DNA of 57,346 nucleotides, taken from positions 1,364,001 to 1,421,346 of the forward strand of contig NW_027191415.1 of assembly GCF_041146345.1 (NCBI RefSeq), read 5' to 3'. This DNA comes from Neodothiora populina. Its lineage: Eukaryota. How positions within the stretch are numbered: the stretch's first letter is position 1; each line of letters opens with the position of its first letter. Positions 1 through 57,346 of this stretch are shown here, one piece after another. The position numbers and the translations under genes were made by a program. The notes below the pieces were generated by a model. That model was not told the origin of the DNA. It saw nothing but the letters and a program-made list of their open reading frames with translations, and searched no databases.

Positions 1-741
1 TATCGTCTCGCTCCGCTTTGCTCTGAGTGACTCGTCTGTCTGGGTGGCGGCGGAGATGGTCTCGGTGGCGGGCGGGAGAGGCGGCGACGAGGCGGAATTG
101 GTGGCTATATCTACAGCTTCCGAGGTGCCTCTGTCTGTGGCAGTGTCGGTGGGCAGGCCGTCTTCGCTGGGCAGTTCCCCGTCGTCGGCGGTGGTGGCAG
201 GAGTTTTGGGGTCGACGTCCATGGCATCGCCATTGGTCTGCGGCGGGGCGGCGGGCACCGAGGGCTCGTCGGCGCTGCTCTTCTTGACGCGCTTGGGAGG
301 AGGCAGGGGAAAGTCATTGCTGGCAGCCGAGGCGGAAGCGGCGACGTCACTGCGCTGCCGATGGTGATGTTGATGATGGGAAGAGACCGAAGTCTTGACG
401 TCTGTCCGCGCATCTCGCCGTGTGTCGGATGTGATGGAAGCGCGACGATTGGAGACAGAAAGAGACAGAGGATCCGAAGTCGAAGGGATCAGATTGAAGC
501 GCGGCGACTGTTTGGTGACGTGGGCCTGCAGTCGGTCGTGGAAGAGTCCGTCCTGGATGATGTTGACCAGCTCGAATTGCTTGACCTGCGAAGCAAAAGG
601 CAGCTTCTCCGGATCGTGATACTCGTCCGGTCGATGCCAGTCTTGGTGCAGGGCCTTGGCTGCGTTTTCATGACCGGCTTCCTGGAGGTATCGCAGGATG
701 AGGTAATTGATGTGGTCGGAACCGAGAGCGCCGTCGCCCAT
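1..741 (-). CDS. SIF2: LisH-domain protein, probable Sif2/TBL1-like WD40 corepressor subunit (5' part; runs off the left edge)
   Basis: Open frame from ATG 741 to base 1, not in the ORF track. It reads MGDGALGSDHINYLILRYLQEAGHENAAKALHQDW...ELVNIIQDGL, matching the TBL1/Sif2 N-terminal LisH consensus, then a low-complexity linker. The WD40 part lies outside the window, so the ortholog call is inferred. Confidence 0.7.
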   Translation of the reverse strand, partial: MGDGALGSDHINYLILRYLQEAGHENAAKALHQDWHRPDEYHDPEKLPFASQVKQFELVNIIQDGLFHDRLQAHVTKQSPRFNLIPSTSDPLSLSVSNRRASITSDTRRDARTDVKTSVSSHHQHHHRQRSDVAASASAASNDFPLPPPKRVKKSSADEPSVPAAPPQTNGDAMDVDPKTPATTADDGELPSEDGLPTDTATDRGTSEAVDIATNSASSPPLPPATETISAATQTDESLRAKRSETI

Positions 742-1666
742 GATGGCCGGCAGTTCTGAATGATGAATCGAGAGAGAAAGAGAAAGGAACGAGAGGTGGG
801 TGAGTCAGCCTGTCACCTGTCCATGTCCCGTTGCTGTGGCTGCGGCTGTGGCTGTAACAAGTCGATAAAACAAGTTGACCAAAAGATGATGGATGGGGAG
901 GATTGGCAGCGAGCTAAGAGTGCAGCAAGATAGATGATGCAAGTGCACTGCAGATACAGAGTGCGGGCACAAGCAGAAGCAGTAATAGCAATCAAAGAGC
1001 TAAGGTTCCCTTAGGTGCCTAGTGTATGGCGCGAGTTGATACACCAAGACTCGGGGGAGGGTTGACGAGACGGACAAGAACAAGAACAAGAACATCAGGG
1101 CTGACTCTCTCAGACGTCTTTTCTCTATCGCTGCTGTCTGTCCCGTTATTCTTCTCGTACCTTAAAGAAACAGAGACAGACAAGAACTGCGGATCTCGGA
1201 CTCGACCTTCTCCAGCCAATCGGAAGCCTTGACGAAAAGTACAAGTTTGTTAAATCTGGGGGAGACTGAGAGCAGAGACTGTCTTGGACAATAAGGTAAT
1301 CAATCATCCTGCCACGATCTACCGAATTGTACCTTGCCTTAGGTAGGTAGGTAGGCGATTATTTGTGGTTACTTTATTCTTTCTTGCCAAGGTACCCTAC
1401 TGTACTGCACTCTACCGTTACTCCATCGAAAGAGTTGGACTGTGCGTCTTTTTGTCTCTTGTGGTTCTCTTGTCGTGGGTCCAGGGCATTTCTTCTACTG
1501 TTGCTATAGTACCTTGCTGTGCAGTAGCTTAAGGTAGTCAGTGACAAGATAAAGTAGTAGCTGTATTGCTTTGTAGGCAGCCCTGTATCTGTTTATTATT
1601 CATTCCTTTCCTTCTGTCTCGCTTCAAAACAAAAAGAGGTGTCTGGATGGGTTCTCCACCATCAAA

Positions 1667-2785
1667 ATGCCTCTTCGAATCAACTTGCCGCCTCTCACTC
1701 GCTCTCTGCTCCTCGCTCTGCTCACCCTGACTCTACTCAATGCCTCGCTGCGATACCGACAATGGTCGCCCGCCACGGACACGGGTCCCAGGTGGGACAC
1801 CCTGACCGTCCCCTTTCTGACCATGGTCCCCGCCCTGTCGCTGCGCTATCCCTATGTCGTGCTGACCTCTGCCCTGGTTGAGCAGAACATATTCAGCTTC
1901 TTTGCCTCTGCTCTGACTCTGTTCTATGGTGGTCGCTATCTCGAGCGCGCATGGGGAGGCGCCGAGTTTGCCAAATTCGTTTTGTTTGTCACGACGATAC
2001 CCAACATGCTGTCTTTTGCTGTCTATGCTTCCTGGTATGCCTTGAGCGGCAGTCAGGTCAGAGCCAACACCGTCATCCATGGCGCCCTCGCCCTCGAGGC
2101 TGCGTTCCTCGTCGCCTTCAAGCAACTCGTGCCGGAACACACCGTCTCTCTCTTGCGCGGCGCCGTGCGAATGCGCGTCAAACACTTCCCTGCCGTCTTT
2201 GTCCTGCTGAACTCACTTTCGGGGCCGCTGCTCGGCACCGACACGGCCTTTTTCCTGTCGTGGTTTGGCTTCCTGACCAGCTGGATCTACCTGAGATTCT
2301 ACCGCGTCGCGCCCAGTCTGGCCACCAGCAGCACAGGACAGGACGCAGTCATCAAGGGCGACGCCAGCGACACTTTTGCCTTGGCCCACTTCTTTCCCGA
2401 GCAGATCCAGGTGGTGCTGGATCCCATCTGCGACTCTGTCTACAACATCATGGTCGCCGCCAGCCTGTGCACTCCCTTCTCCACCGAGGCCATCGACGCC
2501 GGAAACGAGCAGGCCCAGGCCAGAGCAGAAGGAGGATTGCCGAGCCTGATGAACAGCGGAAGGCGAGGAGCACGAGGAGGGAACCACAGCGGCAGACGAG
2601 AAGAAGCCGAGAGGAGGAGAGCGTTGGCGCTGAGAGCTCTGGACCAGAGGTTGAACGCAGCCGCGGCGGCAGCAGTCGCGGGATCCAGATCGACTGCCGA
2701 TACCACATCTGGCTCTAATTCTGCATCTGGCCCCGCCGCCGTGGCATCTAAACACACAGAGGACGACACAAAGGTTGCTGCGTAG
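1667..2785 (+). CDS. TMEM115/DUF1751 (Pdh1-like) rhomboid-like Golgi integral membrane protein
   Basis: 372-aa intronless ORF with several TM helices and family motifs GGRYLERAWG, LVAFKQLVPEH, SWIYLRFY, GDASDTFA..FFP and EAERRRALAL. Confidence 0.88.
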   Translation: MPLRINLPPLTRSLLLALLTLTLLNASLRYRQWSPATDTGPRWDTLTVPFLTMVPALSLRYPYVVLTSALVEQNIFSFFASALTLFYGGRYLERAWGGAEFAKFVLFVTTIPNMLSFAVYASWYALSGSQVRANTVIHGALALEAAFLVAFKQLVPEHTVSLLRGAVRMRVKHFPAVFVLLNSLSGPLLGTDTAFFLSWFGFLTSWIYLRFYRVAPSLATSSTGQDAVIKGDASDTFALAHFFPEQIQVVLDPICDSVYNIMVAASLCTPFSTEAIDAGNEQAQARAEGGLPSLMNSGRRGARGGNHSGRREEAERRRALALRALDQRLNAAAAAAVAGSRSTADTTSGSNSASGPAAVASKHTEDDTKVAA

Positions 2786-3119
2786 ACGGACACAAAACTA
2801 GCCAAGTTCTTGTTGGACTATCCAGTCTTTTGCACGTGCTTACGAAAATATAAAAGCAACGACAAGATGAATGGCCAAAGTCTATAGTTGTTCATGATGC
2901 CCCTTGCCGGCCATGTCAGAAAAACAGTAGGAAAAGCAGCTGAATGGAGGATACGTTTTTGACTCCTCGGTTCCAAAAGCGCACCAAATCATGCATGTGA
3001 TGTATCTTTACCATGTCCCTGCCCTGCTCTTTGTCGTATCCCTGCATTTCTCTCGTCTCTTGTTCTGTCGAGTCTTGATCGTGCGAGACGAATTGAAACA
3101 AAAGCCCATGTCCTCATCC

Positions 3120-3437
3120 TCAAGCCGCCGCCGCCGTCGTCGTCTCTGCTGTCGTCGCCAACGTCGTCGTCGTCGACGCCTCCCCGACCCTTCTCTCCAC
3201 CCAAAACCCAGCATCCGGCCTCCTGAGCTCCTTCATCTCCGTCTTGGTCAACGCGCTCTCGACCTCCTGCACGTCGACCAGCTCCTTGACGGCGAAGATC
3301 TGGCCCGCCACTTGCGGCGAGACCGGGTGGTAGACGGTCCGCATGCGCTTTCGCAGGCCCAGGGCTTTGAGCACGCCCGAGGTCGCTTTGGGCAGGCCGA
3401 TTGAGGAGCGCAGCAGGGTTATGCGGAAGTAGGACAT
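3120..3437 (-). CDS. MRPL33: Mitochondrial ribosomal protein uL30m (yeast Mrpl33)
   Basis: [16 protein letters not shown]...LKALGLRKR...V...[15 protein letters not shown] is the fungal L30-family mitoribosomal signature. Confidence 0.93.
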
Positions 3438-4023
3438 TTTTGCCGTATTCGTATTCTCCCGTTGCTCTTGAGAGAGTTGGAAGAGGCGTGGTTGTGGTTG
3501 TGGTCGTGGTCGTGGTGGGTTTTTCGACGGGAAAAGGGCAATCGACAGGGGCTGTCTTGCTGTTGATTGACCGAGTGTGTGTGTCCAGAGGTCCCACAGG
3601 AAATGTGACTGCTGCCGTGAGAGAGATGGGTGTATTGATTATGTGTGGTATAGATGTGTAACAGAAGAATGCAAGAAAGTCTCTCCTCCGCTTCCGCAAT
3701 CTGATTATACAAGTAGAAGGAGCTGGTCCGTGCTCGGCTGTGGCTTCCCTCCTCTCCACATCAAGGTTGTCTTACTGTGTACCCGCCTCATACACACCTT
3801 GAGGTAGATGATACTCGCTTACACAACTGAACACCAGAGGTCCGGATGACATGGTAGAGATGCTGGAATGAGAGAACGTAGATGGACATCGATTGAGCTC
3901 CCTTGATTCTCCGTCTGCGCGTCTACAGTAAGACCAAACAAGACCAAATAAGACCAAACAACCTGTCTGCCTGCCTAGGACTACCCTACCCTATCCTCTT
4001 CTCCGTCGCATGTTGTCCAGAAG

Positions 4024-6390
4024 ATGAACGAAACGGAAGACGTCACCTCCAAGCTCGCCGAGCTCCTCCGCCACCCGGACGACCTCGGCAGAATCTCATC
4101 TCTGCAATCCGAATTCGCGCGCAAGAAAGCCGCCGTCGACGGGCAACTGCGCGTCGGACTGCAGGAGCAACTCTCCATCACCCAATCCGGCATGAGCGCC
4201 ATCTCCGAAGGCCAGCGCACCGTTCAGCTGATCAAGGAAGAAATGATGAAGATCGATCGTCTGTGTGTCGAGGCTCAGAACATGATTCGTGATTTTCCTT
4301 TCGTCGACAAGATTGCCAGGATGCAGGCCAATTTCGCCCAGGTCGAGGAGATGACGGCCTCCATTGAGGCTTTCGAGCAGGGCTTGGATGACTTGGAGCA
4401 GCTGTTGCGAGAGGACGACCAGGATATGGAGCATCAGAACAATCTCTTGGCTATCCACTACGGTCTGACGAAGCTGAGAGACGTTCGAGACAAAGCCATG
4501 GATCAGATCAAGAACGAAGACTCGAGTCTCGAGTTGATCAATAATCTACAACTCGAAAACGGCGCTACCTTGCAAGACCTCTTCGCTCGCTTGGATGAAG
4601 TGGTGGATTGGTTTGATGAACACGTCGGTACTGCCTGTATGAATCTCATCCCCTTGGTTCAGTCTGGCAACAACGGCATGGTTGTCCGTCTCGCGCTTAT
4701 CGTAGAGGAGGAAGAAAAGAAAGACCGACAGGTCAAAGCACTGCAAGACGCCCAACGAGAGTTCAAGGACCTTGCATCACGTTTCAAACAGATGAATTCG
4801 ATGGGCCAAAAGGAGCTGCGTGGCTACAAGGAGAAGTTCCTCGAAGCCATCAGACTCAACGCCGAAGCTCAATTCGACGCCACCGGCCAGGCTTTCCTCG
4901 AGGACCCCGAGAAGCTGGAGAAGAGCGTGCGCTGGTACTTCAACGACCTCAACACCGTCAAGCTCGGCATGCAGAACCTCATGCCCAAAAAGTGGCGCAT
5001 TCTGACCACCTACGTCAACATCTACCACAAACTCATGCACGACTTCCTCATCTCACGCGTCGACGACCCCGAGCTCAACCCTCCTCACATGCTTGCCATT
5101 GTCCACTGGGTCGCCAAATACTACGCCAAAATGGACAAGCTGGGCGTGCCCGCCTCGGACTTGAATCCACACCTGATCGACGACCGAGAAGTCGACCTCG
5201 TGCGCGAATACAAAAATCTCATCACCAAGGCCGTCGACCAATGGATGGACCGTATCGCCGCCACCGACAAACAGTCTTTTGTCGAGCGCAAGGAAAACAC
5301 TTTGGACACAGATCCCGAGGGCCACTTCCGCACAAAGACCCTGGGAGATATGTGGCGCATGTTCCGCGAACAGCTCGATGTCGCTGCGTCCAGCCAGCGT
5401 CCCGATGTTGTCGAAGGTGTGGTCGACGCCATGATCAACACCCTCAAGGGAAGACAAGACATGTGGAAGTCACTCGCCGAGTCAGAGACGCACAAGTTTA
5501 CAATGGTTCTTCCCAACTCACCAAATCCAAACGAAATGCACGACCCCGCGCAATCGATACAGTCGCTACAGGACTGGCTGGTCGCGCTAGCCAACGATCA
5601 GATCGCTTGCATAGACGATCACGAAGAGGCCGGCCAGGTTTCTTACTTGACATCTTTCCGCCGAGAATACGAGCCCCTGGTCACGCCGGCCTATGCCCTG
5701 ACCGTCAACATCGAGGTCGAGTCTTTGTCAAACAGCTACGTCGATCTGGGCACTTACTGCATCTCTCTCTTTGTGAATCTGATCTTCGTCGACTTCCGCC
5801 CCGTCATGGCTCAATTCTTCACTCCGTCATGGTACACGCAAAAGGGCATGGCACAGATCATCGCGACTTTCGAGGATTACCTGACGGATTACACTCACGT
5901 CTTGCACCCCTCCCTTCGAGACGTGCTCGTCGAAGAACTCGCAGACGAGTTGCTCGTGCGATATCTGGCAGCCATGCGGAACAAATCCGTCAAGTTCCGC
6001 CGCAACGACCCGTTCACCGAAAAGATCAAAGACGACATCCTCACTGCTTTCGAGTTCTTCAAGACTTACGAGACCAGTTTCCCCACCATCAAAGACAAGT
6101 TCAGAGCGGTCAACTCGATGGTTTCGCTCTTGTCCGCCGAAAAGGGACCAGGCTCGTCCGAGTATGGCTTCATCAGCGAGGCGTACGCGGATTTCAAGAG
6201 ACAGAACTGGGACTTGCAGATCGGGTGGGTCGAAGCTGTTCTGAGGACGAGAGACGACTTCGACCGCGGCATGTTGAACGCAGTCAAAGGAAAAGCTGCC
6301 GAGATGAGCGCGAATGCGGACTTTGGAGAGCGAGAGGAGCGCATGGGCGCACTCGGTGGAGGTGAGACCGTCATGGGCAAGGTCAGGTGA
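4024..6390 (+). CDS. SEC6: Exocyst complex component Sec6 (EXOC3)
   Basis: 788-aa intronless helical ORF. The N-terminus LAELLRHPDDL...KKAAVDGQL, the internal LVALANDQ and the C-terminal WVEAVLRTRDD match Pezizomycotina Sec6. Confidence 0.93.
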   Translation: MNETEDVTSKLAELLRHPDDLGRISSLQSEFARKKAAVDGQLRVGLQEQLSITQSGMSAISEGQRTVQLIKEEMMKIDRLCVEAQNMIRDFPFVDKIARMQANFAQVEEMTASIEAFEQGLDDLEQLLREDDQDMEHQNNLLAIHYGLTKLRDVRDKAMDQIKNEDSSLELINNLQLENGATLQDLFARLDEVVDWFDEHVGTACMNLIPLVQSGNNGMVVRLALIVEEEEKKDRQVKALQDAQREFKDLASRFKQMNSMGQKELRGYKEKFLEAIRLNAEAQFDATGQAFLEDPEKLEKSVRWYFNDLNTVKLGMQNLMPKKWRILTTYVNIYHKLMHDFLISRVDDPELNPPHMLAIVHWVAKYYAKMDKLGVPASDLNPHLIDDREVDLVREYKNLITKAVDQWMDRIAATDKQSFVERKENTLDTDPEGHFRTKTLGDMWRMFREQLDVAASSQRPDVVEGVVDAMINTLKGRQDMWKSLAESETHKFTMVLPNSPNPNEMHDPAQSIQSLQDWLVALANDQIACIDDHEEAGQVSYLTSFRREYEPLVTPAYALTVNIEVESLSNSYVDLGTYCISLFVNLIFVDFRPVMAQFFTPSWYTQKGMAQIIATFEDYLTDYTHVLHPSLRDVLVEELADELLVRYLAAMRNKSVKFRRNDPFTEKIKDDILTAFEFFKTYETSFPTIKDKFRAVNSMVSLLSAEKGPGSSEYGFISEAYADFKRQNWDLQIGWVEAVLRTRDDFDRGMLNAVKGKAAEMSANADFGEREERMGALGGGETVMGKVR

Positions 6391-9300
6391 TAGATGAACT
6401 GTTCTTCATTCTGCATCCGGTTCAGCAATCTCTGCATGTCCAATCCTCATTGCAGTAAAAGGCATCGTCTGCATGGTTTGCAATGCTTTGTCTAAAGGGA
6501 GGGAATGGCATCTTCGTGTTTCTAATTAATTAACAGTCTCGATTTAGCACGGCGTTGTCGGAGTCGGACGAAAACAAATCATGCGCCGTTACAGCATGAC
6601 ATGGTATGGTATAATTCACATAGCATTTATAGCATAAACCACAAAGGCTCATTCTATGCATTTGTCTCTAGCGGAGTCAATATCAATTGCATGTCTAGTC
6701 TCCAACAGCCTTCTTTCATGGTGAATACAACGATATAGCATGGCACAAAACGAGACAGACGTCTTATCATGCCAGAAAACAACCCTAGTCTCATGGTTGC
6801 GATTGGCACACAAGACGGGCAGGCAAGATAAGCAAGGATCAGCAGACAAAGATGGACACACTCAAGCAAATCAGGAAAGCTTGAATTGTCGATCCCTCGG
6901 TGAAGAACACAGGGATGTTCCAAAGGTACCTTGACAATTCAAAGTACTCGTAGTACCATACTTTCCGGACGAGCAAGGGATCTCACAAGAGAGTCTGCCA
7001 GGGTCTCTTTTCGCCTACGGGCGGGCGCGATACATGGATCTGCTAGGTAAGGTAGGTAATAATGGTATGTTGACATCGAGGTACGATACAGGGATGATAT
7101 TCACCGTTTTGGCACCTTGTTCAAGCTTTTCCCTTTGCTCTCCTGGGTCGTCGGCGTGTATGCGTGTTGCAGCTTTTGGCTGGGATAGGTGGTTCCTGCA
7201 TAGGGAGCCCGATTGACTTGAACCCAACTCGGCTCTGTACCTTGCATTGGTTCGAGCGTATCCTTGTCTCTTCCTGGCTGGCCATCTGCAGTCACATGCA
7301 AGATATCTCATGCATGCGCCGGCGGGTAGCAAGGAGTCGCGACAAGAAAACACGTTGGAGTGCAAGGGGGTAGAGAGCCTCAATCTCCACATTATGTATG
7401 TACTTGTACCTGCAGCCGCTTGACCAACACCTAGCCCCTTGGGCCTTTCGACGCCAGATACGTTGATCGTTGATGATACGGAGGGGGTGTTTTTCTTTGG
7501 CTGTATGGTCGGGTTCAACGCAGGGGCGAAAGACAGAATCGACAAGTCTCGGTTCAAGATCCGCTTATCGGAGTTTGAAACGCGTTTTGTCTTGCTTGTC
7601 GGTTCGTGCAATGCAATGTGATGCAATGCCGCGAACGCACATGTCGGATGTCGCTGATCATCGGACATCACATCGTACGTCTATCATGATAGACCACGGC
7701 AATAAAGGGGGAAAAGAAGGGCGGCCTCTGCTAAGTCGCGCAGCAGCGGCGGCAGCAGCAGCACTGGCAGCATCACGAGTCGAAAACAAAATGAAGTGAT
7801 TCACAGACTGTGTCGATCGCGAGGTCTTCTAGCTCAATCTACAATTCATTATCCCTGCCACACTTGCATGTGTGCTGATGCCTTGTGCCTTCGTTCAGGC
7901 CATGCGGTCTTCTCTCTGCCGCCGTCCTTGCTAGACACGCTTTCTTTCCTCTTGGATCTCCCCCCCCCCAGCAAATGATGTGTTCTCGAATGCAGGTACC
8001 GTAGTCCTTGGCAGGTTGAATGCGACGATCACCCACTGATAAGCCTCTCGCACATACAATACACGGAACAAAAAGGTAAGCTACATGTCGCACGCGGCAA
8101 CTAGGCATGGCACCACGCGGATTCGTGCCTGTGCCTGAGTCAATCGCCATCTTCCTGATTCCAGGCGAGCCCGAAGACTCAGCCGGCCCGCCTTTGTGGA
8201 TCACACTTCTGCCGCGCTTTCATGAGGTGTGAATTCGCGAAGGATGCGTTATTGTGGATAATCGGACGGCATCCAAGGTCTCGCGTTGGTGGGGACCGGA
8301 TTCCTGACTGCTGCAGCTAAGGCAGAAACTCACCCGTGAATGAGCCGCCTAGGTCTGCAGGACACTTGTCGGCAGGGCAACCCTGTTCAAGATGGACTTT
8401 GATCAACTCATACTATCGTGCGGCCATTGAGGATTCCATCATCGATGCAAAGCAGATAAGGAGGTGAATCAAAGAATACTTGCATGCATCTTTACATTAC
8501 GAGAGTATAGAGTCAAGCAAGGGCAGTGCCAGAAATGCAATCTACACATAACACCACGTTAACCACGCGTGCACCCAGCTGGCTGTCTGCATGATGCACC
8601 GCAGAGGACACGCACAGCCCCGAATGGCAACACACACACATATGCATCTAGATATTGAATCATTGTTGCCACGCGTTCTTCGGTCCATTCACGAATGAGC
8701 GAGTCATCATCCCCCGCTCACTTTAAATTGCAAAACACCGGAATAATGTCAGTGACAGCTGAGCTGTGCAGTAGCAGCAGCAGCAGCAGCAGCATAAGCA
8801 CCAAGGTCCGGCGTATCGCTATTACGGCGACTAAGGTAAGGTATCTTTGACTCCGCTCGGGACTCTGGACCCGTGCAATCAAATCTCCAGCGATCCGGGT
8901 CCGGCCCAATGAGAAGATGCGGGATGACGCAGGACCAGAGCAGGCATGATCGGCCATGGAGTAAGCGGAGATTACTTTGTTCGTATGCGCACTCGAGGCA
9001 CTATACGCGAATCGAGGGGCGGGTTCGACCCTTGCACTCGTGATTGCAGAATGGAATCGTTTTGTTTTTGTGCGACATTTCAGACCACGTACAGATGTAT
9101 TACATGTACTTTGCTATCTAACCAGAAGTCGATCTTCTTCCCGATGTTCCACAGGAAGAACGACCTTTTGCTCTTCCTCCCGCCTTGTGCATGCGCCACA
9201 AAACATTAAGGTTATCGAGCCGCTGGTAGGTTTCCGCCCTTCTTCAGTGCTAAAAATTCAACGCCGGAAACCTGAAACGACCATTCCCTTGGTCCTGCCT

Positions 9301-9422
9301 AAAGTGTATTTGTTCTAGTAAAATTTATCTTGCATCGAAGTGAAAAGAAAAAAGAGTCAAAGGAAAAAGCGAAAGTAGGAGGTTCATCAGAGGGTTCCCC
9401 GCCAGCTCTAGCGAGAAGTAGA

Positions 9423-10999
9423 TCATGTGAATTTGGGGTAGCCGTTGGAGAAGAGCGACAGGCGGTTGGGACCGCCACAGATCTCGCCGGTGCTGCCAGC
9501 GCAGGCCAGACGGCAGGCGTTGTCGACAGTGAGGACGGCGGACTGGCTGTTCAGTGTGTTTCCACAATAGCATTGAGTGGCGTTCTGTACACCTGCAATG
9601 GTGAATCCAGCTCCTGCACAGCCCGATGCGCAGCCCTCGATGGAGTTGCCACTGTTATCGTAGAGGAGAGTCGGAAGCGCAGCTGCGGTGACTGGAACCT
9701 GGTTGGTCCAGCATCCCTGGTATGTCATGCCGCCAGCGTAGGTGTTGTAGTTGGTCACGCCGTTCTCTCCGGCGTGGCTGGGGTCAGGGTAAGGGTCGTC
9801 ACCGTTCTGCAGACGAGGGTAGCCCTGGTCGTAAGATCGCTTGCCGTCGCCGTAGAAGTTGTCGGTGAACAGGCGAGCGATACCAGCCGAAGACTTGAAC
9901 ATCTGACCGTTGTCGTGCGAAACGTTGATCAGATCGACAGTGTCACAGTTCTTTCCCGACGGGTTGGCGCAGCTGGGCTGGAACTGCTTGATGAAGTAGA
10001 AGAATCTCTCGTTGCGGTCTTCACCAGTGCTGTAAGGAGCGCAATCCTCGGAGTGGTCACCGTGATCCAAAAGTCCGCGAGCCCAGGCGACCTGCTTGGT
10101 GTTGAAGTTGGCCAGGATGGCTTCTCTGCCCTGATTGACCAAAGGAGTACCGTAAGTCATTCCGTACTCGGTGTAGTTTGTGTATCCCTCACGGTAGTCG
10201 TCATAATCCGGGCAGTTGGCGTGGGACAATGGCCGGTCCTCGCTCAGCCAAGACAAGCTGTTTGGGTTACCGACCCAATAGGTCACTGGAGAGTTTGTGT
10301 TGAGTTGGTCGCCAACCGCGGCGTAACGCTGAACCATCTGTCCGCCCATAGAGTGACCTACGAGGACGATCTGCTTCATGTTGGGGAAGAGAGAGGTGTC
10401 GTCAAAGTACTTGACCAGAGTGTCAAGGACGAAGAAACTCGATGTGTTCCTGCTGTTGTGGGGGTATCTGTTGTCGGCTCCTGCAGACCACGATGAACCG
10501 GGCCATACCAGTGCGTTGGAGGTAGATCCTTGTCCAGCCTTGAGACCATCAGTCCATGGGTATCCATAGCCCTTGTCATCGCCATTGGCGAAGTAAGGAG
10601 CCATGGTTGCAACAGTATCATGGTTGATGTTCGGATCAGTAACAGTGTCGAGGGCATTCATCAACTGGGGAAAATCCTGGTCAGTATGTTCGTTTCATAT
10701 CGCAGTCATGGCAGACATACGTCGTTTTGGTAGTTCCATGGATCTCTGAGAAGGCCATGGAGAACGATTACGGCTCTCTCAATCTTGCTCTCCACGATAC
10801 GACCTCCGTTGCTACCGTGTCCGTAGTAGTTGATTAAGGTAAGGTTGTTATTTACATCGCTGGGGTCAGGGATCTTGAAGAAGGCAACTTCTGCCCGGTC
10901 AATGGTGGGCAAGTAAGCGCTGATGACATCTCCAGCGTACTGCTGAGCAGTCGCACATCCAGCGCCCAAGGCAATTAGAAGGGAGATCGAAAGTTGCAT
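9423..10999 (-). CDS. Secreted alpha/beta-hydrolase-fold protein with a C-terminal WSC domain; join(10999..10721,10664..9423), 506 aa
   Basis: Signal peptide MQLSISLLIALGAGCATA. A 56-nt GTATGT...CTGAC...CAG intron restores the frame. Nucleophile elbow GHSMGG; WSC Cys pattern YQGCW..C..GC...AGVQNATQCYCG...C..AC.G...EICGG..RLSLF. Confidence 0.85.
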
Positions 11000-12835
11000 C
11001 TTGGCGAAACGAGTGAGCCAAGCTACAGAACGATCAAAAACAGAAAAACGAGTGTAGAAGTAGGGATAAGATATCCTCAAGGGAGTAAACGAAAGACAAC
11101 GAGGGCGTTGAGGAGGATAGATAAATTAAGAGGCACAACCACCTTCTTGTACTATAGAGTATCATGGACCCCACAATGGATGATCCTTTTTTTTTAAACT
11201 ATCACATACAGGACGGTCGGCAGCATTAATTCCGGACAGCCCGTGTTTGCTGCAGATCTTGCAAGCGAACCCATGCACGAGGTTTTTAGATCAGAGCACG
11301 AGATGTGAAAGGATGGTTGTGGCGTCGCAGATCCTTGTACGCGCGGTCGGACTGTGGGAAACACAAGTGCAAGAAATACAGTACTGTATGCGCACAATCT
11401 ACTGTACGTACACCTGATTCGCGATGGAGCCATGTACGTAACAGCACCACATCAGAGTCCTCAGAGGATCCAATTGCAGTTTCAAGAGCTCCTGTCAGAA
11501 ATAAAGATTAAGGTCCAGCCAAACGGCTTCGGAACGGGACAGTTACAGCATCTCACGGCGGGAACGGCTTTTCTGGCTCAGCTCGCAGAAGACGACCCAG
11601 GCGACGTGCAAGCCACATTTGCCGCAACCGCAGCTTAGGAGATCTACTAAACCCAAAGAGACGCATGATACCTTGCAACGCTGTCCGTTGACCCAGCTGG
11701 AGATACGCTTCGCTCTGGGTGTTGACTCCTGCACCGCACATACACTAATTCTCCTCATGTGTGTGTGTGTGTCACAGACTCAAGCGCTCATAATCATACT
11801 ATGAGAACGATAGGCAGCCCTAGACAAGTACGCTGACATCCGGGGCTTTTGAACCGTGCGGATGTCTCGACTCGGACGTGTGTGCGCTACTGATCAAGGC
11901 GGTAAATGCATCTTCATTGATCCATGACCCGAGAGTTGAAAAGACATGGTTGCGGACAACTGCATTTGCAGTCTAACGTAGCATCGACGACGAAGCCGAG
12001 CATTACATGCATGACACTCACTTGTCCGGACTTGCACCGAACCCACTTCGACCTCGACTAGGTAAGGTACTTCCAAGATTTTTTCTTCAGATTGGTGGGA
12101 TGAGTTTACGAGTGTGCAACAATCGGACATAAGAAATAGACCCATTGATAGGAAATGCCGCCATACGTTCAGACTCGAATCTGATCGCATGTAGCAATAT
12201 CTCAATATACCACTTCTACTCTATTGATTTGCTAGTCGTGGTAGCTGCTCACCGCTGTAGATCGATCAAGTCCACACAGTGTGTGACAGGGCTAGTCAAG
12301 GTGTGGGTCGTGCGATAACGCAGCTTTGAGTGAGGTGTGCTGTGTTATGATTAAAGGAGCACTTATCAACCCACCTGCAATGTGGTAGAGCTCGAGCACA
12401 AGACGGTGAAATATCTCTGTATAGTTCAGTATAGAGGCAGAAGTCATTGTTAGGCTTTGCGTGCTATGGTGGTGACCGGCTGATCATGATACCCACACCT
12501 TGACCCCATCGATAAAGGATGACGGTGACATTTTTTCAATGCGACAGGGTGCTCAGTAAGATAACCAATCCGGGGAGGCATGCTACTGTATATCAATAAT
12601 ACTCACCATCGGAACATTTCTCCACCCCGATCTGCTCGCCCCTCTTACACGTCGCCGTGAAACTTGACATGCATGAGACCTGACAAGTGCAAATTCGTGC
12701 GTCTGCTCGTGAGTCATCGGTGAGTTGTCACATAATAAAGAAGCGTCTTGTAACTCAGTCTATTATTAATATTGGCAATAGATCTCATTAGAGGAGTGTA
12801 TAGATTGCGTGACAGATGGCACATGATCGCTTCTG

Positions 12836-14362
12836 CTAATCCAGCTTGACGATACACCGCTCCTCGAACCACTTGGCGAACCGAACGACGGGAATATCTA
12901 CTGCTCTCCAGAAGACATCCGCAACGCACACCGTAGTTCCGATATCAATCGCAGCGGCGATGCAAAATCCAACCTCCTTGCGTAGATATGTGTCGGTGCC
13001 TATCATACGCCACAACACATCCATGGACGCATATCCGACCGTGTGCGTCACGGGACCGTGCATCAGATACAGCGCGAAGGAGATCTTGCCCAGGTACTGC
13101 ACCGGCCCGTTGTCGAAGATGCGTTGGAGGAAGGCAGCATTAGCTGTTGACCACACAAGCAGCAGTGCGCCCCACGACACCCAGAACCGTTGCTTGTGTT
13201 CCACATATTTTGGAGTGAGGCTAGTAAGATAAGCCCACCCGGGGCTATGCTCTGCTCCTATTTGGGGCTGACTGCAAAGGTAAATGCCGCAGAGAAACAC
13301 AAACAGATAGAATGCATTCCATAGTCGCTTGCTCTGCATCGCGGAAGTGGACATGACTCGTCCTAGGATCCCGTTCTGACCGGCGGCAGCTGCTCTACGC
13401 ATGAAATCAAGTTCGGCAAAGTAGAAACCTGCATAGAACAAGATCATCTCCCATCTGTCCTTGAAGAGACACCAGATGATCAGCGCTCCTAGAGTGCTGA
13501 GCCGTAAAACAGGCTTCATCCTCGCGACGCCTGCTTGTGTAAGGTACAAGACCAGAGATGAGCGAAACTCCATAGGAATTGTCCAGAGATGACGATCAAT
13601 GTCTATCTCGGTGTCCTTTGTTCCAAAACTCCACGGATGGACAAATATCCACATCTTTTTGCACCAATCGGCCATCTGCTCTCCGAGTGTGTCGAAACGC
13701 TTCAGGTGAGTCTCTCGTACGTTCGGCAGGCGATGCCAATCATTTGCAATATCTCTTGTCAACTCGTAAATGCCGACCCGAACGAGGAATACGATAAACA
13801 AGGTCGACACGAAACACGGTAGGTAAAGACGTATGGCTCTTCGGAAAATCGACGAAGATATCGTATGCATCAGCTCTGGCCAGTTGCGGTTTCTCATCAG
13901 CCGCACGGGCTTGTAAGACAGGGCGAAGCCTGACACCACGTAGAAGATGGCGACCATGGCCGGACCAGTATAAATGAATCGGATGAATGGGAGTTTGAGA
14001 AACTCGCGATGATGGCCTTCTTGACCTGCTCCGTAGGCTGTGAGAACATCGTGGCTGGAGTAAGAAAGATGATAAAAGAATACAAAAAGTGCAGCGAGGC
14101 CTCGCATTCCATCGAGATACGCGGTGGGGTGCAGCTTCTCGGGCTTTGATGACCGTGGACGCAGTCGGGCCTGCACAAAGCTCGGCAACAGGAAGAATGC
14201 AGTCTGCGAGACTCGACGGCGGATGAAGGGCCAGGTCAGTCGCCACTTGGACGAAGCACCTTCAAGAGAGTGATCCTCTATGACCGAAATCTCTTCGAGA
14301 AGATGGGACTTCTCCTCGCCTTCCACCCCATCATACCTATGTGAAGATACGTCGTTCGTCAT
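12836..14362 (-). CDS. Acyltransferase-3 family membrane O-acyltransferase (CHIP3-like)
   Basis: Motifs YLDGMRGLAA, V.IFYVVSGF, RRAIRLYLP, HLWTIPMEF and YLGKISFALYLMH. First ATG is at 14362; the ORF track starts at an upstream TTG. Confidence 0.9.
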   Translation of the reverse strand: MTNDVSSHRYDGVEGEEKSHLLEEISVIEDHSLEGASSKWRLTWPFIRRRVSQTAFFLLPSFVQARLRPRSSKPEKLHPTAYLDGMRGLAALFVFFYHLSYSSHDVLTAYGAGQEGHHREFLKLPFIRFIYTGPAMVAIFYVVSGFALSYKPVRLMRNRNWPELMHTISSSIFRRAIRLYLPCFVSTLFIVFLVRVGIYELTRDIANDWHRLPNVRETHLKRFDTLGEQMADWCKKMWIFVHPWSFGTKDTEIDIDRHLWTIPMEFRSSLVLYLTQAGVARMKPVLRLSTLGALIIWCLFKDRWEMILFYAGFYFAELDFMRRAAAAGQNGILGRVMSTSAMQSKRLWNAFYLFVFLCGIYLCSQPQIGAEHSPGWAYLTSLTPKYVEHKQRFWVSWGALLLVWSTANAAFLQRIFDNGPVQYLGKISFALYLMHGPVTHTVGYASMDVLWRMIGTDTYLRKEVGFCIAAAIDIGTTVCVADVFWRAVDIPVVRFAKWFEERCIVKLD

Positions 14363-17296
14363 TGGCGGCAGAATGCTATGCAGAAGAAAAAGAGCAAGAA
14401 AACAGCAGCAAGGAAATGCGGATACCAGACCTACCTTAAAAGACAACCTAAGGGGTCGGTCGCCGGTTTGAAGGGGTAAGCCATTGTAGCTTGGCTCACT
14501 TGAAACGGGATGCTTAACGTTACTATTCCAACGTTTCTGTATAGAGCGTCAACGGCAGATAAGGTGGTGATCATCCCCCACCTCGAGTTGCACCCACACT
14601 GCTGACTGCAGTCACCTACAACATTATGCGGAACAATCAAAGAAAGATCACTCTGCCGACGAGTAATATTCCATTCTGGTCCTCAAATTTGCGGTTCAGG
14701 CAAGGCGAGGCGTCCTCAGTGCTTAGGCGGAGGTCTTGGACGTTGATCAGCCAAGCCGCGTTGTGCTGTGCTTTGCAGGGGTTGCAGGTGAGGACGACGC
14801 TACGGAAACCCCTAGATTATAACAAGGCGGCCTGCGTACAATTGTTCTTGTACAAGTACTTGTTACTGGAAAGGAGTACCGGCGTGATGACATCTTCGAG
14901 AGCAGTACCGTAGATACACTTTTTCGGAGTGACCTACAGCACTTGTAATTATCTTGCTGCCAAGTGTGTTGCATGCATTAATTCCCGAGGACAAGTCCAC
15001 CCCGTGGCGACGTCGGACGCGTGGTTGACGATGGACGAAAAGAATCTGTTGTACATGGCGCTATCACATTCCGTGTCTGCTACCAATAGCAATTCATGTG
15101 AAAGCTTTGTCTATCGACATTTTCCGCGTTCTGCGGCGTTGATCGGATCATGTGGTTCTCTTGTGAATTGGCTGGAAGCCGAGAATGATCCTTCATGTAT
15201 GTCGTCGTTTATGTCCGAAGGGAAACCTTCTTCATGATCATACCTTCGTAGTCCATTATATAAGGTATGATGCCTCCAAATTTGCGGTCGTTGATCTTCC
15301 AGCTTCATGGTCCGCTAGCAATTTGATCGTGTTCGGGTAACCATCTGACCCACCTATTCCTCGTATGAGAAAAGCTGGGGCTGTGCACTGCGAAACCCAG
15401 AATAGAAAAACCCCTCATGCCAAAGTTGAGTGTAGACGATCTCTCGAGCATGTAAAGGACCATCTTACTGAATTGTGCCCGCCTGAGGTCGACTCGCCTA
15501 CATGGACCTCGAAACTATGAACGGTGTTTCCATTTGGAGATCTAGGTAGTCAGTTGAGATCAAGACACTTTTCTTCGGCTGGCTTCTCCTTTCTCCACCC
15601 TTCGACTTTCGTGCATAATGAGAAGTAAGAAAAGATACGATATGGTGCACATGGTTTGAATTATGACCTCAAGCTCTGCAACGTGAAGATGATGACCAAG
15701 CGTCTAAGCATACAGTAATCGATCAGTGCCTAAGCATAATTGCTTTCCCTCGACATGTTGGCCTGAGTGGAGTACGACCGCCTCCCAGCCCGCGAAATAC
15801 CGGCGAACGCCGGAGCTGCTATAGGTCGCATGGGCAAGATGTCACTATGCGCAAGCGCAGTTACCTTATTGTGTCCCAAAGTGCCTTGCTATCTCGGTAT
15901 CCTATATTCATACGAGGCATGGTCATGACAGGCTATGACGAGGAACGAGTGTCGAAATTCTCTTTGACCCTTCTCTCCGCTTGCTTCAGGGTGTACAGTT
16001 GTACACCAAACCCTGCCAAGATCGAGCGAGCATCATGAGCCGTCAAGCCGGGGTTCCCAGGCCGTCTACACCACATTTTCGAGTTTGTTTCGCAAGTTTA
16101 ACCTCAATTGCTAAAGCAACTACTGAGACGACTTTGGATCATATCTGCACTGCAGATCACTTAACGGACACCTCTACGCCCGTCGTATCGTGGAAGCTTT
16201 TCCAGATTATCAATGTTCGTATTGATGCATGCGGTACCGGTGTCATGACGTCGGTAGCAGATAACTTGCATCGCGCAAATAGCATGATACTGTGAGCAAA
16301 ATTTAGCGAAGGTTAGCATTGTACGATGAATCGAGTCCCGCCACACGATTGACGACCAGCGCTTTACGCGCAAGTCAAAGCATAGGGATACAGACTAACA
16401 TCTTGCCGAGTCTTCTAGCCATCGCAAGAGGAACGCTATGCCTCGACTTCGATCAGACTCCAGCGCCCTTATCAAAACAGACTCGGCATTGCAGAAGATA
16501 GCTAGCCCAACCATCTGGGTGAACATGATTTCGACGTTCGTACAAGAGGCTGTCTCGGTTGCGCGGCACTCTTAATCTTGCCTAGCGATTATCTCAAATT
16601 CTTACGTCGTACTGGCTATTATAAGATCTTTGGAAGGCTTGTCTGCAACGGCCAACAGTAATTCAGCCAATGTCATGATCTTGAAACAACGGGGTGGCCA
16701 GAAGCTAATAGCAAGGTATGTTTGAAGTTGCTTTTTCTGCCGATACGAAGTTCTAAAAATGATATTAGTGGCGACCGTTGGCAATAGACTTCGAGTGTCA
16801 AAGAGAGTTACTCGGCAACTCCACATTCCGCGGTCTTGTAGTTTCTAAAAAAAAAACATTTACGACGTTCCATCGAGTCTGGTCTACCGCATACTTGTGT
16901 TTACAGATTCAATGGACACTGTGCATATACTAGACGTCATGATATGAACCTTGCGCTTGCAAAATCGGGAATATTTGCGAGAGAGCCTCCCTTGCTATGG
17001 CTCGTATGCTGCGTACCAGACTCTATACTCTCGAGACCACTGCAAGCGTGAACTCTGAGAGCCCACCATGGACGTCCCACTTACGACACGGCGCAATGAG
17101 AGACGCATTGGCAGAGAAGAACTGATCTCCCAGAGTGAGAACCGAGACATATATATGCCATGATCCCACGATGCTAAGACCTACTCCCCATCATTCATCA
17201 AGCCAGGTCTTCTCCAATAACACAACCTACACACTTCTTTCTGGACTCGTCTCCACTACACTCGAACTCAAGAACTTAATAATAACCATCTCAGCG

Positions 17297-18832
17297 ATGA
17301 ACTCCTTCAAAGCGGCTGCCACCATGGCATTTGTTGCCTCGGTCTCTTCGGTCATGGCGATGCCCGCCCCTCAGGGAGGCAATGCCACGTCCTCAGCCTA
17401 CGTTTGCAATCCAGCTCACAGCTATCCCGGAGGCGTTTCTTGCGATGCCACTTCTCGCACCCTCGTCTACCCTTCTACCACTGCTGCTCTAGCGACCACT
17501 AGCGCATACAAATGCAACCCTGCACACAGCTACCCTGCTGGTGTATCTTGCGATGGATCCGCGCTTACTCTCGTCTATCCTTCGTCCAGCTCGGCTTATG
17601 CTTGCAACCCAGCCCATAGCTACCCCGGTGGAGTATCTTGCGATGGCTCCGCTCTTACCCTGGTGACTCCCGCTCCTGTGTCCGCATCCAGTTCTGCATA
17701 CGCTTGCAACCCCGCTCACAGCTACCCTGGCGGTGTATCTTGCGATGGCTCCGCTCTTACCCTGGTGACTCCCGCTCCTGTGTCCGCATCCAGTTCTGCA
17801 TACGCTTGCAACCCCGCTCACAGCTACCCTGGCGGTGTATTTTGCGATGGTTCTGCTCTTACCCTGGTCACACCGACTCCTGCTCCCGCATCCAGCTCTG
17901 CATACCAGTGCAACCCGGCACACAGCTACCCTGGCGGCGCATCCTGCGATGGCTCTGCCCTCACCCTAGTTTACCCATCGACCACTCCTGGCAGTGCACC
18001 TGCTTCATCTCCTGCGGCCCATGCCTCGGCCGCTGTCGCTGGTGGATGCAACCCTGTCACCGTCACTGTTACCGTGACCGCCTCAGGTGGTTCTGGCCCA
18101 ATCTCAGCTGCGCCTTCTGGCTCTGCTTCCTCGAGCGCATATCAGTGCAACCCTGCTCACTCATATCCCGGTGGTGTGACATGCGATGCAACCGCTCGTA
18201 CTCTCGTCACCTCAACTGGTGGTGCTCGCGCAACTACTGCCGCTCCTCTTAAGCCTTCTGGTTCCAGCGCATACCCATGCAATCCCGCTCACTCCTATCC
18301 CGGCGGTGCCTCTTGCGACGCAAGCGCTCGTACTCTAGTCATCCCTACCAAGGGATTTGCCAACTCCACTGCTGTTGCAACCCCATCCGCAACCTCGACC
18401 GCTCAGGCTGGCAAGTGTCCTCTTGATCTTGTTGCCGGCACCTTCGAATATCCCCATCTTCTTGCCCAGAACGGCGTCAACGGCTACTTCGGCAATGTTG
18501 ATGCCAACACCAACACTACTATCGTATTCGACATCCCCACCGCCGACAAGGGCAAGGACTGCAACACCTTCTTCGCTATTCCTGCCAAGGGCACCATGGA
18601 AACTGCTGACTACACCCTCACCTACACCGATGGTGCTAAGATCACTGTTGCCGGCCCTAACGGCGCTGCTATGTCTTTCACTCCTGAGCAGAACAAGAAG
18701 TGGTTGATCAGCTCCACCAAGTGCCCTGCAGGACAGCAGATGAAGTTCGAGATGGGTGCATCCAGCTCCAGCCTTGAATGGTTCCAGGACTACAACCCCT
18801 GTGCTCTTGGTATGTTCGTCGTTGTCTCCTAA
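17297..18832 (+). CDS. Secreted/cell-wall Ser/Thr/Ala-rich protein with 8 CNPAHSYP Cys repeats and a C-terminal But2-like domain
   Basis: Signal peptide [21 protein letters not shown]. Repeats [14 protein letters not shown]....TLV. C-terminal CPLDL..G.FEYPHL...FDIP...C...F...[11 protein letters not shown] resembles fungal But2 C-terminal domain proteins. Confidence 0.8.
17398..18340 (+). repeat. Intragenic coding repeats (8 units), including a near-perfect 90-bp tandem duplication at about 17630-17860
   Basis: The string gcgatggctccgctcttaccctggtgactcccgctcctgtgtccgcatccagttctgcatacgcttgcaaccccgctcacagctaccctggcggtgtat occurs twice, 90 nt apart. Confidence 0.9.
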
Positions 18833-20951
18833 TCGGAGAACGCGGACAATTCATCACTGTAGTTAGTAGTCTTCGAGCTGTCGGAAGTGTCATGTTTCCG
18901 GATATGCTTGTTATTGCATATCATATCATATCATCCATAGACTTACGTACATAATTCGAAGAAATAAAAGCCGTCCAACTCGATTGTCTCCTTAGACAAG
19001 CATAAGTTCATATTTCAAAAACCACGCCGATATGGCTGAATGCTTAGTGCCCGCGATATGTTGTACGCTAATATTACATGTTAAGCATCGTGCGCTATAG
19101 TAACATCGACTTTGATGCCGTATAGGGCATGAGCGAACACTTCAGTTGCGCAGAACTTTTCATAGTAATCATTAACTACTATCATCTTCGGTCCTATCGA
19201 TGAGGACAATATGCGCGTTGCAGGCTCTATTGTTGCTGCATGACTCACAGGATTGAGCCCGCAAAATCGATTGTCCTACCTATCCAGGATGAATCCCATT
19301 TCAGCCCCATCGGTTCAACGGGAGCATCTAAGGCTTGTTCTAGACCTAGCATCAGGTACTGGACGCTACCTCGTAGCACGCTCGGCCAACCTTGCGCAGT
19401 TGCATTTGTAGTATGTTTCAAGTGCTTTGATATGGAGCATTCTGTGTTCCGATAAGCGAACATCTCAATCTTGAACAACCGATGATATATATGCAATTGT
19501 TGGCCTCACTACTAGCTATCGTTATTAAATGCTGCCCAAAGCTGATCGGAAGTGCAACAATGTTAGGGCTTGGAGTAGTTGCAGCTAGTGCGTGCAGCTT
19601 CAGCTATAATTACTGAACTAGACTAAAAATTTGCCAAACGCTTATCTACTGCTGACAAGACCACACTGCTCTCAGTGACAAAGCAGAGGGACCATCAAAC
19701 TCGCAGTCTCTCAGTAGAGGAAACGAGCGGCACGAGTTTATGGAAACCAAAACGAGCATAAGCGTACGCTCAAAGAGTCATCCACGTATTCGGCTCTGAC
19801 AGACGGTGGCTTGTCCGATCGAGACGGGTGTATCAGCGATAGTAAAAGAGGGGCTCCACAGAATCACGGCAGAAGAATAGGAGACACGATACAAAAAGCC
19901 GGAAGTGGGATTCTTGCCGCCTTTTCAGCTTAAGCGCTGCAACGATAAAGCAATCCCCGCTTAGATCTGTATCGTGGAGCTGAAACCTTATCTAGCTTCT
20001 ACTGCCGTCATCGCTAATACTTGCAATTGCTTGTCGGGAGACTTTAGGCTCGGACTCGAAGGGCGTACCACCTCATTTGAAGCTGTCTCTTGCTTTATGA
20101 ACATCAATTGAGTGAGGAGAATCGCATCGTAGGGTAGTAAGACAGACCAGGCTTCTTATCCGGTGTCAATCACATATGAACAACATGATATACAATCGTT
20201 GCTCGAGCTTAGTTCCTTGCCTAGATGCATATCTGGATGCTGGCGATGAAAGCCAGAGCAGAGAGTATGAAAGGAGAAGAGCTAGAGTCGTCAGTCCCAA
20301 ACAAGTCAAACCTTCCGTAATGCGCAATTAACTCTTGAGGTACTCAAACGGGATTGCAGTGAATTCATTCCGGCAGTGCAGTGTTTTTGAAATTCACGAC
20401 TTCCACGCAGACGAACCTTATTTGCATTTGCGATTATGCAGTAGGCTTCTTTGAGCTAGTCGTCAGCAGCATTTGATGGTACGATTACTTACTACCCTGT
20501 ACAGCATGTTGCGATAAGGCCTCCAAGGTCAGCCCCTAATATACTTCTCAGATGCATCCTAGGACATTGGATTACCACGTGTAGTCCGTAATGGTTCGTA
20601 CAAAATCCATGTACGCTATCATGCACTACACATGACTTGTGAGCTTACGTCACTTGAGGAAATATCAATGTTGTCGAATGATCCAAGGTAAGCTATAAGT
20701 TCCACGGCATGGCCGTGGTTCGAACCAACACAATCGCTCCGGAGGGAGTGTATGCATACTTTACCGTTCGTGTAGCTTTCATGCTTAGGTAGCTAAGCCG
20801 GCAAGGCCCGAAGATTGACTTTTTGAACAGGTAGTCATGTGTTCTATGTACCAGACAATTAATATAGCTACCCTCGTAGTGCGCGCCCGATGCTCAGAGC
20901 TTTGCAATATTCATACTTGGTTATAGTCGGCAATTGCAATTTCCAGCCATT

Positions 20952-22567
20952 ATGGCCCCAAAACAAACCACGCAAGTTTACCAATTCGTGACATACACCG
21001 GAGAAGATCCCGACAAGGATAAGAAACAAGTCCTCAGTAATATCAGAAAACATGTTATGCACGATTACTTTCGCAAGCAGGGGAAGACTGTAGATTTGCC
21101 TGTCGGGAAATCAAAAAAGGGCAAATCCAAAGCGGATACCCTGCCTTCGGGATCAAGCACACAGCCGGTGCGCGATGATACCTCACTCATCATAACGGCC
21201 CCTCCCACCAGGACAAGAACCCCTCCTAAATCAGATCACATGCCTGGCTCCCCCAGAGGACCTCGATTCGACCCGTTCGACAGTCTACCTGTGAAAGGTA
21301 TTCCAGACGATCTCATCGAATGGTTTCCATGTCTATATGAAGGTGATTCGAAGAATACCTCATGGGTACACAAGTCAAATGTGATGTGGGCTCAAAACAT
21401 ATGGCATTCTTCAACACAAGATACCGCCCTCTTCTACACTGTTTTGTCTCAAGCTGAGCGAAATCGGCTGGTCGTGACTAAATCAGAGGATAAAAGAAGG
21501 TATTTGTTCTTACGCGGTCAAGCTCTACAAGCTTTGCGAAAGCGTATGGGCAGTAAGTGATTCCAGCAGATGTCAACGGGACTAATGTACTGACGCATCG
21601 AACAGCGGCTACAACAGATGACCCCAACACCCTGATCCTATTGATTGCCTACCAGATCCGGTTTGCCATCGTCGAGGGCGATTTTGTCACTGCGAAGACA
21701 CATTTACAAGCTGCTTCGCTTTTGATCGCGCGAGAAGGCGCAAAAGTTGGACCATTCGTTCTGGTGCACGCAACTCTAATGGATGTCAAACTCGCAGCTG
21801 CTAGCTGGACACGTCCGGAACTGGAGTTTCAGGACCCACATCTACGTCTCCAGACGTCCCGCAGATTGGCCGAGATCGTCCACGAGCGTGCTCAAATCTC
21901 TTTACAGTACTTTCCGTCGGATTTTCGGGGCGCTGCGGCAGAGGAAGCAATGAGAGGGCTGCATTGGCATTTTCTCAAGTTCGACGCAGAATATGGCAAA
22001 GAGGTAGATGGGAGCTTCGGAGTACTACTCAACTGTGTTCGAACTGCTCGCCATCTACGAAGTCTTGCAGCCAACGCATGGGAAGAGTGTGAAGCGGAGG
22101 AGGAGGAGATGACCCGGCCAAGAATTGCCCTAGCCTTATGTCTGGAATTCTTCGCGTGGATGCATGATCCAGCTCATATCATCCCTTGGATATCTCATTC
22201 GCAATTTATGAAGCGCCTCGGCGACAATGTGAGGGGCAAGTTGAAGCATTGCCTGCATATAGAAGACGAAGATATTGAAAATGTCTGGGAAAAGACTGGT
22301 GCTCATCGCGAGTCCCTTCTGTGGGTTCTGATGATCGGCTTTGTCATGACAGCGAACACGGAAGCGGAGGTAGACGGCTCCACGGACTTGTCGTCCCCTT
22401 ATCTTCGGACTATGAGTAGAGTGCTCTCTAGTCTGCAGATTCGTGACCAGAAACAGCTTGAGCATGCTCTCAAGATGTTTCCTTGGACAGACAACTTCTG
22501 TGGAACATGGAGCACGTCTATCTTGGCACGCCTAGGATTGCCTGCCATAATTGAAGAGGCCGAATGA
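20952..22567 (+). CDS. Fungal-specific transcription-factor-like protein lacking a Zn cluster; join(20952..21552,21606..22567), 520 aa
   Basis: N-terminal YQFV...IRKHVMHDY, DPFDSLP and C-terminal LLWVLMIG...FPW motifs typical of this fungal family. A 53-nt GTAAGT...CTGAC...CAG intron joins the two track ORFs in frame. Confidence 0.7.
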
Positions 22568-23417
22568 AGCAAGAACAGGCGGCAGTGAGCTCGTTGGTTC
22601 GAGGTACTTCTACACAGCTGTCGTTATGGTTTAAGTGTAATCACAAGTACTTGCACGTAGCTTGAGCCTTCCGAGCCAGACTTGTCTCACATGCGTATGA
22701 TCACATTATATGGTTACCTCGGCCAGGTGTTCTACTATACATGCCAGACTTCAGTCAAGGCCAAACTTCAGTCAATGACGCTGCGGAATTGTGCGTGAAG
22801 CCTTGGATAGTTCTCCTAATCCACACTAAGCCACCCCGTACACTAAGTTGCATGGAATAACCCGCTCTATCCGAAGAATTCTTCGTAGATGGTCTTACTA
22901 AGCTAGCTGATCTCCTTCGCAGGGCAGAAGAAACATATCTAAAAAGAGCTAGCAAGAGCTATTGCGTACTCGTTACTGAGACGCACGCCCCAATATTGAA
23001 TATGATATTTGGGAAGAAAGATCGCACATTCCATCGATACTAAGCTCTAAGAAGCTCGTCTTCTCATGTAAGGCCAGTATCAATTACAAACGTGGTGTTC
23101 AAGATACTTGCATGCTATGCGTTTATGTGCAATCGAACCCTTGAATTCTCAGGAGTACAGTGTAGCAAAGCGGCACTTGATTCTAGGCATTCTACCATAT
23201 CACTACCTTACCATTTAAAGGGACGTGACGTGACTGGTAATTGATGGATTGTCACCTCGTCACAGATACATCCTCGTGGATTTGCAGGCGTGAAACCTGG
23301 TAGCGCTGACAAAGGTGATACCATTTTAATAGAGTTCAATATGTAAGTTTATATCACCTTCGAAACAAGGTGCGTCGTAAAGAGATCCCAACAGCTCGAT
23401 CGAATAAGCCAAATCAT

Positions 23418-25499
23418 TCATCGCTTCTTTGTACTGGTAGTCTTCGCAGTAGAACTGGTTGTCGTCTTCTTGTCATCACTTTTTGTCGAAGCACTGCTTG
23501 TGACAGAGGCAGAGGATGTCGGAGCGGCACTCGTCGGCGTGGCTGAGCTGCTAGAAGAAGGTGCTGCACTTCCAGAAGACTTGATGGAAGTCTGTAAGGT
23601 AGTGGCGGTATGGGTGCTCCAGTAAGTCTCTAGTGCACCTTCGACTTCGTCGGCATTCTTGTAAGCTTCCAAGCTGATGAACCATTCGCATTTCTTGCCG
23701 ATTTTTTCATCCTCGAAATCACCATCTCGGCTCTGCCACTCTTCTTCTTTAAATCCCTTGGAGCGGTAAGTTGAGTCCATCGGATCCAAGAATGTAGTCT
23801 TTTCATCGTAGCCGAGATCTTTTATGGCTTTGACATCCATCGCAGCCATCATCTCATGGTCCTCATGGATCAGATTGTGGCAATGGAACATATAAAGGCC
23901 ATCCCATGGAGCATAGCTAGGGAGCATGAGTTAGTTCCTAAAATTCTCAAGATGGGAGCATGCTGCTTACCGAGCAATGACTTTGACGGTCTCGCCTCTG
24001 TTCAGCCATACCACATCTTTCAGACCTGCTGCCTCGTATGGTAGAACCGTGTTCCTTTCTCCACCACTTCGATTGAGGATCTGAAAGTCAATAAGGTGGA
24101 TGTGGATTGGATGGGTCCAACCACCAGATGAGTTTTCCAATTCCCAGACTTCGACAGCTCCTCTCTCGGGTTTGGCAATGACTCTGGCTTCTGGACCAGA
24201 AGCCCAACTGATGCCATTGACTTGCCACTGACCGTTGCTGCGCTCGAATTTGAAATGACGATCAACAGTGTCTTTCTTTGGAGGGTACTTCACGCTACGG
24301 AGGGTAGCAGGCAATGGGCCATTACCGTCTTGGGATGTGATCTTGGACCCGATCACAAACCGCATGACCTTATCTGTGCCGGCGTAGTCATCATCGGCGC
24401 CAACTTTACGGTTGTTGCGAAGGGTAACATTTTGACCCTCATAACCAGTGAAGTCGAAGACGATTTCCCAACGCTCTGCCATCGAAATATCAAGCTGGGT
24501 CGCTGGGATTGGTTTTGTCAATAGACCAGTGTCGGAACCAATGACATTGAAACCAAGCCTTGTGCCTGCTTTTTTGTCTGCTTCGAAGTACATCTGGAAA
24601 GATCTACTGATGGACGAGTCCAAGAAACGGAAGCGGTACTTGCGAGGCTCAACTGCCATGTATGGCCAAGGCTGACCGTTGACCTGGATAACATCACCGA
24701 AGACGCTCACCGTCTCACCATTTGCCTCCGGAGACCACAATGAGCCGTCGGAGTTGTATCGTTTTGCTGCCAACGCAAGAGGTACATCATACTGCCCCAT
24801 GGGGAGGTTCGACGCACGTTCCTGGGCATCGTGCATGATGTAAAATCCAGCTTGACCAGAGTATGCATTCTCCTATCGAAGGTGTTAGTGTATACAGCTT
24901 CCCTTCTCATAAATATACTACACACTGCAGTATGATCGATGGCATGATCGTGATACCAAAGTGTCCTTGCATTCTGAGCATTGGGATAGTAATAGTCCTT
25001 GTACTGTCCAGGTTCGGTTGTGTCCTCGGCCCAGCCATCGAAAGGAGCCCGACCTGAAGAGCGACTTAGCATGCCACAAGTCTCAAACTATCAGAAACCG
25101 TATGCATACTGTATGATCCATGAAGATGGACCGAATTGGCTCTGTCTGCATGGTTGACAAAGCGGACAACGGCTTCTCTGCCTCGCTCCACCATGAAAGT
25201 TGGGCCAGGAACCATGCCATCATAACCCACGTGTCTCGTCTTCTTCAGATTGGGATAGATCTGAAGGTCCACTGGTTTGATATCGATTTCGTAGTAGTCC
25301 AAGTTATCATAAGATCTTCATTGTGGTTAGTAGTGGTAATCATGAGATGTCTATCCTTCACTCACTTGTAGGGTGTCTTGATTGGCGGTATAGGTAGAGG
25401 ATACTGGTAGAAGTCCTTGTATACAGGACTCAACCACTCCGTGTCTTTAGCCACAGCTAAGGAGCCAAGAAGGCCAAGTGCTAATGCCAGTGAATGCAT
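23418..25499 (-). CDS. Bilirubin-oxidase-type secreted multicopper oxidase; join(25499..25366,25315..25110,25053..24926,24872..23971,23916..23418), 622 aa
   Basis: Signal peptide MHSLALALGLLGSLAVA. All four Cu motifs present: VHLHG, WYHDH, WTHPIHIH and HCHNLIHEDHEM (Met axial ligand). BOD-specific SRAPFDGWAED. Four GT-AG introns keep the frame. Ser/Thr-rich tail. Confidence 0.93.
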
Positions 25500-26086
25500 G
25501 CCGAATGTATTGAGGGAGGATGAACAAGAATGCACTGGTTACTTTGGTGATGCCAGGAGAAAGATCGACGCTGTCATGTCTACATATATATATCTCTACC
25601 TGACTGTAGCGCCTTGCACCTTTTCAGTCTAGAACCATAATGCTATGCGGACACATCCCAGTCTCTACAAGAATCACTATTACTGATGAGGTGTATAGGC
25701 GACTCCGAATGCTATACCAATCGTAGCAAGTGTGGCTGTGGCTTGAAAGTGTCGGCTGATAGAAGTATGGGTTGGTGGTCCAGTCGAAGGATCAGGCTGT
25801 GGCATACATGTTATGAATGAAGTGTAGTTGCCCAGAAGAGCTGGACTGTGGTATTCGAAAGGTACCTCGAGTTGCGTAGTCCAGCTGGAGAAATTCCTGC
25901 AGGCGTGGTGCATAATTCTACATGACTTACCATTTCCAGAGTCTGATACAAGCCTCATTTACAGTTCCGAGATGTGAATTGGAGCTAAGCAGAGCACGTG
26001 TAGGGCTTGCCATCCAGGTAGTTCCCGTACCTGGTGAAGTAATAATTGGCAACGAGAATGATGGCTATGTTTAGTGCTGGGAGGCG

Positions 26087-26850
26087 GCCAAGGAGGACTA
26101 TTGTTCTATAAATTTGCTACGAGGGATGTACTAGTACGAGGCTCTGTTCATGGCTTGTCCCTCGTTTGGCGTTGCGCATAATCTGGTTTCCGAAAGCTTT
26201 AATGAGATATATACCTTCTACATGTGTGGCAAGTCGTACAGAGCTGTCGGCGGAGTGCTGAGCCAAGATCTTGGTAAACCCCGCCCGCTCTACTCAAGCT
26301 GGATCCCGAACTTGGCAGACCCCGCGGGCATGGCTCCGGGTTGGAGAAAGATCTTGGCAAACCCCGCGACATGGCTCCGAGCCGAACAAGAAGCCTTGGC
26401 ATCGCTTGGTTATCTGCCCACATTGTCAGCCTTATTGAGGAGTCTCGACCTGGAGCCCCAGGGCGACATCTCCTGCAAGGTACCAATCCTGTCCATACAA
26501 CACATACAAAATATACCTACGGTATGGCAAGGTACAGTACCTGCACTATTGTCAATGTGGAAGGACTCAAAGTTCGGCCTTGCCTGCTAACATGAAGCTG
26601 AACCGGAAGCAGTAGAGAAGGCTTACTTGGCATGATCTTTTTTTTTTGCTATACTGCGCTCGGAAAGAGTTAGGAATTCGCCTAATGAGGCAACTGTCTC
26701 GCATAAAGCCACCGTCGCATAGCGCAGCTGCCTGTTCATCTTTCACATCCTGGTCAATATTGATCAAGCACCTCAACCTTGCTAATATCGAATGCTAGCT
26801 CGGTTCTGTAAATAGTTCAGATGCGTGCTTGCTAACTTTGAGAAGCCAAG
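26087..26850. promoter_or_regulatory. Cluster of 7 PacC-consensus sites (GCCAAG) and 3 CreA-consensus sites (GCGGGG) in the divergent promoter
   Basis: GCCAAG/CTTGGC at 26087, 26262, 26311, 26353, 26395, 26626 and 26845. CCCCGC at 26279, 26320 and 26362, within a 3-copy degenerate repeat cttggYaRaccccgc. Confidence 0.6.
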
Positions 26851-27336
26851 ATATCTGCGATAGCGATAGATTATAAGCCACAGCCTTTGGCGCCTATAGA
26901 CCGTACTTGTTAAGCATGTCTTCTGATGCTTGTGAGAGGTCTGAGACAATTCTAGACGTATCACGAGCTCAGAGATCCTCGTTCACGTGAGTAGACAACA
27001 CTTCCGACGCTGCCCTCGTGCCCTCATTAGGTTTACTTATTCGCAAGCTTCACACTTGAGCCTTCATGCACTGCTACTCAGCTGAGAAGCGAGGTATTGT
27101 CTTGGAATGATAGGTACTTGAAAGAAGGCTGATAGTGAACCAGATGTCGGTTCAGACCTCAATCAGATCAGGCCGGTCCAGACAATTTGGGATAATGATG
27201 TGTGTGCGATATACGGTGTAAGAGGTTATACTATGGTATGGCTTATGGTATATAATGGAACCCACGTCGAACAAATCACCCCTCGAATCATCAGTTCAGA
27301 TCTACATTCCAGCACGTCCTAACAATCCCCTTCACA

Positions 27337-29422
27337 ATGTGGATCATATACTATATCCTTCTCTTGTGTATAAGCTCCTTAGTACGAGCTGTTGTCACAC
27401 CGTTTGTTCTAGATGGCGGACTTGATAGGTATGTGTCCGGCTATAATCCTACTTGGTTCACAATCTTCTAATACATTGCAGCGCAACCGCTAGTGGCACT
27501 GAATACAACTCAGGCGGCACTATATCTGTGAATGGTTATTCCATCACAGTTCCCCAGAATCTCCAAGTCCAATTTCCTGCAGCTTTCGTACCTTTCATCA
27601 AATTCGCTAGCGGTGGTTTCACAGGACATGAAGTCAGCGTATGTCTACGTTGATTTATCTCTAGCCGACAGTCCATCGATAGTCATCTAATATTGGGCAA
27701 TAGGTGACTGGAAATGTTGTTGATGGTAAAGCGATTGCCGGCCTCATATCTATAGCTCAATTCCAGCTGCAAGCAGGAACAGGAGTTGTGGCCAGCGTGA
27801 ACTTCGATGGTACACTTGGCATTGTAGGTGGGTCGACCATTCGTGTCGACGACCCCAATGGTGTTTTTGGAGCCAAGTACGACACTAACCCGTTCTACAC
27901 TGCCGATGACGAGAACCCATCAGTCACTGCTTTCTCTGGATTTCCTATGTGTATTCCCAGGTCATCTGACGATGAGAAATGCCCATCGAGCAATCGTCCC
28001 GCTGGAAAAAACACGTTGTACGTATACAACATAATCAAAAGTAGGAAGCTTGTCACCTGCTGACCGTCCCTCTAGTTCTGCCCCCGATTCCCTTTTTATG
28101 GCACCTTTCAAGGTTGGAGACTATGTCGAATATTCTGGCGTCAAGGTCGGCGATCAGATCGTATGCTACGAGATAGTTGCACCGAGTGTCCAGATTACAA
28201 CCAGTGGTGCGCCTACATATGTCAGAGTTGAAGATGCCCTTGTTGGTGTCTACGATGGCGGAGCTACCTCGGAATTTGCTGACACAAGAGTGAGCTGTCA
28301 CACCCCCAAATTCACATACGAGCTTTTCTGACATTTTATTAGTTCATCGGTTATTCCTCTGATCCATCTGCAGCGATCACGGTATATGCCATTGATGTTG
28401 ATCCCTGCACTGGCGCCGAGACCGAACGTTCTGTTGGTGCTGCTTCCTATAAGGCGGGCGACGTTAGGAACAAATGGACCTGGCGTAGTGATAGTACAAC
28501 TTTCTCGAAGTACACTCGCGAATACGTCATCCGCTCATCGACGGGTGAGAAGACCACTGCCGATGGCATTATTGCTGGGAAGTACGTTCAGCCAGTCACG
28601 GAGTGGATCTTCCCCGAAGCCAACGTCCCGGGTATCATACCCTCAGTCAACGACTTCTCACAGTTCACCTATCTCGCACATGGACTTGGACGAGACGAAG
28701 ATGGTCAGCTTTGGGGCCAGCTGAATCCCTGGCCAGGTGCAAACGCGCCTGCTGCTACCAGCTGTGCGCCAGCTTCTTCTACGCCATCCGCCACATCCTC
28801 CGCAGCCGATGCTACTGGTTCCACCGGTCCGGTGGTCACGGCCACCCTCTTGGTAGCTGCTGGATCTACCCAGACTGTCCGTCCGGGAATTCTCGGAACG
28901 CTGAAAGCCACTGTAAGCAACAGCGACAGCTTCCCTCAAGGAGACCTCTTGTATAATTGGACTCAAATATCTGGACCAGCAATCAAGCTGTCTGGAACGA
29001 CTGTGGTTTTGCCATCTTTCACCGCGCCAGCAGCAGCAGCCAAAGCTACTTGCGTCTTTTTCGTCAACGTCACTTCTAAGGCTGCAGGAACATACAACTC
29101 AACCAGCTTCGCTATCATTAACGATCCAAGCGTTAAAGATGTTGTTAGCATCGACTCGTACACTTATACTAGCCAACAAGGAGGTACACTATCAGTCACA
29201 GCTTCTTCTAACATCATCGATGGCAGCATGACAATGATGCAACTCTATCTTCAGAACACTGTTGGCGGCACAGCACTCACGATGACGCACACGGGGGGAG
29301 GTAAGTTCAGCTACAGTGCTAGGAGTACAAAGAAGCCTGCTACGGGAGTCAGTGTTCAAAGTGGAGCTGGTGGTACTTCGAGCCGCAGTGCCACCTCCGC
29401 TAGGCGGCGCAGAGTGATTTGA
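27337..29422 (+). CDS. Secreted uncharacterised beta-rich protein with a PKD/K319-like Ig domain; join(27337..27428,27482..27638,27704..28017,28076..28289,28343..29422), 618 aa
   Basis: Signal peptide MWIIYYILLLCISSLVRA. Four canonical introns give one continuous frame. Motifs GGTISVNG, DENPSVTAFSGFPMCIPR, YAIDVDPCTG, GKYVQPVTEWIFPE and GQLNPWPG; PKD-like AG..QTV..G...L...YNWTQISGP...PSFTAP. Confidence 0.85.
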
Positions 29423-30239
29423 ATTCACATAGATGTAACATTTCTATAGTTAATTTTCATCATGGATTTGGCTTACCTGAAACTAGATTAGGTTTGTGTT
29501 CAATACAACGTACAGGGCGTTAATGAAATTGTGTGTATCCATTTACTTCCACGACTCTTACCAGAAGGTTCAAGCAGGAAAGGCTATTCTAGTCCAGAGA
29601 TTAATGGTCGCAAGTGTAACGCAACCAGTAGATTGGAGTTGGACAATAAACAGTTGCTTTATAATGCTATGTCGAGTCTCATGAATTGAGGAAGCCTAAG
29701 GAATCTGACTTCCGGCCGTGGCGCCAAATTCGAGGACTAAGGTGACCTGTAGCGCTGTCTCCTCTTGCCTGGTGGATTACGCGACGATGGAGGCTTCGCA
29801 TCGGGATATGTTTTCACTTGCTAAGTTCATATATCAGGCTCTTTCGAAGTTGCATATTCAGCATACAGCAGACGACTGCCTAGACATCCTTGCAACACAC
29901 ATACTATGCTATTATACCAGAGATTAATGCAATTATGATTCCATCACTCATGGATCCAGACGAACAAACCAGTCATACTGTTTACAGTATTCCTCGAATG
30001 ACGACAGTAGCTGCCAGAATACTCTAGACGCTATGGACCATTCGCGCAGCCACGATATAGATGCTATAACTTGTCGTGAATATCTGGAACATTTTTCCAG
30101 AAGTGCCGCATTTGCCTTTACTGTCAAGAAAATTTGGAGAATCGAGCTTGACATTATACTCGATAGCTACAATAAGCTACTCACACTCATAAAACAAATG
30201 ACGGCCAAATGAATGAACTCTTGAGTGTTATGACACTAG

Positions 30240-30690
30240 AGGATCAAGGCTGTGATGGTGACCCCGCTGATTGCTGCTCCCAAGGAACGAGCTACTCTCA
30301 TGCTTTCCATTTCATGCTTATCATCATCTCTGTCAATTCCTTGTTCTCAGCTTCGATGCGCTTGTTGGCCTCTTCAGAGCGCTTAGTCACCTCTCTAAAT
30401 TGGGCCATCTGCTGCTGCATCATGTTATTCAGCACGTCGACAATATCAGCTAGCCTACCAGCCTCATTGTCACGCGCTTTCTGTGAGGGCTTACGCGCCC
30501 TCAACGACGCTCGCATGTTGTCAAGTATTATAACCTCCTTTCGTTTCTCGCCATCTGATCCAGTGTCGTCTTGTGAGGCCTTCGTTGGACGCGTAGCGAG
30601 CTTCTTGCGTCTGCCCGACATCGCGTTTTCGGTGGCAATGTCAGCGCCGACTGCCTCTTGGAGCTTCCGCTTTCGAGATAGTTAAGTGAG
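30240..30690 (-). mobile_element. Probable 5' (ORF1/gag N-terminal coiled-coil) relic of a LINE-like element
   Basis: Basic N-terminus (RKRK, RASLRARKPSQKA) plus a coiled coil, then a frameshifted SPSQP*S segment as seen in Tad-like ORF1. Lies just downstream of another LINE 5' relic. Family assignment is inference. Confidence 0.4.
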
Positions 30691-30746
30691 TATGATTGGT
30701 CTTGTATTTGTTTATGTATTCGAAAGTCAGTTCTTGCGCCTTGGTT

Positions 30747-31428
30747 GAGGCGAAGTGTAGTAGGGGTTAGTCTTGCCTGCCTAGGAGCGTTAGGCGGTTC
30801 TAGAGTATGTCCCCTGCGTGCGACGTTCGCCTGCGTCTAAGGTAGGGATGGGTTTGGTCTCCCACCCTGTTGTATCAACTTCTCGACTTGTTCTGACAGG
30901 TTAGAGATCTGTGCCTTAAGAGCAGAGTTCTGCTGGATAAGTTGTTCCTGCTTCTGTCTTGCTTGCTCCTGTCCACTCTTAAGTAGTTCAATGCTATGGC
31001 TTTGCCTCTGAAGTTTATCTTGTAATTCATGGACCAGATCGGGCACAGTAGACAGGGTACCGACAGCCTCAAGGTTCTTTGTGCTGTCGTTTTGCTGTGG
31101 ACACAGGGCGCCCAGTCCTGTGGGTCTCGTGAGATCCCACAGTTACAGTATACTGTCCTGCGGGGTTTCGTCAATAACGCCTCGGCAGCGGGAGGTGGCG
31201 CCGCTGCAGGGACCATCGTTAAGCCCACTAGGGTGCAGCTTCTGGCCAGGTCGCACGTTTTGAGTTCAGTCGATCAGTCGAGTTGACGCGATACTCAACG
31301 GCTTTTTTAAGGTACCTAAGCTACAGCACATCAACTCTTCTTGCGCTTTATTTTGAAGCAAAAATCAGGTACATTGGTAGCAAAAACAGAATTATTCCCT
31401 GATCCCGATGAAAGATTGATTCGTCCCT
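30747..31428 (-). mobile_element. Diverged, internally deleted 5' fragment (5' UTR and ORF1 start) of the LINE-A family
   Basis: The reverse complement aligns with about 35820-36590 (e.g. acctgatttttgc, ccctagtgggctt, PDLVH.LQD.LQRQ..SIELLKSGQEQARQKQE), with several deletions. Confidence 0.9.
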
Positions 31429-31994
31429 GATGGCGACTGCTGTCTTATCTGCTGCTCCATTCTGTTGAAAGCAAGCTATGAATTGATAGTCTGATCTTGA
31501 TAGTGGTGAGATTCGGGCTTCGTTCTCGTGAATATCGGTCGTGTGAGCGCATTTTATTCTGCATGGTTGAGTTATATTCGTACAAAGTGGCAGTGACTAG
31601 TACTTACTGAACATCTTGTCAATGAGATCCTGGGAACATCTTATGTAGTAGTAGAAGCTGTTGTTTATGTAGAAGATGTTTGTGATAGAAGATCTCTGAC
31701 GTATTGTGTACTTAGTCTAGGTGGTACTTGATCTCAGCTATGGGTCCGTTGATCAGGACAGTCGTTACAATTGATCAAGTGGCATTGCCTCTCCTGCCTT
31801 CAGTCTTAGAAGGCATCATCACCAGATGTTCTTGCACGATAAGAAGCAGCTGGAGGACGCGATGTAAAAGCGTGTTTCCTATCACTACTAAACTACATTG
31901 TTCAAGGCTAAGAGTATGAGGGCCCAATAGTCCATAATTCTGCCGTAATGCAATAGTAATATCACCTCGTGATAGTCTTTGTACTCGTAGAGAG

Positions 31995-32635
31995 CTAATA
32001 ATCGGCAACCTTGCTAGAATATCTTTATCAATTACTGGTTCGACCAACGGAACATGCGGTACATACAATGATCCCAATGCGCAACTACATGCAGATTAGC
32101 ATATGTTCGGCAGTAGGTAACGTGTAAGCTCAGAGAGGCGTACCCGCTTGGTGGAATGCTACAATACGAGTGCTGGTAAGTAGAAGAGCCACCCTTGCAA
32201 TTGACATTGCAATATGTGATAAGGCCAGCTTGGATAGCTGTTCACGATTTGATTAGTAGCGCACATATAGCGGTCTCGTGGATTTTACTTGAAAAATCAT
32301 TGTCTGTTTCCACTCTCTGCCAGTTGGTCCCAGTAGGAGCGCTATAGCAGGTTCCTATATCGCCTTGAAACCTAGAGAGTTTTCGTTAGTTGTCACGTGA
32401 TAGTAAGCAAATGTCCTTCCACATTGTACGTACGGCTCGCCACCAGATGGGTCAGTTGTAGATCCGTCGTCGTCATGGTTACAATTCGGGTCGTTGTCTG
32501 GAATGTGTTTAGATAGTCATTGCATTACAGTAAGCACATATACTCACAAAACCGGTATTCGAAATAGGACGCGGATGTCCGGGCTAGGAACAGTCCGACC
32601 AGGATCAAGACCTTCGTATTGGGAAGAGGCGTCAT
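31995..32635 (-). CDS. Small secreted cysteine-rich protein (effector candidate); join(32635..32548,32497..32434,32371..32289,32237..32144,32084..32067,32013..31995), 121 aa
   Basis: Five 50-62 nt GT-AG introns give one open frame: MTPLPNTKVLILVGLFLARTSASYFEYRFYNDPNCNHDDDGSTTDPSGGEPFQGDIGTCYSAPTGTNWQRVETDNDFSTIQAGLITYCNVNCKGGSSTYQHSYCSIPPSGCALGSFKVADY*. Signal peptide and 6 Cys. Confidence 0.85.
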
Positions 32636-32809
32636 AATGAATAGAGGAGCGTGAACTTCAAAACAGTGTTGAGATTGTCTTGGTAAAAACCAGCAGTGCT
32701 TGATTCGTTATGTTGAGGGAATCATCAGGCCTATATAAGTCTGACACAATTGTGAGCTGACTTCTTGACCTCAAGATGTCTTTGCATGTCGTATCATGGA
32801 AGGCGGATG

Positions 32810-33067
32810 AATCGGATGTGAATTGTGGATTTGAGAAATGCAGGACATAGATGAGTGTTGCAGTGCAGCGGGCATTCAGCATCAGCTCGTGTCCCCTTTA
32901 TAAAATAGTCCTACATCCGGACATCTTTTGGAGTTGCCAATCGGATGTGAATTGTGGATTTGAGAAATGCCGAACATAGATGAGTGTTGCAGTGCAGCGG
33001 GCATTCAGCATCAGCTCGTATCCCCTTTATAAACTAGTCCTATATCCAGACATCTTGTGGAGTTGCC
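32810..33067. repeat. 129-bp tandem duplication containing a TATA-like box, upstream of the small secreted protein gene
   Basis: aatcggatgtgaattgtggatttgagaaatgc...cccctttataaa...ggagttgcc starts at 32810 and again at 32939, with a few substitutions. Confidence 0.92.
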
Positions 33068-34271
33068 CAACATTAAAGTGCCATACTTTAATGAAATTAA
33101 TCGGGTCCGGAGTAGGGCCAAAACGATGAACTCGAGCAAGGTGAAGACACTCCAAAGGCAATATCATTGGACATGAAATTATCTATGAATACCGATCCTG
33201 AAAGAACACTAAACATAGAGAAGAAAACGGTGTCAGGAAAGCACCTGCCTCGATGCGGGAGACAACCGGCACAACACCGGTACTGTCCTGCATCTATATA
33301 GTGGGGCTTTTCTCCACTCCTCCATCATTCCTAGATATCCATCATCATACTACAATCTCCTGCTTTGCCTTGCATCATCACCCCTGCGCCAACAACGGGT
33401 TAGACAGACTTGGACTAGAGATGTTAAGCGAAAGGTAGCCAAGCTGGAGATTATTTTATTAACATGCTCTCCTGGGCGTTAGATTGAACTTCAGTATCTC
33501 CATGTAGTAAGATTAGATGCAGGCCAAATTTTGAGCGAGCAAGGTGGCCGAGTACATTGTCGCGTGTTATGAGGAGCTCTTGCCGTCCTTAGCGGTCGAC
33601 CATCCGGCCATGTCAACAATGGGCGGTATCCCGGCGCTCACGGGAAAATATTGCCCAACAAGGCTCCGCGAATGAACGAGTCCTTTCTCACGACAAGCGT
33701 AGGTATACAGTCTGATGCGTGGCTTCCAGTTCTTTCCTGCCTGTGCAAGAAAGTCTTTGCCGAGTCTTCTGCAGGGAGCCCATGAGTAGCGAGAAAAACT
33801 ATGAAAAAGAGGAGTGAAAGATTGTTGACAGCTACGCTGCCAGCATTGTTGCGGCGAAACTCCGTAATAATCCTCCAGCTTGAAATGAGCTTCGGCTAGA
33901 TCAAGGCTTCCGCTTCGTTGGTCACGCAAATGAATCCGATAGAAATACTGACGTTCTGGACTCTCCCGGTAATGAAATTGCCGAGTGCATAGTCATTGTT
34001 TACTTCTGACGAAATCCCTATCTACAATGCCCCGATGAATGTTCGGAACATTCATTGAATTTTGGTAGTAGCTTGGCAGGGTCTAAGTCTTGGCTTACGG
34101 TAGATTCATTAGAAAATAGACGGAAGATTGTTTAAGAAGTATATGGCTAATCTTTATCAAACTCAATAGTAATATAAACCCGCTGAATCGATACGTGCAA
34201 CTAGAGTTTTAGAAGTAGCAATATAGATTAAGTAGATAGGTAGCTTTATAAAGTTGAGCAGATTAAGCGAC

Positions 34272-34469
34272 TGTCAGGGTTCGGAGTCAGGAATAAAGAT
34301 CAGTACGTAGATATGGGTCCAAGCTATATGACAAGACGTAGACAGGGGAGGAAAGACAGTACTAGGTCGAGGACAGGGAAGTACGGCGTTGAAGCCACGA
34401 GTCAGGAGTATAGGTCACGTGACCTATACTAACTTAGGTGTCACGGTGATCAACGACCAAACCGTGACA
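34272..34469 (-). mobile_element. Solo LTR (198 bp, TG...CA)
   Basis: TGTCA...TGACA termini. Reverse-complement copy of 34869-35066 with 3 transition differences. Strand label is only relative to the other copy. Confidence 0.8.
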
Positions 34470-34753
34470 CTTGCAACACATGCGAATCCATCGTCGTAAA
34501 TAAGTAAACCCTCAACGGCTGCTGATCTCGGATCTGGATACACAACGTCACTTTCTACGTGTGCTAAATCTCCTAATTCGCAACCCTGATCTGCTAATGA
34601 TCGTCGGGTATTTAGTGGGATATCCGGATGATGTTCCGACAAATGGGCCTTGATCTAGCTAGGTACTACTGCGAAACGGCATGCCTTGCAAATAAAGACA
34701 CGATACTCATGTAAATGACTGAATAAAACGAATAACCCGTCTGGTCGATCTAT
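34470..34753 (-). pseudogene. N-terminal DUF3505 (OrsD-like Zn-finger) fragment of a telomere-linked-helicase-type gene
   Basis: IDRPDGLFVLFSHLHEYRVFICKACRFAVVPS*IKAHLSEHH...YPDP..AAVEGLLIYDDGFAC matches the DUF3505 pattern. Start codon apparently ATG>ATA, one internal TAG, truncated by the LTR. Confidence 0.65.
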
Positions 34754-34868
34754 AACTGTTGGTAATGATTTCGTTGTATATAATATCCTTTGCTGATGCG
34801 TTGTTGCTTAATCGACCTTTGGCTTGCTTCCTAGCTTGTTAACGCGTTCGCGTATTTTCGTGATATAT

Positions 34869-35066
34869 TGTCACGGTTTGGTCGTTGATCACTGTGACAC
34901 CTGAGTTAGTATAGGTCACGTGACCTATACTCCTGACTCGTGGCTTCAACGCCGTACTTCCCTGTCCTCGACCTAGTACTGTCTTTCCTCCCCTGTCTAC
35001 GTCTCGTCATATAGCTTGGACCCATATCTACGTACTGATCTTTATTCCTGACTCCGAACCCTGACA
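34869..35066 (+). mobile_element. Solo LTR (198 bp, TG...CA), inverted relative to 34272-34469
   Basis: TGTCACGG...CCCTGACA termini. Contains the 24-bp palindrome agtataggtcacgtgacctatact. Confidence 0.8.
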
Positions 35067-35817
35067 GCTGCTTAAATTACTACAGAGACAGGCACGAAAC
35101 TATTTAAGAACTTTAACGTCCGAATTAGGAAGAGCGAGGTAGCTTAAACACTCCTCGTTAAGGACCTTGCAGAATAAAGGCGTTTAGAAGCCTAGACACT
35201 AAGAACGAACAGATAGGGTTAATACATATGGAGGCTAGATGCAGCTCTTTTAAGCAAGCACACGCTTAAGCTCTACGGAGCGCTGAACTCCGAGCAAGCG
35301 GGTATTCTCGTATAAGTAAGAACGAACCATACTTATCTCCGATCCTATTTAGTAAAGATCGGAGTCGAGGAAAGTAGTAAATGCGAATACAGGCAGGAAG
35401 ACGAGACAGTAGCTTACGTGCTTCTTTAATGCTAGCGCTAAATAAGCATACAAGCAGAACTTAAGCAGATAGCAGGAAACAGATAAGGTGACTTGTCCTT
35501 TCTACTAAAAGGGTATAGTAAGAAAAGAGAAATGCACATAGATTAGCTAGTAAATAGCCCGCTCGAGTAGTAGAGACCGAATTTGAAAATAGTGAAAGCG
35601 ACGGTCCGGTTTCTTTAATAGATAACCAGGATGGCAGCTATCCCTCCACAGCAACAGGAGGGTGGCGATTAAGGAACAAGGGGCGTTAGGGTTCTTCTTT
35701 TATTATCCGTGAGGCTAAGCAACAGATAAGAAAACGAGGGAACGACATTAGACAGCTCATACGGACGATAAGACCGTGAATAGCTTGATAGACTAATCAA
35801 TCAATCAATCAATCAAT
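35067..35817 (+). mobile_element. LINE-B 3' fragment (post-RNase H region, CCHC finger, 3' UTR, (AATC)n tail), heavily RIP-mutated
   Basis: Degenerate KHTLKLYGAL..EQAGIL...RTNH..L..YL..IG....KCE...EDETV..VL. Colinear with the two minus-strand copies at 54.4-56.0 kb. Tail at 35795-35817. Confidence 0.88.
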
Positions 35818-36029
35818 AGGGGGACGCAATCATCAATTTCGGTCACCAAAATACCTGATTTTTGCATCAAAAGAAAGCGCATCAAGAGTAAAACCGTTAA
35901 CTATACGCGCACGACTGGCTTCTGCCTGGCGGATGCGCTGTAGCTCAGAGAAGCCGTTGGATATCCCGTCAACTCGACTGAACTCAAAATTTGCGACCTG
36001 GCCAAAGCTCCACCCTAGTGGGCTTCACG

Positions 36030-37325
36030 ATGGTCCCTGCAGCGGCGCCACGCCGCAACTCCAACCCAGCATCGCCAGAAAGTGCCGGAGCTGCGAGCAA
36101 AGATGCGCCGTTTGCGATGGTTACCCGCTCCCGCCGCCGAGGCGTTCTGAACGAAACCCCGCAGGACTGTATAACTGTGGGATCTCAGGAGACCCACAGG
36201 ACGGGGCACCCTATGTCCTCAGCTAGGTTAAGGGAGCCACAGCAGAACGACAGCACAAAGATCCTTGAGGCTGTCCGAACCCTGTCTACTGTGCCTGATC
36301 TGGTCCATAAATTGCAAGATGAACTCCAGAGACAAAACCAAAGCATTGAACTGCTCAAGAGTGGACAAGAGCAAGCACGACAGAAGCAGGAAGAACTTAT
36401 CTAGCAAAACTCTGCTCTCCAGGCACAGATCTCTAACTTGTCAGAACAAGTAGAGAAGTTGATACAGCAGGGTGGAAGAGCAAACCCAACTCCACCTCAG
36501 ACTTGGGCAAATGTGGCACGCAGGGGACATACGCTGGAACCGCCCAACCTCCCTAAGCAGGCAAAACCAAACCCTACTACACTCCGCCTCTTCACTTCTC
36601 TAGAGCCAACCGGATCCGAGGAAGTAAATGATAGCTTTACAAGATACATGCCAACGGAGAAAGCTACCACCATGATCACCCAAGCTCTTCAGAAGTATAG
36701 CCCTACAGTAGATGCACAGCTGCTTGGGGTTGGCAGCACCAAAACGGGTTACCTTTTGAGGTTCAGAAACGAAACTTCCACGGAGTTAGCTAAGAAAAAC
36801 AGTGACTGGACTAAGGACTTGGGACAGAGGTCAAGGGTCGTCACACCTCGCTTTGGGGTGGTAGCGCACCGCACCCCAACAGCGGAAGTTGACATGGACG
36901 AGAAAGAGGAATCAATAGAAAAGATCATGCGAGAGAACGAGCTCGCTAGCAAGGGTTCTTGTATTGAGGAGATTGCTTGGCTAAAGAAGAAAGATTTACC
37001 GCTCGGACAGTCAGCCTCTTTGGGAATCTGGTTCAGCTCTGCGGAAGCTGCCGAGCAAGCTGTCGCCCAAGGATTAGTTTTTGGTCAGAGGTTTGTCCCT
37101 ACTATCGAGCATTACCAGTCTCGAAGGAAGAGATGCTTCAGATGCCAAGGCATCGGGCACATTGCTTGGAACTGCAAGGAGAAGGAGAGATGCGACAACT
37201 GCTGCGGAGAGCATAGCAGGCGTGACTGCACTGCCACTACCTTGAGATGCGCCGACTGTGGAGAGTCCCATCCTACAGACTCTGCTAGCTGCAATAGCAC
37301 ACTGGGATCCTCCCGGCTGCAATGA
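36030..37325 (+). pseudogene. LINE-A ORF1 (gag-like) with one in-frame TAG at 36402
   Basis: Knuckles CFRCQGIGHIAWNC, CDNCCGEHSRRDC and CADCGESH. The stop aligns with CAG in the 30.9 kb relic. Confidence 0.9.
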
Positions 37326-40300
37326 GAGACACCCTAAAGATCCTCCAATTGAACATATACAAATCAAGGCCTTGCATGGAGGCACTTATTAACGACACCA
37401 CCACAGCAGATTTAGATATCCTCCTTATCCAGGAACCCCCGGTTTCCTTCTTCAAGACATTTGTGCAACACCGACAATGGCAAGCACACACCCCAACCTA
37501 CCAGGGAACTGAGAGAAAGCGGGCTATGCTCTACATTAACAAGAGAATCTCTACATCAACATATCAACAGATCAGATGCGACAGCCCGGATGTCACTGCA
37601 ATCCAAATTCAAACACCACATGGACCTGTCAGCATCTACTCGGTCTATGTTCCACTAATTGGAGGTACATTTCAGGCAGCGGAGAAGGAGATGCTGGACA
37701 CTCTACATGCAATCCAGGCAACACAAGCTAGTCATAACACCGACCCAAGTGATAGCATGATCATGTGTGGAGACCTCAACAGACAAGACCCATTATGGGG
37801 AGGCGATCACATCCAGCCATACCGGGTTGGTAATGCAGCCTCTCTCCTCCTGTTTATGCAGGACCGAGGTCTCCAAAGCCACTTGGAAAGAGGCACTCCC
37901 ACGTGCTGGTCTACAACTAGACCAGGGAGCAGGACAACTCTGGACCTAGTGCTCAGTAACATCCACTCTCGTCTCCTTAAATGCTCTCTCTATCACAACA
38001 ACTACGGATCAGACCATCGTGCTATCTTTGCGGAATGGAGCATATCCCTCCAGCACAAAGAAGAAAGGCCAGCAAGAAGAGTGTATGAACGTACGGACTA
38101 GGAGAAGGTCGGAGAAAGCCTCCGGGCAACTCTCGGAACCCTTTAGGAAATCACAAACACAGACGAGCTAGATGAGGCGGTGGCCAACCTAGTTGACACA
38201 ACCACAAATCTAGTCATTCAGCACACACCAATAGCTAAGCCATGCCCATACTCAAAGCGCTGGTTCACACCGGAGCTAAAAGAACACTAAGCAAGACACA
38301 ACAAACAACGCAGATTCTAGCAATCCTGTTGTGCAGCTAGAGGTCGGGATGACCCCTTCACACAAAGTCAATTTCAAGAGATGCAGAAGCTACGCAAAAC
38401 GTGGACGAGGGCTGTCGAGCACGCTAAGAGTAGCCACTGGAAGGACTTCCTGGACCAAGCTGGAAAGGGGAACCTCTGGAAAGCTGCAAAGTACACCCAC
38501 CACAAGGATCAATACGCGCCCATACCACCTCTCACATCAGAAGGGAGGACTGCTACCACTAGCGAAGACAAAGCACAAATGCTGCTAGAGACATTCTTCC
38601 CTACACCAGTCCAACCTGCCACCTTGATGGAGCCCTCCAGAGAGGTAGCACTGAGCTGGAATCCACTCACCAAAGCGGAGATTCACTAAAGCCTCCTTAC
38701 CAGTAGAGGACAATCAACCCCGGGTCCTGACTCACTTCCTACGCTTGTGTGGCAGAAGCTCTGGCCGTACATCTCTGACACAGTCCACCAAATCTTTACA
38801 GGCAGCATAGACCTGGGTCACCATTTAACAGCATGGAGGACAGCCGCTATAGTGGTCCTACAGAAGCCTCATAAGGCAGACAAAACCGTCCCCAATGCCT
38901 ACAGGCCTATCTCGCTTCTCAACACCTTGGGGAAGGTTTTAGAAGCTGTCATGGCAAAAAGACTATCCTTTTACGCCGAGAAACATAACCTACTCCCGGA
39001 CACGCAGTTTGGAGGCAGACCGGGCAGGTCCAATGAACAAGCTCTTTTGATTCTAATGGATGCTATCTGGTCGGCATGGAGGCAACAGAAAGTGCTATCC
39101 CTTATGTCATTCGACTTGAAGGGCGCCTTCAACGGAGTGAATAGCTTAGTGTTAGACTAATGCCTGCAGCAAAGACGCATCCCGGGAAAGATGAGGACAT
39201 GGATTCAAAGCTTTATGACAGCACGCAAAGCGTCTGTAATACTAGACGGACACACTAAACTAGAAACATACCTTGAACACCCAGGAATCCCACAGGGATC
39301 GCCTCTGTCACCAATACTTTTTGCCTTCTTTAACGCTAATCTAATAAAGCAACCGGTGGATTTCATAGGAGGAGCCTCGGCCTACATCGATGACTACTTT
39401 CGCTAGCGCATTAAGCCGTCAGCACAGAGCAACCTATCCAAGCTCTAGAGAGAGGATATCCCAAGGATTAAACAATGGGCAAGGCAGACTGGTGCATGCT
39501 TTGAACCAAGCAAGACGGAGCTCATTCACTTCTTAAGAAATAAGTCGCAACACTGGCCCACAACAATCACAATGGGCAATCACGAAGTGAAGCCAAGTGG
39601 GACATGCAAGCTCCTAAGGGTTATATTTGACTAAGAGTTAAGGTGGAAGCCGCACGTGCAGAAAGCATTCAGCCGAGCCACAAAAACCTGTCTAGCCATA
39701 GGCCACCTCCACCACCTCCGGCCAAAACAGATGCGGTAACTATACTAAGCCTGTGTCATCCCTCAGATGGATTATGCATCCACCGTGTGGCACTCCCTTA
39801 AAAGCTGCAAATGGCGGCTTTCTGTACTGTCTAGAGTGCAACGCTAAGCCATAATTAGGACAATTTCAGCATTTAAAACAGTGGCAACAGAAACGCTGGA
39901 CACAGAGACCTTCCTGCTGCTAACAAAGCTTAGGCTTCAGCAGAGATCAGCGAGAGTCATTATAGGCCTGCAGGCGCTCCTAGACAAACATCCGGCGCAT
40001 TAAGTCCTTTAAAGAGCTCTTCGGAACCTCAGCCACACGAACAGCTTCTTAAGCCCACTTCATTCCATGTTAAAATCTCTTAACCTAGACCGAACGGATG
40101 AGGCAGAAACGATCGACACCTGCCCACCTCCACCTTAAGAGCAGTCCCCATTCGTAGCAATCACATCGAAATTAACAAGCGAAGAGGCTATTAAGGCGAT
40201 AGAGCAAGCCGTCTCCGAGTTACTTAAGTCTGTCGTCTACACCGATGCAGCAAGCAAGAATGGGAACTTAAGCGCAGCGGCAGTTATTATAGATCAACAC

Positions 40301-41230
40301 TTACAGATACAGTCAAGCTCTGCCATTGGAGTAAGGTCGAGTAATCACTACTCTGTTCACGCAGCAGAGATGATTGCTATCCACTCTGGCATACACCTAG
40401 CTGCAGACCAACACGTGCGAAGCTACATGCTGAAGCCGCACTTATACATTGTTGCTTGTGACTTTAAGACCGCACTTCAAGCCATTTCCAAACCAGCAAG
40501 GCGTGCTTCTGGCTAACATATAGTGAGGACAATCTATAAAACAGCACAGTTCTATCGAGAAAGTCTAGGCATCCGGTTCAAGCTGCAGTAGATCCCTAGC
40601 TACAGCAAAATCTCAGGAAACGAGCTAGCCGACAAACTGGCTAAGCGAGCTACATCTCAGCTAACGAGACACGATTTCAAGAGTCTTCTAACCGTTCAGA
40701 GGCAAGCTATCCAGCAGGACACGCTCAAGCAGTGGAGGACTGAGTGGAGAGCCTCAGTAAAAGGGCAACACCCACGCAAGGTCGATGCCGCCACACTAGG
40801 CCCACATGTTCGACACCTATACGATGATTTACCAAGGAACAGAGCGAACCTACTAGCCCAACTACGAACAGGCCACTGCTGGCTTAAAGCTTATCGCATG
40901 AAGATTGGCTACGAAGATAATGACAAGTGCGAGTGTGGGGAACCGGAAACAGTGGAACACGTGCTAATGGAGTGTCCCTTACTACAACAACTAAGAGCCA
41001 AGCTACACGAGAAGATTAGAGACAAGTCGAAAAGGCTTTCGTCAATACTAGGTGGAAAGCCGCACCCACGACAGCTATCGCTAGCAGGCGCACAAGACGA
41101 CGAGGACAGAACACGCACAGACGGCAATAGCAGTGAACGCTGGAAAATCACCTCTACGGAGCTTACTGCAGTGCTGGACTTTGCAGAAGACTCGCAGAGG
41201 TTTACAAGAAAGGAGAACACAGAAGACTGA
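37322..41230 (+). pseudogene. LINE-A ORF2 (endonuclease-reverse transcriptase-RNase H) with many in-frame stops
   Basis: LQLN, LIQEP, GDLN and SDH (APE); YRPISLL, QFGGR, DLKGAF, GIPQGSPLSP and YIDD (RT); YTDA and GNELADKLA (RNase H); CECGEPETVEHVLMEC. Confidence 0.93.
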
Positions 41231-41375
41231 AACATCAACTTATCGCTTTCGCAAAAAGGAAAAGCAACTTATACATCATCAGCTAGCATAGATTTATAAC
41301 AGTATGTAGCCTGCATATCGCTCAGGGCGATGGGTCAGGGTAAATGAAACCAACTCAACTCAACTCAACTCAATC

Positions 41376-41411
41376 AATACTGGGTAGAATACTGGGTAGA
41401 ATACTGGGTAG
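41376..41411 (+). repeat. 3 x 12-bp direct repeat AATACTGGGTAG at the LINE 3' junction
   Basis: Read directly. The same 12-mer occurs inverted at 54438-54449. Confidence 0.95.
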
Positions 41412-42777
41412 ATTGGCAAGCGGTCCCCGCGAGTAACCTATGCATCCAACATATATGCAGGATCGAACCGTAGGGTTGAAACGCCATCGAGTAGCGCAAG
41501 AAGATTGGTGCATACTGGAAAGCTGTGTTCTTGTCTATGGAGTCTATATGTGTTTAGCCTGATAGGATAATTGCATAAGTTTGGGAATATGGCAAATCGA
41601 TCGGCAACATGGTCAGTCAACCGCTGAAGATAGACAAGAGCTTGAGCAGCATTGCAAGTCCCGCGCCACTCATATATTTCACCCAGCAGTTTCGTATCGA
41701 CAGATATACGACACGGGGCCAGTGACTCCAGGATGGTAAGTATCCTCTCGGAACTTCCATGAAAGTTGTTTCGTTGGCTAAAATCTAGGTCCAAAAACCA
41801 TGGTCCAGGCATATTCGGCGATGCTGTAGACTTCATAGTACACAGTTTTTCGTCAACTCGACCATTATCATTAATGCGAGGCATCTTTCTATCGTCGTTC
41901 CCACCGACGTGTTGTTATCGAGAAACTCGTTTATAGTGTCCAGTCTGCTGTGAATGCAGTCATATCACGCTGTGGTCAAGTTAAGCGCCATGAGGGACCT
42001 GAAGATCGATCCGTAGGTCAAGATCTGGTAGGACAGCGCCACGTCCATCTTTCATGTTATAGCGATAGCTTAAGAAATTGATCAATCATTCAATTCTATG
42101 TAATTCCAAGTCAAGACATTCTATGTGCAATCTTGCAAGTATAGCAAGTGATAGTAGTGAAGTGTGAAGAACTGCTTCCATCTCTCGTCGTTATCGTGGC
42201 ATAGGCTTTGGAAAGCTGTGAAGGCCCACTTCGTGCCCCTGTGATGTCTTGCTGAGTATAGACGGTAACGCTTTTCTCGCTTGTGTTGGCTTCAGCTTCT
42301 GGGGCAGTGGACAATTGCAAGAAAGATGGACTGAGGGACCGTTGTTACAGGCGTGTATCGGACGAGGTATCTCTGTGATGAATCATCTTGAAAGACGTAC
42401 CATAATAACCCTAAGGTGTGCCTTGATCTTGAAGGCAAAGACTACGCGCTGCGTTACAGTATAAGTCGAGAGTGCGTCGACTTAGTGATTCTCAAACCTC
42501 TTCGGTCCCTTGCTGCGGCTGATGGAGGTATCAGTAAGCAGACTTGATGATTATAACGCTTGCTGTCAGGACAGACTCTAGCTTTGACTGCATGCATCCC
42601 GGTTATATATAGCACCATATCAAGTCCACGGGCGCAACAGGCACCAGGTTCTTCTGGAAGCCAACAAAAACCGATACATAAGTGTTGATATCGATTTCCT
42701 CAATAGTCGGCTATGCCGAATACTAGTATACCATGTCCCAAACAATATGACAAGCTAGATAAAGAGCCTCTTCACTT

Positions 42778-44755
42778 CTATTCTATACGAGCATGGAAAT
42801 CTCTACGTAGACTCTGAGCTAACCGTAAAGCCCGCTCTCGAGTATCTGAAGATATGAGAAACATGCCAAGTTTGACTGGATTGTCCGGGATCGTCGAACC
42901 TTGCGGGAAGAACCAGCAATGATAATCGATATAGGTTATAAGGGCTGGTCGCAGCGCTCGTAGTTCTGCCAAGGCATCTCCAGTCTTAAGAACACCTCCT
43001 TTATGCGAGTTGATGTAGACCATGACGCAGTGGCGTTGAGGTCCGGAGAGGAATTGTTCCGAGAGTGCAGAGAACCGTTCCGGCTCTTCTAGTGCTGCGA
43101 GAAGATGCAGAGCAGTATAGTCCACACCAAAATTGAGCGCTGTAACCCAAGTGGCACCAGATCCCGGAGGTCGCTGATTTATCTCCAATAAGAAAGCTTC
43201 CGGAGCCTTTGTGTTTGTCTGGCCGTGCAGGCGTATGTCTAGGTAGCCATCCTCCTCAAGATAGCTGAGTGCAGAATTCCTTATACGACCTTCAACGTGG
43301 TATATACCTGTACGAAAACCCGCGCGTAGTAAGGTTTTATGAAATGCGGACCGAATCATGACTTGTTCGGAGAGCGGATGAGCGGACGGCCATACCATGT
43401 CCGTCTCGAGAAAGTCTTTGGATTTGTCTATGCCACTTCCTATCTCTGCAGTACAAGGGAAGCCGTCCACTAATTCGAAAAAAAGGATCTTCCCACCCTG
43501 GAGGACAAAGTTGGCATCAATCTCCGGTCCTCGCTCATAAGTCTCGATCATGATGTCGATGCCGTTGTATGCATCTGCCAATTTGCTGACTGCACTGGTG
43601 AGCTCATCATGGTCAGACACTAAGTAGACACCATTAGAGCCCCAACCAAAGCATGGCTTGGCGATAACGGGATAAATGAGCGGCTCCTTCGTGCTTCTCA
43701 GTTGGGTTTCCAAATCAGATACTCCCGTGACCCGTATCGCCTCCGCGTTTCCTTGATTCTTGGCTTGCGTGAGATGCTTATCAGTGCTCGTTTGGACACT
43801 TTCGAGAGGTGCAGTCCTGAGGCCAAGCCTCTTCGCTGCCTCAGCCGTGGCGATGAAACATGCATCCGTGAAGGTACAGATCCCATCAAACCCCTGCTTA
43901 TCTCCAGATAAAGCCTGCACAACGCGATTAGAGAGCCCGAAATCTGGGGACATGTCAATGGGAATGTATTGCTCTATGACATCAGGTGCGTCAGCTTGCT
44001 GCAACCATTGACCTTGCGCACCAACAACTGTGAGACGAAGCCCCATGTGAAAAGCTGAGGCTAGCCATCTCTCCATCACTATTGGAGGGCGACATCCCAC
44101 CAGAATAAGTCGAGGGTGACGCAAAGGACTTGGCACAATCCAGGTACACGAAAGTCGATCAGACAGCATTCTGTCCATTGCTTCCATCTTATCTCCCATG
44201 GACCCCGATTGATCTTGTTGGACGACGACGGCACCCACAACAAACTCAAGAATCTCGTGAAGATGAACATGTTGACTCAAACCCGGGAGATAAGCATGGA
44301 CGTGATCTGTGGGTTCAAGAAAGGACACCACAAAGTCGACAGACTTGCAAAACGTCAACCTTTGCAGCAAGAAATCAGACCGTACTACATATCCCGATTG
44401 TAGAGAGAGAAGCAGTTTGACACCGCTCTCTTTCTCAGATGGCTGCTCTTGAGTCTTTCGTGCCATTGACAAAAGGAACTCTGTTGCTCTTGCAGACTGT
44501 TTACTTGATCTTGTTCCATCTTGTCTTGGCGTTTGAGACAGGCCAATGTCTCCAGGCAAGTAGTCTTGACTCTGCCAATACTTCGACTGCTGATCATGAT
44601 GAAAGACCACATCAATCGTCAAATACGTCTTGCTAGCTGATGCAGCTATCTTAGCATCTCTGAGGCGCCACGAGTAGGGGAAATGTCCTGTAAGTTTGTT
44701 AGATTATATCTGCGCTCTGTCAAGACGAGACGTGTGAACCTTTATCGTTGAACAT
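42778..44755 (-). CDS. ATP-grasp amino-acid ligase (FsqD/L-amino-acid-ligase-like); probable join(44755..44740,44687..42778), about 641 aa
   Basis: Intact frame with IAKPCFGWGSNGV, IETYERGPEIDAN, FLET, YHVEGR and LLEINQRPPG ATP-grasp motifs. The short first exon is inferred from a CTAAC...CAG acceptor; its donor (GTTCAC) is weak. Confidence 0.88.
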
Positions 44756-46941
44756 TACTGCGGTGTTTAAGCAGTTCAATCTTACGACTGTCGGAAGTAC
44801 GTGGCAAGTGACTAGGAAGCTGTGGTCCGTAACGTGTAGCTATTCAAGAAATATGCTGACCGGCTGTATCACAAGCAAATGTCGGACTTTTTCAGAGGCA
44901 TCATGATGATTATATAGTGCATTCAATGCTCTGCGGTGACCACGGAGTATCAGACCATGAAATGCTTCTCGTCGTACGTCTTGCATCCCATTCTTTGACT
45001 AGTTTCGGAGATCAGATACTGTCATCTAGGCTCTAAGTCCGATCTCCGATGACAAAAATATCCGAGCTCGATGTGTTGCAGGCTGCTCGGAGATTCTGCA
45101 TTTGCATTTCGAGAACTGTATGAGTACCTTCGCAAGTTGTGGCTCTCTATGTAAGAAACCTTTCGACGCAGTTGCTGCTCTTTCAAGGTATAGGAAAGAA
45201 GCAAAATGTTTGTTTCTATATGGGAGGTTGCGAACCTGGCTGTATCTCTGCTTTCTGGTTTCAATTCTGACTGCAGCTTATATCTTCCAAAACTAGGTCC
45301 AGTAGAAGCTATATACCGCCAAGCTCCATGTCGTAGAGCTTTCTAATCTTTGGCCATTGACAAACGACTAGCTACTGTAGATATCTCGTACAATCATGTT
45401 CGAAGAGTATTTTACACTAATCACGTGATCATAGTCGGAGTTGGAGCCGAAACCAGAGGTGGGACCAGCTTCGCAACCTCTGTGACAACCCTCGAGCTAC
45501 GCAATGGATTCGCGGCGAGAAAACGTGACTCTTAAGGTAACACTTGGTCATTTCGAAGCCTGCAAATACGCTTACGCTGCACCTAGATGTCCGTTGTATA
45601 GTTTATAGTACAATATGTAACTTGCAGGTCTCGTGCATTACTGGTCTCTCTAGACTACAACTAAGTGTATGTAGTTACGATATCTGCAGTACGCCTTAGA
45701 GATGATCCTCATGTCAGGTAGTCGTCACACCTTCCTATTTACCCTAGACTGATCCACATCAGGAACGGATCATACTGAAATGCTTCCTGAAAAGGAAGGC
45801 GTGTGCTAGATTACAGTACAGCTACTAGCAATTCCCGCTTGTGGATAATCAAGACGCATTGACCTGATCCACAGTAGGCATCGTTGCCTCGTAAGCCATG
45901 CACTGCGCTGGTTTCGCTGCATAACGCGCGACATGAACCAGATCCAGAGATTTGAATTTGGTGGGTCGCGCAGTCAAGAGATATCTTCAAGGCCTCTGGT
46001 TCTTTCCTCGGGGTACCGTACCTTACGATTAGACCATTTTCGTCGCGCGGTGATTCACATGCTTTTTTTGTCTAATACTGTAGGTAAAGGAAGGCTCGAA
46101 TTCCGAAATTGATGGGTCCACTACTTTGTGGATGACAGAATATTAAAGCTACAGTAAGGTACATTAGCGCCATTTTGATTCAAATCCTTTCAATACGACG
46201 CTTTCCTAGGATATCATCATGCAGACTGCGGGTCAAATAGATGGATGCGACTGATAGTGCTGATCCACAGATTGAGAACGGAGTAACAGAACTCATTGTG
46301 TTGCGGCCGTGTACAATCGACATCTCGCTACCCATCCTGTGAATGCATACGTAGTCCGTCCCTGACTCGATAAGGTGGCACAGTGAACGAGCTTAAGTAG
46401 CGCTCCAGGTTACTGTAGGTAAGGTAAGCACCTTACTGTACAGTGAGTCGGTACTATATACAGTACAGTACTGTATAATCCAATGTCACCACCTGGAAGC
46501 TTGGTCCAAGATAAGATAAGGTAGGAGGACAACTTTATCAAGGTACAGTAGTACTGCACGAAGGAGTTCGTTTCTAGTCTGTCAATATGCCGCAGGGACC
46601 TCAACTCAGCAAGAACGAACTCCTTCGTAATTATCTTACTTACAGTAAATCAAGGTACTGTACTGTACTGTACAAGTACAGCCTACGATCCTCTACAAGT
46701 GGAGACGCTAGGCAAGATCAAATTAACTCCCGGTCAAGCGAGCTTGGCGCGATACCGACCACCTTTTACTGCACGGGCGGGTGTACTGGCATGCCACTGT
46801 ACTCTTATTCTGCACATCCTCCCCTTAATAAGGCTCTCGTGATGCAACACATGTGTATCGCTCTCTACTGTTCATACCTGCATACGCTCGTACATCAACA
46901 ACATGCTCTGTACATGACTTGAGTACACCTCTTGCTCGAGA

Positions 46942-49484
46942 ATGACAAGCACATATCCTCTGTCCTCCGAAGGACCACAGCTTCATCGTGACTCGACCGT
47001 GCCGAGAAAGAAGCGTAAAACCTTAGCGTGCAATAATTGTCGTCGCCAAAAGCTTAGATGCGACCGTGCGAATCCTGTGTGTGGTCGATGCTACACTACG
47101 GGCTATGCCGACTTCTGTATGTATGGTCGCCTCGAGTCGGATCCCAAGCAACATCCCATCAACGAGAATCAAGAATTGGCAAATCATGAGACAAATGAGC
47201 ATTTTCAAAGGAGCGCTGGTTCTTACACAACGCTCCAATCAGCTGGCGCAGTGGCTTATACCACCTCCAACCATCCTTCTTCCACAGATCCTTTTGCTTT
47301 CCTGCCGCTCGACGTAGAAGGTACGGAGGAGGACTCACAACATGTTCGATCTCGAAGAAGCAGTCCAGAGACTCTGCAGAATAGACAACCATCCATTATG
47401 TGGCGTGGTCATGGTCAGACAAGTAGTGGGACAGCAACTGTAGAGCAAAGCACGACCGTAAAGCGCGCACGGGAAACGGAGCAAATGACCTTCAGAGGGA
47501 AGCTCTTTCAGACACAATATTTCGGTGCTACCAATCCCATCAGTTGGGGTGCTCAGGTGTGTCTTCTTCCATCAGCATTGAATTGGCTAGAGATTGATTG
47601 CATCAGTTTTCCGAGTTACAAAACTTTATGGTTGAGTCAATCAGTCGGGATAGCACCCTTGCACAGGTGCAGCGATCTCTCAAGACGTTACAGTTGCAAT
47701 GGAAGAAAGTCAAGCCAACTGTAGCCGAACTGGGAAATATCGATTCTCAGCATCTGCTTAATCTTCTTCCTGATCAGCCCACGGCAGAACGATTGATCAA
47801 CGTCTATTGGAGCACCTTCGAGACTACGCATCGCATATTATACAGGCCCAAATTCTGGATCGACTACCACATTTTATGGTCGAATCCTATGACGGCTTCG
47901 GCTGAGTTTGTTGTCATAGTCCTGCTTGCAATGGCATCTGTAAGCTGTATAATCCCACAGGAACGAATGTCGTATAAGGGCGACAGTTCTTCTCCTCGGG
48001 AGCGGGCCATAGCCTGGGTCGAAATTTGCGAACATTGGCTTGATCGACAAAGTCAGAAGAATATCTCTCTATCGCACTGGCAGGGTCGATGCTTGCTGCT
48101 ACTTGCGAAGATCTCCAATACCATCAAGAAAAAACAGACATGGAATGTCGCAGGAACCCTTATACGGCAAGCGATGTCAGCTGGATTCCACAAGGACCCC
48201 AGCCTACTGGGTACACCGATGAATCTTTTCAATCAAGAAATGAGACGACGTTTATGGGCGACAATGGTCGAACTTGAACTTCAGGTATCCGTAGATAGAG
48301 GGATGCCCTCCGCAGCGGTAAACATATCATGGAGTGCCACGAATGTACTAAATGTGGAGGATGAAGAGCTTGGTGAAGGTGATGATGCATCGCTGAGACT
48401 GCACACCTGGAACTCACCCACCTCCGCATCTTTCCTACACATTGGCAGAAAAAGTCTCCCGCTTCGGCTGTCACTGAATACATTTCTCAACAACTCAAGC
48501 GAGCAGATCACGCATGATAGTGCTTTTGATTACGACGAACAGTTGAAACACCATTTGCAGGAAATTGGCACTTACTACCCAAGCTTTGAAGTGGAAGGGT
48601 TGGTGGACGCCGTCCCCAGTCTGTCCGAAGCTCTTCTGGTAATTCAACTTCAACAATATTTACTGCTGTTGCACACCCCTTTTGCCATAAAATTAGATTC
48701 GAGTGCCCGGCATTCAGCTTCCAGGCTGGCGTGTCTGGATGCAGCGAGCGCGATTATGGAGAAATGCTCCAAGCTCTCTGTGATTGACTATAATGTCATC
48801 TCCCTCTCACGCACCGAAGTGTTCCGGTCCGCTTTCGTTACTTGTCAAGTCATCGAGGCAATGAGGGGTCTCCAACGTAAGTAGATGTGCATCGATATCA
48901 CTGCTGCTGTCGCTGTACATGCTAACACGTATCAGACGAAAAATTGCTACAGCGACTGGGCAACAGTTTGCACGGATATCTGGATATGGTACTGGCAAGA
49001 CTGGGGGATAATATAACGCAGCTGGGTACAGGCTTCACTCACTATTGGTATATATCAGCCGCGAACAGGTTGCTTAAGTCAAGACTATCGTTAGCAGATG
49101 TTCAAGTCGAGCACAAAGTTGCTGTTGATCAGGTCATAAAGCAATATTATAAAGTGCTAGCTTCACAAGAAGATGTGTCCACTACAAGCGCACTAACCAA
49201 ATACCGGCAGACATACGGGGTTTGTGATGCATGCCCTTTGGCCAATTCTAATGCTAACCACGACGCAGTTAAACAGAGAGACCTTAAACACAATGGTCTA
49301 CGATACCAACGTTGCATCAGCAGAACCACAAGGAGCACAGGTAAGCATCGAGATCTTCCGCCGCATCAGTCATTTGTTGAAGTCATTCCATCTATAGGTC
49401 TCCTTCGAACTTCAGCCATTAGACCCACAGGTCGATGAGTTTTTCTTTGGCGATCCTGTAGCATGGACATTTGAGAATATTTAG
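46942..49484 (+). CDS. Zn(II)2Cys6 transcription factor with fungal TF middle domain; join(46942..47556,47607..48876,48936..49219,49269..49340,49398..49484), 775 aa
   Basis: ACNNCRRQKLRCDRANPVCGRC...C cluster; AMSAGFHKDP and EMRRRLWAT. Four GT-AG introns keep the frame. Confidence 0.9.
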
Positions 49485-50878
49485 TCGACCATACTGTGCG
49501 CATTGTTCTCCACGGGAGCTTCTGCACGCCCGATATGCTGGGAGTATTCGTTGAGGGTAAGGTCCACGTCGTGACTTGTAATCGACTGCTTATCAGCTAA
49601 GAGTTTCACTCTCTCGGTGCATATTTTATACTGTTCATCTGCCATGATGATGTTCAATTGGATCGCGCGGTTCTTTATTGCATTCCATCCTGTTAGCCGT
49701 GAAGCAAATTGGACATTTCTGGAGATACCAAAGTCGGCAGGATTGATCGATTCGTAAGTTTAAGGGTTGTTCAAAACAGCCTTTGCGTGAATACCGGCCT
49801 TATGATTGAATGCGCAGAAACCGGTGATGTAGTTGTTGAATGGTAGATTCAGCCCGAAAGCCTCCGTTACCATTAATTCCAAGTCCAGGAGCCCTTTTGC
49901 TTCGTATCTCGAGAGGACGTATTGACGATCTGTGACAATCATGCGTGCAAGGAAACCACCCAGCGGGACGACACCATTGCGTTGACCAAGACCAAGGACG
50001 GATGTCTCGATATGCATGACACCTGCTTCGACTGCGCAGAAGGCGTTCGCAATAGAGCAACCTGTATCATTCTGGAAGCCAGCTTAGAACTCACATCCGA
50101 CGACCCTATTCATCGTCCTGACTAGATCAAAAACCTGTCATGGATGAGCATCTCCTGTCGGATCGCCGATGACAACTCTATGCACGTCCTCCAAGTGGAG
50201 ATCGTTGCACAATGTTAAGAAGTTGGCCGGTTTCATTTGGAAGGCATCCTGGATTGACACAGACTTCAACCGCCATAAACCTGGCAAAGTTCAGAATTCC
50301 GATATATGTATCTTTCCACAATCCGGAACAAGGCGCCCATACTTGGTCTGGTATTCTTATTTGCCTGGAATTCATGAAATTGGTGACCATGACAGCAGCT
50401 CCGTTGGTTCACTTACAGTCCTTGCACGCCTAACTGTACAGCTAGTCGTGCCTCGTCAAGATCACATTCGACCTCTGCGGTGACCTTGTTACGTCATGTG
50501 AGTAAGTGACAACATTTGGTTTGACTTTTCAGCGACCACCTTCGACTTCTTGAGACGCATCTGACATATCTCGGCACACTGATTCTTCATATCCTCAGAG
50601 ATCGCGGGGCTTTAGAGTAGAATCTGTAGACTCACAATGGGTATGAGAAGATTCCAAGTAAGTGATTGTATAGGTCGGTGGGTACTTACATAGTCCACTC
50701 CAAAGCCATCGAGAGCTTGTACCAGCTTCTGCTCGAATTCCCTTCCGCAGAATGTGTTTGACAAGAAGCCGCCGTTGTAGAGAGTCGTGTCGACTATCTT
50801 TTAGTCACTGGGATGGCTGCCATTTCGACTTTTATCTCGTAGATCTCCATGTGGTCTGACAATATCTCTCGACTGCAT
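49481..50878 (-). pseudogene. Homocitrate-synthase-like (Lys20/21/Lys4 family) pseudogene
   Basis: [53 protein letters not shown] and ASRLTGWNAIK. Three introns are recognisable. In-frame stops at 50801, 50612, 50138, 50084 and 49760, plus a frameshift near 50255. Confidence 0.88.
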
Positions 50879-51431
50879 TGCTCCTTTGCGACGGGACAAG
50901 CAACTTTATCTACTCCAAGCGTATGAAATTAACCCTGACTGGGAGCAAAAAGAGGTCAAGCTACAGCGTGTGTAGTCACTTGGGTGGCTTAGAGCTGATC
51001 ACAATTTGGACCTGAGAACGGTACTTCATGATGAATATCATGAACTGTGGTGTCGGCATTGATGCTTATCAAGTTTCGTACGTTTAGGCTGAGAAGTCCG
51101 ACTGACGTAGGTTGATGTTGTAGTAAGTCATCAACCTTATCTTATCTAATCTTCGATTTTCGCGTGATTCCAATGTTAGGCGTCTCCGATTGGATGTATG
51201 TTCGGAGATGAGAGCTGATTAGATCGGACATCTTCGGGCTTTTGATACATGCTCGGCTTTGACTGCATACGTCCAGATATAAGTATCTGGCCCATATGAT
51301 ATCTATGTCCGAAAAGGAACTTCATCTGATACCCGCGCAGCCGACACAGACAGCAAAATTCGATTTGCTTGTTGAAACTTGACATTTTTGTCTCACGAAT
51401 AAGATGAAAACAGTGTACGTACTGACACTAC

Positions 51432-53462
51432 ATGAAGCCAGAAGCAAGACCTGAACTTGTTTACAGAGTCATTGCGGAAAATCGTGACGATTCTACGATT
51501 GAGGAGGAAGCTGAGAATCTTCAAGAAAGTAAAATTGAGAAGCAGACGAAAGTCAGCCCAAAACGAGAACATGAGTATCACAAAGACTGTGATGACCAAG
51601 ATGAGTCTGGACTTCGCCGAGTCCCAGGCAGGATACCAGCTGCTGTGTGGCTGGTTTCCCTTGCATCAATGTGTGAGCGATTCGCATACTATGCATTTCT
51701 TGGACCTTTACGTAAGAAGTCGTCATTTGTCGAACTTCTCAACATTACCTAAAGCTGACGGTCTGAAGAAAACTACGTGCAGAACCGCCGCGGGGATCCC
51801 GTTAGACCTGGAGCGCTCGGGTTGGGAGAATCTAAAGCATCAATGCTTGTTACAATATTCCTGCTTATCAGCTATGTGACGCCTACCTTAGCAGCCGTGG
51901 TCTCCGATAACTACCTGGGTAAATTCCGTACCATATCAATCTCACTGGTGTAAGCAATTCTCTTGATAGACATGGCTCCATCATTACAATTGTCAACGTT
52001 GGACTGACTTCAACATAGGCTGTACATCGTGGGGATTGTGGTTCTTCTTATAACGTCTATTCCGAGTCTACTTGCACGTGGCTCTGGCATACCTGGATTT
52101 GTGATATCAATATTGATTGTTAGCATGGGTACATCTGGGGTAAAAGCAGCCTTACCACCATTTCTCGGTAAGTACCTCCATTCGCAGGCTAAAATAAATA
52201 CTCAACTCTATTCCCAGCTGAGCAGTGTGGAGCTGGCAAGAACGAAATCAAGACTACAAAGAAAGGAGAACGCTATGTTGTTGACTCTGACGCAACTCGG
52301 GAATACGCATTCAACATATACTATTGGTACAGCGAGCCCCATATGACAGTCGGGAATCTTTGAACTGAACATGTAACACAGGTGTGTTAATATTGGAGCC
52401 CAATCGCGAATCCCAGCAACTTTCATTGAGAAGAGTGTCGGATTTTGGTTGACATTTCTCATGTCTGCGGTATCCTTAGTCCTGTCCTTGTTGGTGTTCG
52501 TAGGCGGGAAAAGTATGTACTGTAAGTTCACTACGTTCATAAAACTCTTCTCAGCATAGTAATTTCGATCAGTGAAAGAGGAACGGCAGCCAAGCATGTT
52601 GCCAAAGGCACGTCAGGCGTTCACTATTGCCGCGAGGCACGGCTTCAAGATGGATGCAGCCATACCTGCAAACACGCTCGAGCGTGATCATAAAACGGTA
52701 CCTTGGAATAATGGCTTTATTGAGGAGTTGAAGATTGGCCTAGTTGCATGCCGTGCTTTGTACGATCCAATACTAGACATAGCATTTTGTATCTACTAAC
52801 TCTTCTTTAGCATTCCCTTCTCGATTTTCATTCTATGCCAGAATCAGATGTCAACAAATACAGTCTCTCAGGCAGGAGAGATGAGAACACATGGTGTGCC
52901 TAACGACCTGTTGCCGAATGTCAACTCCATCACTGTTATCATCTTGATGCCGATCATAACCCATGTCTTATATCCGCTGCTCCGCCGGTGGAACATCGCT
53001 TTCCCTCCGATCACGCGTATCGCAGTAGGCTTTGCATTCGAGTCTCTAGGTATGGGATACGCTGCAGGCATCCAAGGCTGGATATACAGTTCTGGGCCAT
53101 GTTACACACACCCCCTAGCCTGTCCCGCATCGAAGAACGGAACGATAGCGAACAACGTCCACATCGCAACGCAGATTCCTGTCTACGTTCTTGAAGGGCT
53201 AAGCGAATCCTTCGCGTTTCCAGCTAGCTACGAGTATGCGTATACCAAGGCTCCGAAAAGCATGAAATCAGTTCTGCAGTCAGTCCTTTCGCTCTCTTTT
53301 GCTGCCGCAGCGATTATAGGACTTGCCTTGAGTCCAACCTATCACGACCCGTATCTTCTTGCAATGTACGCTAGCTTAGCAGGAGTCATGCTGCTCACAA
53401 CACTGATCTTTATTGCTGTGTTCTGGAAATATAATAAATTGGAAGCAGGAATTAGACATTGA
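51432..53462 (+). CDS. POT/PTR-family di/tripeptide transporter; join(51432..51711,51769..51949,52019..52167,52218..52326,52382..52521,52573..52759,52811..53462), 565 aa
   Basis: CERFAYY, QNYVQN, PGALGLG, D.YLGKFRTI, YWCVNIG, SQAG.M..HGVPND and EYAYTKAP.SMKS. Six canonical introns; frame intact. Confidence 0.92.
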
Positions 53463-54151
53463 GTTGGGGGACCGCATAGAGAGTTTGGAACAGGAAGAAT
53501 AGAGAACGTTTGATTTATAGGAGTCTAAACACATTCTGAATGCGGATCAATAGCAAAGTGGAAACAGACCGAACGAGAGTGACATCCTCCAATGGTCACT
53601 TATGATAGGCAGAGTCAATCCATATAATGTAGGGCTAAGCTAGCGGCTGAATCGTCATTATGTACGGAGTACGGAGTATATGATTTCCCCAAGAATCGAC
53701 CCCGGCTCCAAGTGGCCTGGACCAACGTCATTTGAGGGATACTACTCAGGCGATTGATCGCGTATATCCAAAAGCACTGCTTCTCAATTATGCTTCCTAC
53801 GGCTAGGTCCAGTATGCCGCCTTCACACTCTTCAAACAGGTTGGACGTTTTGATGTTGCTGCATCTTTTGGTTTCTAGAACCATGTCGGAGAAGCAAGAG
53901 CCAGCTTCTTCACCAGTGTAGTCCGTGGACTCTAGCGAGCAAGAGCTCCAAGCCGCCAGGAACCCAATTGCGTAAAGTGTGTACAGAGTTTGGCTTGTCC
54001 AAGGCCTCTATTCCTGGGCAAGAGCAGCATTCTACGGCCTGAGCCAAAAATTCCGTGTATCTCCACCGATTCACCCTCGAATATGGCATCAAGCTGATTG
54101 ATACTATATTGAAATTATTTCATCTGGTATGTGTACATCTACCGGTGATAC

Positions 54152-54446
54152 CTAAGTAGATACTGGTTGGTTATTAAGAACCCAATTTACTCCATCGACA
54201 ACGATCTCCGGTTGCGTTAATTGGACAAAGTGTCCGCTCTCGGTGGCAAAGACAAGCTCGCTCTTAGTAGAGAGCTCCAGAAACCTCTTCATAAGCCCAG
54301 CGTTCTTCTCATCGATATCCGCGATCAAATCTCTTACATAGCTCCTTTCCTCCTCGGTCCTATTGCCCATAGCAATCCCCGCCCTATACAAGCCACTCCA
54401 ATCTCTACTCCGCATGCCGCCAATCACAAAAACCGGGCTACCCAGT
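54152..54446 (-). pseudogene. 3' remnant of an alpha/beta-hydrolase gene truncated by LINE-B
   Basis: LGSPVFVIGG...LELSTKSELVFATESGHFVQLTQPEIVVDGVNWVL contains the catalytic-His motif (SGH.VQ...PE). Upstream sequence is replaced by the LINE tail. Confidence 0.75.
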
Positions 54447-55250
54447 ATTGATTGATTGATTGATTGATTAGTCTATCAAGCTATTCACGGTCTTATCGTC
54501 CGTATGAGCTGTCCAATGTCGTTCCCTCGTTTTCTTGTCTGTTGCTTAGCCTCACAGATAATAAAAGAAGAACCCTAACGCCCCTTGTTCCTTAATCGCT
54601 ACCCTCCTGTTGCTGTGGAGGGATAGCTGCTATCCTGGTTGTCTATTAAAGAAACCGGACCGTCGCTTTCACTATTTTCAAATTCGGTCTCTACTACTCA
54701 AGCGGGCTATCTACTAGCTAATCTGTGTGCATTTCTCTTTTCTTACTGTACCCTTTTAGTAAAAAGGACAAGTTACTTTATCTGTTCCCTACTATCTGCT
54801 TAAGTTCTGCTTGTATGCTTATTTAACGCTAGCACTAGAGAAGCACGTAAGCTACTGTCTTATCTTCCTGCCTGCATTTGCATTTACTACTTTCCTCGAC
54901 TTTAATCTTTACTAAATAGGATCGGAGATGAGTATAGTTCGTTCTTACTTGTACGAGAATACCCGCTTGCTCGGAGTTTAGCGCTCCGTAAAGCTTAAGC
55001 GTGTGCTTGCTTAAGAGAGCTGCATCTAGCTTCTATGTGTATTGACCCCATCTGTTTGTTCTTAGTGTCTAGGCTTCTAAACGCCTTTGTTCTACAAGGT
55101 CCTTAACGAGGAGTGTTTAGACTACCCCGCTCTTCCTAATTCGGACGTTAGAGTTTCTAAATAGTTTCGTGCCTGTCTCTGTAGTAGTCTAGGCAGCCTA
55201 GTGAGCACATTCGTTTCCTGCATTTCCTGTATGTGCTGGTACCTACCCAC
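54447..55250 (-). mobile_element. LINE-B 3' fragment (RNase H end WVPAH.GN.GNE to the (AATC)n tail), RIP-mutated
   Basis: Colinear with 35067-35817 and 55253-56050. Differences checked in the 3' region are C>T/G>A. Confidence 0.9.
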
Positions 55251-55252
55251 AA

Positions 55253-57242
55253 TGATTGATTGATTGATTGATTGATTAGTCTATCAAGCTATTCACGGTC
55301 TTATCGTCCGTATGAGCTGTTTAATGTTGTTCCCTCGTTTTCTTGTCTGTTGCTTAGCCTCACAAATAATAAAAGAAGAACCCTAACGCCCCTTATTCCT
55401 TAATCGCCACCCTCCTGTTGCTATGAAGGGATAGCTGCCATCCTGGTTATCTGTTAAAGAAACCGGACTGTCGCTTTCACTATTTTTAAATTCGGTCTCT
55501 ACTACTTAAGCGGGCTATCTACTAGCTAATCTGTGTGCATTTCTCTTTTCTTACTATACCCTCCTAGTAGAAAGGACAAGTTACTTTATCTGTTCCCTGC
55601 TATCTGCTTAAGTTCTGCTTGTATACTTATTTAGCGCTAGCATTAGAGAAGCACGTAAGCTACTATCTTGTCTTCCTGCTTGCATTTGCATTTACTACTT
55701 TCCTCGACTTTAATCTTTACTAAATAGGATCGGAGATGAGTATAGTTCGTTCTTGCTTGTACGAGAATACCCGCTTGCTCGGAGTTTAGCGCTCCGTAGA
55801 GCTTAAGCGTATACTTGCCTAAAAGAGCTGCATCTAGCCTTTATATATATTAACCCCATCTGTTCGTTCTTAGTGTCTAGGCTTCTAGACGCCTTTGTTC
55901 TATAAGGTCCTTAACGAGGAGTGTTTAGACTACCCCGCTCTCCCTAATTCGGATGTTAGAGTTCCTAAATAGTTTCGTGCCTGTCTCTGTAGTAGTCTAA
56001 GCAGCCTGATAAGCACATTCGTTTCCTGCATTTCCTGTATGTGCTAATACTTAAACAAAGGTCACGTTAAGTCTACTCCGTTCGGCGTCTCGAAGCGTTT
56101 GGAGGGTGCCTTAAAGTGCTTCCCTGCCTTGCTTAGTACTGTTGCCCTTCACTATAGCTTAAAGTGCCTCTTGGCTGTCTATGGCAATCACATGCTTATA
56201 GTTCGGACCGTGTAAGGTGAGGATATGATTTAACGCCATCTTTATCGCTTGTAGCTCCGCAGATAGGACCGAGCATGTCTTAGCTCATCTAATAGTCGCC
56301 TTGTCTACAACTCGTGGTGTAGACGAACCGACCTTTCTTACTACTGCACACCCGCTTACCCTATTCTGCACGGAAGCGTCGGTATATAAAACCACAGGCC
56401 CGTAGTTCTGTGCTGTACGTAGCTGTCTCCTTGCTTCATTTATATCTGCAATGTACTAAGTGGACCAGTCTTACCATAGAGGTGCTATCTACGGCTGTAG
56501 TAGTATTCGTGTCGGGCCGTTCTTTAAAGTATATCTCACCTTATGCTGCCGCTAAGTCCCATGTAGTAAAGACTACCACGTTTCTCCTTTAAATTTAATG
56601 TAACGGATACTTAACCACGCTAAATTGTCCTCCTCTGCTATAAAGATGGTCTGCAGGTGTTTAGCTACCTTCCTTGCCAGTCTGTCTGTTACTAGTTTAA
56701 GGGAGGCTTCTACCTCGAGGACTGCTGCTGATACTCGTTTAAAGGACCTTATTATAAGTTGGGCTTTTAGCTTCTAAACTCGCTATAGTTTATTAATGTG
56801 TCGTTCTATTCCCCACTTGCCTCTGCTGAACTAGGAGGACGCTGCGTAGTCCGTAGTAGGTATGATTACCGAGCAATACAGCTGCCGCATCTAGTTTAGG
56901 CGCATACCCTTTAGTCTCGCTAGCGCTAGACACTTGACTGTGGCTGCTGTCGCTACTTTCTCGATATGGCTGTCCATTTGGAGCTTTCTGTTTAAGGTGA
57001 CCCTAAGGATCTTTATTTGGTCTTGGTCATGGATCTCTGTCTTGTTGAAATGTCCTTCGGTACCCTCCGTTCGATTAGCCTTCTGTAGAGTACCTCTGTG
57101 TGAACTCCGTTAAAGGCCCCTTGCACATTAAAGGTGACCATTAACAAGACTCTCTAGCCGCGCCATGCTTCGTAAATGCGTTTAATAAACACGTCGACCG
57201 CCTGTTCGCTTGACCTCATCGGCCGGCCCCCTATATGGCTCA
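55253..57242 (-). mobile_element. LINE-B copy (partial RT, RNase H, 3' UTR, tail), internally deleted and cut by the telomere
   Basis: From the telomere: SHIGGRPMRSSEQA...VTFNVQGAFNGV...RRVP, then a jump to IKIL(G)V...MRQLY.SV..PTTDYAAS. RNase H FYTDASV. Tail at 55253-55277. Confidence 0.9.
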
Positions 57243-57346
57243 TTAGGGTTAGGGTTAGGGTTAGGGTTAGGGTTAGGGTTAGGGTTAGGGTTAGGGTTAG
57301 GGTTAGGGTTAGGGTTAGGGTTAGGGTTAGGGTTAGGGTTAGGGTT
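57243..57346 (+). repeat. Telomere (TTAGGG)n, 17 perfect units to the end of the sequence
   Basis: Read directly. The G-rich strand runs 5'->3' toward the end, as expected for a right chromosome end. Confidence 0.99.

Follow-up and report, generated by a model that had tools for sequence, protein, structure and literature searches.

A partly decayed subtelomeric locus of Neodothiora populina with a putative ligase-plus-POT core

A group of genes lying 3–15 kb from a TTAGGG telomere in Neodothiora populina raises the question of how many of its members still function, and as what. The original prediction described five linked elements as a compact system making a dipeptide, possibly with a lysine-pathway-derived or lysine-mimicking residue: an ATP-grasp ligase, a Zn2Cys6 transcription factor (TF), a homocitrate synthase (HCS)-like gene, a POT transporter and a beheaded hydrolase. 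All five elements were confirmed at their positions through open reading frames (ORFs), Pfam matches and homologues, as was their arrangement in two divergent pairs, ATP-grasp (−)/TF (+) and HCS-like (−)/POT (+). The window, i.e., the whole stretch of 57,346 nucleotides that was analysed, ends in 17.3 TTAGGG units (57243..57346, + strand), and the locus is thus subtelomeric, as had been proposed.

On the centromere side, the gene group is bounded by a degenerate LINE-like retrotransposon (36405..41230, + strand) with Exo_endo_phos_2, RVT_1 and weak zf-RVT matches in broken frames. On the telomere side lie two tandem copies of a subtelomeric repeat of about 808 bp (54447..56060), recognized as a direct repeat (54447–54746 and 55255–55554, 95% identical at a spacing of 808) and by composition. 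These copies are strongly RIP-like, with TA/AT of 1.5–1.7 and (CA+TG)/(AC+GT) of 0.81–0.85, and the composition indices gave no RIP signature in the coding regions of the locus. The 2.5-kb spacer between the ATP-grasp and TF genes (44464..46941) is borderline by the same indices (1.03 and 1.05, respectively), while the HCS-like and POT genes are separated by 611 bp. The spacers, that of 2.5 kb included, contain 66 ORFs of 40 aa or more, and the sole family match among these is a weak one to FAM216B (E 0.0098). The predicted lack of polyketide synthases (PKS) and non-ribosomal peptide synthetases (NRPS) also held for the ORFs scanned, as their domains were absent from all 82 ORFs of 105 aa or more that lie outside the cluster in the 57-kb window.

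Two pseudogenes within the group

The HCS-like gene (49481..50818, − strand) carries HMGL-like and HCS_D2 Pfam pieces at 49481–50083, and its 3′ end overlaps the stop codon of the TF gene by a few bases. Its C-terminal half aligns with Schizosaccharomyces pombe HCS (Lys4, 3ivs) over residues 230–415 at approximately 63% identity (E 1.3e-68), with an in-frame TAA. Compared with the HCS homologue P0050, there are five in-frame stops in the aligned blocks, the N-terminus (residues 1–54) is missing and residues 148–189 are unrecognizable. The substrate motif TLREGEQ has become TLYNGGF, and HFHND, with the metal ligands HxH, has become GFQND. Among the matches listed, no HCS exceeds 67% identity to the copy, whereas real HCSs are 74–94% identical to one another. 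Intron-like sequences are kept, and the copy therefore arrived as a real gene as opposed to a processed copy. The real HCS of this genome lies elsewhere, with a contig of run X1 matching over 62 nt with 9 differences.

Judged by these lesions, the HCS-like gene is to be regarded as a dead relic with no present role. Its candidacy as a present-day supplier of the lysine pathway was rejected on account of the five stops, the missing N-terminus and the loss of both TLREGEQ and HxH. As the gene is dead, the idea of a lysine-pathway-derived or lysine-mimicking residue is left without a working enzyme at this locus, and no HCS was found beside 59 related ATP-grasp loci either. The original prediction was silent on the frame of this gene, which is a pseudogene.

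The hydrolase is indeed beheaded. The relic (54155..54469, − strand) corresponds to residues ~212–317 of an alpha/beta-hydrolase of ~317 aa, and its identity to AB hydrolase-1 proteins reaches 79%. It was identified via these homologues, as neither the Pfam nor the PDB sequence search returned a match. By tblastn, just the last third is covered, the region of the GHSWAG-type nucleophile is missing, and homology ends at position 54447, the start of the 808-bp repeat, which has truncated the gene. This gene, too, reads as a dead relic with no present role.

The ligase, the transporter and the regulator

The frames of the three remaining genes are open, as had been predicted. The ATP-grasp ligase (42778..44463, − strand) is an intact single-exon gene of 561 aa within the ORF 42778–44703 (−), with the first ATG at 44463. 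Pfam recognizes ATPgrasp_N (53.6 bits, cut-off 27) and, slightly below the same cut-off, ATP-grasp_4 (24.9 bits); both are present in homologues. The closest relatives (P0001–P0005) are 43–63% identical, with P0001 reaching 63% at 100% coverage. The ligase retains all 37 columns that are invariant in a set of 20 homologues, itself included. Residues E427, N429 and R431 are among the invariant positions and K269 is nearly so; this lysine, on the beta-strand that precedes the Gly-rich loop, and the E-x-N-x-R motif are the conserved nucleotide- and Mg-binding residues of the ATP-grasp fold.

The AlphaFold model (pLDDT 87.5, pTM 0.89) has 3vot, 4wd3, 3vmm and 3wnz as its top PDB fold matches, with a TM score of 0.83 normalized to the target for 3vot (BL00235; E 1.8e-28) and a GAR-synthetase-type chain, 4dim, ranking third. 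L-amino-acid ligase families were the sole matches in the PDB sequence search, and the “VIAKP...GSNGV” of the ligase aligns with the “LVVKP...SSQGV” of BL00235. Model and alignments together place the protein as a predicted three-domain ATP-grasp fold nearest to the L-amino-acid (dipeptide) ligases. The proposed amide- or dipeptide-type activity is thus backed at the level of the fold, BL00235, RizA and BacD being the best PDB matches. The nearest ESM Atlas clusters include a fungal cluster of 411 members, auto-named “Carnosine synthase 1”, with identical domains. A paralogous stretch elsewhere in the genome is ~87% identical to the 3′ end of the ligase and is covered more deeply in the public run X2, which provided just two contigs of ~167 nt for the ligase itself, at a depth of ~2.

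The POT/PTR2 transporter gene (51432..53462, + strand) is intact, with 7 exons (51432–51711, 51769–51949, 52019–52167, 52218–52326, 52382–52521, 52573–52759 and 52811–53462) encoding 565 aa in a model built by hand, in which the six GT..AG introns are 50–69 nt long. Pfam pieces of PTR2/POT (PF00854) lie on the + strand at 52008–53462, with the last exon scoring 109.8 bits. Alignment with P0172 gives 43% identity over 526 columns (residues 42–562) and is gap-free at the exon junctions, while P0178 aligns over residues 15–565; the protein therefore matches homologues of 557–606 aa nearly end to end. It carries the ERFAYY motif. The ExxER motif of POT proteins has a role in proton coupling; relative to the ExxERFxYY consensus, the window protein reads S-M-C-E-R-F-A-Y-Y, with the first Glu replaced by Ser, and this Glu is also missing in 4 of the 5 POT homologues in the alignment shown. 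The subfamily is small, comprising 137 representatives at E ≤1e-30 out of 1.84 billion, and its genes show frequent linkage to ATP-grasp genes.

The regulator gene (46942..49484, + strand) is likewise intact, with 5 exons (46942–47556, 47607–48876, 48936–49219, 49269–49340 and 49398–49484) encoding 775 aa. Zn_clus (36 bits) and Fungal_trans (49.4 bits) match on the + strand at 46918–48884. The spliced protein has six zinc-cluster cysteines at a spacing of 2-6-6-2-8, in accordance with the pattern CX2CX6CX5-12CX2CX6-8C, together with the fungal_trans middle domain, the two features by which the class was assigned. A contig of 2428 nt skips the four GT..AG introns, and splicing these out results in the single open frame; the contig derives from run X2, which shares its sample with the assembly and is of uncertain type (“DNA?”), no run being recorded as RNA. 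Upstream of the TF start by ~420 bp is a 14-mer, ACCTTATCTTATCT (46509..46522, − strand), with two tandem GATA cores, and its second copy lies ~285 bp upstream of the POT start (51134..51147, + strand). The window contains exactly 2 copies, against 0.01 expected, and none of 100 shuffles had at least 2. This element common to the two promoter regions is the sole hint that the genes may be co-regulated. GATA cores are typical of nitrogen regulation.

Recurrence of the ligase–POT pair and competing readings

The co-occurrence of the five genes was followed by tblastn in 59 ATP-grasp-related loci from metagenomes, which form 44 distinct groups with 544 kb of flanking DNA. The ATP-grasp/POT pair recurred: 9 of the 59 loci, or 6 of the 44 distinct groups, have a POT of the same subfamily at a distance of 0.7–5.8 kb from the ATP-grasp gene. 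Homologues of the HCS, the main part of the TF and the hydrolase were found next to none of the 59, the sole TF-related match being one of 40 residues to the zinc cluster in L013. In these loci, the conserved unit therefore consists of two genes, not five. No POT was found in the other 50 loci, many of them on short contigs; where at least 3 kb was available on both sides, it was present in 7 of 19 and missing in 12. The match covers 454–522 of the 565 residues in L003, L008/L010/L012, L025/L027 and L044, is cut by the contig end in L033 and is a 60-residue fragment in L002. In the window, the TF and a pseudogene lie between the ligase and POT, whose distance of 7 kb is greater than in any related locus.

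Fungal genomes hold a handful of POT genes each, so well under one would be expected in 544 kb of flanks. In the ATP-grasp tree, the POT-linked genes are spread over several separate clades. In the POT tree, the genes of POT-linked loci cluster, with 0 of 500 label shuffles as clustered, and the window protein and that of L003 fall in one clade of 7 rows with 97% support. By these comparisons, the link between ligase and POT does not appear to be a product of chance. The other neighbours in POT-linked loci vary (PLP enzymes, 2OG and TauD oxygenases, YqcI/YcgG, ferric reductase), and other clades of the family adjoin ABC transporters, NRPS-like A-R enzymes or nicotianamine synthase instead. No paper describing the pairing was found in the literature searched, nor any description of the gene combination, which the original prediction had not recognized as a characterized cluster.

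Four other accounts of the locus were weighed. Were all five genes one working pathway, the HCS-like enzyme would supply a lysine-pathway-derived or lysine-mimicking acid for the ligase to couple into a dipeptide; the 611-bp spacer shared with POT, the retained intron-like sequences and the fungal ATP-grasp coupling of epoxysuccinate reported in the E-64 paper (PMC12568646) fit such a scheme. It is very improbable, and for the present-day locus it is refuted by the stop codons of the HCS-like copy; also against it are the missing and unrecognizable regions of the copy, its lost motifs, its low identity relative to that between real HCSs, the 0 of 59 HCS matches and a hydrolase without its first two thirds. 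It is unlikely that chance, in a gene-shuffling subtelomere, brought together a ligase, a regulator and a transporter that are accessory genes with no relation to one another. The block does lie between a LINE-like element and telomeric repeats with two pseudogenes inside, its TF, HCS and hydrolase lack counterparts in related loci, and 7 kb separate the ligase from POT; these points are opposed by the POT in 6 of 44 distinct loci within so little flanking DNA, by the clustering in the POT tree and by the shared 14-mer.

It is quite unlikely that the three frames are open only because decay has not yet arrived and that the locus makes nothing. Such a state would be in line with two dead genes out of five, a RIP-affected flank, a ligase whose closest database relative is just 63% identical, and a paralogous stretch with more X2 depth. 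Nonetheless, the coding sequences of the ligase (1.7 kb), the TF (2.3 kb) and POT (1.7 kb) are free of stops, compared with five stops in the HCS copy, and every family-invariant residue of the ligase is present, which points to continued selection; the spliced TF contig from X2 and the lack of a RIP signature in the coding regions also argue against a silent relic. A primary or nutritional role is decidedly unlikely; the ligase would then form a dipeptide for storage or protection, much like carnosine, or re-ligate peptides after their import, and POT would be an ordinary importer that scavenges nitrogen. The “Carnosine synthase 1” name of the fungal cluster, the GATA cores of the shared element and the fact that POT proteins, known mainly for peptides, are importers as a rule would suit it. 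The patchiness of the family and its varied neighbours (oxygenases, PLP enzymes, NRPS-like enzymes, nicotianamine synthase) would not, and a subtelomeric position with its own regulator fits accessory metabolism better.

The locus is therefore read, with slightly better than even confidence, as an NRPS-independent cluster of ligase plus POT, subtelomeric and partly decayed, by which a small dipeptide-like amide is both made and moved. Its working core would be the L-amino-acid-ligase-type ATP-grasp enzyme, a dedicated POT transporter and the local Zn2Cys6 regulator. The ligase would activate a carboxylate, from an amino acid or small organic acid, to an acyl phosphate and join this to an amine, forming the dipeptide-like amide. 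POT may then move the product or a peptide-like precursor across a membrane, and the regulator would switch the genes on. A “Trojan-horse” antimetabolite as the product is a speculative idea. As POT proteins are normally importers, product export is a poor fit; as two of five genes are dead and RIP-affected repeats adjoin them, the rest may also be decaying. For the window, the experimental focus shrinks from five genes to the ligase and POT, plus the regulator.

More tentatively, a widespread, uncharacterized class of fungal NRPS-independent clusters may have the ATP-grasp/POT pair as its minimal core. Each would join a dipeptide-type ligase and its own POT to changing amino-acid-tailoring enzymes and make small amides, and core-enzyme predictors would miss them. 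If this possibility were borne out, the ferric-reductase neighbours and the nicotianamine synthase of a sister clade would hint at metal-binding products in some cases, and the dead HCS copy could be the relic of a precursor-supply gene or of a resistant target copy. Fungal ATP-grasp pathways without NRPS are a recent discovery (E-64, NK13650), and a recurring ligase-plus-POT unit would provide two genes by which further ones could be found simply. A question of transport would arise as well, since peptide import is what POT proteins are mainly known for.

Comparison with known ATP-grasp systems

In the fsq layout, the ATP-grasp gene lies beside an NRPS-like enzyme. This fumisoquin-type arrangement is echoed by the clades of the ligase family that adjoin NRPS-like A-R enzymes, and a database relative of the window ligase (40% identical) is named “ATP-grasp enzyme fsqD”, an automatic name only. 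The E-64 paper presents FsqD (fumisoquin), AnkG (NK13650) and Cp1B/Cp2B (E-64) as ATP-grasp enzymes from fungal pathways that are NRPS-independent or NRPS-light, describes known examples as limited, and reports that such enzymes couple non-amino-acid carboxylates, for instance epoxysuccinate in E-64 (PMC12568646). By description, the window ligase resembles these as an ATP-grasp enzyme in an NRPS-independent setting. It differs in that no POT transporter figures in the descriptions of the FsqD, AnkG and E-64 clusters, the word “transporter” being absent from the main text of the E-64 paper (PMC12568646), and in that oxygenase, amide-bond synthetase and NRPS-like genes are absent from the window.

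The closest solved folds are those of the bacterial L-amino-acid ligases, namely BL00235 of Bacillus licheniformis (3vot), RizA (4wd3) and BacD/YwfE (3vmm). The window ligase is just 13–19% identical to these and has ~100 extra N-terminal residues forming a small alpha/beta domain. In the bacilysin system, the dipeptide ligase BacD/YwfE is paired with a transporter. The window shares this logic of dipeptide ligase and transporter, with the difference that its ligase is eukaryotic and its partner transporter is a POT.

Layout of the subtelomeric gene group

The window is fungal nuclear DNA. Its subtelomeric position, claimed in the original prediction, is established by the 17.3 TTAGGG repeats that close it at 57243–57346. 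Housekeeping genes, among them Sec6, ribosomal L7/L30 and a WSC protein, occupy its first 19 kb. A fragmented multicopper oxidase follows at 23421–25087 (−), its domains spread over three ORFs through either introns or decay. A degenerate LINE-like element, with an endonuclease and a reverse transcriptase in broken frames, resides at 36.4–41.2 kb. The 12 kb from this element to the subtelomeric repeats are occupied by the gene group: an ATP-grasp ligase (−), a Zn2Cys6 transcription factor (TF, +), a homocitrate synthase (HCS)-like pseudogene (−), a POT transporter (+) and a hydrolase relic (−).

ORF and profile searches confirmed these five elements and their orientation as originally placed. 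The ligase, regulator and transporter frames are intact, as had been proposed, with open products of 561, 775 and 565 aa. The predicted absence of PKS and NRPS genes also holds, as the 82 ORFs of 105 aa or more beyond the cluster contained no such domain. The 66 spacer ORFs of at least 40 aa gave no family, a single weak FAM216B match (E 0.0098) being disregarded, and family searches with the ORF at 53618–54007 (−) gave none.

The stretch at 54447–57240 is strongly RIP-like throughout (TA/AT 1.5–1.7), in contrast to the adjoining genes. It begins with two tandem repeat units of ~808 bp each, and a reverse-transcriptase-like ORF (56891–57109) lies in the stretch after them.

An intact ligase and an intact transporter

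The ATP-grasp gene is a single open frame at 42778–44463 (−). Among its 46 database relatives, P0001 ranks first with 63% identity across the full length, and none of the others exceeds 48%. All 37 invariant columns of a 20-sequence alignment are retained, including the E-x-N-x-R stretch. An AlphaFold model of the protein has high confidence (pLDDT 87.5, pTM 0.89), and its top structural matches in the PDB are the L-amino-acid ligases BL00235 (TM 0.83, target-normalised), RizA and BacD/YwfE, with the PurT, PurK and biotin-carboxylase types ranked lower. A PDB sequence search returned the same two L-amino-acid ligases. Its neighbours in the ESM Atlas are two ascomycete clusters (142 and 411 members), of which one is auto-named carnosine synthase. 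On the modelled structure, the product is shown to be an intact enzyme of the dipeptide-ligase fold. It differs from the bacterial L-amino-acid ligases in an extra small domain that forms its first ~100 residues.

The POT gene (51432–53462, +) was modelled with seven exons and six GT..AG introns (50–69 nt). Alignments of its product to full-length homologues extend over nearly the whole protein and have no gaps at the exon junctions. The database relative P0172 matches at 43% over 526 columns, and residues 15–565 align to a second relative, P0178. The subfamily is small, with 137 representatives at E ≤1e-30 among 1.84 billion. The ExxER motif of these transporters has a role in proton coupling. 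Its first Glu is replaced by Ser in the window, and this Glu is also missing in four of the five aligned homologues shown. If the role in coupling holds, the sequences suggest that this subfamily may transport otherwise than classical importers.

Contigs of two sequencing runs, X1 and X2, were aligned to the window; X2, a public run, derives from the sample used for the assembly and was labelled “DNA?” by guess. At 42705–42966, which covers the 3′ end of the ligase gene and 73 nt past its stop, two X1 contigs (5907 and 9573 nt) and one from X2 (1835 nt at depth 5.7) are ~87% identical to the window and then diverge. There is probably an ATP-grasp-like paralogue elsewhere in the genome, deeper in X2 than the window copy. 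In this tentatively labelled run, the ligase itself is met by two short low-depth contigs only, and the POT gene and most of the HCS pseudogene have none.

The regulator and the decayed genes

The TF gene (46942–49484, +) is covered by an X2 contig of 2428 nt, which spans 46866–49508 and lacks four GT..AG introns of 49–59 nt. Their removal yields a single frame with a six-cysteine zinc cluster and a fungal_trans domain. Because four canonical introns are missing from it, the contig is most simply read as a transcript, and the regulator is therefore likely to be transcribed. The TF stop codon, which ends at 49484, overlaps the opposite-strand stop of the HCS pseudogene (region 49481–49508), and the spliced contig continues into the 3′ end of that pseudogene.

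Two identical copies of a 14-mer, ACCTTATCTTATCT, with two tandem GATA cores, occur in the 57-kb window, where 0.01 would be expected. Both are in promoters of the gene group: one at 46509–46522 (−), ~420 bp upstream of the TF, and one at 51134–51147 (+), ~285 bp upstream of the POT. The flanks of the two copies have no clear further similarity, and no convincing CGG..CCG-type Zn2Cys6 site is common to both promoters. As the 14-mer was found post hoc, it gives a weak hint of a candidate shared control element, perhaps nitrogen-linked.

The C-terminal half of the HCS-like gene aligns to the Schizosaccharomyces pombe homocitrate synthase 3ivs (E 1.3e-68), and the footprint of the gene on the Aspergillus HCS P0050 extends over residues 55–435 with five in-frame stops. 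Residues 1–54 have no counterpart, and residues 148–189 are shortened and unrecognisable. The TLREGEQ motif has become TLYNGGF, HFHND has become GFQND, and a TAA stands at the family’s serine in NPSTYE. Intron-like sequences are still present. RIP was considered as the source of this decay and ruled out, since the pseudogene indices are ordinary (TA/AT 0.61, 1.23) and only the terminal repeats are RIP-like. The best-preserved part is 59–67% identical to all 120 matches listed, below the 74–94% mutual identity (mean 81%, 21 pairs) of seven genuine HCSs that represent different lineages of ascomycetes. Given this identity and a composition that is not RIP-like, the sequence is that of an old copy in ordinary decay. 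The real HCS gene is elsewhere in the genome.

The hydrolase relic corresponds to residues ~212–317 of alpha/beta hydrolases of ~317 aa, with up to 79% identity. The homology stops at 54447, the start of the RIP-like tandem repeat. The fragment was identified by homologue search alone, as Pfam and PDB sequence searches (both at E ≤10) gave nothing meaningful.

Conservation of the ligase–POT pair and its relation to known systems

Metagenome contigs were scanned with the ATP-grasp family alignment, giving 59 loci with relatives 29–48% identical, which were searched with the window’s proteins. The original prediction was of a five-gene, NRPS-independent dipeptide cluster, and it is borne out elsewhere in one part: POT pieces were matched in 9/59 loci, whereas the HCS pieces, the middle and C-terminal parts of the TF and both hydrolase ORFs had no match in any. 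The TF zinc finger gave one generic match of 40 residues (L013).

The full spliced POT is covered over 454–522 of its 565 residues in L003, L008/L010/L012, L025/L027 and L044, and over 196 residues in L033, where the contig end cuts the gene. In L002, a POT fragment of 60 residues (2145–2387) beside the ligase gene is a relic, which suggests that the transporter can drop out of the pair. Since some loci are near-identical copies, distinct groups were also counted, and 6 of the 44 are POT-linked. Where the contig extends 3 kb or more to either side, the link is seen in 7/19 loci and 5/14 distinct groups. The POT lies 0.7–5.8 kb from the ligase, mostly in divergent orientation. Breaks in the alignments recur across loci near POT residue 93–94, which fits a shared intron position.

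In the ATP-grasp tree (83 rows, with 13 of the 59 loci omitted for a match below 420 residues or for stops), POT-linked genes are spread over several well-supported clades. In the 129-row POT tree, the linked POTs group more tightly than in any of 500 label shuffles, and the window POT shares a 7-row clade with that of L003 (97% support). The window POT is shown to be an intact member of a ligase-linked subfamily.

The other neighbours of the pair vary: a YqcI/YcgG protein (L003); a ferric reductase, HODM-like protein, beta-eliminating lyase and 2OG oxygenase (L012); a hydrolase, PLP enzyme, PQ-loop protein and TauD (L027); and a ferric reductase and rhodanese (L033). In L044 (5748–11725), the ATP-grasp and POT genes are divergent and have no neighbours but retroelement fragments, which may be a minimal two-gene form of the unit. 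Other clades of the ATP-grasp family adjoin ABC transporters, NRPS-like A-R enzymes or nicotianamine synthase. In one of these clades, a nicotianamine-synthase-like gene adjoins the ligase, in L034, L037, L039, L040, L046 (7160–8356; PF03059, E 1.4e-58), L047 and L053. Ferric-reductase genes adjoin the POT-linked ligases of L008/L010/L012 and L033 and also the ligase of L045. The two kinds of neighbour, taken together, hint at metal-binding products.

In the proposed mechanism, the ligase would form an acyl phosphate and couple it to an amine, the POT would transport either this product or a precursor, and both genes would be under the control of the TF. Searches of full texts outside subscription journals yielded no account of a fungal cluster that combines ATP-grasp with POT or with HCS, in agreement with the earlier view, which did not recognise the gene combination as a characterised cluster. 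Among fungal systems, the nearest parallels are the ATP-grasp steps in the fumisoquin, NK13650 and E-64 pathways, none of which is known to be described with a POT partner. In the E-64 paper, these steps are termed “limited examples” (PMC12568646). In its logic, the ligase–POT group is closest to the bacilysin-type dipeptide synthesis of bacteria.

Follow-up and report, generated by a model that had tools for sequence, protein, structure and literature searches.

At positions 49481-50878 on the minus strand, the window (the whole 57,346-nucleotide stretch of Neodothiora populina DNA that was analysed) carries a homocitrate synthase (HCS) pseudogene, non-functional now, and the question raised by this locus is what kind of protein its ancestor was. 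In fungal lysine synthesis, HCS catalyses the committed step, which is under feedback control by lysine, and it is a target for antifungals and strain engineering. Membership of the HCS family was evident from Pfam matches of the open pieces of the pseudogene (PF00682 HMGL-like, E = 1.4e-12; PF22617 HCS_D2, E = 6.1e-19 and 1.8e-08) and from the match of its C-terminal 200 aa to 3IVS_A (E = 1.3e-68); this C-terminal part was at most 59-67% identical to the HCS listed.

The reading frame, which runs from a possible ATG at 50876-50878 to a natural stop TAA at 49481-49483, is interrupted by four in-frame stops (50612-50614, 50138-50140, 50084-50086 and 49760-49762) and by one frameshift at about 50262, with a fifth stop (TAA, 50801-50803) just upstream, directly before exon remnant 1. 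An alternative code in which TAA encodes Gln was rejected, as the standard code gives exact database matches for neighbouring ORFs and the frameshift would persist in any case. All three introns lie at positions conserved in HCS genes, those of introns 1 and 2 being common to read-through ORFs of housekeeping HCS (P0251, P0252 and P0254) and to L-type genes. Kept residues were counted against the fungal HCS consensus and, separately, at invariant columns (P0003 numbering), by which we mean those where 126 fungal HCS show conservation of 95% or more and the bacterial consensus has the identical residue. By these counts, exon remnant 1 (50690-50800, KIVDTTLYNGGF...GVDY), which has YNGGF for REGEQ (codons 50765-50779), agrees with the consensus at 16/38 positions and keeps 11 of 25 invariant columns. 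Intron 1 (50624-50689, 66 nt, GTAAGT..CAG) follows GVDY and is succeeded by exon remnant 2 (50540-50623, ILL*SPAISEDMKNQCAEICQMRLKKSK), with the TAA at 50612-50614 in frame, and then, after LK(K)SK, by intron 2 (50485-50539, 55 nt, GTGGTC..AAG). Exon remnant 3 (50417-50484, VTAEVECDLDEARLAVQLGVQG(L)) leads into intron 3 (50365-50416, 52 nt, phase 2, GTAAGT..TTCCAG), at the same codon as a phase-2 intron of L006; the TAA at 50413-50415 was rejected as a nonsense codon, since it belongs to the 5' splice site of this intron.

The last exon starts with an open frame (50262-50364, (L)QIRIPDQVW...FMAVEV) that has diverged strongly from VDVVIGTS..GIEI, with 7/40 residues as in the consensus, and that ends in the frameshift, where two bases fewer are present than in VQVSVKIQD of the orthologue. 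Downstream are eroded barrel strands 5-6 (50066-50260), which match the consensus at 25/66 positions and keep 17 of 39 invariant columns, and then a conserved module (49676-50065) that comprises the last barrel strands (TGC..GLGQRNG) and the beginning of the post-barrel domain, lid included. This module is identical to the HCS consensus at 93/130 positions and to P0123, an Aureobasidium protein, at 100/130. Subdomain II with a short tail (49484-49675) is more diverged (20/44 as in the consensus), and the window copy terminates soon past it, the long HCS C-terminal tail being absent. Contigs under a second organism label matched 49822-50229 only, at 99% identity or more, with one difference each.

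Loss of the active site was extensive. All seven motif replacements listed in the earlier note were found on the minus strand where it had placed them: STLREGEQ to TTLYNGGF (codons from 50779), IELTS to ILL*S (at the TAA of exon remnant 2), THIRC to AEVEC (exon remnant 3), VDVV to LQIR (visible only once intron 3 is spliced out), RFSSED to (frameshift)SVSIQD, ADTVG to GDPTG (50153-50167) and HFHND to GFQND. The divalent-metal ligands Sc E32, H212 and H214, so assigned in the available part of PMC4330366, correspond to N, G and Q in the window copy, the two His being replaced by Gly at 50078-50080 and by Gln at 50072-50074. The catalytic Glu (Sc E155) is Gln at 50249-50251 in the window copy and Gln in the Aureobasidium protein as well, and the substrate Arg (Sc R31) is Tyr in the window copy. 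Stops TGA (50138-50140) and TAA (50084-50086) fall within eroded strands 5-6. The ligands of HCS also include Sp His103, Arg163, Ser165, Thr197 and Glu222. The statement that essentially every ligand had been replaced is qualified by the first Ser of RFSSED, in the 2-oxoglutarate region, which is kept in the window copy. The Arg of RFSSED, which binds 2-oxoglutarate, is Ser in the Aureobasidium protein and lies at the frameshift, unaligned, in the window copy.

The lid is kept. Both the lid His (49787-49789) and the lid Tyr (49754-49756) are encoded, with the in-frame TAA at 49760-49762 between the two, and the lid His, Ala, Leu and Tyr (Sc H309, A312, L314 and Y320; roles as given in the available parts of PMC4330366 and PMC8276798) are kept in the window copy and in P0123. 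The best-kept residues are those that touch the active site of the partner subunit, and the conserved stretches claimed earlier, ASRLTGWNAIK among them, were present in the pseudogene. Counted over its length, the pseudogene keeps 40 of 101 invariant columns at positions 66-258 as opposed to 70 of 82 at positions 259-432 (Fisher p = 2e-10), and 69 of 193 columns of all kinds before the HxH break as opposed to 113 of 174 after it. The asymmetry is therefore real and far beyond chance. The control was L006, a divergent and independent HCS-like paralogue found in metagenome contigs; it keeps 90 of the same 101 N-part columns. The description of the gene as an erased barrel with a conserved lid was right about the strong asymmetry, with the qualification that its border sits inside the barrel just past HxH and not between barrel and C-terminal domain, and that the last barrel strands (TGC..GxGQRNG) are conserved like the lid.

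Whether these losses preceded the death of the gene was approached through its sole close relative found, P0123, a protein of 278 aa with an open frame in a cluster of 4 members, one of which has two NCBI accessions from Aureobasidium sp. (KAI4762060.1 and KAI4779353.1). The four models (225-278 aa) cover the last exon only and start at or after the RFSSED equivalent. P0123 is identical to the window copy at 150/259 positions, and the two formed a clade with support of 1.0 in a 59-tip FastTree phylogeny, on a stem of 0.72 substitutions per site nested among Pezizomycotina HCS. The window copy and P0123 share 32 derived residues, 24 of them in 259-432, and these include E197Q, H254G, H256Q and A225G (P0003 numbering). 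In both, ADTVG has become IGD..G, and P0123 carries AGFQ instead of HxH and Q instead of the catalytic Glu. The same losses in an open-frame orthologue and in the window copy indicate that the active site was lost in their common ancestor. P0123 also shows the same asymmetry, with 14 of 39 invariant columns kept at 193-258 versus 68 of 82 thereafter (p = 6e-7). The earlier note had held that orthologues retaining the R-E pair and HxH would count against its reading; HxH is gone from P0123, and the R-E pair lies outside the span of the four models, which begin downstream of strand 1, so that loss of this Arg-Glu pair was seen in the window copy alone.

The distribution of the clade was narrow. 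Word-index searches of a 5.8-billion-protein set limited it to two lineages, and a metagenome scan with P0123 as query gave no relative of it. When the N-terminal read-through P0250 was searched exhaustively, 5 matches came up (three housekeeping read-through ORFs, one long repeat protein and P0255, which keeps REGEQ), none of them with a dead-barrel N-terminus.

Evidence for selection came from changes that followed the split, which were counted in each lineage at sites where the other keeps the HCS state. On the window branch, 8/22 such sites changed at 193-258 versus 6/87 at 259-388 (p = 0.001), with 0/44 in the lid region (332-388); on the P0123 branch, the corresponding counts were 11/25 and 12/93 (p = 0.001). 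A uniform distribution of substitutions, which the earlier note had named as evidence against itself, was thus not what we found; in both lineages, post-split change falls mainly on the dead barrel. Because of this bias, we conclude that the C-terminal module was selected and that plain neutral decay is excluded; evidence at the protein level thus supports purifying selection, after loss of catalysis, on the last barrel strands as well as on the post-barrel domain. The terminal branch of P0123 is 0.388 (FastTree); neutrality along all of it would predict roughly 4.9 stops in the 278 codons, on the approximate basis that a stop results from 3.3% of single-base changes. That the Aureobasidium gene is working is suggested by the open frame of these last-exon models and by the way in which they have changed. 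Possible decay was noted in two cluster members, P0177 with Pro for His at the otherwise invariant THKAG position and P0175, an NCBI model that skips 26 residues. The window copy appears to have been inactivated recently, with mild tension in that it has rather many nonsense codons for its scant lid-region missense changes (approximately 1-2 expected).

These findings make it reasonably probable that the pseudogene represents an old HCS paralogue that was already catalytically dead and that was inactivated here only recently, its ancestor having been a selected non-catalytic subunit. An ancestor of this kind, older than the pseudogenisation, had been proposed in the earlier note, and the proposal was supported, over the span of the last-exon models, by P0123, which lacks HxH, the Glu and ADTVG and keeps the lid, and by the uneven change after the split. 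By this account, a Pezizomycotina HCS duplicate lost the catalytic Glu, both metal His and the ADTVG Thr in an ancestor shared with Aureobasidium, the last barrel strands and the lid-bearing post-barrel domain stayed under selection despite the inert barrel, and the full-length protein would have been a non-catalytic subunit that acted via its C-terminal module. In Neodothiora populina, the gene then gained a frameshift and four or five nonsense codons and is now dead. The likeliest mode of action would be pairing with housekeeping HCS, with the intact lid completing the partner's active site, in a manner resembling a trypanosome 'prozyme'; such pairing could alter activity or lysine feedback. 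Heterodimerisation with housekeeping HCS is purely conjectural, and the conserved block takes in barrel strands 7-8, which a lid donor alone does not need and which therefore count against it. We propose tentatively, as a possibility, that a dead-HCS clade survives intact in Aureobasidium as a prozyme-like lid donor to Lys20/21-type HCS that retunes activity or lysine feedback, the window copy being a recently lost member.

A selected non-catalytic paralogue could also have acted without housekeeping HCS, by serving in homodimeric form as a scaffold or regulator, by chromatin-type moonlighting of the kind seen in yeast Lys20, or with another partner such as a lid-less, barrel-only HCS paralogue; we consider this rather unlikely. 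Conservation of the GxGxRNG patch along with strands 7-8 fits such a role, as do the findings, in the available part of PMC4330366, that the dead lys20-E155A still performs the DNA-damage function and that two Gly of the patch are required for both functions of yeast Lys20. Other fungi do have barrel-only HCS-like genes from which precisely the lid region is missing (L001, L002, L004 and L006, from metagenome contigs). They too are divergent fungal HCS paralogues, approximately 58-60% identical to housekeeping HCS and with the same three intron positions, and they are the mirror image of the window copy in that REGEQ, RFSGED, ADTVG, HFHND and GIGERNG are intact and the lid is deleted, with a conserved stop soon after PFNN; their grouping with the window clade had no support (0.017, FastTree). 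Against a role apart from HCS, the moonlighting domain of Lys20 lies in a C-terminal tail (V399-I418 plus the NLS), which has no counterpart in the window copy, and the best-kept residues are those in contact with the partner's active site.

The extent of the Aureobasidium models raises the further alternative that the selected product was always a C-terminal mini-protein, consisting of the last barrel strands and post-barrel domain, with the upstream barrel already debris in the ancestor. All four models are indeed C-terminal only, and P0123 begins exactly at the position of the frameshift in the window copy. A full-length ancestor is nevertheless likely, because the N-terminal exons of the window copy (66-152) show 37/87 identity to HCS and intact splice signals; they also retain open frames and three usable GT..AG introns, and had they evolved neutrally from before the split onwards, they should be unrecognisable, the terminal branch being 0.31 even where constrained. 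In addition, region 193-258 is equally eroded and yet lies inside the open frame of the orthologue, and a TIM barrel cut in half would probably not fold by itself. We therefore regard the mini-protein as improbable and retain the full-length non-catalytic subunit as the preferred reading.

A last alternative is that an HCS duplicate which was once catalytic simply decayed neutrally, with the asymmetry arising from chance, uneven mutation such as RIP or 3' gene conversion by the housekeeping gene. This would fit a dead gene that lies 8 kb from a LINE-like element, where the window is lower in GC and bears repeats, and in which three last-exon stops are consistent with C-to-T changes from R, Q and Q codons of the orthologue, but it is very improbable given the identical losses in an open-frame orthologue, the uneven post-split change in both lineages, normal RIP indices and the absence of any sign of recent conversion. 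Thus, a RIP burst was ruled out by TpA/ApT of 0.60 and (CpA+TpG)/(ApC+GpT) of 1.23, and lineage-specific missense changes were not enriched for C-to-T or G-to-A (6/17). Recent conversion was ruled out by best housekeeping identities that were flat at 59-67% across many classes and by the 24 derived residues shared in 259-432, which are inconsistent with separate housekeeping conversions.

Comparison with known systems places the putative dead subunit within the fungal HCS family. Homology to S. cerevisiae Lys20/Lys21 and S. pombe Lys4 (PDB 3IVS, 3IVT, 3IVU and 3MI3) is clear, and introns, lid His/Ala/Tyr and GxGxRNG are shared; unlike these enzymes, the window copy lacks the metal ligands, catalytic Glu, strand-1 Arg and long C-terminal tail, is broken by stops and a frameshift, and belongs with P0123 to a clade on a long stem. 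Weaker structure matches were noted to 2-isopropylmalate and citramalate synthases (6E1J, 3RMJ and 3BLE), DRE-TIM metallolyases with a swapped post-barrel domain in which, according to the available part of PMC9860122, accessory domains adjoin the partner chain's catalytic domain in the same layout; these enzymes keep the metal site, however, and the pseudogene sequence is far closer to HCS. The trypanosomatid AdoMetDC prozyme and the dead paralogue of deoxyhypusine synthase, as described in the available parts of PMC5201418 and PMC3663545, follow the same proposed logic of a dead subunit kept through a heteromer with an active paralogue, but their folds and pathways are unrelated, and any likeness to the HCS-like protein would be one of mechanism and not of family. 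The earlier note had tied the putative subunit to a cluster product, with possible effects on precursor flux or self-resistance. Among ORFs of at least 130 aa in the window, none encodes a PKS, NRPS or terpene synthase, so that such a product found no support; next to the pseudogene are a POT transporter, a Zn2Cys6 factor and an ATP-grasp gene of L-amino-acid-ligase-like type (3VOT, E = 1.9e-08).

The case shows that what an ancestral protein did can be read from the way in which its pseudogene has eroded. A search of the literature gave no paper on a catalytically dead HCS paralogue and, if the preferred reading is true, the HCS family would gain its first reported pseudoenzyme, a selected subunit with a dead barrel and a live lid. 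The window copy is itself a fossil, and what can be put to the test is the gene of Aureobasidium that underlies KAI4762060.1 and KAI4779353.1. If the reading is true, the clade would also constitute a natural experiment on control of a partner's active site by a swapped lid.

Homology of the broken gene at 49481–50878 (minus strand) to homocitrate synthase (HCS) was indicated by open pieces that matched both the Pfam HMGL-like domain and the HCS post-barrel domain and by the similarity of its C-terminal 200 residues to the S. pombe HCS structure 3IVS (E = 1.3e-68). A purpose-written aligner that allows for frameshifts and introns, applied to the window DNA and housekeeping HCS proteins and followed by inspection of splice sites, placed three introns on the minus strand: intron 1 at 50624–50689 (66 nt), intron 2 at 50485–50539 (55 nt) and intron 3 at 50365–50416 (52 nt, phase 2). 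The positions of introns 1 and 2 were also present in housekeeping HCS read-through ORFs (P0251, P0252 and P0254), and all three positions were present in a separate HCS-like paralogue (L-type) from metagenome contigs. In-frame stops were noted, on the same strand, at 50612–50614, 50138–50140, 50084–50086 and 49760–49762, together with a further stop directly ahead of the first aligned codon (50801–50803) and a single frameshift at approximately 50262; an apparent stop at 50413–50415 and an apparent second frameshift disappeared when intron 3 was spliced. The N-terminal exons, which were identical to HCS at 37 of 87 residues (positions 66–152) and had usable splice signals, argue for a probable full-length ancestral product. 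Contigs of 195 and 217 nt, obtained in another study under a second organism label, matched 49822–50229 of the pseudogene, and that stretch alone, with at least 99% identity and were seen in three runs (four runs listed).

The earlier note described seven HCS motifs as replaced and the lid stretches as conserved, and all of these features were found in the pseudogene, the replacement LQIR upon splicing of intron 3. Residue roles were taken from PMC4330366 for S. cerevisiae Lys20, the numbering of which is converted, by adding 42, into that of P0003, the fungal HCS used as reference, as verified on five residues. The positions of the substrate residue R31, the metal ligands E32, H212 and H214 and the catalytic E155 were occupied in the pseudogene by Y, N, G, Q and Q, respectively, and lid residues H309, A312, L314 and Y320 were all retained. 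The distribution of these losses was examined in an alignment of 137 rows, in which the orthologue cluster described below was combined with full-length HCS from fungi (126) and HCS from bacteria (8), by scoring columns that were at least 95% conserved in fungal HCS and identical in the bacterial consensus. The pseudogene kept 40 of 101 such columns between P0003 residues 66 and 258 as opposed to 70 of 82 between 259 and 432 (Fisher p = 2e-10); the control L006, an independent divergent paralogue left out of the column definition, kept 90/101 in the former region. Agreement between bacterial and fungal HCS consensus was 0.66–0.88 in segments of the N part and 0.93 and 0.82 in two conserved segments of the C part; an erosion gradient of the kind seen in the pseudogene is absent from working HCS enzymes. 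Erosion gave way to conservation inside the barrel, directly after the HxH motif. Subdomain II was diverged, and the whole C-terminal part was only 59–67% identical to any of the 120 HCS matches listed.

With the C-terminal 200 residues as query among longer proteins, 3670 of 4264 candidates matched, and the matches listed were housekeeping HCS only, from many fungal classes and at roughly equal distance from the pseudogene. A word search from the eroded part gave 52 proteins out of 219 candidates, the top match being P0123, a 278-residue open frame on 15 contigs in JGI/IMG. The 90% cluster of P0123 comprised four proteins; one of them, annotated as hypothetical, has NCBI accessions that come from two strains of Aureobasidium. 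Like the pseudogene, P0123 carried IGDQAGG in place of HCS IADTVGC, Q at the catalytic Glu, AGFQ in place of THFH, and GQRNGVV and NHKAGIH.KAVLNNPQTYESI. The two sequences were identical at 150/259 residues, had 32 derived residues in common, counted where HCS columns are conserved to at least 80%, and formed a clade with support of 1.0 on a long stem of 0.72 substitutions per site, with terminal branches of 0.31 and 0.39, in a 59-tip FastTree analysis. The tips were P0003 and 44 other fungal HCS drawn at random from the set of 126, 8 bacterial HCS, 4 sequences of the L-type, P0123 and the pseudogene. P0123 kept 14/39 invariant columns in 193–258 versus 68/82 after 258 (p = 6e-7). Its residues at the three last-exon stops of the pseudogene were R, Q and Q, consistent with changes of CGA to TGA and of CAA to TAA in the latter. 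All four Aureobasidium models comprised the last exon only; among cluster members, the P0175 model skipped 26 residues and P0177 had His changed to Pro at an invariant site. With P0123 as query, no further members of this clade were found, the next matches being housekeeping HCS of at most 55% identity.

Changes after the split of the two lineages were counted, the HCS consensus serving as outgroup, at those sites whose HCS state persists in the opposite lineage. The pseudogene had changed at 8/22 sites in 193–258 and 6/87 in 259–388 (p = 0.001), including 0/44 in the lid (332–388); corresponding values for P0123 were 11/25, 12/93 (p = 0.001) and 4/48. It follows that the active site was lost on their common stem, that the C-terminal module was probably constrained in both during drift of the barrel, and that the neutral phase of the pseudogene was brief. 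By rough estimate, approximately 4.9 stops would be expected in the 278 codons of P0123 if its whole terminal branch were neutral. Nonsense codons in the pseudogene were somewhat above the one or two predicted from the nearly unchanged lid region, a mild tension without explanation. Conversion by the housekeeping gene fails to account for the pattern since 24 shared derived residues persist in 259–432. RIP was likewise rejected, as indices in the pseudogene were normal (0.60 and 1.23) and merely 6 of 17 single-step lineage-specific changes were possible as C-to-T or G-to-A.

The L-type paralogue of fungal metagenome contigs (L001:4915–5945, L002:10187–11253, L004:927–1953 and L006:10022–11051; also L003, L005 and L007–L009) appeared as the mirror image of the pseudogene. 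REGEQ, RFSGED, ADTVG, HFHND and GIGERNG were all intact and the paralogue was approximately 58–60% identical to housekeeping HCS, whereas the lid was missing owing to a stop about ten codons past PFNN that was conserved in four contigs. A remnant resembling the SRLTGWNAIK stretch was still readable directly past this stop, and the L006 gene adjoined a region of 25–32% GC. P0255, the ORF of an N-terminal exon that has both a long leader and KIVDTTLREGEQF, comes from outside the window (a 12380-nt contig in JGI/IMG and Logan); it shared KIVDTT with the pseudogene yet retained REGEQ, and is a relative of the barrel-only L-type.

The window is from a fungus of the Ascomycota. Housekeeping genes (e.g., Sec6) were present in its left part, and the right part had lower GC and a fragmented LINE-like element. 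This retroelement (35792–41230, plus strand), 8 kb from the pseudogene, had its endonuclease-reverse transcriptase and RVT_1 domains distributed among several ORFs. RIP-like dinucleotides (TpA/ApT 1.47; (CpA+TpG)/(ApC+GpT) 0.89) and few ORFs were noted in 53500–57346, the pseudogene and its neighbours being normal. Two adjoining ORFs at 23418–24872 (minus strand) with pieces of a multicopper-oxidase domain represent either a laccase-like gene split by an intron or another broken gene. Near the pseudogene were an uninterrupted ATP-grasp ORF of 641 codons (42778–44703, minus strand), distantly like the L-amino-acid ligases BL00235 (E = 1.9e-08) and BacD (E = 9e-07), the nearest relatives of solved structure, a Zn2Cys6 transcription factor (46918–49438, plus strand) and a POT/PTR2-family peptide transporter (approximately 51426–53462, plus strand). 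No megasynthase was found in the 57,346-nt window among ORFs of at least 130 residues, and a small dipeptide-type cluster of these three genes around the pseudogene is conceivable.

The earlier reading of this gene as a former pseudoenzyme is supported by the independent orthologue P0123 and by the lineage-specific rates, both of which point to a non-catalytic HCS paralogue as the probable ancestor. A full-text literature search, with most subscription journals outside its reach, found no paper on a catalytically dead HCS paralogue. In HCS dimers, as described in PMC4330366 and PMC8276798, the C-terminal subdomain of one subunit is located at its partner's active centre, and lid residues H309, I313, L314 and Y320 make contact with the second monomer in its catalytic region. 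A subunit whose barrel is inert and whose lid is preserved would most simply be a partner that completes the site of another subunit, as the earlier note proposed, by analogy of mechanism with what is described for trypanosomatid prozymes. Heterodimer, lysine-feedback and cluster roles are hypothesized for the ancestor.
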